Assembly: GCA_964589825.1 (NCBI GenBank)
Contig: CAZPUS010000010.1
Coordinates: 14,862 to 78,861 of the forward strand
Origin: an uncultured Fibrobacterota bacterium
GTDB lineage: Bacteria > Fibrobacterota > Chitinivibrionia > Chitinivibrionales > WJKA01
Direction of reading: 5' to 3'
DNA: 64,000 bases
Of the stretch, positions 1 to 64,000 are shown in pieces. Both the position numbers and the translations under genes were made by a program. Numbering within the stretch: position 1 is the stretch's first letter; every line of letters begins with the position of its first letter. The notes under the pieces were generated by a model. That model saw only the letters and a program-made list of their open reading frames with translations. It was not told where the DNA came from and did no database searches.

Positions 1-221
1 TCGAGTACCACTCCCCCGGCCGTATGTTCAGCAATTACCGTAAGCGTACCAACCGCTCCCGCCGCTGCCGGGGCGTTCTCCACAATCTCTGAACCGGGTT
101 CCGCCGCACCTGGGTATATACGCAGTTTATCCACTCTGTGCCACTGCATGGATGCATGCTCGTAAATGCTGTCCACACCACATTCGCTACACACTCTCCG
201 CAATGCGTCTGTATTGCGCAT
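1..221 (-). CDS. possible N-terminal part of an unidentified gene running off the left edge
   Basis: Hand translation of the minus strand gives a frame open from ATG 221-219 (alternative ATG 254-252) to base 3 with no stop: MRNTDALRRVCSECGVDSIYEHASMQWHRVDKLRIYPGAAEPGSEIVENAPAAAGAVGTLTVIAEHTAGGVVL... It is absent from the ORF track because it has no stop in the window. It is co-oriented with the upstream GT2 gene. No family recognised. Confidence 0.25.
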   Translation of the reverse strand, partial: MRNTDALRRVCSECGVDSIYEHASMQWHRVDKLRIYPGAAEPGSEIVENAPAAAGAVGTLTVIAEHTAGGVVL

Positions 222-1008
222 ATTCGTCCTCCTTTCCCCGCTTTCGACAACCATTGGCCATAATAAGTGCCTTTTTCCGTGCTATATCACGACATGCGTG
301 CTCCTGTTCACACGTCAATATGCCGGATTTTAAAAGATCGAGCAGCGCTCTTATCCTGAACCGATCCTGACGCTCGAATACCGATGAGAGCTGATCGGCA
401 TGACCGCCGTATCGTACCATTAGATACTCAGGTACAAGTCCTACCGGATACCGTGCAGTGATTCTCAGCCAAAGGTCGTAGTCTTCACATACCGCAAGCG
501 CCTCATTGAATCCAGCGGCTTCGTCAAACAGCGTCCGCTGCAAGAGAACCGATGACGGCGTTATCATACATCGCAGAAGGCTGAGATGAAAAATATCGCC
601 CGCGCGTTTGATGTGGCTGCGCGGTGGATTGACCCGTACTCCCTTGCGTATCCAGATCTCTCGTGTCTGAAGTATCCGTATGTGAGGATTTTCGCTAAGC
701 CACTCCTTCTGAAGCTGCAGTTTTGCCGGAAACCATTCATCGTCACTGTCAAGAAACGCGATCCATTCCCCCTGCGAGCGGGACACTCCGATATTGCGTG
801 CCGCCGCGGTACCATGACGTTCTGTGAGCCGAATATACCGAATAATGGATGATTCGCGAAGCAGCCCTATGTGCGGAGTATCGTCGCTGGAACAATCATC
901 AACCACGATTATCTCATGCGGTAAGAGGTGCTGCCGCAGCACAGATTGTAATGCACGCTGGACAGCCTCACAGCGATTGTACGTAGGGATGATAACCGAA
1001 ATACGCAT
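187..1008 (-). CDS. family-2 glycosyltransferase (GT-A fold)
   Basis: ORF 187..1056 trimmed to ATG 1008 (MRISVIIPTYNR...). The motifs IIPTYNR...VVDDCSSDDT and FLDSDDEW (DxD) are classic GT2 signatures. Confidence 0.85.
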   Translation of the reverse strand: MRISVIIPTYNRCEAVQRALQSVLRQHLLPHEIIVVDDCSSDDTPHIGLLRESSIIRYIRLTERHGTAAARNIGVSRSQGEWIAFLDSDDEWFPAKLQLQKEWLSENPHIRILQTREIWIRKGVRVNPPRSHIKRAGDIFHLSLLRCMITPSSVLLQRTLFDEAAGFNEALAVCEDYDLWLRITARYPVGLVPEYLMVRYGGHADQLSSVFERQDRFRIRALLDLLKSGILTCEQEHACRDIARKKALIMANGCRKRGKEDEYAQYRRIAESV

Positions 1009-1220
1009 TTGGTAAACATTCCTGTTATGCCCGGAATGTGAGATGGCCGGCAACACCTAAAACATGAAAACTAATACGGAATCACTCCCACGTTACCGGG
1101 GAGCATACCAATTTTTGCACCCCACACAACTAAGGGAGTACTATTGCAAATCCATGCGCTGTTCTTCCCCTGAACTAACGATACAGGAAGATCCACCGGC
1201 ACGTTAACAGCAATCAGCTA

Positions 1221-1973
1221 TTACTGATCACTCTCTTTGTTCGCCTCTTGTGTTTGCGATTCTTCCTGCTGTGCAACCAGAAGTGAGCCGCAACTCTGAC
1301 ACTTCATCACTTTTTCACCACGTCGAACTTCGTTGACAACCTGTGGCTCGAGAATTTTATAGCAATGAGAACATATACCACGTTCTCCTACATATCCAAG
1401 GACACGACCGTCCTTGCGTTTACCAAGAATAAAGTTATAGCTGCTGAGTGTTCGCCGGGGAATCTGTTGTGCAATTGCCTCACGCTCTTTACGCGCCTCT
1501 TCGATTTTTGCATCGATTGCCGCGATCTTTTCCCGCAATTCGCTGATCTGCGGGTCGTGTGTCTCATGCAGACGGCCAAGCTCCTCGGCCGCCGCATCCT
1601 TCTGCTGCTGCGCCTGCTCGATCTGTCCGGAGAGTGTCTCCCGACGCGAGTCAGAATTCGCGATTGTCTTTTTGTGTGCCGCAATTTCCTTTTGAATGGC
1701 GTCGTATTCCTTGTTGGTACTGATATTGTCCATGCGCTCCTGGCTTGAATCGAGCGCCTCTTTCGCTTGCTGAACTTTTGTGTCAAGTTCATTCTTTTCC
1801 TGCTGCGCAGCCTCTAGGCCCTCCCCCGCTTCTTCAACCTGCTGTTGTGCCCCGGTCAGCTCTTCCTCCAGCCGCTGCAGCGTCTCGGGATACTCTATCT
1901 TTGAATTCCGAATTTCTGAAATCCTTAAATCGATATTCTGAAGTTGCTTCAGGTATGAAAACACCTCGTTCAT
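1221..1973 (-). CDS. coiled-coil protein with C-terminal C4 zinc ribbon (COG1579/DUF164-like)
   Basis: ORF 1221..2027 trimmed to ATG 1973 (MNEVFSYLKQL, with GGGGGAAAT just upstream). A long heptad-rich Glu/Gln/Lys region is followed by CSHCYKIL...CQSCGSLL. Confidence 0.75.
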   Translation of the reverse strand: MNEVFSYLKQLQNIDLRISEIRNSKIEYPETLQRLEEELTGAQQQVEEAGEGLEAAQQEKNELDTKVQQAKEALDSSQERMDNISTNKEYDAIQKEIAAHKKTIANSDSRRETLSGQIEQAQQQKDAAAEELGRLHETHDPQISELREKIAAIDAKIEEARKEREAIAQQIPRRTLSSYNFILGKRKDGRVLGYVGERGICSHCYKILEPQVVNEVRRGEKVMKCQSCGSLLVAQQEESQTQEANKESDQ

Positions 1974-2133
1974 ATTTCCCCCGTGGGTGTGATGGGTGGC
2001 AGGAATCGTATACAAAAAAGAAAGCACTTCACCGGCGAAGTGCTTTATCGGATGTGCAGTGATAATCAGATAGAAGACAGGAAAACGGCAATCGCATAGG
2101 TACGTCTCATCAACCGACTCCTTGCATAAAAAA

Positions 2134-2207
2134 TGGGCCCACCAGGACTCGAACCTGGGACAAACGGATTATGAGTCCGCTACTCTAACCGACTGAGTTA
2201 TGGGCCC
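2134..2207 (-). tRNA. tRNA with CAT anticodon (elongator Met, or Ile2 if lysidine-modified)
   Basis: The minus strand reads GGGCCCA TA ACTC AGTCGGTTA GAGT A GCGGA CTCATAA TCCGT TTGTC CCAGG TTCGAGT CCTGG TGGGCCC A, 74 nt. All four cloverleaf stems pair, and the T-loop is TTCGAGT. The G1-C72 pair argues against an initiator. CCA is not encoded. Confidence 0.9.
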
Positions 2208-2323
2208 GTGTCTGATTCTGGTAAAAATAATATTTTACTTTTACTCCCATCAAATAGTATTCGCGTACCGCCCCCGAAAGATTTTTTGCAGGGTTTACTC
2301 TCCATCTTCGACACCGGTCGTAT

Positions 2324-2968
2324 TCAAAAAATAAAAAGAAACCAAAATCGTCGAAACGGACCGTAGAGCGGATAAAGAATAGGAGAAATAAGCGGAATGT
2401 TCAACGCCCATTCTCCGATAATAAGCGTTAAAAAAATCATCGGCACGTACTGCGCAACACGCATATAGCGCTGCGCTTTGTCGGGTGCGAGTAGACCTGC
2501 AAGAATTTTGGAGCCGTCCAGTGGAGGTACGGGAAGCAAATTGAAAAATGCAATGCCAAGACTGATATTGATAAAGAGAGTACCGAATTGCTGAATATAG
2601 GGCGTTGCCGCAGAGGCCTGTAGACCGAACGGATCGAGAAAAAACAAAAACTGGAAAATATTGCCCGCGATAATTGCGGTAAGAATATTCGATGCCGGCC
2701 CTGCTGCGCTCACGAGTACACTATCCCTGCGGGGATCCTTGAGCTGTGCCGGATTAACCGGAACCGGCCGGGCCCAGCCGAAGGGGCCGAACAACAGCAT
2801 CAGGGTGCCGAAGGGATCCAGATGCATAAGCGGATTGAAGCTCAGCCGCCCCTGCATCTTCGCGGTCATGTCTCCGTGACGGTATGCGATCCATCCGTGA
2901 GAGAATTCATGTATAGTCAGCACCAGCAGGATTACCGGTATGCGTATGAGAAGCTGCTCGGTCATCAT
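2324..2968 (-). CDS. site-2 protease family (peptidase M50) membrane metalloprotease
   Basis: ORF 2324..2998 trimmed to ATG 2968, which forms an ATGA overlap with the stop of the upstream gene. HEFSH (HExxH) sits in the first hydrophobic segment. The body is multi-TM and contains LLPVPPLDG. Confidence 0.8.
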   Translation of the reverse strand: MMTEQLLIRIPVILLVLTIHEFSHGWIAYRHGDMTAKMQGRLSFNPLMHLDPFGTLMLLFGPFGWARPVPVNPAQLKDPRRDSVLVSAAGPASNILTAIIAGNIFQFLFFLDPFGLQASAATPYIQQFGTLFINISLGIAFFNLLPVPPLDGSKILAGLLAPDKAQRYMRVAQYVPMIFLTLIIGEWALNIPLISPILYPLYGPFRRFWFLFIF

Positions 2969-4269
2969 CGTTGCACATACTCCGGCTCGAGCGTGCAAAG
3001 ATTTATACCCGACTCTCGGGCCATTTCTCCTACCGTCACGAATCGATACCCCATATTTCTCAGCGAGTCGATAAGTCCGCCCAGTATCAGATGCACCTGC
3101 TCGTCCGGATTCTCTCTTTTTGTGCCTAAATGCATAAGGATGATCCCTCCGTTTATTCCATGAGGTTTACGGGTTGCCAGCGTCATTATTTTATCCATCA
3201 CCTCGTCCGGTGAACGATAGCCCGGTGTCTCCTCATCCGGAATCCAGTCATGAGTATCGAGCGTTACCCGCCAGGTATGTCCCTGACGCCATCCCACATG
3301 CATATAGCCTGCAGCGCGTCCCCAGGTACAGATCCGGCTGTTTCTTTCTCCATAGGGCGCGCGCCATAAAGGCGCGAGCCGATGATTCGTAACTTCCTTA
3401 AACACCTTACGCGTCTTCTCGAGTTGTCGGGCGATCATTTTGGAATCGACCCCGTCTCTGGTGGCGTGGGTACGTTTGCTGGCCCACGTCGTAAGATGAG
3501 GGTGCGACCAGGTATGGTTACCTATCTCGTGGCCCCGGGTTACAATCCTGCGGACAAGAGATGCATTGCGTCGGATAAAATAACCGGTTAAAAACATGGT
3601 GGCTTTTACATCCCGTGATGCCAGCGTGTCGAGTATGGCATCTGCGACATTGGCAAACGATCCTCCGTCAAAAGTTAATGAAACAAGCGGCTTCTTCTGG
3701 ATTCCGTTGTCGAAGCTCAACGGTATCCCTGCCGCATTCTTTTTAGAAAGAAGGCCGGATTGAGGAGAAACGACCTTCGGGGGGGGGCTTTGTCGACGGG
3801 GACGGTCTATGGATATATTCGAAGCTTTTTTGCGCTCCTTATCCGCCACATGTACGCGATCCATCGCCTCCATGTATTTGAGCCGAAATTCCTCCGCTGC
3901 TGCCTGCACACGTGTGTATTTACGCTGCATTGCGGCAATCCGCTGCGATGCGCTGCGCAGACGGATTGTATTCCATATTCCCACCGTACCCAGCACAAGC
4001 CCGCTGCCCAGCAGAATAACCAGTATTAAACTCCCCACCCTGCCGTGTATGGACAAGAATTTTTTGCCTCTACCACCCTGTGCGTTTTCTATACAGGCAC
4101 CAATGCCACATTCACGGGGAAAACAGGTATCACAGCAATATATTTCTCCCTTGTATATCACACAGCAGTCTATACATTCCCACTTACCGCACACATTACA
4201 ACGGCCGAATGCCGGAGTATCCGGATGGTTGTTACAATATTGTATGGAATGTGAAGAATCGAGACGCAT
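2965..4269 (-). CDS. membrane-anchored polysaccharide deacetylase (NodB domain) with Cys-rich N-terminal module
   Basis: The N-terminus is CNNHPDTPAFGRCNVCGKWECIDCCVIYKGEIYCCDTCF, followed by a TM helix (LILVILLGSGLVLGTVGIW) and a coiled coil. NodB motifs follow: LTFDGG, HEIGNHTWSHPHL and RAPYG. Confidence 0.85.
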   Translation of the reverse strand: MRLDSSHSIQYCNNHPDTPAFGRCNVCGKWECIDCCVIYKGEIYCCDTCFPRECGIGACIENAQGGRGKKFLSIHGRVGSLILVILLGSGLVLGTVGIWNTIRLRSASQRIAAMQRKYTRVQAAAEEFRLKYMEAMDRVHVADKERKKASNISIDRPRRQSPPPKVVSPQSGLLSKKNAAGIPLSFDNGIQKKPLVSLTFDGGSFANVADAILDTLASRDVKATMFLTGYFIRRNASLVRRIVTRGHEIGNHTWSHPHLTTWASKRTHATRDGVDSKMIARQLEKTRKVFKEVTNHRLAPLWRAPYGERNSRICTWGRAAGYMHVGWRQGHTWRVTLDTHDWIPDEETPGYRSPDEVMDKIMTLATRKPHGINGGIILMHLGTKRENPDEQVHLILGGLIDSLRNMGYRFVTVGEMARESGINLCTLEPEYVQR

Positions 4270-4298
4270 ACCCGCTCTCTAGTCAGGTTCAGGTGGAA

Positions 4299-6152
4299 TT
4301 ATGTGTCGCACGAACGTGCACCAGGATCGGCAAACTGCATATCATACAGCTGCTTGTATCGTCCTTGCTGTGCAAGCAGTGTTCGATGGTCCCCCACTTC
4401 CACGATTCTTCCCTGATCCATAACCACGATATTATCCGCATGCTGCACTGTGGAAAGCCGATGTGCCACCACGAGCGTGGTTCTGTTTTTCATCAGGCGC
4501 TGAATTGCGGACTGTACTAGTTTTTCCGACTCTGTGTCCAGTGAAGAAGTCGCTTCATCGAAAATAAGTACCGACGGATTCTTTAACAATGCACGGGCAA
4601 TAGAAATACGCTGACACTGTCCTCCCGAAAGCATCACGCCGTTCTCCCCGATAAACGTCTGATACCCTTCGGCCAGCTGTGTTATAAACTCATGGGCATT
4701 GGCCGCTTTCGCCGCTTCTACTACCTGATCGATACTCGCGTGCGAAACACCGTAGCCGATGTTATTATAGACAGTGTCATTGAACAGCACGGTCTGTTGT
4801 GTCACTATTCCATAAAGTCGACGAAGCGAAGCAACGTCGACATCTCTGATATCCTGATCGTCTATACGAATGGAGCCCTGATTGACCTCATAAAACCGTG
4901 CCAGTAGATCGAGCATTGTCGACTTACCGGCGCCACTCGCACCCACAAGCGCTACCACCTCTCCTTTTTCCACCGTCAGGCTGATATGATGTAATACCTG
5001 CTTCTGCGTACCGGGATAAGTAAAACAGACATCTTGAAAGGAAATCGCCCGGTTGAAGCAAGGTACATGCCGGGATTGTGCGGGAAACACCTGTTCCGCA
5101 GGCATGTCGAGTATACCAAAAATACGATCCGCAGCCGCCAATCCGCTTTGTATGGTATTGTTTATCCCACCCAGTGCTTTCCACGGCTGATAGGAAAATA
5201 TCAAAAGGGTAAGATAACGGACGAAATCTTCAGCGGTCATTCCTTTGTGCGACAGCACTTCCCGACCGCCATACCAGAGAAGCCCCACCGCCATACAGAT
5301 GCCGAGTGTCTCGGTGAGCGGCGAGGTGAGCGCCCTGACTTTACGGGATCTGAAGGAGGAGTGGACAAATTTGTTGTTTTCCTGATGAAATTTCGCGGTC
5401 TCCGCTTCGTTCATGTTGAACATCTTTACAATCCGCACACCCGCAATCGTTTCCCGAAGTACCGAAACCAGGCCCGCCATATCGTTGAGCACGCGCTTGC
5501 TGCGCCGCTTAACCGTTTTGCCGATTCGAACGATAACATAACCCAAAATCGGATAGATCAGAAAAACAAGAAGCGTCATCTTGAAATTGATGATCAGCAA
5601 TAGCACGATAAACGTAACCAGCCGAATCGGCTCCGTAACGAGTTTACTGATGGTATTGGTCATTGCCGCATTTATCCGCTGCACATCGTTGAGTACGATC
5701 GACATCACGTTACCCGATTTGTTCTGATCGAAATAGCTTACCGGTAATCGCAGCGTATGCGAGTAAAGACTGTTGCGGACATCTCTCACTACCCTGAGAT
5801 TGAGAAAAGCCACTACAAGAGACTTTATATAAATGAATAGATCTTTTAAAAAAAATGAAACCAGAAATATCAGACACACACGCATAAGCGTGATATGCGG
5901 CTTTGATGAATGTACTAGTGAGTAGAACCATGCCTTGAGAAATGAATTGAGTTCATTCCAGGAAAAAGCATGCGACGTGACGTGTGATTTGTCCGGGTTG
6001 AACAACACTTCGGTGAGAGTCCCGACTGTCCACAGGGAGACGCTTTCCGCGGCAACAATACATAATGAGAGCAGTACCGAAAAAAACAACCAGTGCAGGT
6101 ATGGACGCACGTAACCGAGCATGCGCAGATATGTACGAGGATTTTTTTTCAT
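4299..6152 (-). CDS. ABC exporter, fused TMD-NBD, MsbA/lipid-A-flippase-like
   Basis: 617 aa. It has a six-TM N-terminal half, Walker A GASGAGKST, signature LSGGQCQR, Walker B LIFDEATSSLD and an H-loop VVAHRL. Confidence 0.85.
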   Translation of the reverse strand: MKKNPRTYLRMLGYVRPYLHWLFFSVLLSLCIVAAESVSLWTVGTLTEVLFNPDKSHVTSHAFSWNELNSFLKAWFYSLVHSSKPHITLMRVCLIFLVSFFLKDLFIYIKSLVVAFLNLRVVRDVRNSLYSHTLRLPVSYFDQNKSGNVMSIVLNDVQRINAAMTNTISKLVTEPIRLVTFIVLLLIINFKMTLLVFLIYPILGYVIVRIGKTVKRRSKRVLNDMAGLVSVLRETIAGVRIVKMFNMNEAETAKFHQENNKFVHSSFRSRKVRALTSPLTETLGICMAVGLLWYGGREVLSHKGMTAEDFVRYLTLLIFSYQPWKALGGINNTIQSGLAAADRIFGILDMPAEQVFPAQSRHVPCFNRAISFQDVCFTYPGTQKQVLHHISLTVEKGEVVALVGASGAGKSTMLDLLARFYEVNQGSIRIDDQDIRDVDVASLRRLYGIVTQQTVLFNDTVYNNIGYGVSHASIDQVVEAAKAANAHEFITQLAEGYQTFIGENGVMLSGGQCQRISIARALLKNPSVLIFDEATSSLDTESEKLVQSAIQRLMKNRTTLVVAHRLSTVQHADNIVVMDQGRIVEVGDHRTLLAQQGRYKQLYDMQFADPGARSCDT

Positions 6153-6272
6153 TTATGACAAGAAAAATACCATTTGTGAGCTTCATTGTTGCGCCGAATA
6201 CGAAACATGGCGCACTACATTGGTTTAATCCAAACGATTGAGGTATGCACACGACAGTAAGCCATGCTGCTA

Positions 6273-7160
6273 TCAATGCGTTTCAGGCACGGACTGCACA
6301 TTTGCATTTGTATCACAGGTGCGTACCGCCTGCGCATCCCAGTCGATCGATTCCGCCACGTGCCGTGCATGGGCACGGTCCTTTGCCACACCTATCATAG
6401 TGGATCCAGACCCGCTCATAAGTGCAGTCTCACATCCATAATGCAGAAGCTGCTGTTTGATTACACCAAGTTGTGGAAAGTGCTCAAAAACAAACCGTTC
6501 AAAATCATTGTGCATCGATGCCACTACCTGCGCTCGATCATTGGCCTTAAAACCTTCTTTCATCATCTGTGTCCTATCACGCAGCATATTGATGCGCATA
6601 TAATCAAGGCAACTATATGCAAATGGTGTCGACACTCCAAACGGTGGGCGCACCAATACAAAATCGAATGTTAAATCGGTTTGTATCTCATCGACATCGA
6701 GTGTCGTTTCAGTATCCAGGGCGGTGGTTGAATAAAAAAAATACGGTATATCCATTCCGATGTGTTGACCGATCGCTGCAAGCCGGTCGACACTGAATCC
6801 GCAATCCCACAAAGTATTACACAACGCAAGTACGGCTGCAGCATCTGCGCTTCCCCCTGCAAGACCTCCTGCCGCAGGAATATGTTTATGAAGCGTAATA
6901 TGCACCCCGGAAGAAATCCCGGCCTCTTTCCGAAGCCTTTCGGCTGCTTTCCAGCACAGGTTCTTTCTGTTCGATACGACATCGTTTCCTGCGACCTCGA
7001 GGGATATACTATCGGCTGCCGTAACCTTCACGCCATCACAGATATCTATGCGATGCTTTATCGCACTGATACGATGGTATCCTGAAAAAGGCCCCTCTTC
7101 AAGTCGCTTTTCGATGTCGAGCGCGAGGGTTATCCTCGCACATGCGCGCAATACGCTCAT
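6273..7160 (-). CDS. ispE: 4-diphosphocytidyl-2-C-methyl-D-erythritol kinase
   Basis: 295 aa. It has the GHMP-kinase motif PAAGGLAGGSADAAA and an N-terminal IspE-like KINLxLxI-type segment (ARITLALDI). Confidence 0.8.
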   Translation of the reverse strand: MSVLRACARITLALDIEKRLEEGPFSGYHRISAIKHRIDICDGVKVTAADSISLEVAGNDVVSNRKNLCWKAAERLRKEAGISSGVHITLHKHIPAAGGLAGGSADAAAVLALCNTLWDCGFSVDRLAAIGQHIGMDIPYFFYSTTALDTETTLDVDEIQTDLTFDFVLVRPPFGVSTPFAYSCLDYMRINMLRDRTQMMKEGFKANDRAQVVASMHNDFERFVFEHFPQLGVIKQQLLHYGCETALMSGSGSTMIGVAKDRAHARHVAESIDWDAQAVRTCDTNANVQSVPETH

Positions 7161-7182
7161 TTACATACGCTCCTGGTCTAAT

Positions 7183-8430
7183 TTACAGATGCAATGACGC
7201 ATATATACCGAACTGTTGTCGGGCAACATAGAGATCGATGGCAAGCGGATCGAGGTCAATACCGCCGCCGGCACTCAGGGAATGTGCGGCGATTTTGGTA
7301 TCGCCATACAGCGCGCTATAGGACAACTCGATCGGCGCATACGCATAACCTGTCCGTACAGTGAACACCTCTCCCCATCGTGTCTGAATTCCGCAGCGGA
7401 AAAAAAACCGAATGGGAATTCCTCCCGATAAAAGCCCTACTGAAGAGACATCGACCGGTACATGAAGCATGACCGGGGCAAAAAAACCGTCTATCGTTTT
7501 TCTGAAGACTATGCCGGCGGTAAACGTCCGGTACACCCCCGGCATCCACCCTTGTATAATAGCCGCGGTATCCGCGTATCTCAATGAATCCATATAGAGT
7601 GTATCCCGTGGAGCAGAACGATACACTGTATCGACACGATGCCACAGTGACGGTCGACGACGCTGCCACGAATATCCCAGCGCATTACCGAGCATGGCAC
7701 CAAAATCGACATGGGGAGCAACGGCTCGCTGATAAATCCCCACATCAAGGCCAATCTCACGATGTGCGATATTCTGTGACCCGACCCAATCGGCTACAGG
7801 CGCATACAGCGTATCGATATCATGTTGCACCAGAGAAATCCTGCGCAGTGGCAATGAATCGTAGCATGCACTCCTCCAGTCAAAACGACTTGCCCGAAGA
7901 TGGATGCCGATATCGATTGGACCGCGATCCATTGTATAGGGGAATATCCTTGTTGAGAGGCCGATACGGCCACGCTGCATCGTATTTCCCTGACGCGAAC
8001 GGGCATTAACAATCGAGATTCCGGTGGTAACATATTCTTCTATGGTGTACTCTCCTGCCCCCTGTTCCAGATGTGCATCGAACATCGGAGTGAGCCCTAT
8101 CCCGACACCTGCTGCAATCGTAGCACCATCCTGCTGATAGATATGATGCATGTGGGCAAGTGCAGGATTTCTGGAAGAACCGGAAAACGCAGTTGTGAGT
8201 GCACATCCTGCTGTACCCAGTGCCGAGATACGGGGGTGCACATCACCATAGACATGGTACAGCTCAAATGCCGGGGTATTATGCGGAAGCTTATCACTTC
8301 CCTGCTGTGCATACAAACAAGAATACATCAGCACAACGGTTGACAGTACGCATACAAAGCAATAGCAGGATACGTGATATTTTGAGCGGTGGATACTTGA
8401 AACGATTCCGATCATGAGGGAAAAATACAT
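7183..8430 (-). CDS. hypothetical exported protein, probable outer-membrane beta-barrel
   Basis: 415-aa ORF with an N-terminal hydrophobic signal-like region. It is rich in Gly/Tyr/Ala with alternating patterns to the C-terminus. No family recognised and the true start is uncertain. Confidence 0.5.
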   Translation of the reverse strand: MYFSLMIGIVSSIHRSKYHVSCYCFVCVLSTVVLMYSCLYAQQGSDKLPHNTPAFELYHVYGDVHPRISALGTAGCALTTAFSGSSRNPALAHMHHIYQQDGATIAAGVGIGLTPMFDAHLEQGAGEYTIEEYVTTGISIVNARSRQGNTMQRGRIGLSTRIFPYTMDRGPIDIGIHLRASRFDWRSACYDSLPLRRISLVQHDIDTLYAPVADWVGSQNIAHREIGLDVGIYQRAVAPHVDFGAMLGNALGYSWQRRRPSLWHRVDTVYRSAPRDTLYMDSLRYADTAAIIQGWMPGVYRTFTAGIVFRKTIDGFFAPVMLHVPVDVSSVGLLSGGIPIRFFFRCGIQTRWGEVFTVRTGYAYAPIELSYSALYGDTKIAAHSLSAGGGIDLDPLAIDLYVARQQFGIYASLHL

Positions 8431-8564
8431 TCCCCGACAAGATCAAATACCGCAGCTGCCTTCAGTGCAGCACTGGCACACATTATTTTTTGCCTACACA
8501 TTTGTTGTACAGGATATATCCGGTGTGATTCTTTGCTCTTCATGCGACACTGAGCGATTTTTTA

Positions 8565-8621
8565 CCTAAATTGCGCGGTTTTTTATGGAAAGCTGTTGTC
8601 ATCAAAACACCTCAGGTTAGG
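8565..8621 (+). repeat. possible short (57-nt) derivative of the inverted-repeat element family (copy G)
   Basis: CCTAAATTGCGCGGTTTTTTATGGAAAGCTG resembles the 5' part of copies A/B/E (CCyrAATTGnrCGrTT...TTTTATGAAAGCTG). The ends CCTAAATTG / CAGGTTAGG can pair (7 WC, 1 G-T, 1 mismatch). It lies 23 nt upstream of the mgtE start. Confidence 0.35.
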
Positions 8622-8644
8622 TTCAAATCATTCAAGGAGCTGCA

Positions 8645-9979
8645 GTGGCCTCTCCCGATGCATACATGCACAGCGAAGTTACTCATCTTCGCAACAGAAT
8701 ACACGGTAAAAGTGTTCCCGAAATTGTGGAATCGCTCGACTCCCTTGAAAAAGGCGACCGAATTATGCTCTTTCGCAGCCTGCCCAGAGATACCGCGGCC
8801 GATGTATTCGCACAACTCGATCCCGGAGACCAGGATAAGCTGCTGGATGAGCTCGGTGACCGTGTAACGCGTGAAATTCTCGAACGTCTCGAGCCGGATG
8901 AACGAACCGCACTTTTTGAAGAACTTCCCGCAGAGGTCACTACCCGGCTGATGGGGCTTCTTAACAAGGAGGATTTCAAAGAGACAATGTGGCTGCTGGG
9001 CTACCCGCAGGAAAGCATCGGCCGCCTTATGACACCCGACTATATTGCCGTAAAGCCCCACTGGAGTGTCGCACACGCTCTTTCTCATATCCGCCAGCAA
9101 GGTCGTGCCTACGGAGAGACAATCAGTCGTGTTTTCGTCACCGATACTGCCGGAAAACTACTCGATGATATAAAACTGCAGCGTTTTATCCTTGCAGAGC
9201 CCGATGCAACGGTTGAACAGATTATGGACTACTCTTTTGTATGCCTCTCCGCATTCGACGATCGAGAAGAAGCGGTGCGAATCATGAAGAAATACAATAT
9301 CGCATCGATCGCTATTCTCGATTCGCAGGGGATCCTCATTGGTATAGTTACTATAGATGACATGCTCGACGTCGCGGAGCAGGAAGTAACAGAAGACATC
9401 CATAAATCAGCATCTCTCTCTCCGCTGGAACGTCAATACAGCAGCACCGGTCCGTTGAACCTTTACAAAAAACGAATCGGGTGGCTAACAGGACTCGTAC
9501 TGATGAATACCATTTCAGCGGGTATTATTACCTACTTTGAACATCGCCTCAGTGCAACAATCGGACTCGTTGCCTTTATCCCCATACTACTGGGAACCGG
9601 CGGAAACGTCGGTGCCCAGTCCGCCACCCTTATCATCCGGGCACTCGTGACCCAGGATATCGAACCATCCGAATGGGTTCGTGCCCTTGTAAAGGAGTGT
9701 GTAGTCGGCCTGCTGCTGGGACTCTCTCTCGCGATCCTTATCTGGATAATCAGTCAGATAAAAACAGGAACCGGTATGCACGCGGTGGAACTGGGCGTCA
9801 CCGTCGCCTTCACCATGGTAGCTATCGTGGTCGTGGCAAACATCCTGGGAGTGGTATTCCCCTTTATCCTATCCAGCCTCCGTATCGATCCTGCTATTGC
9901 GAGTACCCCGCTTATTACCACGCTTGCCGACGCCACGGGCCTTATCATCTATTTCTCTGTGGCAAACGCGATTTTTTAG
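8645..9979 (+). CDS. mgtE: magnesium transporter MgtE
   Basis: 444 aa. It has an acidic MgtE_N region, two CBS-like modules and a C-terminal 5-TM domain with GTGGNVGAQS and PLITTLADATGLIIYF. The GTG start at 8645 is preceded by AAGGAG at 8634-8639. Confidence 0.9.
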   Translation: MASPDAYMHSEVTHLRNRIHGKSVPEIVESLDSLEKGDRIMLFRSLPRDTAADVFAQLDPGDQDKLLDELGDRVTREILERLEPDERTALFEELPAEVTTRLMGLLNKEDFKETMWLLGYPQESIGRLMTPDYIAVKPHWSVAHALSHIRQQGRAYGETISRVFVTDTAGKLLDDIKLQRFILAEPDATVEQIMDYSFVCLSAFDDREEAVRIMKKYNIASIAILDSQGILIGIVTIDDMLDVAEQEVTEDIHKSASLSPLERQYSSTGPLNLYKKRIGWLTGLVLMNTISAGIITYFEHRLSATIGLVAFIPILLGTGGNVGAQSATLIIRALVTQDIEPSEWVRALVKECVVGLLLGLSLAILIWIISQIKTGTGMHAVELGVTVAFTMVAIVVVANILGVVFPFILSSLRIDPAIASTPLITTLADATGLIIYFSVANAIF

Positions 9980-10040
9980 CTTTTTTTGTGTACCACCCCG
10001 ACGCGGCTGCGAATGTACCGGTTACATCGGTTGAACTTCG

Positions 10041-10913
10041 TTACCCTCCGAGTCGTATCCTACTGCCGAGTGTCACGGTAAAAAAATGGAGCCAGTTTTT
10101 CACATAGCCGTCTCCCGGACCGACATCATCGGTATTTGTCCCGACCGCGCCTCCTCCGAGATAACGCAGGGTCAGATTAAGAGAGCCTCTGCCATCCATT
10201 ACCCCGACACCGGTACGCACCGCAGCATCGAGAATCGCACCAACCACCTCCTCATCGCTGCCGTTGAGATAACTTACGGGCGCGTAAAAGCCATCCGCCT
10301 CGGCCCCGCAATAGAATCCATTGTCGAAATGATGACGTGCATGAAACTTCAGCACCGGAACCGGTCCGATATCTCTGTTGTCCCGGTAGCGTGTGCCGTC
10401 AAGCGATTCGAATACGATGCGGGCGTTGCGAATCTGCAACGAAATACCGGCCCCCAGCATAGTCGCCTTTGATCGACTGAAATCATACATCCAGCTCACC
10501 CGGTAAAAAGGAAATGCATAGACAAAACGCATTGGAGTGCCCGGTTCAAACACCTGCCTGTCTACTACGAGAGAATCCCGCACCGAGGCAGTTGTCTCAA
10601 GCTTCAGCGGCTGATACAGCAACACAAAGATATGTCGCGTCCCCACTCTCATGTCCATACCGAATCGGGAAAATGCAAAGAGGATATCCTGACCACCACT
10701 TTTTCGATAGTCGAAGTATGTCCCTTTTTTATCAAACTGTATGCGGTGATCAATTACTCCCAGAAATCCCTGCTCCATGGAAAGCTGCACCGAAGAAACA
10801 GGATCCGGTGAACCAGAAGCGAACGTATTCGATATACCGATACAGATGAAACCCAGAACAGCAGCAACGCGCCAATGTCGTAGTGCGACACTAAAAAATC
10901 TACTGCACTTCAT
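10041..10913 (-). CDS. hypothetical exported protein (beta-rich, outer-membrane-like)
   Basis: 290 aa with signal-like MKCSRFFSVALRHWRVAAVLGFICIGISNTFASG. It is rich in Gly/Tyr/Phe/Arg. No family recognised. Confidence 0.5.
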   Translation of the reverse strand: MKCSRFFSVALRHWRVAAVLGFICIGISNTFASGSPDPVSSVQLSMEQGFLGVIDHRIQFDKKGTYFDYRKSGGQDILFAFSRFGMDMRVGTRHIFVLLYQPLKLETTASVRDSLVVDRQVFEPGTPMRFVYAFPFYRVSWMYDFSRSKATMLGAGISLQIRNARIVFESLDGTRYRDNRDIGPVPVLKFHARHHFDNGFYCGAEADGFYAPVSYLNGSDEEVVGAILDAAVRTGVGVMDGRGSLNLTLRYLGGGAVGTNTDDVGPGDGYVKNWLHFFTVTLGSRIRLGG

Positions 10914-10935
10914 AATAGTCCCCCGCTTTCTTTAC

Positions 10936-11096
10936 CCTGAATTGAACGATTGTTTTAATGAAAGCTACGGTGAACCGTGCATGCTTTCGTGCTCTCGAAA
11001 ATTGCGGGGCAACCTTATTTGTTGGCTCTTGGTTTTCAAGAATGCAAGAGTTGTGCCGATGGCAGCAGCTTCACAAACAGAATTGCTCGATTCAGG
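10936..11096 (+). repeat. inverted-repeat-bounded conserved noncoding element, copy A (161 nt)
   Basis: The terminal inverted repeat is CCTGAATTGAACGATT (10936-10951) / AATTGCTCGATTCAGG (11081-11096). Internal blocks shared with copies B, C and D are TTGTTTTAATGAAAGCT, CTCGAAAA...TTTTCAAG and GATGGCAGCAGCTTC. It is flanked by TTTAC on both sides. Intergenic. Confidence 0.8.
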
Positions 11097-11376
11097 TTTA
11101 CGTAACACGTTTAATAATCGTGATCCATAGAAATTAAAGAGAAATAACATGAAACCGGTTCATGCTGTCATTATTTGAGGGTACGCGTTTTCAGGGTGTG
11201 ATAATCCGGACTCCATCACTGCCCGGTCATCTCTGATCCGGAAAACGAAGAAGAGGCACTCCCGGAATGGTGCTGTGGTATGAAAACCCGGCGTTATCCC
11301 GTGCGGATATTACGTGTTGAAAAAAACTGCAACCGTCTGTCCTTTACGCCTTCTGTACCATGCCTGTTCCTGCGCA

Positions 11377-12138
11377 TCAGCGTCTGCCATATCGTCCGTA
11401 GGATATGTTTCTGTCGGTTGTATTGGCATTCTGTTCTTTCTGAGCCTCTCCCGAAGCTGCTGCGGGTATGCCCTGAGAGGCATTTGCGGAGGATTTTTCG
11501 ACAGATGTGTGAGATTGCTGTCTGGATTCGTTCTGTGAAGACGCAGACGAATTATGCCCGGGAGACAGAGACGCGCCCGGTCCCTGCGATGATGAGGTGG
11601 TAGCATCTTTTGCGGTCTCAGACGGCTTGGACGCCGCGGTCTTTGCAAAAGGGGCTCGCTTTTTCTGAGTACCGTAGCTCTGTCCGGTCTTGGATTGACC
11701 AGACTCGCTCCGGTTACGCATGGCGTTCGAATCTCCATTGCGGGAGGATTCTTGGCCTCGATCCTTTTTTGAAGGACCCTTGTCTGAGGGTTGCCCGTTA
11801 TTATTCGACGAAAACTGTTTTTTATTATTAAACTGTCTCTTTGCATGAGTACTTTTTTTCTTCGGTTTTGGCCCCCTTTGCATGTCCTTGCGAGCTTTCT
11901 TTTGAGTCTGCTCCATACTTTTCAGTTTCTTATTCACATCCTTCAGATTCTGTTCCACTTCACTCGATGCTGGCTTTCTGCTGTTTTTTCTGTCAGGCTG
12001 ATACCTTTTGGAAGTGTGATAAGAACTGCGTGAAGACCCATATGTCTCTATTTTTTTCGCGGTACGAAGCGCCAGAATAAGCGTGACGGTCTGAACACAC
12101 AAAATTATTGTCAATAATGCAATTACTGCTGAAATCAT
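11377..12138 (-). CDS. hypothetical single-pass membrane protein with long Lys/Ser/Gln/Asn-rich disordered tail
   Basis: 253-aa ORF. An N-terminal TM helix (MISAVIALLTIILCVQTVTLILAL) is followed by low-complexity sequence. A second frame on the same strand is also open (11310..11846), so the coding call is tentative. Confidence 0.45.
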   Translation of the reverse strand: MISAVIALLTIILCVQTVTLILALRTAKKIETYGSSRSSYHTSKRYQPDRKNSRKPASSEVEQNLKDVNKKLKSMEQTQKKARKDMQRGPKPKKKSTHAKRQFNNKKQFSSNNNGQPSDKGPSKKDRGQESSRNGDSNAMRNRSESGQSKTGQSYGTQKKRAPFAKTAASKPSETAKDATTSSSQGPGASLSPGHNSSASSQNESRQQSHTSVEKSSANASQGIPAAASGEAQKEQNANTTDRNISYGRYGRR

Positions 12139-12465
12139 AGTCTATACTCCGTTTAGTTAACATTACCAGCTTTATAAGAGAAACCGTATCCCACCGCTGG
12201 GCACGATACCTAAAACCGGTACTTGAAAAATGACCGGGTGACGTGCATTGGGTTAACTACCGGGGAGTTTTCATTGGTCCGTAATGCTTTGTACCGGGCA
12301 GCAGATCTGTTTAAATACGCACTAACATGCAAGGGTCACAAGCGTAGTGCACCCTGCGTGTTACATCCGGCACATTACGAATACCACGAAGTGCCTCTTC
12401 ATCTGTAAATTACCGTCTTTTCAAAGAGCGTATATACGAAAAATACATTCTAGAAAATATCCATG

Positions 12466-12627
12466 CATGAATGCAACGGTTGATTTTATGAAAGCTGCGA
12501 TGAGCCGTGCTGCTATTGTGTTCTTAAAAAGTGTAAGACAACCTTGCTGGTTGTCTCAATGATTTTCGAGAATATGCACGTAGTACGGATGACAACAAAT
12601 TTCGCACACAAATCCGCTCAATTCGGG
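12466..12627 (+). repeat. inverted-repeat-bounded conserved noncoding element, copy B (162 nt)
   Basis: CATGAATGCAACGGTTGATTTTATGAAAGCTGCGATGAGCCGTG...GACAACCTTGCTGGTTGTC...TTTTCGAGAAT...CCGCTCAATTCGGG. By hand alignment it is about 80 percent identical to copy C over a 97-nt core. Intergenic. Confidence 0.8.
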
Positions 12628-12710
12628 TCATAGTATCATAACGATAGCTACACGCAGCGACAGGCACCCGATACCCTAACGCGACCTTCCGCCATGCGGG
12701 CCAGGCAGTA

Positions 12711-12944
12711 TTATTGCGAATCTTCTCCTTTGTCCGAATCAGTCTCCTCAGGCCTGGAAAATCCTGCTTCACCCGCGTTTTCATACTCCTCTTTTTTCTG
12801 CACCAGTTGCGTTACCAGCGCCTGTATTGCCGTGCTTTTTTTTTGCAGTATACTTATTCTGCTCCATATAAAGACCAGAATAACGGTAAAGAATACCATA
12901 TTGACCAGCCAGGCGATTTTCACATAAGCGACAGAACTTTCCAT
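12711..12944 (-). CDS. small membrane protein (one TM helix, short coiled coil, acidic tail)
   Basis: 77 aa with TM helix IAWLVNMVFFTVILVFIW followed by ILQKKSTAIQALVTQLVQKKEEYEN. The layout resembles FtsB/FtsL, but no family can be asserted. Confidence 0.4.
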   Translation of the reverse strand: MESSVAYVKIAWLVNMVFFTVILVFIWSRISILQKKSTAIQALVTQLVQKKEEYENAGEAGFSRPEETDSDKGEDSQ

Positions 12945-13233
12945 GTGTTAAGGTCCACGGTAACGATATTGTAAGAATAAATAGAGACGTACGAACGAAA
13001 TAATCATATAAGGCACATATAATACCGGCGTATGCATACAATATAGTTAGCGTACCGCAGCGTATACAAATCGGGGGAATCGAGATTATGTATTTTTTTC
13101 GCATCTTAGTAGACGCGCGGTGTGCGCATACCTGTTTTTTCCGGGATCTGCATAACAAAACAAAACCGCAAGCTTCCCCTTATACTTAGAGCCATACGAA
13201 TATATATGGCATTACAAAGGAGCCCTGGCAACA

Positions 13234-14439
13234 ATGCATACACTTTTTTTTGAATGCAGCAGCGGTGCAAGCGGAGACATGATACTCTCCGCACTTTTCG
13301 ACATGGGGGTTCCGGCACCCCGGATTGGGGAACAGTTACACAGACTCCCCGTTGGAGAATTCAGTATCGAAGTAAAACCTACATATCGCAACGGTATCCG
13401 CTGCAGCAGTCTCCATATCGAATATACCGCGAACCAGCCCTTTCGACATCTGCATACCATTACCGAGTCTATTCACAACGCCGGCTACAGCAGCTGGGTA
13501 ACAGAAAACAGCATCGCGGTATTGCGCCGGATTGCAGAGGCTGAAGCACATGTACACGGTGAACCGATTGAAAAAATCCATTTTCACGAAATCGGGGCGC
13601 TGGACACCATTATCGATATAGTGGGAACGTGCCTGTGCCTGGAGTATCTGGGCTGCCCTGATATTCTGTTTTCCACACTGACCACAGGACACGGAACTAT
13701 AAAGACGGCACACGGTACTATCCCCGTACCCGCTCCCGCCACAGTAGAAATCGCCCGTGGGTTTTGCATGAAACGCCTTGATGTTGAAGACGAACTACTC
13801 ACTCCAACAGGATGTGCGCTTTTAACCACGCTGGGGACACAGAGTGAAACCACGAGTACGGCACTGATGCGTACGTTTGGCTACGGATGCGGTACAAAAC
13901 AGTTTCCGCATCATCCAAATGTACTGCGCGTTATCGAGTTGCAGGAGAGCGCCGGCCACACACAAAGTGGTGGACTGCAGCGTGTGTGTATGCTCGAAAC
14001 GGATATCGATCATATCTCGGGTGAAGATATGGGCTTCGCGACACGGATGTGTCGTGAAAACGGTGCTCTCGATGTTGTCTGGTCTCCGATCTATATGAAA
14101 AAAGGACGACCCGGTTATCGACTTTGTGTTCTCTGTGCGCCGCATCTGGCCCGATCCCTTACCGAGACCATCATTGCGCATACGCACACACTGGGGGTCC
14201 GTCAACACGATTTGGCGCGCCGATGCGCCGAGCGAGAACCCGGCACTGCCGTCTTTCCCGCGCAGAGTATGTTCCCAAATGAAAAAGTTGCCACAAAAAG
14301 CTGCCGATACCACAATATTCATTTTTCCAAACCCGAATACGAATCGCTCGCCGAGATCGCGAAAAAGTATTCAGTACCTCTTGCACAGGTACGGTCTGCA
14401 TTCAACGAGTCATGCGCCGACATGGATTTTCATAAATAA
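13234..14439 (+). CDS. larC: nickel-pincer cofactor biosynthesis protein LarC (DUF111 family)
   Basis: 401 aa. The N-terminus FFECSSGASGDMILSALFDMG matches the LarC SGxSGDM signature, and HFHEIGALDTIIDIVG is present. AAAGGAG lies 10 nt upstream of ATG 13234. Confidence 0.8.
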   Translation: MHTLFFECSSGASGDMILSALFDMGVPAPRIGEQLHRLPVGEFSIEVKPTYRNGIRCSSLHIEYTANQPFRHLHTITESIHNAGYSSWVTENSIAVLRRIAEAEAHVHGEPIEKIHFHEIGALDTIIDIVGTCLCLEYLGCPDILFSTLTTGHGTIKTAHGTIPVPAPATVEIARGFCMKRLDVEDELLTPTGCALLTTLGTQSETTSTALMRTFGYGCGTKQFPHHPNVLRVIELQESAGHTQSGGLQRVCMLETDIDHISGEDMGFATRMCRENGALDVVWSPIYMKKGRPGYRLCVLCAPHLARSLTETIIAHTHTLGVRQHDLARRCAEREPGTAVFPAQSMFPNEKVATKSCRYHNIHFSKPEYESLAEIAKKYSVPLAQVRSAFNESCADMDFHK

Positions 14440-14446
14440 GGATACC

Positions 14447-17400
14447 ATGCAGATGCACCATGTATCTATCACAACATGCCTGATCGCACTGTGTCTCACC
14501 CTGTTGAGTTTTCAATCCGAATCTCTCGCGGGCTTCACGATTGTCCAAAAGGAGCAACACCGGATAGTCATGCAGTGGCATCTGGACAGGTACACGGTCG
14601 ACACCGCTTCTCACGGCGCAACGGCACACTCTTTTATACAGACATCTGATTGTGATATCCTCATGCAAACCAGCAACGGTACAGTGCTCCCGGCTCGAAG
14701 TATTGCGCTCGGTATCGCAGATGAGGGTGCCCTTCGAATCTCACTTCGAGCGGACCGAATTCATACCAGAACGCTAAAGTACCCACCGGAGCGCACCCAG
14801 GATGCGGAAACCGGTCACACGAGCGAGTCGGTAGAAGAAGCCGGTCGCGCCATCGCCTCAGGCTCGTCACAATGGCACAGCGGAATTGAATACAGTCGTA
14901 TTCGCGGACAACGCATCGCCAAATTCGCGCTTCAGCCGTTTCGCCATCTCCCCGGCACACAACGGCTTATGGTACTGAAACATGCGACCGTAACAATTAC
15001 TCTGCCACGGGCCGCTTCCCGGACACCGGGCAATGCCACTCGCTACCCTGCATCCGTCGAACGTCTTTTAAAGGGACTGCTGCTCAACTATACCGAGGCC
15101 CGACAATGGCGCAACGATCCTGCACCATCACTTGCCAAACGGACGGCACGCCACTCTCTGCCGGTTAAGGATATGATCACTTTTACTGTCGGCGACGGTA
15201 ATTCAGGCTATCGCGAAACCACGACCGAAGAAAACGGCATCTATAAATTCGACCACGCATTTATCCGCTCCTTCTACCCCGACAATGTGGTCCACATGGA
15301 TCGTGTCGCTTTATATGCCGCGCGCAGAGGCGAAATGGACAGGCACGCTCCCGCCCCCGACAGCATCCCTTCTCACAGTATACAGATCCCGTTGTATCCG
15401 TACGATGCGGACGGCGACAACATTCTTGACACCGAGGACTTTTTTCTGGCATATTGTTCCGGTGCATCGGGGTGGTACTACAACGAATCGGACTCTGTTT
15501 TTATGTTTGAGCTCGACCGTTACAATAACGCCCGTACTTACTGGCTCGGTATCGACATTAGCTCCGATCCGGCACGGATTCGCACCAAATCGGCACTTGA
15601 TCCTTTTACCGGTGCCCGTACCGTCAGCTCCACCCCGCATTATACAATGCTGAAAAAGAGTGTTTCACTGCCAAGCCGCCGGTCATTTGGAAGCGTGGAC
15701 CGAATCTGGCAATCGATTTCACAAAATGCTACTATGAACATTACGCTTCCCGATATCACTGAAGAAGCAGAAGGAGAGGTGTTTTTATATCCTGATGCAT
15801 CACATTTCAATATCAGCGCTATGTATGGCGCAGATACCCTTTCTACGATATCCACTTTAATGCGACCTCCACCGGTTTCATCTCCTGTTTCACCAACCGA
15901 ATGGTTTCGCATTCCCTTCCTTATGAACGATATCAACACCTTGCGGCTTAGAAACCAAAGCGGTAATCCGGCTGAAGTCTATTCGGTTACACTGCAATAT
16001 AATCGCACGCTGACGATGAAAAGCGACACACAATTCTCTTTTTTCTCAGTACCCGAATCACGCATTGTCAGGTACAGCCTCGACATATCCGGCCACGACG
16101 TGGATTCGCTTCTTCTCTTTAAAATCGATAACTCTCAACAGCACACTACACTATTGGACAGCTCCTCGCTGCAGTATACAGAATCAACAGTAAGCTGGTA
16201 TGACAGCGGTGGTCAAGGCATTCGCTATATCGCGCTTAAAAAAGGAGCCTGTCGCACCCCACGTGCCGGGACCCATATCGCCCGCCTGCAGGACAGCACC
16301 CTTGCTGTATCACACGATGAATATATCATCCGCAACCTTCGCACGAACACCCACCAGAGCGATTACTGTATCATAACCCATCGTCGCTTTCTTTCTGCAG
16401 CGACCAGACTCGCACATCATAAAAAAACATCGGCTAAATTCTCAAACCCTTGTGTTGTCATGACGGGGGACATCTATCGCCAATTCTCCGGCGGTAATAT
16501 CTATCCCGCTGCGATACGAAATTTTCTCTCATGGGCGGTGCATCACTGGGCTGTACAACCCGAGTACGTGCTTTTATTGGGAAACGGCAATTACGATCCA
16601 AAACAGACCATGTCAAATGAAAAGACCTTCATACCAGCATATCACTATCATGGAAGATGCAGTGACAATTTTTTCGCATGTGTCAACAAGGGTGAAACCC
16701 ACAACAGCTCACCCGATCTTTTTCTGGGCCGTATTACATGTAGCAACGCCGAAGAGGCGATGAATGCCGTCAATAAAATAACTCAGCTGGAAAACCCCGA
16801 TTCTCTTCAAACTGTATCTGCACAGGCTTGGAGGAACAATGCGCTCCTGGTTGCTGACGATGATATGCAGAGTACCAGCATTGATCACACGTCCCCTGCG
16901 CATTATCTAAGCTCAGAACGACTTGGTCAACAGTTTTACAAACAGCATCCCTGGATTAATCTCAGCAAGGCCTATCTGTTCGAATATCCATGGAATGACA
17001 TAATGGAAAAGCCGGATGCCGGACAGGCTATTATTAATGCCTTTAACAGAGGCGTTGCATATGTCAACTATTTCGGGCACGGTGGTCCGACTATGTGGTC
17101 CGATGAACACGTGCTGACCACCCTTGATCTCAATAGACTCAACAACAAAGGGAAATATCCGCTTGTGACATCATTTTCATGCAAGGTCGGATTGTTTGAT
17201 AAACCTGACCACGAATCCCTTACCGGCGCACTTGTTAACCTGGCGGATGCGGGGGCGGGAGTGGGAATTGCCTCGGCCCGTGATGCCTATGCAAGCTCCA
17301 ATGAAGATCTCAGTCTCCTTTTTTATTCCGCACTTTTCGACACCTCAGGCAACTATAGTGCTGGTGCGGCATACAGCCATGCAGTTGAAAAGAAAATATC

Positions 17401-18625
17401 GAGCCTTAATACAGAAACGTACATTTACTTTGGCGATCCGTCTTTATCGTTCACGTCGTATTCCTACTCAGCAGATCTCGAATTTACCAATGCCGACGGC
17501 AATCGCATCACTTTGGATACGGTACGTGCACTCCAGAGATTTTCTGTGAGGGGTCGTATCCGCCCTCGCAACACTTCTACCGAGTCCTTTGATGGTTCAC
17601 AATCACCATCCTATATTCAGGTGCGGATTTCCAACCCGCCCCGAACCGCCGGCAGAAAAGATGGTGGGACAAATCAGAGTATTCGTTACACACTCCCCGG
17701 TCAGGCGGTTTTTTCCGCACAGACCGAAATACATAACGACTCCTTCTCCATTCCTGTTTCCATCCCTAAAAACGTGGTCTACGACGTTGCAGGCGCCAAA
17801 TTGACTGCATTTGCATGGGATGCGCAAAGGGAAACGTACGCTGCAGGCTTTCGGGAGGATATCCTGTTTCACGGAACTGCGACCAGTCAGGTAAACGATA
17901 CTGCAGGACCGACCATTACACTCAGACCGTTATATTATAACACCAATCGTAACATGGATGGAGCTCTGGAAGATAACATAACTGCTTCGCTGCCGTTTCA
18001 GCTCGAAGTCACCGTATCCGATCCCAATGGAATAGACCTCTCCGGAACAGGTCCCGGAGAAGGCGTACAAATAGAAATTCCGGGTCTGCTCGGCCGTCAG
18101 AATATCAACGGCAAACTCCAACTCAGCAATGATGATTACAATACCGCCGAAGGTGTAATTGGCTTTGACAAAAACCAGACTGAACCAGGCACCTATGCCC
18201 TTAATGCGCACGCAAGCGACCTGCTCGGTAATGCAACACACAAAAGAAGTACCCTCGAAATTGTACCCAATGATACCCTGCGCATTACCAGGGTACTCAA
18301 TTATCCTAATCCAATGCGCCTTGATGCGACAACCAGATTTTTCATCTACACGTCGTCTCCATCGACACAATGGGCTGAAACATATAATTATTCTTACTCT
18401 ATTTCGGTATATACGCTTACGGGGAAACGGGTTTGGCACGCCACTCGGGATCGTGTACCAATTGTCTGGGACGGCAAAGACCGATTCGGCAACAAACTCG
18501 CTCCCGATGTATATCTTTATAAGGTAAAAGTGACCGACAAGACCACGTCGCAGATTGAACCTCGTACAAAGGAAAGTACCTTGCATAAACTGGTAATCGT
18601 TCCCCCCAAAACTAATTACCCCTGA
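14447..18625 (+). CDS. secreted peptidase C25 (gingipain family) with T9SS C-terminal sorting domain
   Basis: ORF 14126..18625 trimmed to ATG 14447 (MQMHHVSITTCLIALCLTLLSFQSESLAG, a signal peptide). The catalytic contexts are VNYFGHGG (His codon 17078-17080) and TSFSCKVGLF (Cys codon 17180-17182), which parallel gingipain NYTGHGS / DVACVNGDF. The C-terminus is LNYPNPMRL...SISVYTLTGKRVW...DVYLYKVKV, a T9SS/FlgD-Ig-like CTD. Confidence 0.85.
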   Translation: MQMHHVSITTCLIALCLTLLSFQSESLAGFTIVQKEQHRIVMQWHLDRYTVDTASHGATAHSFIQTSDCDILMQTSNGTVLPARSIALGIADEGALRISLRADRIHTRTLKYPPERTQDAETGHTSESVEEAGRAIASGSSQWHSGIEYSRIRGQRIAKFALQPFRHLPGTQRLMVLKHATVTITLPRAASRTPGNATRYPASVERLLKGLLLNYTEARQWRNDPAPSLAKRTARHSLPVKDMITFTVGDGNSGYRETTTEENGIYKFDHAFIRSFYPDNVVHMDRVALYAARRGEMDRHAPAPDSIPSHSIQIPLYPYDADGDNILDTEDFFLAYCSGASGWYYNESDSVFMFELDRYNNARTYWLGIDISSDPARIRTKSALDPFTGARTVSSTPHYTMLKKSVSLPSRRSFGSVDRIWQSISQNATMNITLPDITEEAEGEVFLYPDASHFNISAMYGADTLSTISTLMRPPPVSSPVSPTEWFRIPFLMNDINTLRLRNQSGNPAEVYSVTLQYNRTLTMKSDTQFSFFSVPESRIVRYSLDISGHDVDSLLLFKIDNSQQHTTLLDSSSLQYTESTVSWYDSGGQGIRYIALKKGACRTPRAGTHIARLQDSTLAVSHDEYIIRNLRTNTHQSDYCIITHRRFLSAATRLAHHKKTSAKFSNPCVVMTGDIYRQFSGGNIYPAAIRNFLSWAVHHWAVQPEYVLLLGNGNYDPKQTMSNEKTFIPAYHYHGRCSDNFFACVNKGETHNSSPDLFLGRITCSNAEEAMNAVNKITQLENPDSLQTVSAQAWRNNALLVADDDMQSTSIDHTSPAHYLSSERLGQQFYKQHPWINLSKAYLFEYPWNDIMEKPDAGQAIINAFNRGVAYVNYFGHGGPTMWSDEHVLTTLDLNRLNNKGKYPLVTSFSCKVGLFDKPDHESLTGALVNLADAGAGVGIASARDAYASSNEDLSLLFYSALFDTSGNYSAGAAYSHAVEKKISSLNTETYIYFGDPSLSFTSYSYSADLEFTNADGNRITLDTVRALQRFSVRGRIRPRNTSTESFDGSQSPSYIQVRISNPPRTAGRKDGGTNQSIRYTLPGQAVFSAQTEIHNDSFSIPVSIPKNVVYDVAGAKLTAFAWDAQRETYAAGFREDILFHGTATSQVNDTAGPTITLRPLYYNTNRNMDGALEDNITASLPFQLEVTVSDPNGIDLSGTGPGEGVQIEIPGLLGRQNINGKLQLSNDDYNTAEGVIGFDKNQTEPGTYALNAHASDLLGNATHKRSTLEIVPNDTLRITRVLNYPNPMRLDATTRFFIYTSSPSTQWAETYNYSYSISVYTLTGKRVWHATRDRVPIVWDGKDRFGNKLAPDVYLYKVKVTDKTTSQIEPRTKESTLHKLVIVPPKTNYP

Positions 18626-18694
18626 CCTCTCTCTCACTTCCCCTTCACTACTCCTGACTGTTACGATACGCACCAGGGATACAACACCATTTTT

Positions 18695-19669
18695 TTAGCG
18701 CCCTAGCCGTGATGCGAATTTACACACTAAATGATCAAGCCCTTCTCCTGTTACAGAGGAGATTACCATCCACCCCTGCGGAATCATCGAACGGTCGTCA
18801 CCGGAGAGCAAATCGGACTTGGTAAGTATATAGAGTAGGGGCTTTTGTACAAGGGCCTCACTATATTGCGCAAGCTCATTTCGCAGGACCTCAGCATCCC
18901 TTAGCGGGTCGACACTGGTACTTTCCACCATTATCGCAAGTATCCTTGTACGCTCTATATGTTTGAGGAAATTTAGCCCCATTCCTTTGCCTTCGTGTGC
19001 ATTCTCTACCAGCCCCGGGATATCTGCAATAACGAACCCTTTACTTTTGGGAGAATGGGCAACGATACCCAAATGAGGCTGCAACGTGGTAAAGGGATAG
19101 CCGGCTACTCGCGGATGCGCATTCGATACCGCCGAGATAAAAGTGGATTTTCCCGCATTAGGACGACCAACAAGCCCCACATCGGCCAGCACTTTAAGCG
19201 CAAGCCTGAGCGTACGGGATTCTCCCGGTCTGCCCGGCTCCGACTCCTCGGGCAGCGGATTGCTGCGGCTGCGAAGCGCTGCATTTCCCCGTCCGCCCCG
19301 ACCACCCCGGGCTACCGTAATTTGTTCGCTTTCACTGCAGCAGTCACCGAGCCGTTCTCCGGTCACTTTATCGTATACCAGCGTGCCGGCAGGTACACGG
19401 ATGATTATATCCTCGCCGTTTTTTCCGTTTTTATTTGCCCCGCCACCATGACTGCCACGCACGGCCCGGTACTTTCTTTTATAAGAAACATCCCGCAGCG
19501 TTGAAATATGAGGATCCGCCTTCACGTAAACCGATCCCCCATGTCCTCCGCTACCACCGGCGGGTTTCCCCTTTGGTTTGTATTTAAGCCGCTCGTATGC
19601 AAAACAGCCGTTTCCACCGCCCCCTGCCTCGACCTCTATTGTCGTCTCGTCTATAAAACCGCCCCGCAT
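18695..19669 (-). CDS. obg: GTPase Obg
   Basis: 324 aa. It has a Gly-rich Obg fold (GGGGNGCFAYE...GGSGGHGGSVY), G1 GRPNAGKST, G3 DIPGL and G4 TKSD. Confidence 0.9.
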   Translation of the reverse strand: MRGGFIDETTIEVEAGGGGNGCFAYERLKYKPKGKPAGGSGGHGGSVYVKADPHISTLRDVSYKRKYRAVRGSHGGGANKNGKNGEDIIIRVPAGTLVYDKVTGERLGDCCSESEQITVARGGRGGRGNAALRSRSNPLPEESEPGRPGESRTLRLALKVLADVGLVGRPNAGKSTFISAVSNAHPRVAGYPFTTLQPHLGIVAHSPKSKGFVIADIPGLVENAHEGKGMGLNFLKHIERTRILAIMVESTSVDPLRDAEVLRNELAQYSEALVQKPLLYILTKSDLLSGDDRSMIPQGWMVISSVTGEGLDHLVCKFASRLGR

Positions 19670-19795
19670 TGTCTTTATCCGGTGTTGATTTATCTAATGG
19701 ACAGTATTTACCTCTGTTCCTGCCCCATTATGCTCCTGTGCTGCTATGCGCCTTCCGGTAACTTACTCCATACCACGCATCGTCTATCGAATGCT

Positions 19796-20083
19796 CTAGG
19801 TATTTGAAGCGCTCTCTTTTTTGGATGATTTTTCACCTGATGAGGATCCTGCCGAACCTGTATTCTTTTCTGCTTTTGCCGCCTTCTTGTAAGAATCCGA
19901 ACGATAATCCGTAATATAGAAACCGCTCCCCTTGAACAGTAACCCTCCTCCTCCTGATATAAGCCGTTGAATACGGCCGCCGCATTCTTTGTTTTTACAC
20001 TCGGTGAGCGGCTGATCATTCATTGACTGAAAAACCTCAAAAACCTCTCCACATTTGTCACATTTATATTCGTACGTAGGCAT
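19796..20083 (-). CDS. FmdB-family putative regulatory zinc ribbon protein
   Basis: ORF trimmed to ATG 20083, with GAGGAG 6 nt upstream. MPTYEYKCDKCGEVFEVFQSMNDQPLTECKNKECGG is the CxxC...C..C FmdB signature. Confidence 0.8.
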   Translation of the reverse strand: MPTYEYKCDKCGEVFEVFQSMNDQPLTECKNKECGGRIQRLISGGGGLLFKGSGFYITDYRSDSYKKAAKAEKNTGSAGSSSGEKSSKKESASNT

Positions 20084-20118
20084 ACGCAACTCCTCTGCTT
20101 CTCAACAACGATAATTAT

Positions 20119-20475
20119 TCACGAGATTGTAATCCCGAATTTTCGGAAAAAATAATTTATGCCTGTATCATTCCTGACAATGCAGTGCGAGTAAGAAAAA
20201 CCCTCTTTTAAAAACGCATGGCTTCCCGGGCTAAAAAACAAAAACTCCCCCGATGTCAAGCCGAGGGAGTTTTTGCTCACATCACTTACACAACAAATGA
20301 GTATCCGCGAATCGACAGACTCGATTACCGCATGCAAGCCATTGCTTACATCTTTCAACGTATCCTGATTTTCATCATCAAAACTCCAGTTCGCAACCGA
20401 TGAAGTGTCGACTGCCGCATAGAGCATGCGAGTAATTACCATTACCAAAATGGTTGCTGCGTGTGCCACACTCAT
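20119..20475 (-). CDS. doubtful hypothetical ORF
   Basis: 118-aa ORF with no recognisable family. A perfect 10-bp terminator-like hairpin lies inside it (20240-20274), which argues against translation of the full length. Confidence 0.25.
   Translation of the reverse strand: MSVAHAATILVMVITRMLYAAVDTSSVANWSFDDENQDTLKDVSNGLHAVIESVDSRILICCVSDVSKNSLGLTSGEFLFFSPGSHAFLKEGFSYSHCIVRNDTGINYFFRKFGITIS
20240..20274. terminator. bidirectional intrinsic-terminator-like hairpin
   Basis: AAAAACTCCC (20240-20249), a 15-nt loop, then GGGAGTTTTT (20265-20274). This is a perfect 10-bp stem with an A-tract on one side and a T-tract on the other. Confidence 0.4.
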
Positions 20476-20623
20476 ACCTACAGCCCCAATTTTTTAAATG
20501 TATGGATAGGGTTAGACTATTCTATTATGGAAAACGCTTAATTTGGGTTTTAGCATTATTTTTTAGCAACCCATACGATAGCCGGGGGGCCATAATACAA
20601 AACACGTATACTATATTATATGA

Positions 20624-21718
20624 GTGAGTAATACTATGAAAGTGCCCGGTCTTTGCTTTATCAGAACAGCTGCAAGAAAATCGATACGCCTGCTGGCTAT
20701 TTTCTTGCCCTCGTATCGATTACACGCCCGTAACCGTCGTGTGGTATGCTGCGTTCACGGAGGGCTGGGAGACAGACTCATGGCATTGCCCGCGCTTCGA
20801 CATATAAATACACGTTTTTACGACTACCGCGTATCTGTGTGGTTTACAGGTGGCTCCCTGCCTGGAATCTGCGATGAATTCGATTCTGTTTTCACATGCC
20901 GTACACTTCGTTCCAGATTCTCGCTCCTGCTGATGTGTTTGACAAAACCGGATGTTGTTTTTGTGAACTCGACCGGAATATTCAGCATCTTTCTCGAGCT
21001 ATGCGCACTGCTTTCACGTGCGTCGATACGAATCGGTCCCGAAACCAATGACGTAAGAGCGAAACGGTTGTACACCCATCCTTACAAATGCGACCTCCGG
21101 TCTCATATTACGGCCATCAACGTACACGCGGTAGATACCACATGCAGTAAGGCACGCTACGGGTATCATCTGAACACGTTCGATACCGACAAAGAGAGCA
21201 CTCCTGCTCACGCCCCACGTATAGGCATTCATCCCGGATCGCACAAACACTATGCATACAAGCGCTGGCCCTTTGTCAATTATGTGCAACTTTTAACCCG
21301 GATTAACTCCCTGTATACCACAGAAGTACTATGCTTTTTCGGTCCCGATGAAAAAGACCTTTTTGTCCGAGCCCGGAGAGAGTGCCACCATGCATCTTTG
21401 CTATACGTACACCAACTGCCCCGGTTGTTCTCATCGATCGCCCGACTGAATCTTCTCATTACCAACGACACGGCCTACGGTCATGTCGCCGCTGCACTCG
21501 ACATACCGGTGATTTCTATTTTCGGACCAACCGATCCTCATGTTTGCGCCCCTGTATACCGCACAGGCAGGGGAGAAGTGATTACCGCCGGCAGCGCGTG
21601 CAGCCCATGCCATCAGCGCAGCGCCGGTTGCACTACACCTGTGTGCCTTTCTTCCATATCAGTAGACCGGGTACTTTCCAGTGTAAAACGCATTATCGAT
21701 TTGCCCTCACGTCAATAA
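20624..21718 (+). CDS. family-9 glycosyltransferase (LPS heptosyltransferase-like)
   Basis: 364 aa. It contains GDRLMALPALRH, IGIHPGS and the C-terminal NDTAYGHVAAALDIPVISIFGPTDP (GT9 D-S/T-G..H.A.A...P...FGPT.P). The start is GTG 20624 or ATG 20636. Confidence 0.8.
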   Translation: MSNTMKVPGLCFIRTAARKSIRLLAIFLPSYRLHARNRRVVCCVHGGLGDRLMALPALRHINTRFYDYRVSVWFTGGSLPGICDEFDSVFTCRTLRSRFSLLLMCLTKPDVVFVNSTGIFSIFLELCALLSRASIRIGPETNDVRAKRLYTHPYKCDLRSHITAINVHAVDTTCSKARYGYHLNTFDTDKESTPAHAPRIGIHPGSHKHYAYKRWPFVNYVQLLTRINSLYTTEVLCFFGPDEKDLFVRARRECHHASLLYVHQLPRLFSSIARLNLLITNDTAYGHVAAALDIPVISIFGPTDPHVCAPVYRTGRGEVITAGSACSPCHQRSAGCTTPVCLSSISVDRVLSSVKRIIDLPSRQ

Positions 21719-22964
21719 CCTTCTGTATTCTCATATCCATTGCCTGCTGGTCGGTGGCAAAAGCTGAAAGTGCCGCCGCATTCAACAACGAATCGAGTGC
21801 ACAACTGCCTTCCGCAATACGATGGCTCCATTTTTCGTGAACAGGGATTTTTCCATCGCCGGAGAGCACATCCCGCTCCTCTGTGGTAAAATCGGGGAAT
21901 AAATCAGCGCATCCGAATTCGTTGGTTCTGACAAGAAGATCCTCACAATACGGGGGTGGAAAATGAACAAGACTCTGTACCAACTTCTGCTCATTTTCAG
22001 AAATTTCCCATAATGTATCTGATCGTAACGCTTCGTGTTCGACTGTGGGAAAAAAGGATACCGGAAATTCACGATCTGAAAAATGCGAGATCACATCGGG
22101 TCTATAGTCTGCTTCAGCCTGGGAGGCAACATCGGGAGGCATTGTAAACACATCGATTCCGGCAAGCGCAGGCACCTGTGCACCATTTCTCAGACTTGCC
22201 GCAATCTGTAGTGCTTGTTTGCCGTGTGCCGCGAGTTTCTGCTGCGCCTTTTGACTGGCGACCGTGGCACGTTCTCCGGTATTTGTCCCTTCACCGAGCC
22301 GGTTTTGCACAATATACGAATTGATCCTTCCTAAGAAGACATTTACGTACGTTGGAGAAGCAACGGCAGATGCGATATAATTCTGCCGCGCACTGAATCC
22401 AAGTGTCATATTGACCGGGATCCCCTTTTCACGCACGATTCGTGTCGCAATGATCCCTTCGGGGGTAAGAGGAATCTTAATTATGAAATGATCGGGAGCT
22501 ATCTCATGAAAACGACGTGCATACGCCACCGTGGCTTCGATGTCCCGCGCAACATCGGTATGCAACTCTACACTTACGGATGCATTAAAATGTCTGGAAA
22601 GCTTCAGTCCATGAAGCGCATTCAGGATAAAACCGATCTCACGAATACGCTCCCGTGAATCCATGGAGCTAAAAAGCGCGACACTCTCTCTGATCGTGTT
22701 GTCGTAACGTCCCTTTTGAATTTCTTTGTTCAGGAGTGTATTATTTGTGGTGAGTGCAGAAAACCCGTTATTCCACAGCTTGTCCGCGGCCTCGATATCC
22801 CCGGTGTCGAGCCATAACCGTGTACCTGTGTTTCGAAGCGACTCCCAGAAAGGATCGTTATTCCCAGTAAAAGGCTGCTGCTTTTGCGCATTCGCTTTTT
22901 CGTGTACGAAATTCGCTATATCGCGATGAAGCGCCTGGTCGGGCATAATCCCTCCCTCTTCCAA
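21693..22964 (-). CDS. transaldolase-family protein with C-terminal extension
   Basis: 423 aa. It contains WLDTGDIEA, TTNNTLL and IIKIPLTPEGIIATRIVREKGIPVNMTLGFS, the context of the transaldolase Schiff-base lysine. It converges on and overlaps the GT9 gene by 26 nt. Confidence 0.7.
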   Translation of the reverse strand: MEEGGIMPDQALHRDIANFVHEKANAQKQQPFTGNNDPFWESLRNTGTRLWLDTGDIEAADKLWNNGFSALTTNNTLLNKEIQKGRYDNTIRESVALFSSMDSRERIREIGFILNALHGLKLSRHFNASVSVELHTDVARDIEATVAYARRFHEIAPDHFIIKIPLTPEGIIATRIVREKGIPVNMTLGFSARQNYIASAVASPTYVNVFLGRINSYIVQNRLGEGTNTGERATVASQKAQQKLAAHGKQALQIAASLRNGAQVPALAGIDVFTMPPDVASQAEADYRPDVISHFSDREFPVSFFPTVEHEALRSDTLWEISENEQKLVQSLVHFPPPYCEDLLVRTNEFGCADLFPDFTTEERDVLSGDGKIPVHEKWSHRIAEGSCALDSLLNAAALSAFATDQQAMDMRIQKVIDVRANR

Positions 22965-23669
22965 TTATTTCGTTTGAAAAGTCAATACCGAAACATCACG
23001 TGTATGCACCCCCTCCAACTCCCGGTCTACGTTGAGTCGGCAGTCATATACACATGAGAGATTATTGTGAGGTAAAAAAGGACGTTGCGCATCTGCAATG
23101 AGTACGCGTTTTCCATACCGGATATGTTGCATGGTAAGCCATTCAAAATGTGAATGAGCCACCGCTTCTTCGTAAAACATATCAGATACGAGCACGACAT
23201 CCGCATCCGCCGCGAGATCAATATTTGTAATGTCTCGTTCAGAATATTCAAGAGATACGTTGTTGTGCGCCGCATTGATTCGGGTCACATCCCGCGCAAT
23301 CGGATCGATATCATTTGCAACAACACTCGCTGCACCGGCCAATGCGGCGGCGATTGCCGCTGCGCCCCCGCCACATCCGACATCAAGTACACGCATACCC
23401 TCCACACACTCACGTTGGCGCGTTATATAGTCAGCCATAACTTCAGCAGCGGGCCATACCACACACCAGAACGGTATTTCACAAGTGTGGCCGTTCTCTT
23501 TTTCCCATTCATCCCAGAACCGATAAAAATCGGGGGCCTGATGCATACGAAGTGAAGGACAACGCGCTATTGGTCCCAGCGGGGCATAGTCTCTGAGCAG
23601 TTGTATAGAGGGGCTTTTACATTCGATCATCATGGCCGGCTTTTTTCTCGGCAACATCTCCTCTTTCAT
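22965..23669 (-). CDS. class I SAM-dependent methyltransferase (COG3897 / lysine-methyltransferase-like)
   Basis: 234 aa with SAM motif I VLDVGCGGGAAAIAAALAGA followed by an acidic post-I ANDID. Its stop abuts the start of the downstream gene. Confidence 0.7.
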   Translation of the reverse strand: MKEEMLPRKKPAMMIECKSPSIQLLRDYAPLGPIARCPSLRMHQAPDFYRFWDEWEKENGHTCEIPFWCVVWPAAEVMADYITRQRECVEGMRVLDVGCGGGAAAIAAALAGAASVVANDIDPIARDVTRINAAHNNVSLEYSERDITNIDLAADADVVLVSDMFYEEAVAHSHFEWLTMQHIRYGKRVLIADAQRPFLPHNNLSCVYDCRLNVDRELEGVHTRDVSVLTFQTK

Positions 23670-23723
23670 GTTACAGAATGAATCGCTTATTGCAAACCGA
23701 ACCGATAATTACACAACGTAATA

Positions 23724-24851
23724 TCAAAACGTTACCATCGCACTCAGGTCAATAATACCACCGGTGTATTCGTCCCCGTTCTCGTACGAAGTGCGAATCC
23801 ACTGGTATTCTCCCGCGACCTTGAAAAAATCGCTCAGCGGGACAATCACATCACCGTACACGGTAGTATTGTCTTCTATCTCTTCGGTCGCTTCTATAAT
23901 ATGTTCATTTCCGAAACCCATCACCACATGCAACCGGGTAAACGGCTTTGATATGACATTGAACCAGAATCCGTACGTCTCCGTATCCGCTCCTGCCAGC
24001 GTGAAAATATTTGCATCATTAAGGTTCTCTCCCCAACAGAATTCCCCCTTGAGTGCTAATAATTCGTGCAGTGGCAGCTGTGCATCGAGGCTTATGCCCT
24101 TTGTTGACGTCTCTATATCTTCTCCAAAGACCGCATAACAGCCCGAAACCCCGATCTCGATATTCTCCTCCACCGCAGCTCTTCCCTGAATCATCGGGAT
24201 ACCCGAGCGATTATCCGCCCCGAGCCAGTCGTCTCCTCCTCCGCCTTCTTTTGCAGCTTCTCCCATACTTGCCTGCACCAGTCCGGTTATGGGATCGAAG
24301 TCATGGGAATATCCCACCTGCAGCTGGGTTCGCCGGAAACTGTAATTGCCGTTATACCACATGTTGGCATTGGTGTTGTTGGTAACAGGATGCAGTGGCG
24401 AAAAGATATCCCACTGCTGCCCGAAACGCAGTTGCAAACCTTCCTGTACCTCAATCCATCCGTATGCCAGTCGCATACGCGGTCTGGCATTCGCATTAGA
24501 TGCGATCACCCAGAAATCGAGCTCCAAAAGAATGCCAACCGGCATATCCCGCACAGATCCTTTTCCCTTTAATCCGAATCTGCTGTGCTGAGCGCTATAG
24601 CTTATACCCGTTCCTCCGCTGTCCTCTTCTGTTGCGGTGGATACACATGTAATCGCAGGATATCCGTACGAAGCCACTTCGCCCTGCGTAACATAATACA
24701 TATCAGCCTTCACAAAACCGTAGGGGTTTACTTCGGGTTCGTTCGTTTCACATGCATAGAGCGCATAAATAATTGTTACGACGCTCATACCTGCAGCCAT
24801 CAAACAGATACCAATTCGCTGCATAATCACTCCCTTCGAGAAGGTCCTCAA
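23724..24851 (-). CDS. outer-membrane porin-like beta-barrel protein
   Basis: 375 aa with a signal/lipobox-like N-terminus (ICLMAAGMSVVTIIYALYAC). It has alternating aromatic/Gly strands and a C-terminal ...DLSAMVTF with terminal Phe, as in OM beta-barrels. Confidence 0.6.
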   Translation of the reverse strand: MRTFSKGVIMQRIGICLMAAGMSVVTIIYALYACETNEPEVNPYGFVKADMYYVTQGEVASYGYPAITCVSTATEEDSGGTGISYSAQHSRFGLKGKGSVRDMPVGILLELDFWVIASNANARPRMRLAYGWIEVQEGLQLRFGQQWDIFSPLHPVTNNTNANMWYNGNYSFRRTQLQVGYSHDFDPITGLVQASMGEAAKEGGGGDDWLGADNRSGIPMIQGRAAVEENIEIGVSGCYAVFGEDIETSTKGISLDAQLPLHELLALKGEFCWGENLNDANIFTLAGADTETYGFWFNVISKPFTRLHVVMGFGNEHIIEATEEIEDNTTVYGDVIVPLSDFFKVAGEYQWIRTSYENGDEYTGGIIDLSAMVTF

Positions 24852-24865
24852 AACGGTTATAAAAT

Positions 24866-25825
24866 TTATAGCTTCCAGAATTTTCTCAGCTTCTGTTCCG
24901 TAAGCGCCATTCGCCCTTCGAATTCATCCACGGTCTGAATCATGGAATCAGTCGACCGTTCCGAATACTTCATGTCATTGCCGTTAATGCCGTCAAGAAA
25001 ATTGAACAGACACTTGGGAAACACCTCGACATTATAGCCGCCTTCCAACGTGGCAAACATGGAAGAAAAACGGTTTCTTAAACGACACCCGAGCGCATGA
25101 TACGCATTCATACTTAATCGAAGCTCCAGCAGAAGATCGTACTGATGTGCATCGAACCCGGCAGATACCGCAACCACATCCGGCGCAAACTGCTCCGCCA
25201 CCGGCATAAGCCGATCGACCGCATCGAGGAATATTTCATCACCAGACCCCGGCGGTAATGCCACCTGAATGGTATACCCTTCTCCTTTCCCTTCTCCGAT
25301 GTAGCCCATTTCTCCCCCGCCCGGGAATGCGGGATACTGATGCAGCGACCAGTACATAACCTGGTCGGAGTGGGCAAAAAAATCAACCGTTCCATCGCCG
25401 AGATGGGCATCGAAGTCGAATATCAAAACCCGTTTACCCTGTGTAACAAGGTGCTGGACGGCTATGGCAAGATTATTAAAAATACAAAAGCCGCTGCTGC
25501 GGGAAGGAAATGCATGATGGCCGGGAGGGCGCACCAGTGCAAAATCGTGTTGCCGTGACGCCATTATGGTAGCACCTGCCGCATACACTGCAGCATCGTA
25601 GCTTTTTGGGGAAACGATCGTATCCGCATCGAGATGGGTAGTGCCGTTCTGACATGCATCCCGAACCGAATCGATATACTCCTGTGTATGTACCAGTGTA
25701 AGATAAGGCTCGCCGCTCTCGATTTCGGACACCGGCAGGTCACCACACAATTCGAGACGTTTCTTATTCTCCGGATGCATGCCCGTATCGTGTTCGAGAA
25801 ATACCGGATTATAAATTATGTCCAT
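24866..25825 (-). CDS. Zn-dependent deacetylase of the histone deacetylase/AcuC/AphA family
   Basis: ORF 24866..25864 trimmed to ATG 25825 (MDIIYNPVFLEHDTG). Motifs RPPGHHA, FDFDAHLGDGT and LEGGYN are present. Confidence 0.85.
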   Translation of the reverse strand: MDIIYNPVFLEHDTGMHPENKKRLELCGDLPVSEIESGEPYLTLVHTQEYIDSVRDACQNGTTHLDADTIVSPKSYDAAVYAAGATIMASRQHDFALVRPPGHHAFPSRSSGFCIFNNLAIAVQHLVTQGKRVLIFDFDAHLGDGTVDFFAHSDQVMYWSLHQYPAFPGGGEMGYIGEGKGEGYTIQVALPPGSGDEIFLDAVDRLMPVAEQFAPDVVAVSAGFDAHQYDLLLELRLSMNAYHALGCRLRNRFSSMFATLEGGYNVEVFPKCLFNFLDGINGNDMKYSERSTDSMIQTVDEFEGRMALTEQKLRKFWKL

Positions 25826-26033
25826 ATGCAAACAATCCCTTATGATGATACTCTGAAGATACAAAGATGCTTACGCTGCCGGCCTGTCATGCGGACATAC
25901 CAGTATGAATGTTCGATATGACCCATGATGGGATTAACCGGAATCACCTTCGACCGGATATGTACCGCATGCCTGGTATATACGGGAAGGCCATCATCCG
26001 GCCTTCCCGCAAAAAAATGTACAAATACGGGGG

Positions 26034-26636
26034 TTATTTCTTTACAGGACCGAGGGGCAACACCGTGGTTCCGTACACCTCGTTCAGAACCTGTGCAAGG
26101 GCCGCATATATAGCGGATGCCCCGCAGAACACCCCTTCCCATCCGGTAAATGTTTTGAGTGCCGCATTGCCGGTTGCATCACCAATGGCCAGCAGAAAAA
26201 ACAGGAGTGCAAGTGTAAAAAATACTACCTGCAGCGCTTTATTGATTCTCAGCGTACCGATAAACATCACGAAAGTGAAAATTCCCCACATTATAAAGTA
26301 GGCGATCATGGCAGATGTAGTGGCAGCTTCACCGAGCGCATGATTGGGCATAAGCAGCAGGCCAACCAGCGTCAGCCAGAACAGTCCGTAAGAAGTAAAT
26401 GCGGTGGTGCCGAATGTGTTGTTCTTTTTCCATTCCATGATACCCGCGATGATCTGCGCCAAACCGCCGTAAAAAATGCCCATGGCGAGGATCATCGTAC
26501 CAAGCGGATAAATACCCGCATTGTGTAAATTGAGAAGAACCGTTGTCATACCAAAACCCAGAAGGCCCAGTGGTGCGGGATTTGCAGTGGTATCTTTGAT
26601 TTCGTATACTGAGGCGTTTCCTTCCATTCTCCCCAT
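26034..26636 (-). CDS. satP: GPR1/FUN34/YaaH-family acetate/succinate channel
   Basis: 200 aa with six hydrophobic segments and the signature [14 protein letters not shown] near the N-terminus. Confidence 0.85.
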
Positions 26637-26649
26637 CCTTTCTTTATGT

Positions 26650-26692
26650 TATAAAAACAATAAAAGCACCGGTGTTGCTGCAGCAACACCGG
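26650..26692 (-). terminator. intrinsic terminator-like perfect palindrome downstream of acs
   Basis: CCGGTGTTGCTGCAGCAACACCGG (26669-26692) is a perfect 24-nt palindrome. On the minus strand it is followed by TGCTTTTATTGTTTTTAT. It sits between the acs stop (26717) and the satP start (26636). Confidence 0.6.
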
Positions 26693-26716
26693 CAATGGTA
26701 ATTAATTACTGTCGTA

Positions 26717-28711
26717 CTACGACTTCTGTCTGTCCTGAATGAGCTTTTCAACCACACTCGGATCGGCAAGTGTGGTAATGTCACCCAGGTTATCGGTCTG
26801 GTTTTCCGCGATTTTGCGAAGTATGCGCCGCATAATCTTTCCGGAACGTGTCTTTGGCAGTGACGGAGTGAACTGAATGCCTTCCGGTGTCGCAATGGGG
26901 CCGATTTCCTGACGTACATGCTTAACCAGTTCTTTCTGAAGCTCTTCGCTGCCTTCTTCCCCCCCGACCGGTGTTACATACGCATACAGCGCCTGCCCCT
27001 TTACTTCATGCGGCATTGGAACCACCGCCGCTTCGGCGACTTTGTCGTGACTTACCAGCGCGCTTTCGACTTCCGCCGTTCCGATACGGTGTCCGGACAC
27101 GTTCACGACGTCATCGATTCGTCCGAGTAACCAGTAATCTCCGTCCGAATCGACGCGGCATCCGTCTCCGGAGAAGTAAAGGTTATCGAACATGGTAAAG
27201 TACGTATCGATAAAACGATCGTGATCTCCCCATGTGGTACGCAGCATGCTCGGCCAGGGTTTACGGATACAGAGCTTTCCGCCTTCGTTGCGTTCGCATT
27301 CACTGCCGTCATCGCGCAGCACTACCGGATCGATACCAAAAAACGGTCTGTTCGCACTTCCCGGTTTAAGCGTATGTGCGCCGGGAAGTCCGGTTATAAG
27401 GATACCGCCCGTTTCGGTCTGCCACCAGGTGTCGACGATAGGACAGCGCTCATGACCGATATTTTTGTGATACCACATCCACGCTTCCGGGTTGATCGGT
27501 TCACCCACGGTACCGAGCACACGCAGGGTATCGAGAGAATACTTTTTGGGCCATTCGTCCCCGAGACGCATCAGCGCACGGATTGCAGTCGGTGCGGTAT
27601 AGAATATGGTCACCCCGAACTTGTCGCAGATATGCCACATCCGGCCTGCATCGGGATAGGTGGGTACGCCCTCGAACATCAGCGATGTGGCACCGTTTGC
27701 CAGCGGACCGTACACAATATAGCTGTGCCCGGTTATCCATCCGATATCGGCGGTGCACCAGTAGATGTCATCATCATGCAGGTCGAAGACGTATTTATGT
27801 GTAAGAGAAGTGTAGAGAAGATAGCCGGCGGTTGTATGGACCACACCCTTTGGTTTGCCGGTAGATCCGGAGGTGTAGAGAATAAACAGCGGGTCTTCCG
27901 CATTCATCTGTTCGGCTTCGCACTCTGCGGACTGACCGGCCACTTCCTCATGAAACCAGGTGTCCCGTCCGTCTTTCATTTCACAGGCTTCATCGTTCAC
28001 TTTGGCGACAATAACATTTTCGATGGTCGGCGTATTTTCAAGAGCCTTGTCGGCTATATCCTTGAGCCGTATGAATTTTCCGCCCCGACGCGACACGTTT
28101 GCGGTAATGAGCATCTTGCAGTCGGAATCGTTCACCCGTCCTGCAATCGCATCCGAGCTGAAACCACCAAAGATCACTGAATGTATCGCTCCGATACGTG
28201 CACACGCAAGCATCGCGATCGTCAATTCGCTTATCATCGGCATATAGATGGCTACCCTGTCCCCCTTCTGTATTCCTTTTGACTTGAGCACATTCGCGAA
28301 CTTGCACACTTCTTCGTGCAGCTGGCGATAGGTCAGATTCTGCACATTGTCTTCTTCTTCCCCCTGCCAGATAATCGCTTTTTTATCCGCGAGCGGACCA
28401 TCAAGATGGCGATCGAGACAGTTGTAGCAGACATTAAGTGTTCCGTCTTCGAACCAGGTGTGTGTGACGTTGCGGGACTTGGTATCCCATTCATATTCAA
28501 GGCTTTTGGAAGGCTCCTTAAACCATGACAGTGTCTTTTTGGCCTGGTCCAGCCAGAATGCTTCGGTATTGTTTACCGACTCTTCCCACATTTGCTGATA
28601 CTGGTCGAATCCGCTTATGTGAGCCCTCTTTTTCACTTCCCCGGGTGGTGGAAACTGACGTCCTTCGGTCATAAATGACGTCATCGACCCTTCCTGCGCG
28701 CGATCAGCCAT
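26717..28711 (-). CDS. acs: acetyl-CoA synthetase (AMP-forming)
   Basis: ORF 26717..28783 trimmed to ATG 28711, with AAGGAG 6 nt upstream. It has the AMP-binding motif YTSGSTGKPKG, WWQTETGG, and a C-terminal LPKTRSGKIMRR (Lys codon 26837-26839). Confidence 0.95.
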   Translation of the reverse strand: MADRAQEGSMTSFMTEGRQFPPPGEVKKRAHISGFDQYQQMWEESVNNTEAFWLDQAKKTLSWFKEPSKSLEYEWDTKSRNVTHTWFEDGTLNVCYNCLDRHLDGPLADKKAIIWQGEEEDNVQNLTYRQLHEEVCKFANVLKSKGIQKGDRVAIYMPMISELTIAMLACARIGAIHSVIFGGFSSDAIAGRVNDSDCKMLITANVSRRGGKFIRLKDIADKALENTPTIENVIVAKVNDEACEMKDGRDTWFHEEVAGQSAECEAEQMNAEDPLFILYTSGSTGKPKGVVHTTAGYLLYTSLTHKYVFDLHDDDIYWCTADIGWITGHSYIVYGPLANGATSLMFEGVPTYPDAGRMWHICDKFGVTIFYTAPTAIRALMRLGDEWPKKYSLDTLRVLGTVGEPINPEAWMWYHKNIGHERCPIVDTWWQTETGGILITGLPGAHTLKPGSANRPFFGIDPVVLRDDGSECERNEGGKLCIRKPWPSMLRTTWGDHDRFIDTYFTMFDNLYFSGDGCRVDSDGDYWLLGRIDDVVNVSGHRIGTAEVESALVSHDKVAEAAVVPMPHEVKGQALYAYVTPVGGEEGSEELQKELVKHVRQEIGPIATPEGIQFTPSLPKTRSGKIMRRILRKIAENQTDNLGDITTLADPSVVEKLIQDRQKS

Positions 28712-29329
28712 ATGAGACTCCTTGTTTTGAGATTGAGAAAAAATATTAAAAAACTCGTATACACATTTGCATATGTCAACCATTGTTACCGTGTTATAAA
28801 ATATAATGATCGCACCACAGAAGCAAGAGGTAGAACCATTTTTTCCATATTTATCATTTCAAAGCGGTATGCGGGTGCGATTACCGCATTCCATTCACGC
28901 ACCATACAATTATTACTGCTCTTCTGCAGAAGAAAACACCCCCTGTTCACCACTTGTATTTACCACGTGTCTTCATGTATTTTTATCATTCTTTTTTTAG
29001 TGATCCGCAGCCATGAAAACCAGTACACTGCAGCGCTGAAACCTTGGTGTTTCCGTGCGACAACGGACTTTTTATTTTATTATATATCAATTTTTTGCAG
29101 GGTTGTACCATTAATTCGCACCATGAGTGCGGTATACATTAATCAGCCATTACACTATGGCAGATTTGCCCGGCTGCACGCACCGGCGAAATCCCCGACC
29201 GAATTTCCGCTATTCAATACGCAGCCTTTGCAGCGAATAGTCGATGCGATATCCGCTGCACCTCCATCTGATGGAATCGAAACAGGTATCATTAATACAG
29301 AATAACCGAATTAACGAAAGTCTCCTGAT

Positions 29330-31429
29330 ATGAATTTTTCTCAACTGGTCGTGCCCTCCTCGCTGGCAGTGGTAGGAGCCTCGGCAAATCCTCAGAAGGT
29401 TGGCTACGCAATCCTGAACAACATCATTCAGGGTGGATATGAAGGCGATGTCTACGCAATCAATCCAAAAGAAAAACAAATTCTTGGCATCGATTCCTAC
29501 CCGTCACTGGAGCAGGTGCCGGGTACCATCGACTGCGCGGTAATTTCTATAAAAAAAGAGCTGGTTAAATCAATACTCCAGCAATGTGCGGCAAAAGGCG
29601 TGGCCAGCGTCATAATAATTACGGCAGGGTTCGGCGAAACCGGAAAAGAAGGGCAAAATCTTCAGAAAGAGCTTACCCGATTCTGCGAAAGCAAGAATAT
29701 TACGATGATGGGTCCCAATTGTCTCGGACTCATCAATCCCTGGCACAAGCTCAATGCCGCATTCGGACAGAAGATGAATCATGCCGGCGGCATCGGTGTC
29801 ATTTCTCAGTCCGGTGCCCTGGTCACCTCGATACAGGATTGGGCCTTTGCACAAAAAATCGGTTTTTCGATACTCGCTTCTATAGGCAACAAAGCATCTC
29901 TCGATGAAGTCGATTTTATTGTAAAACTGCGCGACGATCCCAATACCGACGTAATCGCCGCATACCTCGAAGAGATATCCAACGGTCAGCAGTTCATGCA
30001 TATCGCAGAAAAGGTAAGCAAAACAAAGCCGATCGTAATTCTAAAATCGGGTCGTACGAGCACCGGCGCCAAAGCCGCATCCTCCCATACCGGAAGTCTT
30101 GCAGGCAGCGACAATGCCTACGACTGTGCATTCGGCAGAACCGGGGTACTGCGTGTGGAATCTATCGAAGAACTTTTCGACATATCCACCGCGCTCTCGT
30201 ATATGCCGCTTCCGGAGGGAAACAATGTCGCTGTTGTTACCAATGCGGGTGGCCCTGGCATCATGATGACCGATGCGCTCGAAAGTGCTGGGCTCGATAT
30301 GGCACAACTGAAACCGGAGACAAGCAAGACGCTTTCCTCGTTCATGCCGGAGGCCGCTTCGGCAAAAAACCCGGTTGATGTGCTCGGTGATGCAGATGCA
30401 AAACGCTACGGAAATGCCATCGAAACGCTGATGAAAAGCGATGAGGTCGATGCCGTTATCGTAATTCTCACCCCGCAGCGAATGACCGAATATGCCGAAA
30501 CCGCCAATGAAATCGTACGCATGTACCGTACACACGGCAAACCCATTCTTGCCTGTTTCATGGGCTCCGATATTGTCGAGGAGGGTGTCTCGATACTCCA
30601 GAAAAACAAAATACCGCATTATCCGATCCCGGAGCGGGCTGCCCGTGCCATATACGGAATGGCCTCATATGCACATTACAAAAAGCGTCCCCTGCGCACG
30701 GTGGAGCGGTTCACCGTGAATAAAAATCCGGTAAAAAAAATGATCCGGCTCTACCGGAAAAAACAGCAATACGAAATTGGCGAAATCGATGCAAAAAACA
30801 TGCTCAGCGCGTATAATTTCGATCTTCCCCCGGGAAAACTCGTTACCAGTGTAGACGAAGCGATCAATTTTGCCGAGCAGACAGGCTACCCGCTCGCCAT
30901 GAAAATTTCAAGCCCCGACATATTGCATAAATCGGATGTGGGGGGTGTCCGTATCGGGCTCGATTCCGCTTCGGATGTGGCCGATTCGTTCGAACTGATG
31001 ATGCTGCGTGTCAAACGCGCTCGTCCGGAGGCGGAACTACAGGGTGTACTGCTTGAAAAAATGGTGTCTGCACGCCAGGAGACGATCCTCGGTATGAAAA
31101 AAGACCCCCAGTTTGGCCCCATGCTTATGTTTGGCCTCGGAGGCGTCTTCGTAGAAATACTCAAAGACGTTTCTTTCAGCCTCGCACCGATTACCGAATC
31201 GGAAGCCTACGAAATGATTAAAGGTACAAAAACCTACAAACTGCTCACCGGAGCACGTGGACAGACCGGCGTGGATATTCCGGCAATAGTCGAAAACATC
31301 CAGCGCTTCTCCCAGCTTGTTATGGATTTTTCCGAAATTGCCGAGATAGACATCAATCCACTTATGGTCGGCAATGAAGGAGAAGGTGCATACGTTGTCG
31401 ATGCCCGTTGTGTAATAGAAAAGGAGTAA
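29330..31429 (+). CDS. ADP(NDP)-forming acetyl-CoA synthetase family protein, fused alpha/beta
   Basis: 699 aa. It has an N-terminal CoA-binding Rossmann (LAVVGASANPQKVGY), a succinyl-CoA-synthetase-like middle with the phosphohistidine context (AASSHTGSLAG), and a C-terminal ATP-grasp (PLAMKISSPDILHKSDVGGV). Confidence 0.8.
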   Translation: MNFSQLVVPSSLAVVGASANPQKVGYAILNNIIQGGYEGDVYAINPKEKQILGIDSYPSLEQVPGTIDCAVISIKKELVKSILQQCAAKGVASVIIITAGFGETGKEGQNLQKELTRFCESKNITMMGPNCLGLINPWHKLNAAFGQKMNHAGGIGVISQSGALVTSIQDWAFAQKIGFSILASIGNKASLDEVDFIVKLRDDPNTDVIAAYLEEISNGQQFMHIAEKVSKTKPIVILKSGRTSTGAKAASSHTGSLAGSDNAYDCAFGRTGVLRVESIEELFDISTALSYMPLPEGNNVAVVTNAGGPGIMMTDALESAGLDMAQLKPETSKTLSSFMPEAASAKNPVDVLGDADAKRYGNAIETLMKSDEVDAVIVILTPQRMTEYAETANEIVRMYRTHGKPILACFMGSDIVEEGVSILQKNKIPHYPIPERAARAIYGMASYAHYKKRPLRTVERFTVNKNPVKKMIRLYRKKQQYEIGEIDAKNMLSAYNFDLPPGKLVTSVDEAINFAEQTGYPLAMKISSPDILHKSDVGGVRIGLDSASDVADSFELMMLRVKRARPEAELQGVLLEKMVSARQETILGMKKDPQFGPMLMFGLGGVFVEILKDVSFSLAPITESEAYEMIKGTKTYKLLTGARGQTGVDIPAIVENIQRFSQLVMDFSEIAEIDINPLMVGNEGEGAYVVDARCVIEKE

Positions 31430-31435
31430 CCGCGA

Positions 31436-33286
31436 ATGTCATCATGGAAAGAGACATACAAAAGTAAGATTCTTGCCCCGCAAAAAGCGATCAGTCTCAT
31501 ACGTCCGGGCTCCCGCATTTTTATCGGTACCGGGTGCGGCCAGCCCCAGCTTCTTGTCGATGAACTGGTAAAAAAACATCACGGCATCGAAGATGCAGAA
31601 ATCTACCATCTTCTTACCCGGGGAACCGCTCCGTACATACGCGAAGAATATGCAAAAAAATTCCGCACCTGCAGCTTCTTTCTGGCGCCTAATGTGCGTG
31701 AAGGTATCGTAAGCGGCAGAGGCGACTATATCCCGGTCGGACTTTCCGACATTCCGTCTTTGTTCAAATCGGGAAGAATACCGATCGATGTGGCGCTCAT
31801 ACAGACAAGCCCACCCGACAAAAACGGATACCTTAATCTCGGGGTATCGATCGATATCGTCAAATCGGCACTGGAAAACAGTCTTATGGTTATTGCCGAG
31901 GTCAACGAACATATGCCCCAGACGCATGGAGAAACGACCGTACGTGCCGATATGGTGGATGCAATCGTCGAAAGCGACAGAGAACTTCTGGAATACTCAC
32001 TTCCCGAACCTGATGAAACGGTCGACGCAATCGCAAAAAATGTGGCCTCGCTTATAGAAGATGGCTCCACTATCGAAGTAGGGATCGGGAGTATCCCCCA
32101 GGCGGTATTACAGTATCTTTCGGATAAAAAGGATCTCGGTATTCATACCGAAATGTTCAATGACGCCATTATGCCGCTTATCGAATCGGGGGTGATCAAC
32201 GGAAGTCGTAAAACACTCAACCGGGGTAAAATCACCGCAAGTTTCTGTCTCGGTACCCGCAAACTCTATGATTATATAGATCAGAATCAGTTATTCGATT
32301 TTCGCCCGACCGAATATGTCAACGATCCGTTCATTATCGGCCAGCACACCAGGATGGTCGCCATTAACGTGGCGATTGAAGTCGATATGACCGGCCAGGT
32401 TTGTTCCGACTCCATTGGCTATGACTTCTATTCCGGCATAGGCGGTCAGCTCGATTTCAACCGTGGTGCGAGCCGTGCCCGTGAAGGGAAAGCCATTATC
32501 GCGCTTCCCTCCACTGCAAAAAACGGAACGATTTCCCGGATAGTGCCCAAACTGAGCGACGGTGCCGGCGTGGTGGTTCCCCGTGGCGACACGCGCTATG
32601 TAGTAACCGAATACGGTGTGGCCGATCTCTTCGGCAAAAGCGTACGCGAGCGTGTACTCGCACTCGCCGAAATCGCGCATCCCGATTTTCGCAACGATAT
32701 CCTCAACGAAGCGAAAAAACGCCGCTATGTATTCGAATATCAAAAGGTGTTTCCGAATAAGGCGGCAGCCTATCCCAAGGAATACCAGACACGCCGGACC
32801 CTGTTCGACGGAACGGTGTTGTTTATCAGACCCATTAAGCCCAGTGATGACGATGCCCTTCGCGATATGTGTTACACCCTCAGCGAAAAATCGATCGCAT
32901 TTCGTTTTTTCCAGCCCATTAAGGCTTTCCCGCATAAATTCATACAGGACTTCACCCATATCGATTACAGACACGACATGGCAATCGCCGCTCTCATCAA
33001 AGATACCGGCGGAGAACGCATGATCGGTGTGGCACATTATTTTCTGAATAAATCGGGAAAACGCGCCGAAGTATCATTTCTCGTACGCGAAGACTGGCAG
33101 TCAAAAGGTATCGGCACACATCTGATGAATATTCTCGCCGATATCGCCCGCGAGCGGAGAATCGAAGGCTTTGATGCAAGCGTGCTGGCAAACAACTACC
33201 AGATGCTGACTGTTTTTTACAACTCAGGATTCGAAGTGACAACCAAACGTCATGAAGATATGTACCACATATCATTCAATATCTGA
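31436..33286 (+). CDS. acetyl-CoA hydrolase/CoA-transferase family domain fused to a C-terminal GNAT acetyltransferase
   Basis: 616 aa. Residues 1 to about 455 look like 4-hydroxybutyrate/acetate CoA-transferase (RIFIGTGCGQPQ, VGIGSIPQAV, HTEMFNDA, SGIGGQLDF). From 32804 onward it is GNAT, with the acetyl-CoA motif QSKGIG (33098-33115). It lies 6 nt after the upstream gene. Confidence 0.8.
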   Translation: MSSWKETYKSKILAPQKAISLIRPGSRIFIGTGCGQPQLLVDELVKKHHGIEDAEIYHLLTRGTAPYIREEYAKKFRTCSFFLAPNVREGIVSGRGDYIPVGLSDIPSLFKSGRIPIDVALIQTSPPDKNGYLNLGVSIDIVKSALENSLMVIAEVNEHMPQTHGETTVRADMVDAIVESDRELLEYSLPEPDETVDAIAKNVASLIEDGSTIEVGIGSIPQAVLQYLSDKKDLGIHTEMFNDAIMPLIESGVINGSRKTLNRGKITASFCLGTRKLYDYIDQNQLFDFRPTEYVNDPFIIGQHTRMVAINVAIEVDMTGQVCSDSIGYDFYSGIGGQLDFNRGASRAREGKAIIALPSTAKNGTISRIVPKLSDGAGVVVPRGDTRYVVTEYGVADLFGKSVRERVLALAEIAHPDFRNDILNEAKKRRYVFEYQKVFPNKAAAYPKEYQTRRTLFDGTVLFIRPIKPSDDDALRDMCYTLSEKSIAFRFFQPIKAFPHKFIQDFTHIDYRHDMAIAALIKDTGGERMIGVAHYFLNKSGKRAEVSFLVREDWQSKGIGTHLMNILADIARERRIEGFDASVLANNYQMLTVFYNSGFEVTTKRHEDMYHISFNI

Positions 33287-33325
33287 TCGCCGCTATTTAC
33301 CATACCTGTTTCTGTGGAGCATCTT

Positions 33326-34510
33326 ATGAGTAATGACCACACCGCCTCCTGTTTTGTGTCGACTTACGCACGAAGCGGGCCGCCATTGATCAAAGGTGAT
33401 GGCATATCTGTCTGGGACGGAGAAGGAAACCACTATCTCGACTTTGGCGCCGGCATCGCGGTTAACGCGCTGGGCCACCGTCATCCCGAGCTGACGCGCG
33501 TGCTGACCGAACAGGCAGAAAGCCTTTTGCACGTATCCAACCTGTACTACAGCAAACCTCAGCTGGAACTTGCCTGCTCACTGGTTGACAAAAGCTTCGG
33601 GCAGAAGGTGTTCTTCTGCAACAGTGGTACTGAGGCTATCGAGGCGGGAATAAAATTTTCCCGCAAGCATGCCACACAATCGACACCTGATGCTTTTCAC
33701 GTACTCTCGTTTACCGATGCCTTTCACGGCCGGACGTACGGAGCGCTCAGCGCGACACCCCAGGAAAAATTCCACACAGGGTTCGAGCCGCTGGTACCCG
33801 GTTTTCATTATGCCCCGTTTAACGACTATGCAGCGACCGAAGAACTGCTCTATCAATATCCCTTCAGTGCGATTATTATCGAGCCGCTTCAGGGAGAAGG
33901 CGGGATTAACGCCGCAGACAAACAATTTTTACAGCTGCTGCGCGATTATACGAACGCGCACGAAGAGACGGTGCTTATTTTCGACGAAATCCAATGCGGA
34001 CTGGGACGTTGCGGCTCTCTATGGTGCTATGAACACTACGGCATAGAACCCGACATGATGGCACTGGCCAAACCTCTTGGCGGCGGACTCCCGCTGGGCG
34101 CACTGGTGTGCAAAGAAGATGTTGTGTCAACCATCACGCCGGGAGATCACGGCACGACTTTTGGCGGAAATCCCGTTGCGTGCGCCCTCGGTGCTACGAT
34201 GCTCGAACTCATTGCCCAACAGAACTTTCTTTCGCATGTAACGCGCATGGGAGATATACTCTACGGCTGGCTGGAATCGATTGCCTCACGCAATGACTGC
34301 TGCTGCGACGTCCGCGGAATGGGGCTGATGTGCGGCATCCGCATGAAAGAAGATCCGGCTGCAATCATCAATGAATGTAAATCCCGCGGACTGCTCGTTA
34401 TTAAAGCGGCGCACAACACAATACGTTTTCTTCCGCCGCTGATCGTCAACGAAGAACAAATCGAAGAGGCATGCCGCATTTTTGAAGAAAGCGTTCGCAC
34501 CTGCAGCTGA
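33326..34510 (+). CDS. argD: acetylornithine aminotransferase (class III PLP aminotransferase)
   Basis: ORF from 33314 (GTG). The ATG at 33326 has GGAG 6 nt upstream. Motifs are FCNSGTEA, FDEIQCGLGRCG and DMMALAKPLGGGLPLGA (PLP lysine context). Confidence 0.85.
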   Translation: MSNDHTASCFVSTYARSGPPLIKGDGISVWDGEGNHYLDFGAGIAVNALGHRHPELTRVLTEQAESLLHVSNLYYSKPQLELACSLVDKSFGQKVFFCNSGTEAIEAGIKFSRKHATQSTPDAFHVLSFTDAFHGRTYGALSATPQEKFHTGFEPLVPGFHYAPFNDYAATEELLYQYPFSAIIIEPLQGEGGINAADKQFLQLLRDYTNAHEETVLIFDEIQCGLGRCGSLWCYEHYGIEPDMMALAKPLGGGLPLGALVCKEDVVSTITPGDHGTTFGGNPVACALGATMLELIAQQNFLSHVTRMGDILYGWLESIASRNDCCCDVRGMGLMCGIRMKEDPAAIINECKSRGLLVIKAAHNTIRFLPPLIVNEEQIEEACRIFEESVRTCS

Positions 34511-34571
34511 CCCGGACTCAGCAAAGCGAAATGTGCCTTAATTCGTACCTGTAAATAAGGATGTATGTGTA

Positions 34572-35783
34572 ATGAAAAAAGAAAAAGTCGTTCTCGCGTA
34601 TTCGGGCGGTCTTGACACATCGATAATGATTCCATGGCTTAAACACAATTATAACTGTGACGTTGTGGCCATGGCGGCCGATCTCGGTCAGGGCAAAGAG
34701 CTTGACGGGCTGGAGGAGAAAGCGAAAAACACCGGCGCCAGTGCCGTATACATACAGGACTGCAGGGAGGAGTTCCTTAGCGATTATGTCTTCCCCACCA
34801 TGAAAGCGGGTGCGATCTACGAAGACGCCTACTTGCTTGGAACCAGTTTTGCCCGGCCGCTTATTGCAAAGCATCAGGTCGATATCGCGCATAAGGAGAA
34901 CGCGACCATGGTCGCACACGGCGCAACCGGCAAAGGCAACGACCAGGTACGGTTCGAACTTGCGTATATGGCACTCGATCCATCGCTCAAGATTATAGCT
35001 CCATGGAAAGACCCGGCCTGGGATATGCACTCCCGGGAGGCATGTATCGAATATGCACACGCCCACAACATCCCGATAAGCCAGTCTAAAAAAAGAATCT
35101 ATTCCGAAGATGCAAACTGCTGGCATATCAGCCATGAAGGTGGAATTCTCGAGGACATCGGCGAAGAAGCACCCGAGGATGTCTACACAGAATCGAATAC
35201 ACTCGCCAATGCACCCGACAAACCCGAATATGTAACGATCACATTCAGAGAGGGTACTCCCGTGGCGGTCGATAAAGAATTCCTCGGCGCCTGCGAACTG
35301 CTGTCACGACTAAACAAACGTGGTGCAACACACGCCATTGGACAGGTCGACATGGTCGAAAACAGACTCGTGGGGATAAAGTCACGCGGCGTATACGAAA
35401 CCCCGGGGGGCACCATCCTTTATGCAGCGCATAAAATGCTCGAGCGTGTGGTTCTCGATCGGGACACCGCGCATTACAAGCAATCGATCGCCCGTAAATA
35501 CGCCGAACTTGTTTATAACGGCCAGTGGTTTTCCCCGCTGCGCTCGGCCCTCGATGCGTTCGTCACCTCTACACAGCAGCCGGTAAACGGTACGGTCCGC
35601 CTCAAACTCTTCAAGGGCCACTGTATACCTGCCGGCGTATGGTCGGACGACGCCCTTTACCACAAAGACCTTGCATCGTTTAGCGACACACAACTATACG
35701 ATCAGAAAGATGCCTCCGGTTTCATTCGTTTGTTCGGACTGCCCGGCAAAGTAGCTGCGCTTACCGGCCGAAAACTGCGGTGA
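34572..35783 (+). CDS. argG: argininosuccinate synthase
   Basis: 403 aa with an N-terminal VVLAYSGGLDTS ATP-pyrophosphatase motif, AHGATGKGNDQVRFE and RGVYETPGGT. Confidence 0.95.
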   Translation: MKKEKVVLAYSGGLDTSIMIPWLKHNYNCDVVAMAADLGQGKELDGLEEKAKNTGASAVYIQDCREEFLSDYVFPTMKAGAIYEDAYLLGTSFARPLIAKHQVDIAHKENATMVAHGATGKGNDQVRFELAYMALDPSLKIIAPWKDPAWDMHSREACIEYAHAHNIPISQSKKRIYSEDANCWHISHEGGILEDIGEEAPEDVYTESNTLANAPDKPEYVTITFREGTPVAVDKEFLGACELLSRLNKRGATHAIGQVDMVENRLVGIKSRGVYETPGGTILYAAHKMLERVVLDRDTAHYKQSIARKYAELVYNGQWFSPLRSALDAFVTSTQQPVNGTVRLKLFKGHCIPAGVWSDDALYHKDLASFSDTQLYDQKDASGFIRLFGLPGKVAALTGRKLR

Positions 35784-35807
35784 CCTCACCGCCTTGCGGG
35801 AGACAAC

Positions 35808-36509
35808 ATGTCGACTTTCTCCGCCATTATCGTTGGTGCAGGACGCGGTACGCGACTTAACGCATCCGGACCAAAAGCCTTCATACCACTTGGTGACAAG
35901 CCTCTCTTTAGCCATAGCATTTCAGTATTCGACGCCTTTGCGTATGCCGATGAAATCGTGCTGGTTGTACCGCCGGGATACGAAGAGAACGCCAGAAGCT
36001 ATATACATCATGTCAGTACCCCGATAACCATAGCGGGTGGCGGCGCACAGAGATGGGATTCGGTGCGTAACGGTCTGAACGCATGTGACCCGTCACACGA
36101 ATGGGTCATGATCCACGATGCTGCCCGGCCGTTCGTGACCACGCAGGTAATAGCAACATTGTGGGAAATGAGAAAAAAGTATCGCAGTGCCGTAACCGCA
36201 ACACCAGTCGTCGATACCGTTCGACGGGCCGACGGAGACGCCTCACAGGGCACCATCGACCGTTCCCGCCTTGTACGGGTCGGCACCCCTCAGTTATTCG
36301 ACCGCAAACTGCTCATGCGTGTATTCTCAGAAACCGATTTTTCCGCTGTTGCACCAACCGACGAAGCGCAGCTCATGGAGAATGCGGGAATCCCTTCCGG
36401 CATTGCACAGGGAGGTCCTTGCAATTTCAAAATAACCGTACCGTACGATCTTACCCTGGCAGAGGTAATGTATGCCAACCAAAAAACGCTGCAGCTGGGC
36501 GGGGAATGA
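35808..36509 (+). CDS. ispD: 2-C-methyl-D-erythritol 4-phosphate cytidylyltransferase
   Basis: 233 aa. It has an N-terminal AIIVGAGRGTRL and later IHDAARPF and TPQLF. Confidence 0.9.
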   Translation: MSTFSAIIVGAGRGTRLNASGPKAFIPLGDKPLFSHSISVFDAFAYADEIVLVVPPGYEENARSYIHHVSTPITIAGGGAQRWDSVRNGLNACDPSHEWVMIHDAARPFVTTQVIATLWEMRKKYRSAVTATPVVDTVRRADGDASQGTIDRSRLVRVGTPQLFDRKLLMRVFSETDFSAVAPTDEAQLMENAGIPSGIAQGGPCNFKITVPYDLTLAEVMYANQKTLQLGGE

Positions 36510-37038
36510 TCCCGATTATATCGCCTATCATGATAATGAGTGGGGCGTGCCGGTACACGATGACCGCACCCATTTTGAAATGCTGGTACTGGAAGGATTC
36601 CAGGCAGGGCTTAGCTGGCTTACCATATTGAAAAAACGCGCCGCCTTTTCACGTGCATTCGCCAACTGGGACTGGCACAAAGTCGCCCGTTTCAACGAGC
36701 GCGACATTGAAGCGCTCATGCACAACAGCGACATCGTGCGAAACCGGAAAAAAATAGCGTCGGCTGTCTCCAATGCCGCATGCTTTGACGCAGTACGCAG
36801 GGATTTCGGCACGTTTGACCGCTATATCTGGCAATTCAGCGATTATCGCACACTGCGTACGATTCCCCCTTACGACAGATGGGAGGACGTTCCCGCACAT
36901 ACCCAGGAGTCGCGTACCATGAGCAGGGACCTGAAAAAACGCGGGTTCCGGTTTGTGGGACCCACCATCTGCTACGCACATATGCAGGCAATCGGCATGG
37001 TCGATGATCATCTTTCATACTGTTTTAAATGCCGCTGA
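36472..37038 (+). CDS. tag: DNA-3-methyladenine glycosylase I
   Basis: 188 aa. RCSWAGNDPDYIAYHDNEWGVPVHDDRTHFEMLVLEGFQAGLSW is the Tag signature. It overlaps the ispD 3' end by 38 nt. Confidence 0.9.
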   Translation: MPTKKRCSWAGNDPDYIAYHDNEWGVPVHDDRTHFEMLVLEGFQAGLSWLTILKKRAAFSRAFANWDWHKVARFNERDIEALMHNSDIVRNRKKIASAVSNAACFDAVRRDFGTFDRYIWQFSDYRTLRTIPPYDRWEDVPAHTQESRTMSRDLKKRGFRFVGPTICYAHMQAIGMVDDHLSYCFKCR

Positions 37039-37091
37039 ATTGACCTTTCTTCCCAGCGCCCTGACGGGTGGTTTGTCAACCGATTGCGGCG

Positions 37092-37113
37092 CCTCTCTTG
37101 CGGGAGGTTTTTT
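37092..37113 (+). terminator. intrinsic terminator after tag
   Basis: CCTCTC (37092-37097), loop TTGC, GGGAGG (37102-37107), then TTTTTT (37108-37113). It lies 54 nt after the tag stop. Confidence 0.6.
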
Positions 37114-37170
37114 CGATAGCCCCACACGCACGTTGTACACGTACTCTCAACCTATAAAACAGCATCTACA

Positions 37171-37200
37171 TTGACAATTATGGAACACATTGACTATATT
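37171..37200 (+). promoter_or_regulatory. sigma-70-like promoter candidate for the aconitase gene
   Basis: TTGACA (37171-37176), an 18-nt spacer, then TATATT (37195-37200), 45 nt upstream of ATG 37245. Whether this lineage uses these consensus boxes is unknown. Confidence 0.35.
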
Positions 37201-37244
37201 ATCCGGTATTTATACGCATATTGTCACACCATACGGAGCGTTTT

Positions 37245-39197
37245 ATGGGAAAAAATATCGTACAGAAAATTCTCGACGCACACCTGATAAGCGGTCGATC
37301 CCGGCAGGGAGAGGATGTGGGTATCGGCATAGATCAGACATTGACGCAGGATGCCACCGGCACTATGGCATACCTCGAATTCGAAGCAATGGGCTTTGAC
37401 CGGGTAAAAACCAGGCGATCGGTCTCGTATGTCGATCATAATACAGTACAGGACAGCTTTGAAAATGCCGACGATCACCGTTATTTACAAAGCGTGGCTC
37501 GAAAATATGGTATCTATTTTTCGCGACCAGGCAACGGAATCTGCCATCAGGTGCATCTCGAACGATTCGGAGTGCCTGGTGAGACACTCCTTGGTAGTGA
37601 CTCTCATACTCCTACTGGCGGAGGACTGGGTATGCTGGCCATCGGTGCCGGGGGACTCGACGTGGCCCTTGCCATGGGGGGAAAGCCCTTCTATCTTACC
37701 TATCCGAAAGTAATTAAAGTTAATCTGAAGGGAAAACTTCGCCCCTGGGTCAGTGCAAAAGACATCATTCTCCATGTGCTGAGCATTCTTTCTACCAAAG
37801 GGAATGTAGGGTCTGTTATCGAATTCGGCGGGGACGGTGTTGCTTCTCTTTCGGTACCCGAACGGGCCACCATTACCAATATGGGCGCCGAAACCGGTGT
37901 GACCACCTCGGTATTCCCTTCGGATGAACAAACCTACACGTTTCTCAGCGCACAGCAGCGTGAAGATGACTTCAGGCAACTATGTGCCGACCCCGATGCG
38001 GAATACGCACGAATAATCGATATCGATCTCCATGCGCTGGAGCCTCTCTGTGCCTGTCCTCATTCCCCGGGAAACATCACGCCCGTAAAAGACCTCTCCG
38101 GCAAAGCGATTGATCAGGTACTTATCGGCTCCTGTACAAATGCGTCATTTCGGGATATCATGATGGTTGCCCATATGCTCAAGGGAACCCATGTACACGA
38201 GAACGTCTCACTGGGCGTTGCCGCGGGTTCACGCCAGGTTCTTCGTATGATTTCGGAAAATGGCGCATTAGCGGATATCGTGGGAGCCGGGGCCCGGGTT
38301 CTCGAAAACGTCTGCGGGTTCTGCATAGGCAATTCGATGGCACCACCCAGTGGTGCGGTATCGCTCAGAACCTCCAACAGAAATTTTTTTGGCAGAAGCG
38401 GTACAAATGACGCGGATGTGTATCTCGTTTCTCCTGAATCCGCTGTCGCGAGCGCACTAAACGGAACATTTACCGATCCCCGTGAGGCATTCGGAGAAAA
38501 AACGCATCCCACAATCGCTATCCCTTCACGGTTCCATATCGATGATTCGATGATCATACCTCCGGTTTCCGCCGACCAGACACAGGAGGTAGCAATCAGG
38601 CGCGGACCGAATATCGGCAATCCACCGGAAAACGAAGCACTTCCCTCACAACTCGACGGCGTCGTGGCCATTAAAGTCGGTGACAAAGTAACCACCGACC
38701 ACATAATGCCTGCCGGCAGTCGTCTGAAGTATCGTTCGAACATAGCCCGCTACTCCATTTTCGTTTTTGAAAGAAACGATGAACGTTTTGCCGAACGCGC
38801 ACATGCACACAAGGAAAACGGTCTTCATAATGTCATTGTTGCCGGTGAGTCATACGGTCAGGGCTCCTCACGTGAGCATGCCGCCATCTGTCCGATGTAT
38901 CTGGGGGTAAAGATGGTACTTACACGTTCCATTGAGCGCATCCATAAAGCGAATCTCGTTAACTTCGGTATTGTCCCGGCACAGTTTCGCAATGAAAAAG
39001 ACTACATTGCACTGCAGCAGGGAGACCGTCTCGCGGTAGAGGACCTTCACGAATCGATTCTGAATACACATGAAGTCCGCATAAAGAATCGTACGCAACA
39101 GACCTCGTTCATTGCCACTATCGATTTGAGCCCGCGTGAGATAAAGGCAGTTCTCGCCGGGGGTATAATTAACGCTGTACGCGAATGTGAGCTGTAA
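37245..39197 (+). CDS. aconitate hydratase (about 650-aa short type)
   Basis: ORF 37221.. trimmed to ATG 37245, with GGAG 6 nt upstream (MGKNIVQKILDAHL). It contains GSDSHT, Fe-S Cys contexts GSCTNAS and CGFCIGN, and a swivel domain GESYGQGSSREHAA. Confidence 0.85.
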   Translation: MGKNIVQKILDAHLISGRSRQGEDVGIGIDQTLTQDATGTMAYLEFEAMGFDRVKTRRSVSYVDHNTVQDSFENADDHRYLQSVARKYGIYFSRPGNGICHQVHLERFGVPGETLLGSDSHTPTGGGLGMLAIGAGGLDVALAMGGKPFYLTYPKVIKVNLKGKLRPWVSAKDIILHVLSILSTKGNVGSVIEFGGDGVASLSVPERATITNMGAETGVTTSVFPSDEQTYTFLSAQQREDDFRQLCADPDAEYARIIDIDLHALEPLCACPHSPGNITPVKDLSGKAIDQVLIGSCTNASFRDIMMVAHMLKGTHVHENVSLGVAAGSRQVLRMISENGALADIVGAGARVLENVCGFCIGNSMAPPSGAVSLRTSNRNFFGRSGTNDADVYLVSPESAVASALNGTFTDPREAFGEKTHPTIAIPSRFHIDDSMIIPPVSADQTQEVAIRRGPNIGNPPENEALPSQLDGVVAIKVGDKVTTDHIMPAGSRLKYRSNIARYSIFVFERNDERFAERAHAHKENGLHNVIVAGESYGQGSSREHAAICPMYLGVKMVLTRSIERIHKANLVNFGIVPAQFRNEKDYIALQQGDRLAVEDLHESILNTHEVRIKNRTQQTSFIATIDLSPREIKAVLAGGIINAVRECEL

Positions 39198-39250
39198 TGC
39201 GCATCTTCTTACTACAGATATGATGGAACTTATACCCGGCAGGGTGCGTT

Positions 39251-41776
39251 TTACCGTGCAACCGGAAGACGAATAATAAATCGCGTACCCTGTCCGGGTG
39301 CACTTTTAATATCAATCGTACCCTGATTCTGCTTTACCACTCCATAGACTGTTGCCAGACCCATTCCCGTCCCTTTCCCCGGTGATTTGGTGGTAAAAAA
39401 AGGCTCGAATGCTTTTTTGCGCGTCTCTTCATCCATACCCGAACCGGTATCGGCAATTTCAAGCACAATCCAGTTTTTGCTATCTGAAAACTCATACCCG
39501 GTATCCACAGCATCAAAACGTGTCCGTATGGTAAAGCGCCCCTCCCTGGGCATGGCATCGCGTGCATTTACCGCAAGGTTGAGCAAAATCTGCTTGACGC
39601 TTGTACTGTCGACCCGTACCGAAAGAGGTATATCACAAAGCTGCGTATCGAGCAGAATTTTTTTGCCAAGAGAAGACTTGACGAGCGACTCCATACCACA
39701 GATAAGTTCGTTTAAATCGTACGGCTGCACATCCGCGGCATGCTCTTTTTTCCGACTGAAAGAGAGAAGCTGATCTACGAGTTCACTCGCCATCTTTGAA
39801 GCAGAAAGCGCTTCATCGACCTGTTTTTTACCGCTCGCATCCGGCAACATATGAGAAAGGTACATGCAATTGCCAGTAATAATGGTAAGCAGGTTGTTGA
39901 AATCATGCGCCACTCCGCCCACCACCCTTCCGAGCGCTTCCATTTTATGTGATTGAATAAGCTGCTCCCGTAAATCTTCACGCCGGGCAATCTCGCTCTT
40001 GAGCCGTTGATTCATCTTGTAAAGCGATTCGTTCCTGCTGCGCAGCTGTTCGAACATACGAACCGACCCGATCCCGGTGCTCACCCCGAGTCGAATTTCC
40101 TGCAGCTTGTGTATATGTTCTTCATTGGCCTCGATTAGCATAAACCCAAGTACCTCATTGGTAAAAACCGGAAACAACGCAAGGGGCATCTCTTTGGGCA
40201 GCGCATCCCTACCGCCGGGAGAAAGTGATCCTGCAGAAAAAAACTCCCCTTCCGCCCCTCCTGCCGATTGTGTGCAATTGCCGTTTTCATATCGAAACAC
40301 ACAACGACACAACTTCCCGGCCTGGGTCTGGTTATCAGGGATCTCAAATACATTAACGCAACAAAAACGTATCCCGAGCCTTCTGAAAAGCACAGAGAGT
40401 GGAATGCGGAGCTCATCAAGACACGTAGATGCACTCGCATGCTGCATTCTGACATGCATCTCCTGAGCCATATATGTATCGTGCAGCGTGTCCTGTTTGA
40501 AAAAGCCCGTATAAAACTCCCTGTTCAGACGGCTGTATGCCTCAACAAATAGCCGTTGGGCGAGCACCCTATCCTCCCTGCTTTCACAGCGAAAAAACAA
40601 AGAGGCATGAAGCAGTACCAGAAGCGCATGCAGCGAACCTTCGGCGTTACCGGCCTCATCATGCTGATGTGAAAGTGCGTCGAGTTCACGAAACAGGGCC
40701 TGACGATCGGTTTCATCCTTCAGCGCGTTTGACATGCAATTAAAAAGTGAATCTACGGTTTCCTGCACGTTTTCTATTCTTGGACTCACTGAGCATAAAA
40801 CGCCTTCTGCAATGTGCCGGAGTTCACGCCAGGCGGCCTCCGCCTCATCCCGGGTACGAAACGAATGCAAAGAGGTCAGAATTTGCTCCGGGAGATACCC
40901 GCACAGCTGATGTCTGATATTTTCGGGGGGATATGGGACGATCGTTTCAGCCGGTATATCATTTCCCTCCAGCTTTGAAACAATCGCATTCAGGGCCGCT
41001 TCCCCCTGCTGAAACAAGGGCTCCTGGGCAACAAGTGCGGGAAGCCCTACCGCTGAATGAGCAAACGTGGCAAGCGCAAGTTCCCTGCCGGGCAGCAGCC
41101 CCCTCTTTGCCATTTCCTCAAGCACCGCAATCGTGTTTAGATAATTGGTGGTTACTATTCCGTCAATTTTGATTATTGATGAATCATACTCCCCAAAAAG
41201 CTGTTCAATATATTCTTTGAAATAAATACTGCCTCTGCGTATGCGACTCTGGTCAACATCGAGCCCGAATGACGGTCCGAGCCCCCGGAAGGCATCTGAA
41301 AACACGGTGCCACGTTTGTCCTCTTCCAGCAGAACAACCTTTTGGCAGTTATGTTGTGTTACCAAGTGTGAGAGTACGCGGCGCATTGCTTCTCTGTGGT
41401 CTGCGATTACTACCGGGACCGATTCGACCGTTTTATCGACGCATACGATCGGAATCCGATCGAATGAAGAGATAAAGCTATGCAGCTGCTGAGGATTGAG
41501 CAGTGACGCCATGTATTGAGGCGTCACGATAAGTCCGTCTAAACACTCGCTGCTGATCAGCTCGTAGGCACTGCGAAATTTTCCATCCTCAGAATTTTTT
41601 CCTTTCAACTGCCCGCCCACAAATGTTATTGTACGTACATTGCGCCTTGCAGCCGCATCCCGGACCCCTGCAAGAAAGACCCGCTCAAAATCTACGTCGT
41701 TATATGGTGTCGTGACGCCGATGGTACAGCCAGCAGATAAATGGTTCATATGATCCCATCTTGCAGCAGCGCACAC
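39251..41776 (-). CDS. cytoplasmic sensor histidine kinase with N-terminal LacI/RbsB-type ligand-binding-like domain
   Basis: 841 aa (alternative start ATG 41749) with no TM segment. The N-terminal 290 aa or so resemble a periplasmic-binding-fold sugar-binding domain. It has an H-box [12 protein letters not shown], an N-box [12 protein letters not shown] and G-boxes DTGSGMD / GKGTGMGLA. Confidence 0.75.
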
Positions 41777-42123
41777 TATGGTTCGTCCCTGCGAAAAAGG
41801 TTCCTCCTACAGAACGCAGCCCATACAGCGCAATCGTATGCATTGTACTGCACGCCTCGTGATCCGGCAGCCACTCCATCGAAAAAAGCTCCAATCGCCC
41901 AGCCGTATGGACCACGATATGATACAATACCATTAATTTTTAAAAAACGAAGCCTAAATATACAATTTCACGAACGCGATTATTATCCTCCCCAAAAAAA
42001 TAACACGTCCGTCATTCCACACGGATGGCATAGACTTTTGAAAAATAAAGGGAGACTATCGCGCGTGCGTTGTCATGGTCCTTAAATTGCAGCAGTTACA
42101 ATGATGTGAACCGCCATGGCGAT

Positions 42124-42372
42124 TCACTCATTGCGATTGATTACGCCTCTCGCACTGCGGTGAGGTGTTGACGCCACTGCAAAATATTTTTCAACGAGTT
42201 GTGCAGTTGTCAATACGTGCAGGTCTATAATCAAATCAATAATTTGTTCGCGAGTTATTGCTCTGGGATTGACCCGGTTTTCGTTTTCCGGTAAGACGCG
42301 GCGGTTATCTACATTCTGGTGCATCATACGACACCTCCCTGTGAAACAATGAAGTAACGCGTCGCAGCCCAT
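42124..42372 (-). CDS. hypothetical small protein
   Basis: 82-aa ORF, the only ORF in a gap of about 1 kb. No family recognised and the start is uncertain (internal Met-Met at residues 16-17). Confidence 0.3.
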   Translation of the reverse strand: MGCDALLHCFTGRCRMMHQNVDNRRVLPENENRVNPRAITREQIIDLIIDLHVLTTAQLVEKYFAVASTPHRSARGVINRNE

Positions 42373-42750
42373 AGGCTCTTCGGGGCTGCTCTCTATATTA
42401 TACTCATCGGCTGAAAAAATGTCAACCTGAAGTCTGTTAACTACCGCGTTTTTTCACATTTTTTGCCCTTTGAACATAATTGATTGTCTGCATTAATGCG
42501 ATATGCCCAGCACCAACTGTGCTAAGGTGCAGATCAATGCCGACAGGCTGAAAAAAACCTCTTGCCCGGCAGAAGTAGCAACTCCCGTCAAATCACGTGG
42601 CGATTGGACCCGGGGTAGCATATTCGTTTAATATCGGCAGGTATACACCTGAATTGAGAATAAATGCCGCCCGTTTTTAACATCGGATTATCTATACCCA
42701 CTCCGTAACACGAGGAGCGTAATACTATACCCTGAAAATGGACCGGCCAT

Positions 42751-44325
42751 TCAGTCTGATGGCTGCGCAAACTCGGCGATTATTCCTTTTTTCTTTTTAA
42801 ATCCATATCCCTTATAAAAATAGATGCGTTTAGCGACTACCCCTCCCCGGTATAAAACCACCGTATCCGCAGATGAAAGCCTCTCGAAAAAGGAGGCAAA
42901 ATATGATGAATCGGCACGGTAGCGACTCGTGGCAATACAAATGGCGTCCTTGCCCTCTGTAGCGGTATGTGCATTCCATATCCAGAAGCCGCGTGCATCA
43001 CCCTGGTTAAGACAAACTACCGGATATCGACCGGACGTCGCGAATGCGATCTCGCCGCACAAAAACCACTTATGGGCACAGAGCATATGCGTCTGCGGGG
43101 TAATTCCCTGTGCAGAGAGGTAGTGCGATACGCCCTCCCAGCCATACGTATCGAGAGTGGGATCATTGCGCACATCCCGCGATGATATCCATCCCATTTT
43201 TTCCAGTTTCTCCAGATGCAGTATCCCATAATGTGTATGCAATACCACAAGTACATACAGCGATGCAACAAAGACCACGGTAATAATTGCACCCACGCGA
43301 ATGCGCGGGCCCCGAAGCGCCCGGGCCAGCCACGGCCCGGTACCGGCAATGACAGCCGCATATCCGGGCAGTGTCCAGTGAGGAAGTATCGATTTGAAAA
43401 ATGAAACACCAAGAAAAAGTACCACCGGTATTGTTCCGAAAAAGAAAATAAAACGATACGTCCAATGCGACCCCGCAATTGTAAAACGCAGCGAACGCCA
43501 CATTATTACCACAAAAGGGACAAAAAGCATCGGCGTACAATAAAGCGCCTGTCCTCCCAGTGCTTCGAGAAAACGAAGCGGCTTTACCGATGAACCGATC
43601 GCCCGACCACCCTGAAATGCAAACGAAGCCCATTCGTGATGCATATTCCAGATAACTACGGGAAGGGCGAGGGTAAGTGCACAGAGCGCATATATATATG
43701 GACCCGGACGGAAAAAACGTCGTGGCCGGTAACATAGCAAATAGGTCCACAACAATATACCGAGGAATGCGCCATGATATTTTGACAAAAAGGCGCATCC
43801 GGTGGCGAGCCCCGCCGCAATCCATAACCATGGGCGGGGAGCATCATCACGAACCAGAGGAACGAAACACAATAGCGTAATCAACCAGAAAAAAATGAGC
43901 GGGCCATCCGGCACCACCGATATGCCGCTGATTATGAAAAAAAGCGGAGTAACGGTAAAAATCGCCGCAGCGCACAAAGCTCCCTTATGCGATCCGAATT
44001 GTCGGGCAAGCCAGTATATAAGTACCGTATCCGCAGAAAAAAGAATAAGCGTACAGAGTCTAAGGGTGAATGACGTCACGGCCCCAAGAAGCCAGGGGCC
44101 CAGTCCGGCACAAAGCCCCACAACCGGGGGATGATCGAAATAACTGAGCGCGGGATAACGAGAATAGACAAAATAGTACGCCTCATCAAAACCCGGCTGC
44201 ACCACTAATGATGCACAGATACGCACACACAAAGAAATAAAGGTAAGCAGAAGCAGACCCCGGGGAAAAAAACGTATGAGTCGATATTCAAGTGGCGTAT
44301 GCATATCTACAAAATACGAAATCAC
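42751..44325 (-). CDS. GT-C glycosyltransferase of the ArnT/PMT (GT39/GT83) family
   Basis: 524 aa with more than 10 TM segments. The first loop motif FDEAYYFVYSRYPALSYFDHPPVVG is typical of ArnT-like lipid-A/undecaprenyl-phosphate-sugar transferases. Confidence 0.8.
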   Translation of the reverse strand: MISYFVDMHTPLEYRLIRFFPRGLLLLTFISLCVRICASLVVQPGFDEAYYFVYSRYPALSYFDHPPVVGLCAGLGPWLLGAVTSFTLRLCTLILFSADTVLIYWLARQFGSHKGALCAAAIFTVTPLFFIISGISVVPDGPLIFFWLITLLCFVPLVRDDAPRPWLWIAAGLATGCAFLSKYHGAFLGILLWTYLLCYRPRRFFRPGPYIYALCALTLALPVVIWNMHHEWASFAFQGGRAIGSSVKPLRFLEALGGQALYCTPMLFVPFVVIMWRSLRFTIAGSHWTYRFIFFFGTIPVVLFLGVSFFKSILPHWTLPGYAAVIAGTGPWLARALRGPRIRVGAIITVVFVASLYVLVVLHTHYGILHLEKLEKMGWISSRDVRNDPTLDTYGWEGVSHYLSAQGITPQTHMLCAHKWFLCGEIAFATSGRYPVVCLNQGDARGFWIWNAHTATEGKDAICIATSRYRADSSYFASFFERLSSADTVVLYRGGVVAKRIYFYKGYGFKKKKGIIAEFAQPSD

Positions 44326-44371
44326 ATCTGCACAGAGCGGAATTGTATTTTAACCGTCCATAAGGAATACT

Positions 44372-45154
44372 ATGAAAACCACCAATCAAAGAACGCTTAT
44401 TTCTTTCTGGTTCTGGATACCGTGCATTTGCGCCTGCATGTTGGCCGCAATTCTTCCCTTTTGGAACCTCAACATCGAGCTTTTTCAGGCAATAAACCAA
44501 TGGGGGAACGTGGCGCCGGGACCATTGTGGGCAAATATTACCGTGTTCGGTGACGGGCTGATTATCGCAGTGCTCTTTTTCCCGCTTGTATATAAACGTC
44601 CGGATATGATTACCGCGCTGCTTATTTCGACACTTATTGCCACCGCAGTGGTACATACGCTTAAACCCGGCATTGCGATGTCACGTCCTCCGGGAGTGTT
44701 TTCCCATGAGCTTATTTCCATTATCGGCCCTGCATATAAAAAGCAAGCCTTTCCGTCGGGGCATACTACCGCTGCGTTTACCGCCGCCGGCGTGGTGGTG
44801 TTTTCAATACGACATAATGGTTTACGATACGTGCTCCTTCTCGCGGCAACCGCAGTAGGCCTCTCCCGTATACTGGTCGGTGTGCACTGGCCACTCGATG
44901 TTGCTGCGGGTATTGTGTTCGGCTGGCTTAGTGCTGCGTGCGGTATTTCCCTCAGCCGTCATGTCCCTTTACCACTCATTGTACAGAAAATATACGGGCT
45001 TATACTGCTGATCGCCACGGTGGTATTGCTCACCGTATATGACACCCGTTACGATTCGGCACGGATTCTACCCCGTATTCTTGCCGGTATCATACTCGTG
45101 TGGGGATCCGTCAATTTTGTACGCCTGTGGCACTCCTCAGAAAAAACCAAATAA
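44372..45154 (+). CDS. PAP2-family membrane phosphatase (LpxE/LpxF-like candidate)
   Basis: 260 aa. It has the PAP2 motifs KxxxxxxRP (KPGIAMSRPP), PSGHT and SRILVGVHWPLD. It is divergent from the ArnT-like gene, with 46 nt between the annotated starts. Confidence 0.8.
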   Translation: MKTTNQRTLISFWFWIPCICACMLAAILPFWNLNIELFQAINQWGNVAPGPLWANITVFGDGLIIAVLFFPLVYKRPDMITALLISTLIATAVVHTLKPGIAMSRPPGVFSHELISIIGPAYKKQAFPSGHTTAAFTAAGVVVFSIRHNGLRYVLLLAATAVGLSRILVGVHWPLDVAAGIVFGWLSAACGISLSRHVPLPLIVQKIYGLILLIATVVLLTVYDTRYDSARILPRILAGIILVWGSVNFVRLWHSSEKTK

Positions 45155-45425
45155 CCTTATCCGTATCCCGAAGAACTAACGTATACAGTAATCCGTATGT
45201 CGGACATGTATTCACATGCGTTATTGTCCCGAGATACATGACATGCTCCGGGTAGTGAGCCGCATTGCGGAAAACGCATGTATGCATTCTGAACGAAGCG
45301 GGTTCATATATTCCGGGTTATCGTGGGATGATTACGAGAAGCTTCACGAGAGACATCAGGCTGTTGCAGACGGGCAAAAACCCGATACTGCCGCCATAGC
45401 TGCATTTCATCTTTGCCCTTCTTTT

Positions 45426-47459
45426 TTATGTAAGCCCTTTACAAAAGTTGAATTCCTGTGTCCCTTTCGGACTCCTGCGGTCTTTATACGAATTCAGAAG
45501 ATTCTGTACAATATTTCTCGATGGTCGCAAAAAACTCAGATCGATAATAACGCGTTGTATACCCGCCTGCTCGAGGCCGTCCTGATGCCGAAACAAACAG
45601 AGCGGTTTTGCTCCCAGAAGCCAGGTGAGCCCGTATTTTGTGCCGATACGATAGCGCACCCCACGCGGATCGTTCACCTCTGTTCCGGGCTTAAGGCTTG
45701 ATTCCACTCGCGAAATGCATGCCGGTACATACCCGTAGATATACGCCATGCCATTGGGCAAATGACAGCGGGATATATTGCCCCTGTCATCCTCCATTGC
45801 GCAAGCTACTGCATCACAGCCAAATTCCTCGAGTTGCAAAATTGCAGCGTTGTTCATACAGCCAGACACCATCCCGTCCCAACACACAAGGTCATTTCGT
45901 GCGGTAAGTGCAAAATGAGCCATATTGCTTACAAAAAATGATCGTATATCACTTTTTCTGCAACGGATAAGAAGCGCTTTCCAGGCATTACATTCATCGC
46001 CGTATACTACCGGCGGAAGCTGCACCCACATTTTGTTTTTCCATGCACGCATCAGTTTTGAATCCCGCAAAACCCCCTGTATCTGCCTGCGGGTGCACGA
46101 AAGGATGCATCCGTCTATATGCTTCTGATTGAGAAAGGAAAACCATTTCAGCGAATCGAGTTTAATCAGAATTCTTGGTTTTGTACGGCGTTTTGCCTTA
46201 TGCGGATCGGCTTTCTGATATGGTTGCACGATTTTCTGAATCCGTTTTTTATCGATACGCACAGATACCCGGGGCAGCTTTCTTTGTGCCGCCTTATTGA
46301 GCATACGCCGCAGAGAATATTCACTCGTGAGAAAAATCCGGTCCTGAGAACGCACACGACGGATATCGATATCGACCTTCAGAGACAATTGTTTCTTCTT
46401 TCTGTCAACGGCCAAGACACTGGCGCTAAAGCCCTGCTCCCCATTTTTCGGCTGAATCCGCACTTTATCTTTTTTCCGCACATCTATATGCGCAGGGACA
46501 ATTGTTATCCATTCTTTTTTTGTCCCTGCGACCTTTCCGATAAATCTGCCGGTTGCTCCGGCCTGCCGGGACTGCAGTACCGATGAAGAAGAGTCATCCA
46601 GAAGAAAAAAGGTTGTCTTCTCCCGGCCTCCGTCCTGACGTGCCAGTTGCGTATTTCTTTCCGCATTGTTCCCGTTGTCGAGCACGTCTCGATACGCTCT
46701 CGTAACCCGGTGCACATATTCAGCACTCTTCATCCTGCCCTCGATTTTAATGCTGTGCACACCGGCACGTATCAACTCCCTGCAATGATCGATCATACAC
46801 AGGTCTTTCATGGAGAAATAAAATCTCCCGGTTTTTGCGTTGCCGTAGCGTCGCCGGCATGCCTGCGCACACCTCCCCCGGTTCGCGCTCATTCCGCCGC
46901 AGTAACTGCTTGCAAGACACAATCCCGAAATGCTGTAGCATAGAGCGCCGTGTCCAAAAACTTCTATCTCTGCGTCGGTTCGCGAAACAATTTCAGCTAT
47001 TTCACCGATGGAGAGTTCTCGGGCCAGTACAACTCTACGGATACCGTAACCACTCAAAAAATCGACACCTTCACTGTTATGAATTGCCATCTGCGTGCTG
47101 GCATGAATTTTAAGGGCAGGAAACTCCGTGCGCAAAACCCGCAAAACACCCGCATCCTGTATGATAGCCGCATCGACTTTTGCCTCGTGTAACCCGTACA
47201 GTAGTGAGGCGACTTCCGTCAGTTCACGCTGCTTCACGAGCGTATTGACGGTGGCATATACCCTGACGCCTCTTTCATGGGCGAATTCGGTAAGTGCAGC
47301 GAGCGTTTGTATATCAAAATTCTGTGCCCTCAGCCGTGCGTTATGCGCCCCGACTCCGCAATAAATTGCGTCAGCACCGGCCTCTACCGCGGCAAAAAAG
47401 CTTTCTCTGTTACCGGCAGGGGCACATAACTCCGGTATTGTGTTCTGTGTCGTATCCAT
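45426..47459 (-). CDS. peptidase U32 family protein (long form)
   Basis: 677 aa. It has an N-terminal ELCAPAGNRESFFAAVEAGADAIYCG and a Cys-rich HGALCYSISGLCLASSYCGGMSANRGRCAQACR, typical of the U32 (collagenase/RlhA/UbiU-V) family. Confidence 0.8.
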   Translation of the reverse strand: MDTTQNTIPELCAPAGNRESFFAAVEAGADAIYCGVGAHNARLRAQNFDIQTLAALTEFAHERGVRVYATVNTLVKQRELTEVASLLYGLHEAKVDAAIIQDAGVLRVLRTEFPALKIHASTQMAIHNSEGVDFLSGYGIRRVVLARELSIGEIAEIVSRTDAEIEVFGHGALCYSISGLCLASSYCGGMSANRGRCAQACRRRYGNAKTGRFYFSMKDLCMIDHCRELIRAGVHSIKIEGRMKSAEYVHRVTRAYRDVLDNGNNAERNTQLARQDGGREKTTFFLLDDSSSSVLQSRQAGATGRFIGKVAGTKKEWITIVPAHIDVRKKDKVRIQPKNGEQGFSASVLAVDRKKKQLSLKVDIDIRRVRSQDRIFLTSEYSLRRMLNKAAQRKLPRVSVRIDKKRIQKIVQPYQKADPHKAKRRTKPRILIKLDSLKWFSFLNQKHIDGCILSCTRRQIQGVLRDSKLMRAWKNKMWVQLPPVVYGDECNAWKALLIRCRKSDIRSFFVSNMAHFALTARNDLVCWDGMVSGCMNNAAILQLEEFGCDAVACAMEDDRGNISRCHLPNGMAYIYGYVPACISRVESSLKPGTEVNDPRGVRYRIGTKYGLTWLLGAKPLCLFRHQDGLEQAGIQRVIIDLSFLRPSRNIVQNLLNSYKDRRSPKGTQEFNFCKGLT

Positions 47460-47469
47460 CTCTTCCGAC

Positions 47470-48336
47470 TTACTTATCCGAGACTATATCAGGCGACAAT
47501 TGCTGCTGGGTAAGCCCCAGTTTCTGTGCGAATCGCGTATACTCCTTCTCACTCAGCGACACCGGCGACCCGGTGATTATATCTTTTAATGCACCGATCT
47601 CTTTCGCACTCAGGCTGCATCCCTTACGGATGTGTATATCGAACGACTCCATTGCCATCGGCACTATCGCAGAGGCTATCTCATGAATAACTATGGCATA
47701 TTCTCTAATTTCCTTCTGTGCGTGGGGATCGAGACGTAATTTAAGAAAATGCATGAGATTGTGCAAATCTATCTGCCAATACCACTCGGTATAGATACTC
47801 AGCGGAAGGTTGACACGTGCAAGTTCTCTTGCGATGCCTTTTTCGATACGCGCACGGTATTGCTCGTATGAATGGGTCTGCTCATTTTCAAGGGTGGACC
47901 TTATTTCCTCACGCATTCCGTTTGACAACTGCGCCGATGTATCCCTTCCCTGCTTGTTATCGGTACTTTGAAGTGCGACATCTTCTTTTTGGGGTACATA
48001 AAACGCATCGTCCATCACACTGTAGCGGCCGGATATTTCGTTGACCCGGGCGGTACGATGCCGAATCCACTGACGTGCAACAAAAATGGGCAACTTGACA
48101 TGAAACGTCATCACGATCTGCTCGAATGGTGAAGTGTGTTCGTTTCTCAGAAGGTAATCGATCAGGGCCCTGTCCTGACGCACCGTCTTGGTCCCCCTGC
48201 CATACGATACTCGCGCAGACTGCACGATGCGCTCATCACTGCCCATATAATCGACAAGGCGCACAAATCCCTTATCTAGAACCCGATATTCTTTATCCAA
48301 TATTCGTTCAGCTTCTTCTCTGTGATTATGAGCCAA
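47470..48336 (-). CDS. thyX: FAD-dependent thymidylate synthase
   Basis: 288 aa with the ThyX motif RHRTARVNEISGRYS (RHRxxSxxxxSxR). Confidence 0.9.
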   Translation of the reverse strand: MAHNHREEAERILDKEYRVLDKGFVRLVDYMGSDERIVQSARVSYGRGTKTVRQDRALIDYLLRNEHTSPFEQIVMTFHVKLPIFVARQWIRHRTARVNEISGRYSVMDDAFYVPQKEDVALQSTDNKQGRDTSAQLSNGMREEIRSTLENEQTHSYEQYRARIEKGIARELARVNLPLSIYTEWYWQIDLHNLMHFLKLRLDPHAQKEIREYAIVIHEIASAIVPMAMESFDIHIRKGCSLSAKEIGALKDIITGSPVSLSEKEYTRFAQKLGLTQQQLSPDIVSDK

Positions 48337-48380
48337 TTTTTTTCCTTCCGTTGTATGTATACAATAAAAAATATATATAA

Positions 48381-49274
48381 TCAGTACTCGATCGCGCCTC
48401 TGTACCGCTTATGATACCAACCGAACCAGTGTGCCGGATATTCCCTTATCCAGCCTGATATCATGTCGTTATGGCGCCTCTGAATATCCTCCACAGTTGC
48501 ATGGGCTTCACTATCCCGATCGAGACGCTCCAACACGATACGATACGTGCCATCACGCTTCATGACACAACGAGCTCCGATAACCGCGCATTCGGTCTTT
48601 TTACATACCGCCGCAATAGCCCGTGTGGTATTTGCCGGTTTTGACAGAAAGGGGATCCGGGTGCCATGCCTGCCTGCATGCTGATCAATAAGCGCAGCGA
48701 CCACCTGATTACGCCCGAGTATTCGACGAATTTTTTTCATGGCGCCTCGCTGAAATACTGGTACGGTTCCGGTTCGCTTTCGTCTGCGAAGCAACCAGCC
48801 CTGCACATAGGGGTTTTTCATAGGCTTAAACAGCACATGGAGTCCTTCGATGCGGCTTCCGAATATATCGGCAAGCAATTCCCAGTTGCCAATATGTGCA
48901 CATATTACCACTACGCCACGGTTCTTTTTGATTGCGGCATCGATACTCTCTTCATTCTCGATTTCATATTCCGGCATCCGTCTGTATTGCATCAAAAATT
49001 CGACAAAATAGATACACGTATTGCGGTAAAGCTGACGAATCAGCCGGGATCGAAAAGCAGCATCGACTATATCGACGTGTGCCATATTACACTCTACAAC
49101 GCGACGATATACGTTCATCCTGTAAAGCACATAGCCGATCACCGCACCACAACCACGTGCCGTACTTCGGGGTATGATACTCACCACCAACTCGAAAAAA
49201 CGCAGCACTATATACTCACCTGCGTGACCGATCTTTTTCCTTATTTTTTTTATTCTTTTCATAACTACCTGCAT
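48381..49274 (-). CDS. lipid A biosynthesis (Kdo)2-lipid IVA acyltransferase-like (LpxL/HtrB family)
   Basis: 297 aa with an N-terminal TM segment, the acyltransferase HX4D/E motif CAHIGNWE, and AALIDQHAG. Confidence 0.75.
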   Translation of the reverse strand: MQVVMKRIKKIRKKIGHAGEYIVLRFFELVVSIIPRSTARGCGAVIGYVLYRMNVYRRVVECNMAHVDIVDAAFRSRLIRQLYRNTCIYFVEFLMQYRRMPEYEIENEESIDAAIKKNRGVVVICAHIGNWELLADIFGSRIEGLHVLFKPMKNPYVQGWLLRRRKRTGTVPVFQRGAMKKIRRILGRNQVVAALIDQHAGRHGTRIPFLSKPANTTRAIAAVCKKTECAVIGARCVMKRDGTYRIVLERLDRDSEAHATVEDIQRRHNDMISGWIREYPAHWFGWYHKRYRGAIEY

Positions 49275-49541
49275 CTAATGCAGAATGGATGGCAGGGAAA
49301 ATAGCTTACGGGATCTACCATATCCGAAACGCGCATAGAAAATACCGAAAATTCCGAAGAACAATTTGTACACATCTACAACCCGTTCTGTTACAAAAAA
49401 CCAAGATACCCAGCTGCAGCTTACTACCTTCATGATAACCTTATACCTGTATTGAACGATTCCCCTTGTAAAAGCTGCTGCCATCCGCACTGCGATTATC
49501 TGCGCATTACCGTTGTGGAAAAAATCGTGTTCCGAATTCAT
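49275..49541 (-). CDS. possible small hydrophobic protein
   Basis: 88-aa ORF. Its stop abuts the start codon of the downstream acyltransferase gene, and its 5' end overlaps the upstream gene by 35 nt. Hydrophobic stretches are VVSCSWVSWFFV and LFFGIFGIFYARFG. No family recognised. Confidence 0.3.
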   Translation of the reverse strand: MNSEHDFFHNGNAQIIAVRMAAAFTRGIVQYRYKVIMKVVSCSWVSWFFVTERVVDVYKLFFGIFGIFYARFGYGRSRKLFSLPSILH

Positions 49542-50688
49542 TGTTACACAGCTTCAAAATATCCGCGATCCTGTGCATATAGGTATGATGTGTTCGCACA
49601 TGGGCGCATCCCCGTTGAGCAATTTCTCTTCGCAATGTTTCATTTGCCAGATAATAGTCGATAAGAGCTTCCAACTGCTGTGGGGTTTCGTAAACCGCAA
49701 GCTGCTGCCTGGGTCCCCGTGTATGGAAATACTCGAATACACACGGTTTGGCGCTGCTAATAATAAAACAGCCGGCAGAAAGACAATCAAATATCCGTTG
49801 TGTGAATCCGTCCCGAATAACGACGCGGTTAATATCGAGATTTACCCGTGTCTGTTGATAGGTAGTGCATAGATTTTTATAATATCCGACATTCGCAGAG
49901 ACCTTGCTTTTCGGAAGATCGTGTACCCACAATGCATCACCGAATACCACAAAATCCTCATATCGGTCGGCGAGAGAAACAACCGTTGATTTGCGATACA
50001 AATAGCCTGTAAAATGCTTCACTATAAAAACGAGTTTTTCGAATGAAACCGGAAATGGCCTTCGTGCTCCTGACTGCAAAAGCTTTTGCACCTCCTGATC
50101 CAGATTAATGCGAAGATTCCTCCGGTATCGTTGCAGCAACTGCTGAAGTATATCCTGAATACTCTCCAGATAATCACCACATTCCATCACAAACCTGTCG
50201 ATCAGTTCTCTGTATGAATTACCCACAAAACAGGCATCGCGCTCGGGCAGGACCCCCGCTGAAGGATAAAACAGCGATGCGTCTGTGGCGAGTGGTACAA
50301 AAAAAACACGATACCCAAGACGACGCAATGGCTGGACGTATCCTCTGTCAGAAACCAGGGTGAGACGGTTCGCAAGAGGACTGTAATAATAGCCGCGCAT
50401 TTTCCTGTAGTAAAGAGGATCATCCACGCACCAGTCAATATGGGCGATATCGTTTTTCAGCAAAAAATATTCGAGAATACCCTCGGTATCCATGCCCCAG
50501 TCATTAATGGTAACGAGTATTCCCACACGATGTTTTTGTAACACAGCGCAGGTTTTTTCCGCACTGCATGCATCGACAACCTCTGCGGTTTGCAGCACGA
50601 TACACCGTACATTGGCACACTTTCGGAACGCATTACAAACCTCACGTTGAACAAGATTACCCTGATATAAAAAAGCAACGTTTACCAT
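49507..50688 (-). CDS. CgeB-family / DUF3880-type glycosyltransferase-like protein
   Basis: 393 aa. The C-terminal GT1-like segment GFTQRIFDCLSAGCFIISS...LAVYETPQQLEALIDYYLANETLRREIAQRGCAHVRTHHTYMHR matches the CgeB-type pattern. Confidence 0.65.
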   Translation of the reverse strand: MVNVAFLYQGNLVQREVCNAFRKCANVRCIVLQTAEVVDACSAEKTCAVLQKHRVGILVTINDWGMDTEGILEYFLLKNDIAHIDWCVDDPLYYRKMRGYYYSPLANRLTLVSDRGYVQPLRRLGYRVFFVPLATDASLFYPSAGVLPERDACFVGNSYRELIDRFVMECGDYLESIQDILQQLLQRYRRNLRINLDQEVQKLLQSGARRPFPVSFEKLVFIVKHFTGYLYRKSTVVSLADRYEDFVVFGDALWVHDLPKSKVSANVGYYKNLCTTYQQTRVNLDINRVVIRDGFTQRIFDCLSAGCFIISSAKPCVFEYFHTRGPRQQLAVYETPQQLEALIDYYLANETLRREIAQRGCAHVRTHHTYMHRIADILKLCNNEFGTRFFPQR

Positions 50689-50720
50689 AAAAAAAAGCCG
50701 CTTTCCATCTGAAAAGCGGC
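50689..50720 (-). terminator. intrinsic terminator after the HU gene
   Basis: On the minus strand: GCCGCTTT, loop TCAGATGG, AAAGCGGC, then TTTTTTTT (plus-strand stem 50697-50704 / 50713-50720, A8 at 50689-50696). Confidence 0.75.
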
Positions 50721-50751
50721 CCTCGTTTACCCGATATAAATTTGTCGGATC

Positions 50752-51009
50752 TTACTTAAAGGTAGAGCTGGGTTTAAATTTCACCATTTTCTTTGCACCG
50801 ATACGAATCTTTTCGCCTGTCTGCGGATTACGGCCCGAGCGTGCTTTACGCTTTACCGTAGTAAACGTACCGAATCCAATAAGGCGTACTCCGCTTTTCT
50901 TTGTATTCTTTTTGATGTTGTCAAGCACGGAGTTGACCACTCTTTCGGTCGCGGCTTTGCTTTGTTTTGTCTCCTTGGCTACCGCTTCGACCAGTTCGGC
51001 TTTGTTCAT
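50752..51009 (-). CDS. hup: DNA-binding protein HU
   Basis: 85 aa. MNKAELVEAVA...GFGTFTTVKRKARSGRNPQTGEKIRIGAKKMVKFKPS is the canonical HU/IHF fold sequence. A strong AAGGAGG lies upstream. Confidence 0.95.
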   Translation of the reverse strand: MNKAELVEAVAKETKQSKAATERVVNSVLDNIKKNTKKSGVRLIGFGTFTTVKRKARSGRNPQTGEKIRIGAKKMVKFKPSSTFK

Positions 51010-51161
51010 GAAACCCTCCTTTAAAATGATACTGTAATTAGGTTGTTTGATTTAAATATATGTATTTTGAAAACCAGTGTCAAGTTTTTTGGCTCTCCGC
51101 ATTACCGGGCACGCTTCGGGGATTTGTCACACATGCGAAAGCCCCCTGCATTTTCTCCGGC

Positions 51162-52055
51162 TCAGTTCCCTACACTCTTTTTTGTCAAGCTTTTATCCAT
51201 TGTCATTCGCGCTATCGCGGGTGCCCGTGGTGTTTTGTTTCGACAATCGATCAATGTGACACATGCTCCTCTTGCGCCCCAGACTGCAGGATTTGTGTGT
51301 TTATAAAGAGCAAAAACATTCACACCGAGCGCCGCAGCAAGATGTGTAATGCCGGAATCGTTACCAATATAGCACTTTGTTCTGCACTGTAAATAACGCG
51401 CAACACGACCGATTGAAAACCCGCACAGCCTACGAAACGCAGGAAACAAGTCGTGCAGCTGCTCCTCTGCAGGCCCCAGAAGATATTTAACAGAATTTAC
51501 CCCCATTTCCATAAGACATGCAGCAATTTCTTTGTAAAAAGCGGGCGAATAATTTTTTTTTACACTTCCGCTACCCGGGTGAATAACGACATCGTTACAT
51601 GAATCGATATCTGCGTTGTCTTCCATGAGCAGGCATGTATTTTTCGTTGCACTTTTTTCAACACCAAAAACACCGGCTAACGTTGTCATGTAATAATCTG
51701 AAATGTGATAATCTATATCTGGAAACGGCGTAACCGCCGCAACCGGCCCACGGACGCCGCTCAACTGCAGAAGCCGTTGAATCGATCGGGAATGGGCAAG
51801 AAACAATACCGCACCACCAATCTCCCCAAGCTGTCGCGGGACGGCCTTCGCGGCAAAAAACGGCATCAGCTCTTTTTTTTCAGCATCCATCCATTCGTCA
51901 AGCAGCCCCAGATCAACAGCAAGCTGCATATACGATGGTTTTCCAATACCGAGGAACCTCATTTCAGGCAATAGCTGCCTTGCTAAACGCAGAGAGTTCC
52001 AGGTACACACAAAATCCCCAAGCGCCCCTCTGTGACATACGACAAATGTCTTCAT
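51162..52055 (-). CDS. family-9 glycosyltransferase (heptosyltransferase-like), short form
   Basis: 297 aa with GALGDFV, VVIHPGSGS and GNDSGITHLAAALGVNVFALYKHTNPAVWG. Confidence 0.75.
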   Translation of the reverse strand: MKTFVVCHRGALGDFVCTWNSLRLARQLLPEMRFLGIGKPSYMQLAVDLGLLDEWMDAEKKELMPFFAAKAVPRQLGEIGGAVLFLAHSRSIQRLLQLSGVRGPVAAVTPFPDIDYHISDYYMTTLAGVFGVEKSATKNTCLLMEDNADIDSCNDVVIHPGSGSVKKNYSPAFYKEIAACLMEMGVNSVKYLLGPAEEQLHDLFPAFRRLCGFSIGRVARYLQCRTKCYIGNDSGITHLAAALGVNVFALYKHTNPAVWGARGACVTLIDCRNKTPRAPAIARMTMDKSLTKKSVGN

Positions 52056-52114
52056 AATTGTATGGCATTAACCGTGGTTATGAATGTGATTTTTTCTCAT
52101 ACGAATTGTATAGG

Positions 52115-52195
52115 ACCCAAATTGAGCGATGGGCTTCGAAAACAGAATAGCAGCACGGCTCACCGCAGCTTTTACAAAATAATCGCTCAATTTAA
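52115..52195 (+). repeat. internally deleted (81-nt) member of the inverted-repeat element family, copy E
   Basis: There is a perfect 12-bp inverted repeat AAATTGAGCGAT (52118-52129) / ATCGCTCAATTT (52181-52192). The 5' end CCCAAATTGAGCGATGG matches copy A in 13 of 17 positions. The 3' end GCAGCTTTTACAAAATAATCGCTCAATTTAAG parallels copy D ACAGATTCCGCTTACAAAACCGCTCAATTCAGG. Confidence 0.6.
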
Positions 52196-52208
52196 GACAT
52201 ATATGTTT

Positions 52209-52248
52209 AATTAAAAACGGCCTTCACAACACAAATTGCGAAGGCCGT
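52209..52248 (-). terminator. intrinsic terminator after the DUF2914-like gene
   Basis: ACGGCCTTC (52217-52225) / GAAGGCCGT (52240-52248) form a perfect 9-bp stem with a 14-nt loop. The minus strand continues TTTTAATT. It lies 24 nt after the stop at 52272. Confidence 0.7.
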
Positions 52249-52271
52249 ATATTCTTAGACGTTACGAGCCA

Positions 52272-52943
52272 TTACTCTATCGAAAAAGAGACGTCTTTCA
52301 TTACAGCCCCTGTTTCGCCATCGATAATTTCCACACGCCAGGTTCCCTTGGATCCCGGCTCAACAGCACGTAGACTGTAGGTACGAAAACTCGGTGACCA
52401 GACCGAAAGCGGTACACTTCCTACCGCCTTTCCATCTTTGTACCATTTGTGAAGCACTGTCACACTGTCTTTTGCACCCTTTATATGGGAAAAACAATAC
52501 ACTTTGCCGACATCTGCGGGAAAGGCATTCGATTTGCCCTTTGGTTCATGATTTACCACATTTTCACATATGGATGCTCGTGCGACTTCGAGTTCGGCAC
52601 TTCCTTCTTTCGATTGCTTCACGTTCTCCTCCTGTGCCCCCTGCATCTCGGCGGCTTTCTTCTTTCCGGCCTTGTTTGACACCGCGTTCTTTTCCGATGG
52701 CTTAGTTTCGGCAACTTCCTTCTTTTCGTATGCCTTTTCTTTTTGTGAGGCACCGTCCTTTTTTTCCTCTTTGGTTTCCTGTTTTTCAGCTTCTTCTTTG
52801 GACGGCTGCGCTGTTTCAGCATTCTCTTTCATCTCTTTTTTCTCAGCCGCAGCAGGCACATCTTCGCTCTCTTTTGCCTTATCCGCCGCAATACCCGCCA
52901 CTACTACGCATGTGATATACACTATCACTGTAGCTATGCGCAT
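52272..52943 (-). CDS. membrane-anchored protein with Lys/Glu-rich linker and C-terminal DUF2914-like domain
   Basis: 223 aa. An N-terminal anchor (MRIATVIVYITCVVVAGIA) is followed by a KE-rich low-complexity region. The C-terminus VYCFSHIKGAKDSVTVLHKWYKDGKAVGSVPLSVWSPSFRTYS...GTWRVEIIDGETG matches the DUF2914 pattern. Confidence 0.65.
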   Translation of the reverse strand: MRIATVIVYITCVVVAGIAADKAKESEDVPAAAEKKEMKENAETAQPSKEEAEKQETKEEKKDGASQKEKAYEKKEVAETKPSEKNAVSNKAGKKKAAEMQGAQEENVKQSKEGSAELEVARASICENVVNHEPKGKSNAFPADVGKVYCFSHIKGAKDSVTVLHKWYKDGKAVGSVPLSVWSPSFRTYSLRAVEPGSKGTWRVEIIDGETGAVMKDVSFSIE

Positions 52944-53031
52944 AACTCCTCCTTTGTTTTGGTTATAATGAAACAGACCTCCTGTCGCGTCTTTACAAGG
53001 GGCACTGATATTTCTATACCATGCAACATAA

Positions 53032-53874
53032 TCACTTTACAAAGGAATATAACAAGCGGATTTCTTCGGGCCACAATTCAGGTTCCGGTGTTTCCAGAAT
53101 CATGGGTATCTCATCAAACCGGCTGTCCTGGACAAAAAACCTGAATCCGTCCCATCCTATCTGCCCGCTGCCAAGTGTTTCATGACGATCGATTTTTGAT
53201 CCAAGCTCGCGTTTTGCATCATTGAGATGAATCGCACTCAAATACTCCAGGCCGATTATGCGGTCGAATTCTTCAAACGTCGACTCGAATGCATTTTTGG
53301 TGCGGATATTGTATCCCGCCGCAAACGCATGGCACGTATCGTAACAAACGCCTATGCGATCTTTGTCTTCTATAGCATCGATCATGTATCGCAGGTGACT
53401 GAAGCTGTAGCCGACATTAGTTCCCTGCCCGGCGGTTATTTCCAGCAGCACTTTAACTTTTTTGCTGCGGCGCAACCCCTCATTTATTCCCGCCGTGATA
53501 TGGTCCATGCATCTCTCCTCCGCTTTCTCCTTCAAACGACTCCCGGGATGTATATTCAGACATCCAAGTCCGAGTTGTTCGCATCGATGCAGTTCATCCA
53601 GAAACGATCGGAATGATTTTTCCCGCTTATCTTCATCGGGATTGCCAAGATTTACCAGGTACCCCTCATGTGGTACAATACTGGACACAGGATACTTTTC
53701 TTTTTTCCGGGCCTGTACAAACGCGTCAATACTCTCCTTTGACAATGACGATCCGAAAAAGCTCTTCGGGTTTTTTGTAAAAAGGGCAAAGGCCGTTGCC
53801 CCGATTTCCTTAGCCCGTATACAGGCCTTTTCGAGACCACCGGCGGTACTGACATGCGCACCGATTCGAATCAT
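53032..53874 (-). CDS. nfo: deoxyribonuclease IV (endonuclease IV)
   Basis: 280 aa with MIRIGAHVSTAGGL, NIHPGS, LLEITAGQG, CYDTCHAFAAGY and IHLNDAK. Confidence 0.9.
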   Translation of the reverse strand: MIRIGAHVSTAGGLEKACIRAKEIGATAFALFTKNPKSFFGSSLSKESIDAFVQARKKEKYPVSSIVPHEGYLVNLGNPDEDKREKSFRSFLDELHRCEQLGLGCLNIHPGSRLKEKAEERCMDHITAGINEGLRRSKKVKVLLEITAGQGTNVGYSFSHLRYMIDAIEDKDRIGVCYDTCHAFAAGYNIRTKNAFESTFEEFDRIIGLEYLSAIHLNDAKRELGSKIDRHETLGSGQIGWDGFRFFVQDSRFDEIPMILETPEPELWPEEIRLLYSFVK

Positions 53875-53920
53875 ATGTGTTCCTCATTATCATATAACCT
53901 GGGATAAAACAACTGCGTAA

Positions 53921-55543
53921 TCATTTATTCTGTGGGACACAGTTTTCACATATTGCACCGATAAATCCTTTGAATAACGGATGCGGCTGAATTGGCCGGG
54001 ATTTGAACTCGGGATGGAATTGTGACGCAACAAACCAGGGATGATCCGGTATTTCGCATATCTCCACGAGCATACCGTCCGGAGAAAGACCGGAAAGTAC
54101 CATTCCCGCCTTTTCAAACTTTTCTTTATAGGCAGTATTAAATTCATACCGATGGCGATGCCGTTCACTGATATCCTCACATCCGTATAATTCACGGGCC
54201 CGCGTTCCTTTTACAAGCTTGCAGGGAAAGGCTCCCAGACGCATGGTGCCGCCGAGGTTCATCACTTTTTTCTGCTTCTCCATCAAATGTATGACCGGAT
54301 TTTCGGTCTGTGGCATAAGCTCAGCACTTTGCGCATCCGACAAACCGAGCACATTTCGCGCAAACTCCACCACCGCCATCTGCATGCCGAAACAAATGCC
54401 GAGAAATGGTATCCTATTCTCACGGGCGTACTTAACTGCACATATTTTGCCTTCACATCCGCGTTTGCCGAATCCGTGAGGAACTAGTATGCCGTCCGCA
54501 TCACTAAGCATTTCCGCGATCTGTGTTTCATCCATATCCTCGAAGCGTTCTGAAGAAATACTTTTGAGGTTCACTTTAGTCTGATGATGTGCTCCCGCAT
54601 GAAACAACGCCTCGTGGATTGACTTGTACGAATCGACCAATTCGGCGTATTTACCTACAATAGCCACCGTCAGCTCCCGTTCGGGGTTGATCACTCGATC
54701 GACATACTCTCGCCAGGGTTTGAGATTTCGGCGTTTGCTGTTAAGACCCAGCGCATCCACGATAGAAAAATCGAGGTTCTGTGTCGCAAATTCAAGCGGT
54801 ACCTCATAAATGGTATTCGGTACATCGAAGGCCTCGACTACCATATCCGATTCAACATTACAAAATAGCGATATCTTTCTGCGAACCTCCTTATCCAGAC
54901 GCTTCTCGGTCCTGCAGATGAGCATATCCGGTACAATTCCTATTTCACGCAATCTTCCCACCGAATGCTGCGTCGGCTTGGTTTTCACCTCTCCCGCTTT
55001 ATGCAGATACGGTATAAGCGTCACATGAACAAAGAGTACATTACTCCGGCCACGTTCGAGACGAAACTGCCGCAGCGCTTCCAGAAACGGCAAACTCTCT
55101 ATGTCACCCACCGTACCGCCGATTTCACTGATTATCACATCGACATCCGGCGATTCGAGACTCCTTATACAATCACATATTTCATTGGTCACATGCGGGA
55201 CCACCTGAACGGTCCCTCCCAGATAATCACCTCGCCGTTCTTTTTTTATAATAGAATCATAAATTTTACCTGCGGTAAAATTACAGTTTCTGTTCGTGGA
55301 GATTCCGGTGAAGCGCTCATAATGACCAAGGTCGAGATCGGTCTCGGTCCCGTCGTCGGTCACATAAACTTCTCCGTGCTGATACGGATTCATGGTGCCG
55401 GGGTCTACATTGAGGTAAGGATCATATTTCTGATGTGCAACCCGAATTTTGCGTGATTTTAAAAGAAGCCCGATCGATGCGGCGGTAATTCCCTTGCCCA
55501 GTGATGATACAACTCCTCCGGTAACGAATATATACTTCGACAT
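53921..55543 (-). CDS. pyrG: CTP synthase
   Basis: 540 aa. It has [38 protein letters not shown], and the amidotransferase motifs GICFGMQ and HRHRYEFN. Confidence 0.97.
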
Positions 55544-55987
55544 TCTACGCTCCAGCGGTTATGGTGATATGGTTAGATTCGCTGTGCTTGTTCGCCATTG
55601 CGCTGACACACCTCAGGATTTGCCGGTTTTCCAAACACGGATCTCCGTAACGTGAGTGGTGTATCCACTCCCTACCGTACGCATCTCTTTCCCATTCTCA
55701 CATTAAAAATACGGCAAATAAATTGAAAAAGCAAATACTGACTGAACCAAAGGTAACCATTCGTAAAATACAATAATCACTATCGATGCAGCGTACTGCA
55801 CATAAAACTGCCCATCATTTCCACCCCGTATATCATAACGTTTCCTGTATGATATGAGCCCAAAGACGGGGTAACATTACGCATGCCGCCACTTTTATGC
55901 GTTACACCACCAACACCGTCTTTTTATAATGTATCGACGCCGGCCATGCGAGTACCAATTCGTGTATGTCAAGAATCCTTTTTTGCG

Positions 55988-56143
55988 CCGAAAAGATCGA
56001 TTGCTTTGATGAAAGAAGCGACGAGCCTTGCTGAAAATGCGTTCTCGAAAAAGATCCGGCTGTCTTGTTGGTCGTCCCATGATTTTGGGGACGCTGCAGT
56101 ACCGATGGCAACAGATTCCGCTTACAAAACCGCTCAATTCAGG
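55988..56143 (+). repeat. inverted-repeat-bounded conserved noncoding element, copy D (156 nt)
   Basis: CCGAAAAGATCGATTGCTTTGATGAAAGAAGCGACGAGCC...GTTCTCGAAAAAG...TCTTGTTGGTCGTCC...GATTTTGGGG...CCGATGGCAACAGATTCC...CCGCTCAATTCAGG. It is followed by TTGTTTTTTTTG (56144-56155). Intergenic. Confidence 0.8.
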
Positions 56144-56471
56144 TTGTTTTTTTTGCACCAAAACAGACTTATTTGGGGACCTCCTGGGTTTCAGGATTAT
56201 AGACCTAAGTCAAGAGTCGAGCCCGGAGACCATATCGTCCCAACTGTCACCATCGTAGCATGGCTTGTGCCATGTTACTATATATTATTTTGGAAAATAT
56301 GACCTCTGCGTGCATGGATTTCACGCACGGTCCGCTTTACCGATCAGGAGTCATTTTTTCGAACAGCGCGTCTCTTATGCACACCGGTCTGCGCGTTATG
56401 CGCCTACCTTCCTGCATCATTACGTTTGTATGAACAGGCAATTCGTGAATTGTACCGATAGTGCAGATCGA

Positions 56472-56640
56472 TGAATCAGACCAAAACCGAGCGTTTTTAT
56501 TCGCGAAAGCTGCTGCAATGCGCACTACTCTTATATCCTCGAAAACCATGAGACAACCAACAAGGTCGCCCATACTTTTCGAGAACAAAATAGCACCACG
56601 AGTCACCGCAGCTTTCATCAAAACAACTGTTCCATTCAGG
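56472..56640 (-). repeat. inverted-repeat-bounded conserved noncoding element, copy C (169 nt)
   Basis: The minus strand reads CCTGAATGGAACAGTTGTTTTGATGAAAGCTGCGGTGACTCGTG...GTTCTCGAAAAGTATGGGCGACCTTGTTGGTTGTCTCATGGTTTTCGAGGAT...TTGCAGCAGCTTTCGCG...CTGATTCA. It contains perfect nested inverted repeats of 9 bp and 8 bp. Intergenic. Confidence 0.8.
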
Positions 56641-56765
56641 TGAGAATGAATAGACAAAAATTTCGCGCGTATCCTTGCATTTGTACCACACAAATTGTAT
56701 AGTTTTAAGGTAGGTCTGTACAGGGATAACGACAATGAAGGTTTTTACAACCAAGGATTTTCTTT

Positions 56766-59700
56766 ATGCATAACAATACAAACAATGACATTCTGCATAC
56801 TCCACGACGCACATTCTCCATTCTTTTATTCACATGTGCCGTGGTTTTTTCATTCTGTTTTTGTGCCTACCCCAAAGAATCGCGTACACTGCTTATCGCA
56901 CGCCCGGTAGACCTGGCTCTCGATGAAAAAAGCCGTCAGCCATGGGTCGGTGCATTGCTCGAAGACCTTTTTTACTATAAACTCTCGGCGCTTGAACATA
57001 CCAGAGTTGTTCCACGGGATTCTATTCTGACTCGCACCGGTAGTCGCAATAATTTTTCAGCTACGGTAAACACACAGACCTATCTTTCAATTGCCAGAGA
57101 AAAAAGTGCCGATTACTGCATATTTCAAAAATATGAGGCCGGAAATAACAAACCTGTCAAATATGTCTGTGAAGTCACCGATCCGCAAAACAACTCACAG
57201 TTAGTAACTATCGATGATGTTTTTCCCATTGGCTCGTGTGCTCATAAAACGGATTCTATCCTTCGAGTAATACTTTCGCGTTCCGACATAACCATCCCGG
57301 AACGGCTTCAGCGATTTTTCCGCTTTCCTGTTCTGGGAGACGATGAGAAGCTCCTCGAACAACTGGGTAATGTCATTTTGCGGCATCATTACGGTGCGCC
57401 GATAAAACATACCCAGCTCGCACAAAATTACCTTGCCGTCAGTAATGAAGATTCACGTATGGAACTCGCGGCATTTCGGGGTGCAATCCAGTATTTCAAG
57501 GCATCGGAATACGATAACGCGATCGATGTCTTTTCCAACATCCACGAGGTACTTCCAGAATATGGTCCTCTTTACCTGCCATTTACCATAAGTCTTCACA
57601 AAACCTCACAATTGCAGGAGGCCCTGAAAATTGCCCGTCAGGGGGAAAAAAAGATGCCCAATTCGATTCCGCTTTTACTTGCCAAAGCAAAGGTGTTCGA
57701 CAAAATTGGCAATCGAACGCAGGCTCGAAAGGTCTATAGTGAAATACGCGGCATCGATTCACTCAATCCGCACGCATTGCTGTTCTTGGCTCGAGAAAAA
57801 CTCGACGCATCCGAGCCGGAAAAGGCCCTCTCTCTTGCAAAAAAGGCGGCAATGAAGGGAGGACGTACCATAAAAGCCGATATCCTCAAAACAAAGGCTA
57901 TGGCGCTATTTGCCCTTAAAAGAAACGAGGAAGCCGAAGCTGAGTTTCTTAATGCTTCTCACTATGCACCGGAAGACGCCTCTCTTTATATTTATCTGGG
58001 GAAGGTATACCAAAGATTGGACAATTACACTAAGGCCGCGGAATACTACAGCAAAGCGGGTAATTACGAACCTGACAATTTTTCCACTTTTCACAATGCG
58101 GCGCAGGCATACGTGGCGGCGGGCAATCCTATGAAAGCATTGCAGATTTATTCACGCATAGAACGAAAATTTCCCGACAATGTCACGCTGATGAAGCATA
58201 CGGGTCTTCTGAAGCTTCGACATGCGGGGGACACATCAGATGCTTTTTTATATCTGCAGAACGCCTATGAACTCAACCGGGATGATCCACACGTGATGCT
58301 TGCACTTGGCCGGATCTATATGCATCGAACACAATACGATGATGCATTTCGTATGTTCAATACCATTCTGCAACGTCCAGAGACAAGAAATGCGGCACGC
58401 CTGGGTCTTGCCTGTCTGTATCTGCACAAAAAGCGCCCGTCCCAGTCTCTCACGTATATAAGCGAAATTCTCAAAGATACCGTTGCATTGCCACATGTAA
58501 ACCGCTATTATGGAGACGCCAAACTCATGGTCGGTGATACAGTGGGTGCCATCGAACGGTACAATACTGAAAAAAAAATGTACGGGACCTCGGTATATCT
58601 TCAACAAAAACTCGCATCTCTGTATTATGCAACACAACAGTGGGACCGGGCAGAGCAGGAATACAAAACACTGGTTTCACTCTCGCCGCAAGAGTACAAC
58701 GCCTACCTTCGTCTCTCACTCATTTATCTGCACCGGGGCAACGTCACTACCGCTCTTGAATACTGGGACAAAGCAGAAGCGCAGGGGAAACCAGATGCAC
58801 AACAATACTATCGGGCAGCCACATTACTGCTCGAACACAACAGAAAAGACCAGGCCATAACGATGTTCAGGGAATGCGTTTCCCTTAATCCTCAAAAAGA
58901 ATCGGCCTGGCAGCAACTCGCACGCATTTATTCCCGTTCCGGCAAAGACAGTATGGCAGCGGAGAGCTACATAAAACTGTATGGTATTGATAGTAAAGCA
59001 TACAGTGACGAACTCGCGCAAGCGGGGCATCTCTTTTTCAAAATAGGTGAAAACAGACCGGCTCGTGATGCATATCAGCTTTTTCTCAATGACGGTAATA
59101 CAAGTACCCGGGTTAAAATCAATCTGGCTCACATTGAATTCGCCAATGAAAATTTCTCACGAGTAATAACGCTTCTTGCCCCGGTATCAGCACGGGATAT
59201 TTCAGATACCCGCACCCATCTTATCCTCGGCACTTCGTATATGGAGGTCGAAGATTATTCCAACGCGATTCCGCCTTTGAAGAACACCATTGAGGCGGAA
59301 ACCAAAAATACGGATGCCCTTCGAATGCTTGGTTTGGCGGGTGAAAAGACCGGTAAATTTGATATGGCAGCTCAGATGTATTCCAGACTACTCGAAGTTG
59401 CGGGGATCGAATCCTATCCCGATATTGCCTATACACTCGGCCGCCTTCATGAAAAAAATAACAACTCTGAAAAAGCAAAAGCGCAATACCGAACAAACAT
59501 CCGTCATTTTCCCGGCCAGGAAAGACACTACCAGCGTCTCGCCAACCTGTTATTCAATGAAAGCAGTTATAAGGAATGTGCGCAAGTGATCGAAAATGCG
59601 CTCGGTCACACACAGTTAGAGCCTGGTGCAAAGAAACTGCTCGCCCGATGCTATGAACAACTCGACCGACGTGAAAAAGCGATAGAGTGGTACCAGAAGT

Positions 59701-61601
59701 ATCTGACTGCGGTTACTAATGACGCGGGGGCCTGGGAAGCTCTGGGTGCACTTCAATTCAAAAACCGAAGCTATGCCGAAGCTGCCGCCGCATACAAGGA
59801 AGCGAGCAGATTAGCACCCGATAATTTCGACATGGTATTCATGCAGGGAAAGGCGTATTACAAATCGAATGATTATCCAAAAGCTGCACACGCGCTTGAA
59901 AAAGCACACCAGTTGAACACCGGCAGCATTGAAGCGCTAAAATACCTCAGTCGAAGCTATGCACAAACGGGCAATACCAACGAACGCATCGATGTGCTGA
60001 AAAAGTGGATTTCCATCGAACCGAAAAACCGTGACATTCAACTTCGGCTTGCTGATGTGCTTATGCGAAATGACCGTCTCCGGGAAGCCGCCGACATACT
60101 GACCAGCGCAAGTAAATCGGAAAAGAAAAACCCTCAAATTTTCGAAAAACTCGTTACAATCTATTCAAAGCTGAATGATGATAAAAAATTGTTTCATGCA
60201 GCCCGGGAACTCGCGGCACTCAAGCCGGAAGATCCCAATGCCCATTACACACTCGCACGGTACTACCTTTCGCATAACGACACCGCCAGTGCTTCAGCAC
60301 ACCTGGAAAAGGCGGTACGATTCAGCGATGCGCATGCCCCCTCGCAATTCGAATACGCCAAACTGCAGCTACACAACGGTAATGTACACAAAGCCGTTAT
60401 ACATTTTGACCGTGCGATCGATCTCGAACCGCAAAACGGCCTTTACCTTTCCTATTTTGCGTTTGCAGCATCCCGCAAGGGCGAAATGTCTAAAGCCCTC
60501 GGCGCACTTTCGACCGCAGAAAAATCAGGTTATGGAGATGATGTGGATGCCCGATGTATGGCTGCACAGGTATATATCAACGCCGACAAGACCGTACAGG
60601 CCAAAGACGTACTACGCACCGCAATTAAATCGAACCCGGATTGTGACCAATGTTACGAAATTATCGGCAGCGCCTACATGCGGGAAGCCAATTACAAACA
60701 TGCAGTAAAAGCACTAATGAAGTCATGGGAAATCGGCGGGTTCGATCCTTCCGTATTGCTCAAACTCTCCAAATCACTCACCATTGACGGAAAGTACGAA
60801 GAAGCGGAGGACTTTCTTAAAATGGTACTCAAAAAACGCTCCGGAAATCACGAAGCGGTGTATCGTCTCGCACATATTTTTCTGCGTCGGGAAAAACTCG
60901 AAGACGCACAATCGCTTAAATCTAGATACGAAAACAGGGAAAAAACAGGATGGTATCATCTCATGAAAGGTGAAATCGCAGAATACCAGGATGAAATCAA
61001 CACCGCATTTGTATCTTATAATGTAGCCAAGCGGTTTCTGCCCGAAAATCCGGTTGTTTACAATGCAAGCGGACGCATATTTCTGCATAAGGATAAATAT
61101 GAAAAAGCGATCGTCGATTTCAGCAAGGCGCTTTCGTATGATCCCAACAACCCGCGCCTGCAGGTAAACCTCGCAAAAGCGTATAAAGCAAAAGGGGACG
61201 TCAAAGCGGCACAGGAACTCGTCTCCGGTGTATGCAAACGGTTTCCGCACAATGTCGAAGGTTCCATCACCCTTGCAAAAATTAAAGCGGAAAAAGGTTT
61301 TCACCGTGCAGCGATAGCTCTCATCGAGCAGGCGCTTTCCCATAATCCCGACAATTCCCAGCTATATCTGCAGCGGGGAAACATCGAACGCGCTCTCAAT
61401 CAGTTCGATGAAGCGGAAAAGTCATATAAAAAAGCGATCCGTAAAAGCGGCCGGGAGAACGTACGCGCCTATAAAGCGCTGGGAGATCTGTTTTACGAAA
61501 GCATCGACGACAGCAATAAGGCTGAAAAATACTACCGTAAATTCGTACAAAACGGCGGCTCCGATATTACCGTGCAGCAACGGCTCGATAAACTCAAATA
61601 A
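56766..61601 (+). CDS. giant TPR-repeat protein (1611 aa) with N-terminal hydrophobic anchor/signal and a non-TPR N-domain
   Basis: It has an N-terminal hydrophobic segment (FSILLFTCAVVFSFCFCAY) and about 230 aa of non-repeat sequence. Continuous 34-aa TPR-like repeats then run to the C-terminus, with many A..Y..A...P.N patterns. Confidence 0.85.
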   Translation: MHNNTNNDILHTPRRTFSILLFTCAVVFSFCFCAYPKESRTLLIARPVDLALDEKSRQPWVGALLEDLFYYKLSALEHTRVVPRDSILTRTGSRNNFSATVNTQTYLSIAREKSADYCIFQKYEAGNNKPVKYVCEVTDPQNNSQLVTIDDVFPIGSCAHKTDSILRVILSRSDITIPERLQRFFRFPVLGDDEKLLEQLGNVILRHHYGAPIKHTQLAQNYLAVSNEDSRMELAAFRGAIQYFKASEYDNAIDVFSNIHEVLPEYGPLYLPFTISLHKTSQLQEALKIARQGEKKMPNSIPLLLAKAKVFDKIGNRTQARKVYSEIRGIDSLNPHALLFLAREKLDASEPEKALSLAKKAAMKGGRTIKADILKTKAMALFALKRNEEAEAEFLNASHYAPEDASLYIYLGKVYQRLDNYTKAAEYYSKAGNYEPDNFSTFHNAAQAYVAAGNPMKALQIYSRIERKFPDNVTLMKHTGLLKLRHAGDTSDAFLYLQNAYELNRDDPHVMLALGRIYMHRTQYDDAFRMFNTILQRPETRNAARLGLACLYLHKKRPSQSLTYISEILKDTVALPHVNRYYGDAKLMVGDTVGAIERYNTEKKMYGTSVYLQQKLASLYYATQQWDRAEQEYKTLVSLSPQEYNAYLRLSLIYLHRGNVTTALEYWDKAEAQGKPDAQQYYRAATLLLEHNRKDQAITMFRECVSLNPQKESAWQQLARIYSRSGKDSMAAESYIKLYGIDSKAYSDELAQAGHLFFKIGENRPARDAYQLFLNDGNTSTRVKINLAHIEFANENFSRVITLLAPVSARDISDTRTHLILGTSYMEVEDYSNAIPPLKNTIEAETKNTDALRMLGLAGEKTGKFDMAAQMYSRLLEVAGIESYPDIAYTLGRLHEKNNNSEKAKAQYRTNIRHFPGQERHYQRLANLLFNESSYKECAQVIENALGHTQLEPGAKKLLARCYEQLDRREKAIEWYQKYLTAVTNDAGAWEALGALQFKNRSYAEAAAAYKEASRLAPDNFDMVFMQGKAYYKSNDYPKAAHALEKAHQLNTGSIEALKYLSRSYAQTGNTNERIDVLKKWISIEPKNRDIQLRLADVLMRNDRLREAADILTSASKSEKKNPQIFEKLVTIYSKLNDDKKLFHAARELAALKPEDPNAHYTLARYYLSHNDTASASAHLEKAVRFSDAHAPSQFEYAKLQLHNGNVHKAVIHFDRAIDLEPQNGLYLSYFAFAASRKGEMSKALGALSTAEKSGYGDDVDARCMAAQVYINADKTVQAKDVLRTAIKSNPDCDQCYEIIGSAYMREANYKHAVKALMKSWEIGGFDPSVLLKLSKSLTIDGKYEEAEDFLKMVLKKRSGNHEAVYRLAHIFLRREKLEDAQSLKSRYENREKTGWYHLMKGEIAEYQDEINTAFVSYNVAKRFLPENPVVYNASGRIFLHKDKYEKAIVDFSKALSYDPNNPRLQVNLAKAYKAKGDVKAAQELVSGVCKRFPHNVEGSITLAKIKAEKGFHRAAIALIEQALSHNPDNSQLYLQRGNIERALNQFDEAEKSYKKAIRKSGRENVRAYKALGDLFYESIDDSNKAEKYYRKFVQNGGSDITVQQRLDKLK

Positions 61602-61860
61602 GCTACAGCTACGACCGTATATCTATACATATCGCGGAATGGTGTATGAAGGCTTCTACATGTCTCCATCGTCCGCATCAGGGTTTTCTATCCAAAACAG
61701 CCCCAAATGCCAATCCCCTCTTTTCTCCGGACAGGAGTGACAAAAGGTATTTTTTTCTTGCATTGAGACAGCACAGGATCGGTACTACCCGGGGCATATG
61801 CAGTAGTCCATGCTATCTCTTATATTCTGCCATATATCAATTATTCCGGCGGGATCATTC

Positions 61861-64000
61861 ATGAAAAAGATTGCTCAAGAGAAAAAACACGACCCTGCGC
61901 ATAAAAAGAAGCGGGTAACGCGTGCACCCGCACATTCGTTACAAAACGATGCGGGGATGCAGCCACGCATGCGTCTCGGCTTCGTACTTTTATCTATCCT
62001 TACACTCACCGCGATTTTTTTCTGGCCGGTAATCAGCGCCAAAGGGGTATTCTGGAACGATTTTATCCAGCAGTATTTTCCATACCGGATTTTCGCCAGT
62101 GTTTCCCTGCGCCAGGGAGTATTCCCCTTCTGGAACCCCTACCTTTTCAGTGGCATGCCGTTTTTTGCCGACATTCAGACGGCGGTACTCTATCCGCTCA
62201 ATCTTGCACTCGTGCTCTTTTCCTCCCCCCAATGGCTCAGTCCCTACATATTCGAACTACAGATAATTCTTCATGTCGCTTTCGCCGGCTTTGCCATGTA
62301 TCTGTGTGCACGTGATTTTCGTATTTCAATGGCCGGTGCACTTTGCGCCGCACTTACATTTATGTTCTGCGGATTCACTACTGCACACATATTTCATGTG
62401 ACCATGATACATTCTCTCGGGTGGATCGTGCTGTCGATATGGGCCGTGCGGCGTATGCTCGATACCAGAAAACTTATATGGGTTGCGGCTTCCGCATTTT
62501 TCCTGTGGATGGTATGCCTTGCCGGCCATCCTCAGCTTATGCTGTATACCTATTACTGGATAGGGGCATACCTGCTCTACCATAGTATCATTTTACTGAA
62601 GGAGAAAAAAGGATATAGACCGGTCGCATTGTCAATCGGGCTATTTATAGCAGCGGTGACTCTCTCGTTTGGCCTCTCCTCTATTCAGCTGCTTCCTACC
62701 CGTGCACTGGGAGAACACTCGATACGCGCATCCATATCCTACGAAAAATCGACCGAATGTTCCCTTCGTCCCTACAGGCTGGTCACACTGATCGCTCCCA
62801 ATTTTTTCGGCACGCCCAACAATTTTTTCTCGAAAAAAAGGCCCTTTTACTGGGGAATGAGCGAAGCCGATCGGTCCCCGGGCGCTCATTATTACTGGGA
62901 AACCGCTATTTATATCGGCATTGTCCCGCTCGCACTTATGCTATGCGCCATACTCCTGGGGCGATCGCCACCGGTCGTATTCCTCTCCCTCATGAGTCTT
63001 ATATCTCTTCTGCTCGCTATGGGGAATTCTTTCTTTCTACACTGGATCGCCTATCACGTGCTGCCAGGCTTCAGTCGGTTTCGGATTCCCGGACGCTTTG
63101 CCGCAATGTTCAGCATATCCGCCAGCCTTTGTGCGGGGTTCGGTTTTATGTGGTGTATCAACAGGGCTAGATTACTTCCCGATACCATTCGCAAACGTTT
63201 TTTGACCGTTCTGGGCGTACTTGCCGCATGTGCATTCGGAATCACCATTTTGTTTCAGGCCGGTGCGTTTAACGGGAATCTCGCTTCGTTTCTTGCCTCG
63301 AGTGGAATATTCGGTCATAACATGTCCCGTCTTACGGCAATTACGGAAAAAATGATACAACCTTCTGCTGCAGGATCCATGTGGCGTTTCACCCTCTTTT
63401 TTATTCTCTTTTCAGCAGTTGTAGCCGCCGCGCTGCTGAAGAAAATATCCGCACGAACCACTGCCGCTGCATTGCTGGTGATACTCGTATTCGATCTTTT
63501 TTCGTTTGGATGGGGGTTTTGCGCCCAAAAAAAGAGCCCTGACTCCATTTATCCCCGCACGCAGCTCATACAACAGATCAAGCGCCAGTATGAAAACGAA
63601 TTATTCAGGATTAATTCACGGAATTCAAAGCCCGGTACAAAAGGCCTTAATGGCTCGTACCTGCTGTTTCATAAAAATGCCGGCAGTGTACATCGTATGT
63701 TTCTTATGGAGGGATATACTCCGCTGCGCCTGCGTAGAAAATTCATCAACCGCCGCGATGTAACGCTCGATATCCTTAACACTAAATATAAAATAGAGGT
63801 AGATCGTAAAAGCGGTAGAAAAAGCCTTGCGCTACATACCTCCTACCTTCCTCGCGCATGGATGGCATATGATTACCGTGTGGTGACCGGACAGGAGCGC
63901 ATTAAGCAAGTACTTTACTCCTCCCAATTCGATCATACCCGAGGCATAATCCTCGAGGAAAAACCCCGCTGGTCTCAGGACGAACTCCGCTTTGACAGCA
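61861..64000 (+). CDS. YfhO-family polytopic membrane protein (GT-C-like), 3' end outside window
   Basis: By hand translation the frame is open from ATG 61861 to the window end (713 codons, no stop), so it is absent from the ORF track. It contains FWNDFIQQYFPYRIFASVSLRQGVFPFWNPYLFSGMPFFADIQTAVLYP, a YfhO-type signature, and many TM segments. Confidence 0.8.
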   Translation, partial: MKKIAQEKKHDPAHKKKRVTRAPAHSLQNDAGMQPRMRLGFVLLSILTLTAIFFWPVISAKGVFWNDFIQQYFPYRIFASVSLRQGVFPFWNPYLFSGMPFFADIQTAVLYPLNLALVLFSSPQWLSPYIFELQIILHVAFAGFAMYLCARDFRISMAGALCAALTFMFCGFTTAHIFHVTMIHSLGWIVLSIWAVRRMLDTRKLIWVAASAFFLWMVCLAGHPQLMLYTYYWIGAYLLYHSIILLKEKKGYRPVALSIGLFIAAVTLSFGLSSIQLLPTRALGEHSIRASISYEKSTECSLRPYRLVTLIAPNFFGTPNNFFSKKRPFYWGMSEADRSPGAHYYWETAIYIGIVPLALMLCAILLGRSPPVVFLSLMSLISLLLAMGNSFFLHWIAYHVLPGFSRFRIPGRFAAMFSISASLCAGFGFMWCINRARLLPDTIRKRFLTVLGVLAACAFGITILFQAGAFNGNLASFLASSGIFGHNMSRLTAITEKMIQPSAAGSMWRFTLFFILFSAVVAAALLKKISARTTAAALLVILVFDLFSFGWGFCAQKKSPDSIYPRTQLIQQIKRQYENELFRINSRNSKPGTKGLNGSYLLFHKNAGSVHRMFLMEGYTPLRLRRKFINRRDVTLDILNTKYKIEVDRKSGRKSLALHTSYLPRAWMAYDYRVVTGQERIKQVLYSSQFDHTRGIILEEKPRWSQDELRFDS

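Follow-up and report, generated by a model that had tools for sequence, protein, structure and literature searches.

A dispersed palindromic repeat with IS1380-like tips in an uncultured Fibrobacterota bacterium, probably an old MITE family

What is the short inverted-repeat sequence that lies antisense to a minus-strand gene for a 290-aa protein, 23 nt ahead of the start codon of that gene, and how did it come to stand between two copies of the pentanucleotide TTTAC? A sequence-only reading of the 64-kb window (the whole stretch of DNA analysed here) had taken this locus, copy A of a repeat, for an insertion of the kind left by miniature inverted-repeat elements (MITEs), and both observations behind that proposal were reproduced: the 16-nt terminal inverted repeat, when recomputed, forms 13 Watson-Crick pairs, 2 G-T pairs and 1 A/C mismatch, and TTTAC is read directly outside both arms, at 10931-10935 and 11097-11101. 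The frequency with which the same 5-mer occurs at two fixed positions 166 nt apart is 0.0011 in the window. The inverted repeat itself is not a product of chance, since the hairpin base is common to five two-ended copies of the repeat. As set out below, copy A is in our judgement probably one insertion of a ~160-bp non-autonomous DNA transposon (MITE), with an IS1380-type transposase as its mobiliser.

Using blastn, MAFFT and nhmmer we found seven copies in the window, namely four full copies (A, B, C and D; ~160 nt), one internally deleted copy (F) and two fragments (E and G), all of which are listed in Table 1. Every copy is intergenic; of the 10 gaps between genes that exceed 200 nt, 6 are occupied, and the repeat accounts for ~12% of the intergenic DNA of the window. 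Both orientations are seen and the relation to adjacent genes is not constant. Copy E begins directly after the stop codon of its upstream gene. The terminal inverted repeats measure 13-16 bp with a family arm consensus of CCTGAATTGAGCG...CGCTCAATTCAGG, and the arms are conserved in copies B and C and damaged in D. In copy F both arms and the first hairpin survive, and relative to A its 15-bp terminal stem (13 Watson-Crick and 2 G:U pairs) shows a single compensatory replacement, of G-C by A-T. In the window as a whole the arm motif was counted 10 times, with 1.7 occurrences expected; a lone arm at 42648 was considered as a further copy and rejected, its neighbouring sequence not being that of the element.

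Table 1. Coordinates of the repeat copies and of the parts of copy A in the 64-kb window
Feature	Position	Strand	Basis
Copy A, full length, 161 nt	10936..11096	+	nhmmer E=1.5e-48
Copy A, left flank TTTAC, putative 5-bp target-site duplication	10931..10935	+	sequence; 5/5 at offsets 0,0
Copy A, left terminal inverted repeat CCTGAATTGAACGATT	10936..10951	+	sequence reading
Copy A, right terminal inverted repeat AATTGCTCGATTCAGG	11081..11096	+	sequence reading
Copy A, right flank TTTAC, putative target-site duplication	11097..11101	+	sequence; offset scan
Copy B, full length, 162 nt	12466..12627	+	nhmmer E=4.8e-50
Copy C, full length, 160 nt, rod hairpin preserved best	56481..56640	-	nhmmer E=9e-50
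Copy D, full length, 156 nt, most degenerate, 5' arm damaged	55988..56143	+	nhmmer E=4e-47
Copy E, one-armed fragment, the element's 3' third	49445..49503	-	nhmmer E=1.9e-6
Copy F, internal-deletion derivative, 81 nt	52116..52196	-	nhmmer search and sequence
Copy G, degenerate mini-copy, ~52 nt	8565..8616	ambiguous	nhmmer E=5e-5; arm match

Each full copy aligns with its own reverse complement (nhmmer, E 1e-9 to 2e-10), and the element is therefore a diverged palindrome, each half of ~80 bp repeating the other in inverted and diverged form. In the rod structure 80.9% of cells pair, against ~40% when the partners are slid. The orientation of copy G is ambiguous because the element is palindromic. 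Two further hairpins lie near copies of the repeat. In the 1.2-kb gap between pyrG and a TPR gene (55544-56765), copies D (+) and C (-) point towards one another and enclose 337 nt that include a hairpin at 56255-56278, and a strong terminator-like hairpin of 14 pairs followed by a T-run (52217-52248, minus strand) stands after a DUF2914 gene, with copy F immediately downstream.

An eighth copy was detected on a different 68.7-kb NCBI contig with a six-frame consensus query, which returned one protein among 5.8 billion clusters. This copy forms the N-terminal extension PTLSGCFDERCGEPCCYCVLENHAATLLVVS of P0121, a 239-aa DUF2391 protein that is ~70 residues longer than its homologues of ~166 aa, the annotated start lying upstream of the element, which is read through in frame. 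Judged from this comparison, the extended N-terminus reflects a mis-annotation brought about by the repeat.

In every copy the similarity stops exactly at the inverted-repeat tips and the flanks are unrelated. This bears directly on the possibility that the repeat is not mobile at all, and represents instead a promoter or other regulatory module that was duplicated along with adjacent DNA, or the debris of recombination. The copies do fall into two groups, at 8.5-12.6 kb and at 49.4-56.6 kb, and several of them lie upstream of genes, as such an origin would have it, but the sharp ends, the two orientations, the copy on another contig and an internal-deletion form that keeps both arms all speak against it, and we regard a non-mobile origin as highly improbable. 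What the copies do form is a repeat family that is dispersed, non-coding and palindromic, has kept its terminal inverted repeats and includes deletion derivatives. Prokaryotic MITEs are short (below 500-800 bp), lack coding capacity, end in inverted repeats of ~10-30 bp, lie dispersed mainly between genes in both orientations, and are flanked, chiefly when young, by target-site duplications of 2-10 bp; the copies, at 81-162 nt, agree with this in size, lack of coding, inverted repeats and dispersal. The full copies share pairwise identities of 61-75%, with private differences of 10-22% per copy (22% in D), and with divergence of this order the family looks old and is probably inactive.

The age of the family matters for the reading of the flanks. 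With the ends of each copy set by homology to the arms of A, and not from the flanks, the left and right pentanucleotides of the five two-ended copies were TTTAC/TTTAC at A (5/5), TCTCA/TCTGA at C, read on its own strand (4/5), CCATG/TCATA at B (3/5, both mismatches being transitions), TTGCG/TTGTT at D (3/5) and TATGT/TCCTA at F (1/5). An earlier remark saw no convincing duplication at copies B, C, D or E; only the duplication of A is perfect, and partial matches are found at C, B and D. TTTAC had also been said to precede copy G (8561-8565), which we had to correct: the final C is the first base of the arm CCTAAATTG, and the real flank is TTTTA.

Taken together the five copies give 16 of 25 matching flank positions against 8.0 expected from cross-copy pairings, a figure reached by 3 of 120 permutations. 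The register with offsets (0,0) was the single maximum among 169 offset registers, and the excess was found only at k=5 when k from 3 to 8 was tested. With copy A left out the count was 11 of 20, reached by 3 of 24 permutations, and the register ranked 9 or better among the 169 offsets; binomial P was 0.001 with A included and 0.005-0.03 without it. The only perfect duplication is that of A, the very copy that prompted the finding, and copy F has the best arms, yet its flanks match at 1 of 5 positions. The residual duplication signal without copy A is weak and suggestive only. At 10-22% private divergence approximately one intact 5+5-bp duplication would be expected among five copies, and the pattern fits an old family whose duplications have decayed; the direct repeats of MITEs are known to fade with age (PMC10969869), as is reviewed along with the criteria for MITEs (PMC10969869, PMC11602168). 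For the family as a whole, these flanks make a 5-bp target duplication suggestive, not proven.

Loss of the duplications is one account of these flanks; their never having existed is another. The repeat could be a REPIN- or REP-like hairpin spread as single-stranded DNA by a Y1 transposase (RAYT, IS200/IS605-type) that leaves no target duplication, in which case the TTTAC pair would be chance or a preferred target. A perfect duplication is indeed missing in 4 of the 5 two-ended copies, the flanks are T-rich, the hairpin is strand-asymmetric, and G:T wobbles are tolerated in single-stranded DNA. IS608, moreover, inserts 3' of TTAC. However, the residual 5-bp signal falls exactly at the homology-defined ends, these ends pair with each other and do not carry separate subterminal hairpins, and the tips match those of the DDE family IS1380. 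Nor do the left flanks show a constant tetra- or pentanucleotide (TTTAC, CCATG, TCTCA, TTGCG, TATGT), and because of this inconstancy the IS200/IS605 reading was rejected. No Y1 transposase is present among the ~40 ORFs of the window, and a search of these ORFs with Pfam and NCBIfam likewise confirmed the earlier remark that the window holds no matching transposase, with no transposase, integrase or RAYT found. REPIN/REP-RAYT systems resemble our repeat in being abundant, strand-asymmetric, hairpin-forming and intergenic. REPINs consist of two short inverted REP palindromes around a poorly conserved spacer and have no target-site duplication, whereas the element described here is conserved over its whole length, shows the 5-bp duplication signal and has no RAYT in the window. 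We therefore consider a Y1-driven origin unlikely.

The IS1380 family was tested because the 5-bp duplication and the CC tips suggested it. Ends of family members were read out of plasmid records, with right ends given as their reverse complement. The ends of ISEcp1 had guided the choice of the family, so that ISEcp1 cannot count as independent evidence; the ends of IS1678, the ISSsu5-like element, the Lactobacillus (L. acidipiscis) element and IS1247 were read afterwards. ISEcp1 has the ends CCTAGATTCTACGT / CCTAAATTCCACGT, which begin CCTAAATT/CCTAGATT, the L. acidipiscis element carries CCTGAATTATTCATAC at both ends, and the IS1247-like element has CCCACATTTCCCAAGT / CCTGCATTCCCCAAGT, beginning CCTGCATT, with CCCACATTCTCC / CCGACATTTCCC in an ISPme1-like element. 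The 1678-bp IS1678 of an E. faecium plasmid carries CCTGAATAATTCATA at both ends and lies at 546/2223 within a clean 5-bp duplication, GATAG; the same CCTGAATAATTCATA is found in the ISSsu5-like element of Listeria. In the Listeria innocua plasmid pLI47-1 (position 544) the left flank of the latter is TTTAC, the same 5-mer as at copy A.

The tip CCTGAAT is common to our element and to the IS1678, ISSsu5-like and L. acidipiscis elements, and the consensus tip CCTGAATT, which is also the left tip of copy A, equals that of the L. acidipiscis element over 8 nt. Five positions (C1, C2, A6, T7 and C12) do not vary among the 10 ends read from 6 family members, and at each of them the same base predominates in the 12 arms of the present repeat. 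This likeness to IS1380-family ends is confined to the outermost 7-8 nt plus C12, with none inward of position 12, and three other members (IS1380A, one from Bradyrhizobium and one from a cyanobacterium), each read at a single locus, gave no resolvable ends with the motif. As read from the plasmid records, then, the tips of the element are identical to those of a subgroup of IS1380-family elements. Published descriptions give the ends of ISEcp1 along with its AT-rich 5-bp direct repeats (PMC6061673, PMC7864471), and for IS1247 an inverted repeat of 16/13 and a direct repeat of 5 bp (PMC3281130, Table 2).

The resemblance has several parts. IS1380-family elements, like our repeat, have terminal inverted repeats of ~14-16 bp starting with CC and tips of the form CCTGAAT / CCTRNATT with a C at position 12; their target duplication is 5 bp and AT-rich, and the repeat has a putative one of 5 bp at copy A, with a suggestive residual signal in the 5-bp register elsewhere. 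In contrast, members of the family are ~1.65-1.7 kb long and encode a transposase, whereas the element is 160 bp without a transposase gene and without internal similarity to them, and its host, a Fibrobacterota-like MAG, is not among the sampled hosts of the IS1380 family. Both the tips and the putative 5-bp duplication suggest that a transposase of the IS1380 family mobilised the element, which is probably IS1380-derived. A search of the genome for an insertion sequence with similar ends had been proposed earlier; such sequences do exist elsewhere, as the IS1380-family elements in the plasmid records, a family that makes 5-bp duplications. With these in hand, and with the duplications of the other copies appearing decayed rather than absent, the MITE interpretation is supported.

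Under the MITE interpretation a simple chain of events can be envisaged. Either strand of the element can form a long rod-like hairpin, with the terminal inverted repeats as its base. A DDE transposase, which we infer to be encoded elsewhere in the genome and which would be of the IS1380 type acting in trans, would bind both terminal repeats, cut at the CC tips and insert the element by means of staggered cuts 5 bp apart. Repair of these cuts would leave the 5-bp duplication, which at A would still be intact (TTTAC) and at B, C and D would have been worn down in part. Against this model stand the observations that no copy is young, that no empty site or polymorphic insertion was seen and that the window contains no transposase; tblastn of IS1380 transposases against the window gave no match and no remnant.

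A further observation that a purely DNA-level model does not predict comes from the pairing within the rod. At opposing rod positions the consensus has 9 G:T against 1 A:C, and copy C has 14 against 1. The minimum free energies are likewise asymmetric. On the sense strand they were -68.6 kcal/mol for C (z=-7.6), -57.2 for A (z=-4.3), -45.0 for B (z=-2.2) and -25.1 for F (z=-2.8), and on the antisense strand -33.3 for C (z=-2.9), -45.2 for A (z=-3.1) and -37.2 for B (z=-1.4), the sense strand thus folding better in those full copies that still fold, while the antisense z of F was slightly better (-3.2). These properties could indicate that the copies are ~160-nt structured RNA genes or cis-regulatory hairpins expressed from the 'sense' strand, for which the inverted repeat would be the closing stem and TTTAC a coincidence. 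The sense strand outdoes both shuffled controls and the antisense strand in A and C, the bias of the consensus and of C runs towards pairs that are G:U in RNA, and covariation is present, if modest, at five double-changed pairs, where shuffling gave 2.6 and 22 of 500 shuffles attained five.

Among copy-specific single-side transitions away from a Watson-Crick majority pair, 13 gave G:T and 12 gave A:C, and 22 further changes were plain mismatches; most derived changes therefore break pairs, which argues that no purifying selection acts on pairing. Copy C, in which 5 of 6 derived changes are wobbles, is the exception among the copies. Copy D has lost its stable fold altogether (z=+0.97), and 3 of the 7 copies are deleted or truncated. 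From the 13 versus 12 derived transitions, the unfolded D and the deleted copies it follows that the strand asymmetry was inherited from a founder and is not maintained. The copies decay neutrally and are not conserved RNA genes. Orientation to adjacent genes is also inconsistent (A antisense, E and F sense), no recurrent promoter or terminator was found at the element ends, and in Rfam no family matched the element, only a tRNA reaching the gathering threshold and the best E between 10800 and 13300 being 6.7. Together with the confinement of the family, in our searches, to its source genome (see below), these results make an RNA-gene origin distinctly unlikely. Although speculative, the founder may nevertheless have been shaped to act single-stranded: some copies, such as C in the gap that separates pyrG from the large TPR gene, might have been co-opted as transcribed regulatory hairpins (RNase III or terminator-type), or the family might transpose via a strand-specific single-stranded DNA intermediate despite its DDE-like ends. 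We consider either variant improbable.

The element has no coding capacity, as its open frames differ among copies. A small-protein reading was entertained, in which an invariant ATGAAAG opens an ORF beginning MKAAVSRAAILFSK, and was rejected because the frames diverge after indels. In copy A this ORF spans 10958-11137 (plus strand) and the same frame is present in B, C, D and F; across the copies it opens with MKA(A/T)V(S/N/T)R..., and in several it extends up to 59-63 codons.

Beyond the source genome the family was not detected by pattern, blastn or protein-consensus searches. The 'distant' mode of blastn found no relative of the element in plasmids, phages and 5,426 complete E. coli genomes, and a strict 21-position pattern applied to GTDB genomes, JGI metagenomes and viral contigs returned nothing but chance matches to ribD-like coding sequence in Terracidiphilus and Ideonella. 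The adjacent 290-aa protein has its best homologues, ~60% identical, in MAGs labelled Chitinivibrionales or Fibrobacterota; at five loci of such relatives the element is absent and synteny is not shared. The exact protein is on record only in the 87.7-kb NCBI contig and in a Logan contig (SRR13334649). The latter, the sole near-identical contig and 99.9% identical to the window, also has copy A.

The window otherwise represents ordinary chromosome, with mgtE, larC, the type IX secretion sortase gene porU, pyrG, argG, aconitase, LPS glycosyltransferases and one tRNA. Several details of its gene map may be recorded here. Two gaps of ~1 kb each (19670-20623 and 41777-42750) contain no long ORF, repeat copy or Rfam match at gathering threshold. 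In the large gap beside copy B, a 77-codon ORF (12711-12944, minus strand) may represent a genuine small gene, in which case the gap would be shorter than assumed. The ORFs for LarC (13234-14439) and PorU (14126-18625), both on the plus strand, have 314 nt in common; since similarity to PorU sets in at residue 367, the true start of PorU is probably much later. An open frame of more than 731 codons (61800-64000, plus strand), missing from the ORF list, continues beyond the right-hand edge of the window, which makes the final 2.4 kb coding sequence and not intergenic DNA.

Among known repeat families, ERIC and Correia (NEMIS) had been named earlier as likenesses, and the comparison holds as an analogy only; the 5,426 E. 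coli genomes contain no similar sequence. ERIC (IRU) sequences of enterobacteria are, like the element, imperfect palindromes of ~130-160 bp lying between genes. They are often found in transcribed DNA, and their mobilising enzyme is unknown. The element has no E. coli blastn match in either 'near' or 'distant' mode, does not show similarity to the 127-bp ERIC consensus, and differs at its termini. Correia elements differ by description: they have 26-bp terminal inverted repeats, duplicate TA and carry an IHF site, and our element shows none of these features. As small intergenic repeats of Neisseria with terminal inverted repeats they nonetheless resemble it, also in their full-length and internally deleted size classes, and long-hairpin transcripts have been predicted for Correia (PMC10969869).

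The family is previously undescribed, while the kind of element it represents, a MITE, is ordinary, and our knowledge of how MITEs work is left unchanged. What is added is a MITE family from an uncultured Fibrobacterota/Chitinivibrionales-like lineage, together with a testable parent in the form of an IS1380-type transposase. For work on this genome and its relatives there are practical consequences as well: the repeat probably fragments short-read assemblies, has led to the wrong annotation of at least one protein start (P0121), and contains an ATGAAAG-initiated, non-conserved frame that gene callers could pick up. For the organism itself, copy A lies so close to a start codon that it may affect expression of the 290-aa gene.

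Follow-up and report, generated by a model that had tools for sequence, protein, structure and literature searches.

The pyrG-TPR spacer holds two copies of a repeated element

The locus lies in a 64-kb stretch of DNA from an uncultured Fibrobacterota bacterium, the whole of which is referred to here as the window. The start of pyrG (55543, minus strand) and the start of a gene encoding a TPR protein (56766, plus strand) are separated by 1222 nt, which the initial annotation had described as a gene-free gap containing two copies of a conserved element, D and C, that point toward each other. The only ORFs in this gap, 55883-56302 on the plus strand and 56337-56735 on the minus strand, run across the repeats and gave no match in a Pfam search, which bears out the description of the gap as gene-free. 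Repeated sequence within the gap is confined to C and D, and the remainder is unique within the window. The two genes, and the conserved sequences at the edges of the spacer, are as follows.

53921-55543, minus strand: pyrG, with CTP_synth_N and GATase domains
55704-55734, minus strand: conserved patch upstream of pyrG (TTGCTTTTTC...GCCGTATTTTTA), at the left edge of the spacer
56675-56711, plus strand: sigma-70-like putative promoter of the TPR gene (TTGCAT-N17-TATAGT), outside the element, at the right-hand edge of the spacer containing C and D
56766-61601, plus strand: TPR protein gene (1611 aa)

Both edge sequences recur in a contig from a related genome (L005, JGI 3300037796). The TTGCAT and TATAGT hexamers with the 17-nt spacing were found in a BLASTN patch at 205-169 on the minus strand of L005; judged by this sequence, 56675-56711 would act as the promoter of the TPR gene. 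The patch at 55704-55734, about 160-190 nt before pyrG, is 81% identical to L005 446-476, which lies at a similar distance from the pyrG start, and it is probably the pyrG promoter region.

The element belongs to a family of seven intergenic members

We built a profile from the four full-length copies (A-D) and applied it iteratively to the window with nhmmer, which added three partial copies (E, F and G) and nothing further. A covariance model (CM) recovered the same set. The family in the window thus has seven members, exceeding the four to six estimated initially; the four full copies lie within a few bases of where they had been placed.

8563-8614, minus strand: copy G, 3' arm only (nhmmer E = 2.5e-05, falling to 7e-08 after iteration; CM E = 0.065)
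10934-11101, plus strand: copy A, full length (nhmmer E = 1.5e-52; CM 150 bits)
12466-12633, plus strand: copy B, full length (nhmmer E = 9e-54; CM 145 bits)
49441-49505, minus strand: copy F, 3' arm only (nhmmer E = 5e-07, falling to 4e-12 after iteration)
52120-52200, minus strand: copy E, with an internal deletion that fuses the 5' arm to the 3' terminus (nhmmer E = 4e-10; CM E = 0.009, model positions 1-169)
55986-56148, plus strand: copy D, full length, the most decayed (nhmmer E = 3e-51; CM 125 bits, model positions 1-169)
56473-56645, minus strand: copy C, full length, with the best-preserved hairpin (nhmmer E = 2e-54; CM 167 bits)

The four full copies aligned with a mean column identity of 76% over about 190 columns (MAFFT). 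In pairwise BLASTN within the window, B matched C at E = 1e-25 (76% over 152 nt), A matched C at E = 5e-25 (78% over 136 nt), and B matched D at E = 7e-17. The homology proposed for the copies therefore extends far beyond short low-complexity words.

All seven members lie within intergenic DNA, which makes up 12.5% of the window, and the family accounts for about 11% of that intergenic DNA. Three copies are on the plus strand and four on the minus strand, with no bias relative to the neighbouring genes either. C is adjacent to D, and A to B. The flanks of the copies are mutually unrelated, and so are the functions of the neighbouring genes, which include mgtE, LPS glycosyltransferases, pyrG, the TPR protein gene and genes for hypothetical proteins. 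Copy E follows a terminator-like hairpin and lies 65 nt upstream of a gene starting at 52055; copy F begins just beyond the stop of the gene at 49507-50688; and copy G occupies a divergent spacer with a gene at 7183-8430 (minus strand) on one side and mgtE on the other.

Each full copy is one long imperfect palindrome

The element measures about 160-170 bp, with 157-162 bp between its termini, and each full copy forms a single imperfect palindrome over nearly its whole length. For this reason, each full copy is hit by the profile on both strands, the opposite-strand match having E = 1e-10. The initial annotation had listed the blocks GTTCTCGAAAA and TTTTCGAG and both termini but missed the palindrome: the two blocks are mutually reverse complementary and form the two sides of one stem, and the termini, ACCTGAATnGAACG and CGCTCnATTCAGGT, are inverted repeats. 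The terminal inverted repeats (ACCTGAATnGARCG...CGYTCnATTCAGGT) close a hairpin of about 61 bp. They span about 14-30 bp (ACCTGAATnGARCGrTTgTTTTG... and its complement) and continue inward into the palindrome; the termini of approximately 30 bp begin ACCTGAATTGAGCGGTTTTGTG. At no more than two mismatches, ACCTGAATnGARCG occurs 13 times in the window against 2.65 expected, and the terminal helix is paired in 78% of the cells of the alignment.

Preservation of the hairpin varies among the copies. Copy C folded as RNA into a single hairpin of 61-63 bp (-72.1 kcal/mol, z -7.2 to -8.0) and keeps 61 of 61 pairs. The minimum free energies of A and B were -58.2 kcal/mol (z -5.1) and -46.6 kcal/mol (z -2.3), respectively. 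Copy D keeps 36 of the 61 pairs and folded no better than shuffled sequences (z +0.68). When the structure of C was applied to a six-sequence alignment, 75% of cells were paired, compared with 38-45% when the pairing partner was slid by 1-3 columns, and 12 pairs had changed on both sides, compared with 6.4 +/- 1.9 in shuffles.

The family is non-coding and matches no known RNA

We found no conserved reading frame across the copies. Indels between them are 1 and 4 nt long, and mismatches show no 3-base periodicity and no third-position excess (for example, 15/16/12 between B and C). A set of small protein genes or pseudogenes starting at a common ATGAAAG would account for the ATG and AAAG being invariant in the four window copies and for frames that stay open over 46-48 codons in A, C and D. 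However, the peptides read from this ATG lose their similarity after about 15 residues, copy B has three in-frame stops, the ATG is replaced by GGT in a copy from a relative (L012, described below), and the ORFs that overlap the repeats have no Pfam match. Pairing with GCAGCTTTC in the 3' arm accounts for the conservation of the ATG block (GAAAGCTGC, ATGAAAGCTGC). On the evidence of frame, indels and periodicity, the small-protein reading is effectively refuted. The significant alignment and the lack of a conserved frame uphold the proposal of a non-coding element, about 160 nt long and dispersed, whose conservation is at the level of nucleotides or structure.

Searches against known sequences agreed with the initial failure to place the element in a named RNA family. 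Rfam at the gathering threshold returned a single match in the whole window, a tRNA at 2134-2207, and at E<=10 both repeat regions gave at best chance matches to snoRNAs (E>=0.16). BLASTN of copy C against plasmids and phages found no match. A pattern of 20 specified bases that fits the four copies had four matches among genome contigs, all from unrelated phyla and, by nhmmer, similar at the pattern only, as expected by chance. A 21-mer common to B and L005 had two chance matches among metagenome contigs, a set evidently without the L005 sample, and two patterns had no match among viral contigs. Among the window proteins scanned against Pfam, we found no transposase or other mobility gene, including RAYT, TnpA and integrase. 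The copies have no conserved promoter in or before the element, and no T-tract or terminator consistently after it.

Copies in relatives occupy different sites

The best named relatives of the window's PyrG were from Chitinispirillaceae, Chitinivibrionales and Fibrobacterota MAGs (72-77% identity), and one JGI PyrG protein was 86% identical. One Logan contig (L011, SRR13334649) is 99.9% identical to window positions 6991-12258. Copies of the element were found in two relatives. L005, with pyrG at 86% and a GC content of 57%, carries four copies in 5.8 kb, and L012 (Logan SRR12689553, MgtE 74%) carries one, in a context that is non-syntenic with the window.

L005 1-138: copy cut by the contig end
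L005 3276-3426: full-length, GC-rich copy
L005: two further copies, both fragments
L012 380-552, minus strand: full copy, ending 38 nt before a start codon

By nhmmer and the covariance model, no copy was present in L008, L009/L010, L013 or L014 (pyrG 74-77%, about 78 kb in total). The absence from these four more distant relatives indicates that the family is restricted to a narrow clade.

Insertion sites were compared by gene order and conserved patches, the intergenic DNA of the relatives being too diverged for a precise alignment of empty and filled sites. The gene order pyrG, AP endonuclease, DUF2914 is common to the window and L005 (63% and 41% amino acid identity). The two syntenic spacers measure 179 and 217 nt in L005, each with a copy, and 46 and 88 nt in the window, where both are element-free. 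Between the two conserved promoter patches there are about 240 nt in L005 and about 940 nt in the window, a distance that includes C and D. The L005 copy upstream of pyrG lies outside the patch interval, downstream of the TPR-type promoter. From these positions, C, D and the L005 copy are three different insertions, and we rejected C or D as an orthologue of that copy. We likewise rejected G as an orthologue of the L012 copy upstream of mgtE, the flanking genes being unrelated.

With D the most decayed copy and C the best preserved, the two inserted separately and at different times into the same spacer between promoters. The best explanation of the 1.2-kb gene-free gap is a spacer between the divergent pyrG and TPR promoters that was lengthened by two insertions, D (old) and C (young). 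The convergent placement of C and D described earlier is correct, but their orientation carries no visible meaning, and the pair is a coincidental clustering.

The palindrome is maintained between lineages and decays within the window

We compared changes in paired positions within the window and between lineages; the sample is small, with four full window copies and two or three from relatives. Relative to the window consensus, A, B and D have no double compensatory change, and single changes break pairs in 9 of 12 cases in A, 11 of 18 in B and 16 of 23 in D. Across lineages, pairing survived 9 of 12 double changes in L012 and 7 of 9 in L005. An example is the apical stem, where the window has ACAACC/GGTTGT, L005 has CCCACC/GGTGGG and L012 has CCATCC/GGGTGG. 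The pattern within the window looks like neutral decay after insertion. Breakage within the window together with compensation between lineages indicates that the palindrome is maintained in the propagating lineage and not at each inserted site. Such maintenance fits a selfish element that spreads via its inverted structure and argues against a host function for each copy.

Two copies have candidate target duplications

Copy A is flanked on both sides by TTTAC (5/5), directly abutting CCTGAAT...ATTCAGG, and copy C by TCTCA and TCTGA (4/5). A and C also have the two best-preserved hairpins. The other flanks matched at 3/5 in B, 2/5 in D, 1/5 in E and none in L012 or L005. Among 42 mismatched pairings of left and right flanks, a 5/5 match never occurred and a 4/5 match occurred once. 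The flank matches summed to 15 over the seven testable copies, against about 12 under the null. A duplication is clear in only two of the seven testable copies, and an invariant T after ...CAGG leaves the exact element boundary ambiguous. The flanks of A and C are no more than suggestive of a 5-bp target duplication, with 0-3/5 in the other five copies and a weak summed signal.

The ends of IS1380-family elements begin with CC, and these elements make 4-5-bp duplications; miniature elements derived from Tn3 make 5-bp duplications. The element described here likewise starts with (A)CCTGAAT and could generate a 5-bp duplication, but it lacks the GGGG terminus of Tn3. We also considered A and B as the ends of a composite transposon around the 253-aa gene and rejected this, as A is flanked by a repeat of its own and the sequences outside A and B do not match.

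Strand asymmetry and alternative readings

The hairpin of the window consensus contains nine G.U (G.T) pairs and one A.C pair. In a strand-neutral comparison of arm against arm, in which the mismatches are few and not independent, the ratio of G.T to A.C was 13:6 in A and 13:3 in C, whereas the asymmetry was absent in B (7:6), D (6:5) and the L012 copy (4:5). Owing to its G.T excess, copy C folds far better on the forward strand than on the reverse, both as RNA (-72.1 vs -34.6) and as single-stranded DNA (-27.3 kcal/mol, z -4.3, vs -19.2, z -1.9). The RNA of A follows the same direction (-58.2 vs -46.8), whereas the L012 copy folds symmetrically (-62.8 vs -60.3). This asymmetry hints at a single-strand hairpin of fixed polarity, formed by ssDNA or RNA. 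Polarity of this kind is unnecessary for a classical cut-and-paste element, which acts on double-stranded DNA.

One reading that would make use of polarity is a REPIN- or IS200/IS605-like element that moves as ssDNA, the hairpin of one strand serving as the substrate of an ssDNA transposase, HUH/Y1-type (RAYT-like) or other, with a single gene at another place in the genome, and with insertion leaving no target duplication. A palindrome that runs the full length of the element and is not confined to its termini would suit this reading, as would the strand-asymmetric stability of C as ssDNA, the mismatch ratios of the consensus, A and C, the compensatory changes that keep the hairpin between lineages, and the missing clean target duplication in most copies. 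The asymmetry, however, is absent from B, D and the L012 copy, and copy orientation is unbiased. The alignments contain no short REP-type palindrome carrying a conserved GTAG or CGTC tag; B and C have a GTAG-like word, which A, D, L005 and L012 do not conserve. The window has no gene for RAYT or TnpA. Insertion of the RAYT/IS200 type would not make a flanking duplication, and copy A has a perfect 5-bp flanking repeat. We consider an element of this kind quite unlikely.

The forward-strand hairpin could alternatively belong to a structured RNA useful to the host, that is, a multi-copy cis-regulatory hairpin or small-RNA family, transcribed on the forward strand, that would act on mRNA stability, termination or translation of adjacent genes. 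Such an RNA would explain why the forward strand of C and A folds so much better, why pairing reaches 75% of cells against about 40% in the slid controls with double changes in excess of shuffles, and why sense copies lie shortly upstream of start codons in L012 (38 nt), E (65), G (133) and F (167). Nevertheless, both neighbouring genes run antisense to A, to B and to one L005 fragment, and with C and D placed between two divergent promoters, nothing is known to transcribe either of them. The lack of any conserved promoter or terminator makes independent sRNA genes unlikely. Individual copies decay within the genome with no compensatory change, flanks and neighbouring functions are unrelated, positions are not conserved between relatives, and Rfam gave no match. 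A host-useful RNA thus appears improbable. We regard as unlikely, too, a broader possibility that joins these ideas, namely a strand-specific single-stranded hairpin element in place of a conventional cut-and-paste MITE. It would be either a new REPIN-like class in Fibrobacterota, with an ssDNA transposase that has gone unrecognised, or a mobile RNA hairpin with which the host adjusts the expression of any gene downstream of an insertion. The nine G.U pairs against one A.C, the compensation between lineages and the frequent position 40-170 nt before gene starts are compatible with this possibility.

Relation to known repeat families

Bacterial MITEs are under about 200 bp long, have terminal inverted repeats and target duplications, carry no transposase and form a long stem-loop (Delihas 2011, PMC3184786). 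Examples are Correia/NEMIS of Neisseria and RUP of Streptococcus. The present family, at about 165 bp, agrees with MITEs in its size, terminal inverted repeats, long stem-loop and lack of a transposase gene or conserved ORF. Its copies are multiple, non-coding, intergenic and dispersed at non-orthologous sites (seven in the window, four in L005 and one in L012), they include truncated and internally deleted derivatives, and their presence varies between related genomes. The family differs from described MITE families in that no sequence similarity was detected (Rfam, plasmids, phages) and in its host phylum, Fibrobacterota. The palindrome extends through nearly the whole element and not the termini only, and in place of the clear TA duplication of Correia elements, 5 bp is suggested in two copies.

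The closest architecture is that of the ERIC-type intergenic repeat units of enterobacteria. RU-1 (127 bp) and RU-2 (168 bp) are imperfect intergenic palindromes that occur in both orientations relative to flanking genes and have shortened variants arising from internal deletions (PMC2759123), all features in common with the family in the window. The phylum is different, and there is no sequence relationship; the 22-mer core of the ERIC2 primer had no match at up to three mismatches, which is a limited test.

REPINs are non-autonomous elements that form hairpins in ssDNA or mRNA (PMC3116915). Like REPINs, which are REP doublets mobilised by RAYT transposases, the element is non-autonomous and hairpin-forming, its hairpin is preserved in the propagating lineage, it may have a strand-specific single-stranded form, and its copies are clustered (C with D, A with B). 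Unlike them, it is about 165 rather than about 100 nt long, no RAYT was seen in the window, copy A has its perfect 5-bp flanking duplication, and no pair of short (20-40 nt) REP palindromes with a GTAG or CGTC tag was found in the alignments. The arms are not built of short autonomous palindromes, except for a local hairpin in copy A. An integron attC site was rejected: the termini, ACCTGAAT.../...ATTCAGGT, are not RYYYAAC and GTTRRRY cores, copies are not arrayed as same-orientation cassettes but lie scattered on both strands among housekeeping genes, and there is no integrase in the window.

A probable lineage-specific mobile element

Taken together, our results favour a lineage-specific, MITE- or ERIC-like mobile element, a reading to which we assign a probability of about 0.7. 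The copies form a strictly intergenic, non-coding, hairpin-bearing repeat family at differing sites in relatives, absent from more distant ones; transposition, a target duplication and any particular transposase are inferred. In the proposed mechanism, the inverted termini would be recognised by a transposase whose gene lies at another place in the genome, and the element would be moved or copied into AT-rich intergenic sites, probably with a duplication of 5 bp of target. Propagation would continue only for elements retaining both palindrome and termini, so that the active lineage would show compensatory changes. Inserted copies would then decay neutrally by point mutation, internal deletion (E) or loss of one arm (F and G). 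If the copies affect adjacent genes, for instance by placing hairpins in read-through transcripts, this would be a secondary effect.

As far as the literature searched shows, this is the first miniature palindromic repeat family described in a Chitinivibrionia-like branch of Fibrobacterota. Families of miniature palindromic mobile repeats are known from many phyla; this one is new but of an ordinary, well-known kind, and it changes no general concept. It does account for the 1.2-kb gene-free gap, which is otherwise puzzling. Repeats of this type interrupt the assembly of metagenomes, as in L005, where the contig stops within a copy, and they can be annotated wrongly as ORFs. They could be used as markers of strains, and transcripts of adjacent genes may gain hairpins from them.

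Conserved sequences and hairpins around pyrG

The spacer between pyrG and the giant TPR gene, which holds copies D and C of the ~165-base hairpin element, was compared with that of L005, a JGI contig from a relative whose pyrG is 86% identical. Two short sequences recur in both genomes:

56675-56711, plus strand: sigma-70-type promoter of textbook form, TTGCAT-N17-TATAGT, 55-90 nt 5' of the TPR gene
55704-55734, minus strand (L005 446-476, plus strand): conserved patch TTGCTTTTTC...GCCGTATTTTTA, ~160-190 nt 5' of pyrG in both genomes

The putative TPR-gene promoter has been kept in L005 with identical hexamers and spacing (205-169, minus strand), though the remaining spacer has diverged past alignment. 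The conserved patch is probably the pyrG promoter or a leader element.

We also noted terminator-like hairpins beside copies of the element:

56255-56278, plus strand: hairpin GTAGCATGGCTTGTGCCATGTTAC with a T-rich tail, terminator-like, within the unique 325-nt stretch from copy D to copy C
52213-52246, minus strand: intrinsic-terminator-like hairpin GGCCTTC...GAAGGCC followed by TTTTT

The latter is placed immediately 3' of the DUF2914 gene, a short distance upstream of the partial copy E. A second hairpin, CGTGCATGGATTTCACGCACG, lies near the one at 56255-56278, and neither of these two matched Rfam. The sole gathering-level Rfam match in the window was a tRNA gene:

2134-2207, minus strand: tRNA gene

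Other copies, remnants and contig ends

The plus-strand copies A and B (10934-12633) enclose a single minus-strand gene, 11377-12138, whose 253-aa product matches no Pfam family; it is lysine/serine-rich and of low complexity, with a hydrophobic segment at the N-terminus. The outer flanks gave no evidence that copy A, this gene and copy B had moved together.

Two terminus-like remnants were found in the 378-nt gap before gene 42751-44325:

42647-42660, plus strand: terminus-like remnant ACCTGAATTGAGAA
42729-42757, plus strand: mini-palindrome CCCTGAAAATGGACCGGCCATTCAGTC

The mini-palindrome resembles the left and right element termini fused, and may be an extremely deleted further copy or an excision footprint; it was not detected when the window was scanned with the element profile (HMM) or covariance model.

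The right end of the window is only apparently ORF-poor. One plus-strand open frame, 731 codons or longer, occupies ~61807-64000 and continues past the window edge, which is why it is missing from the ORF list. The end of the L005 contig falls inside an element copy (1-138), consistent with the element family breaking short-read assemblies.

Rearrangement of the pyrG neighborhood

In the more distant relatives L008, L009, L013 and L014, pyrG belongs to a carA-carB-pyrG-purF cluster. Unlike in these genomes, in the window (pyrG 53921-55543) and L005 a divergent giant TPR gene precedes pyrG, which is followed by an AP-endonuclease-family gene and the DUF2914 gene. Among the genomes compared, this rearrangement of the pyrG locus is common only to the element-bearing clade.
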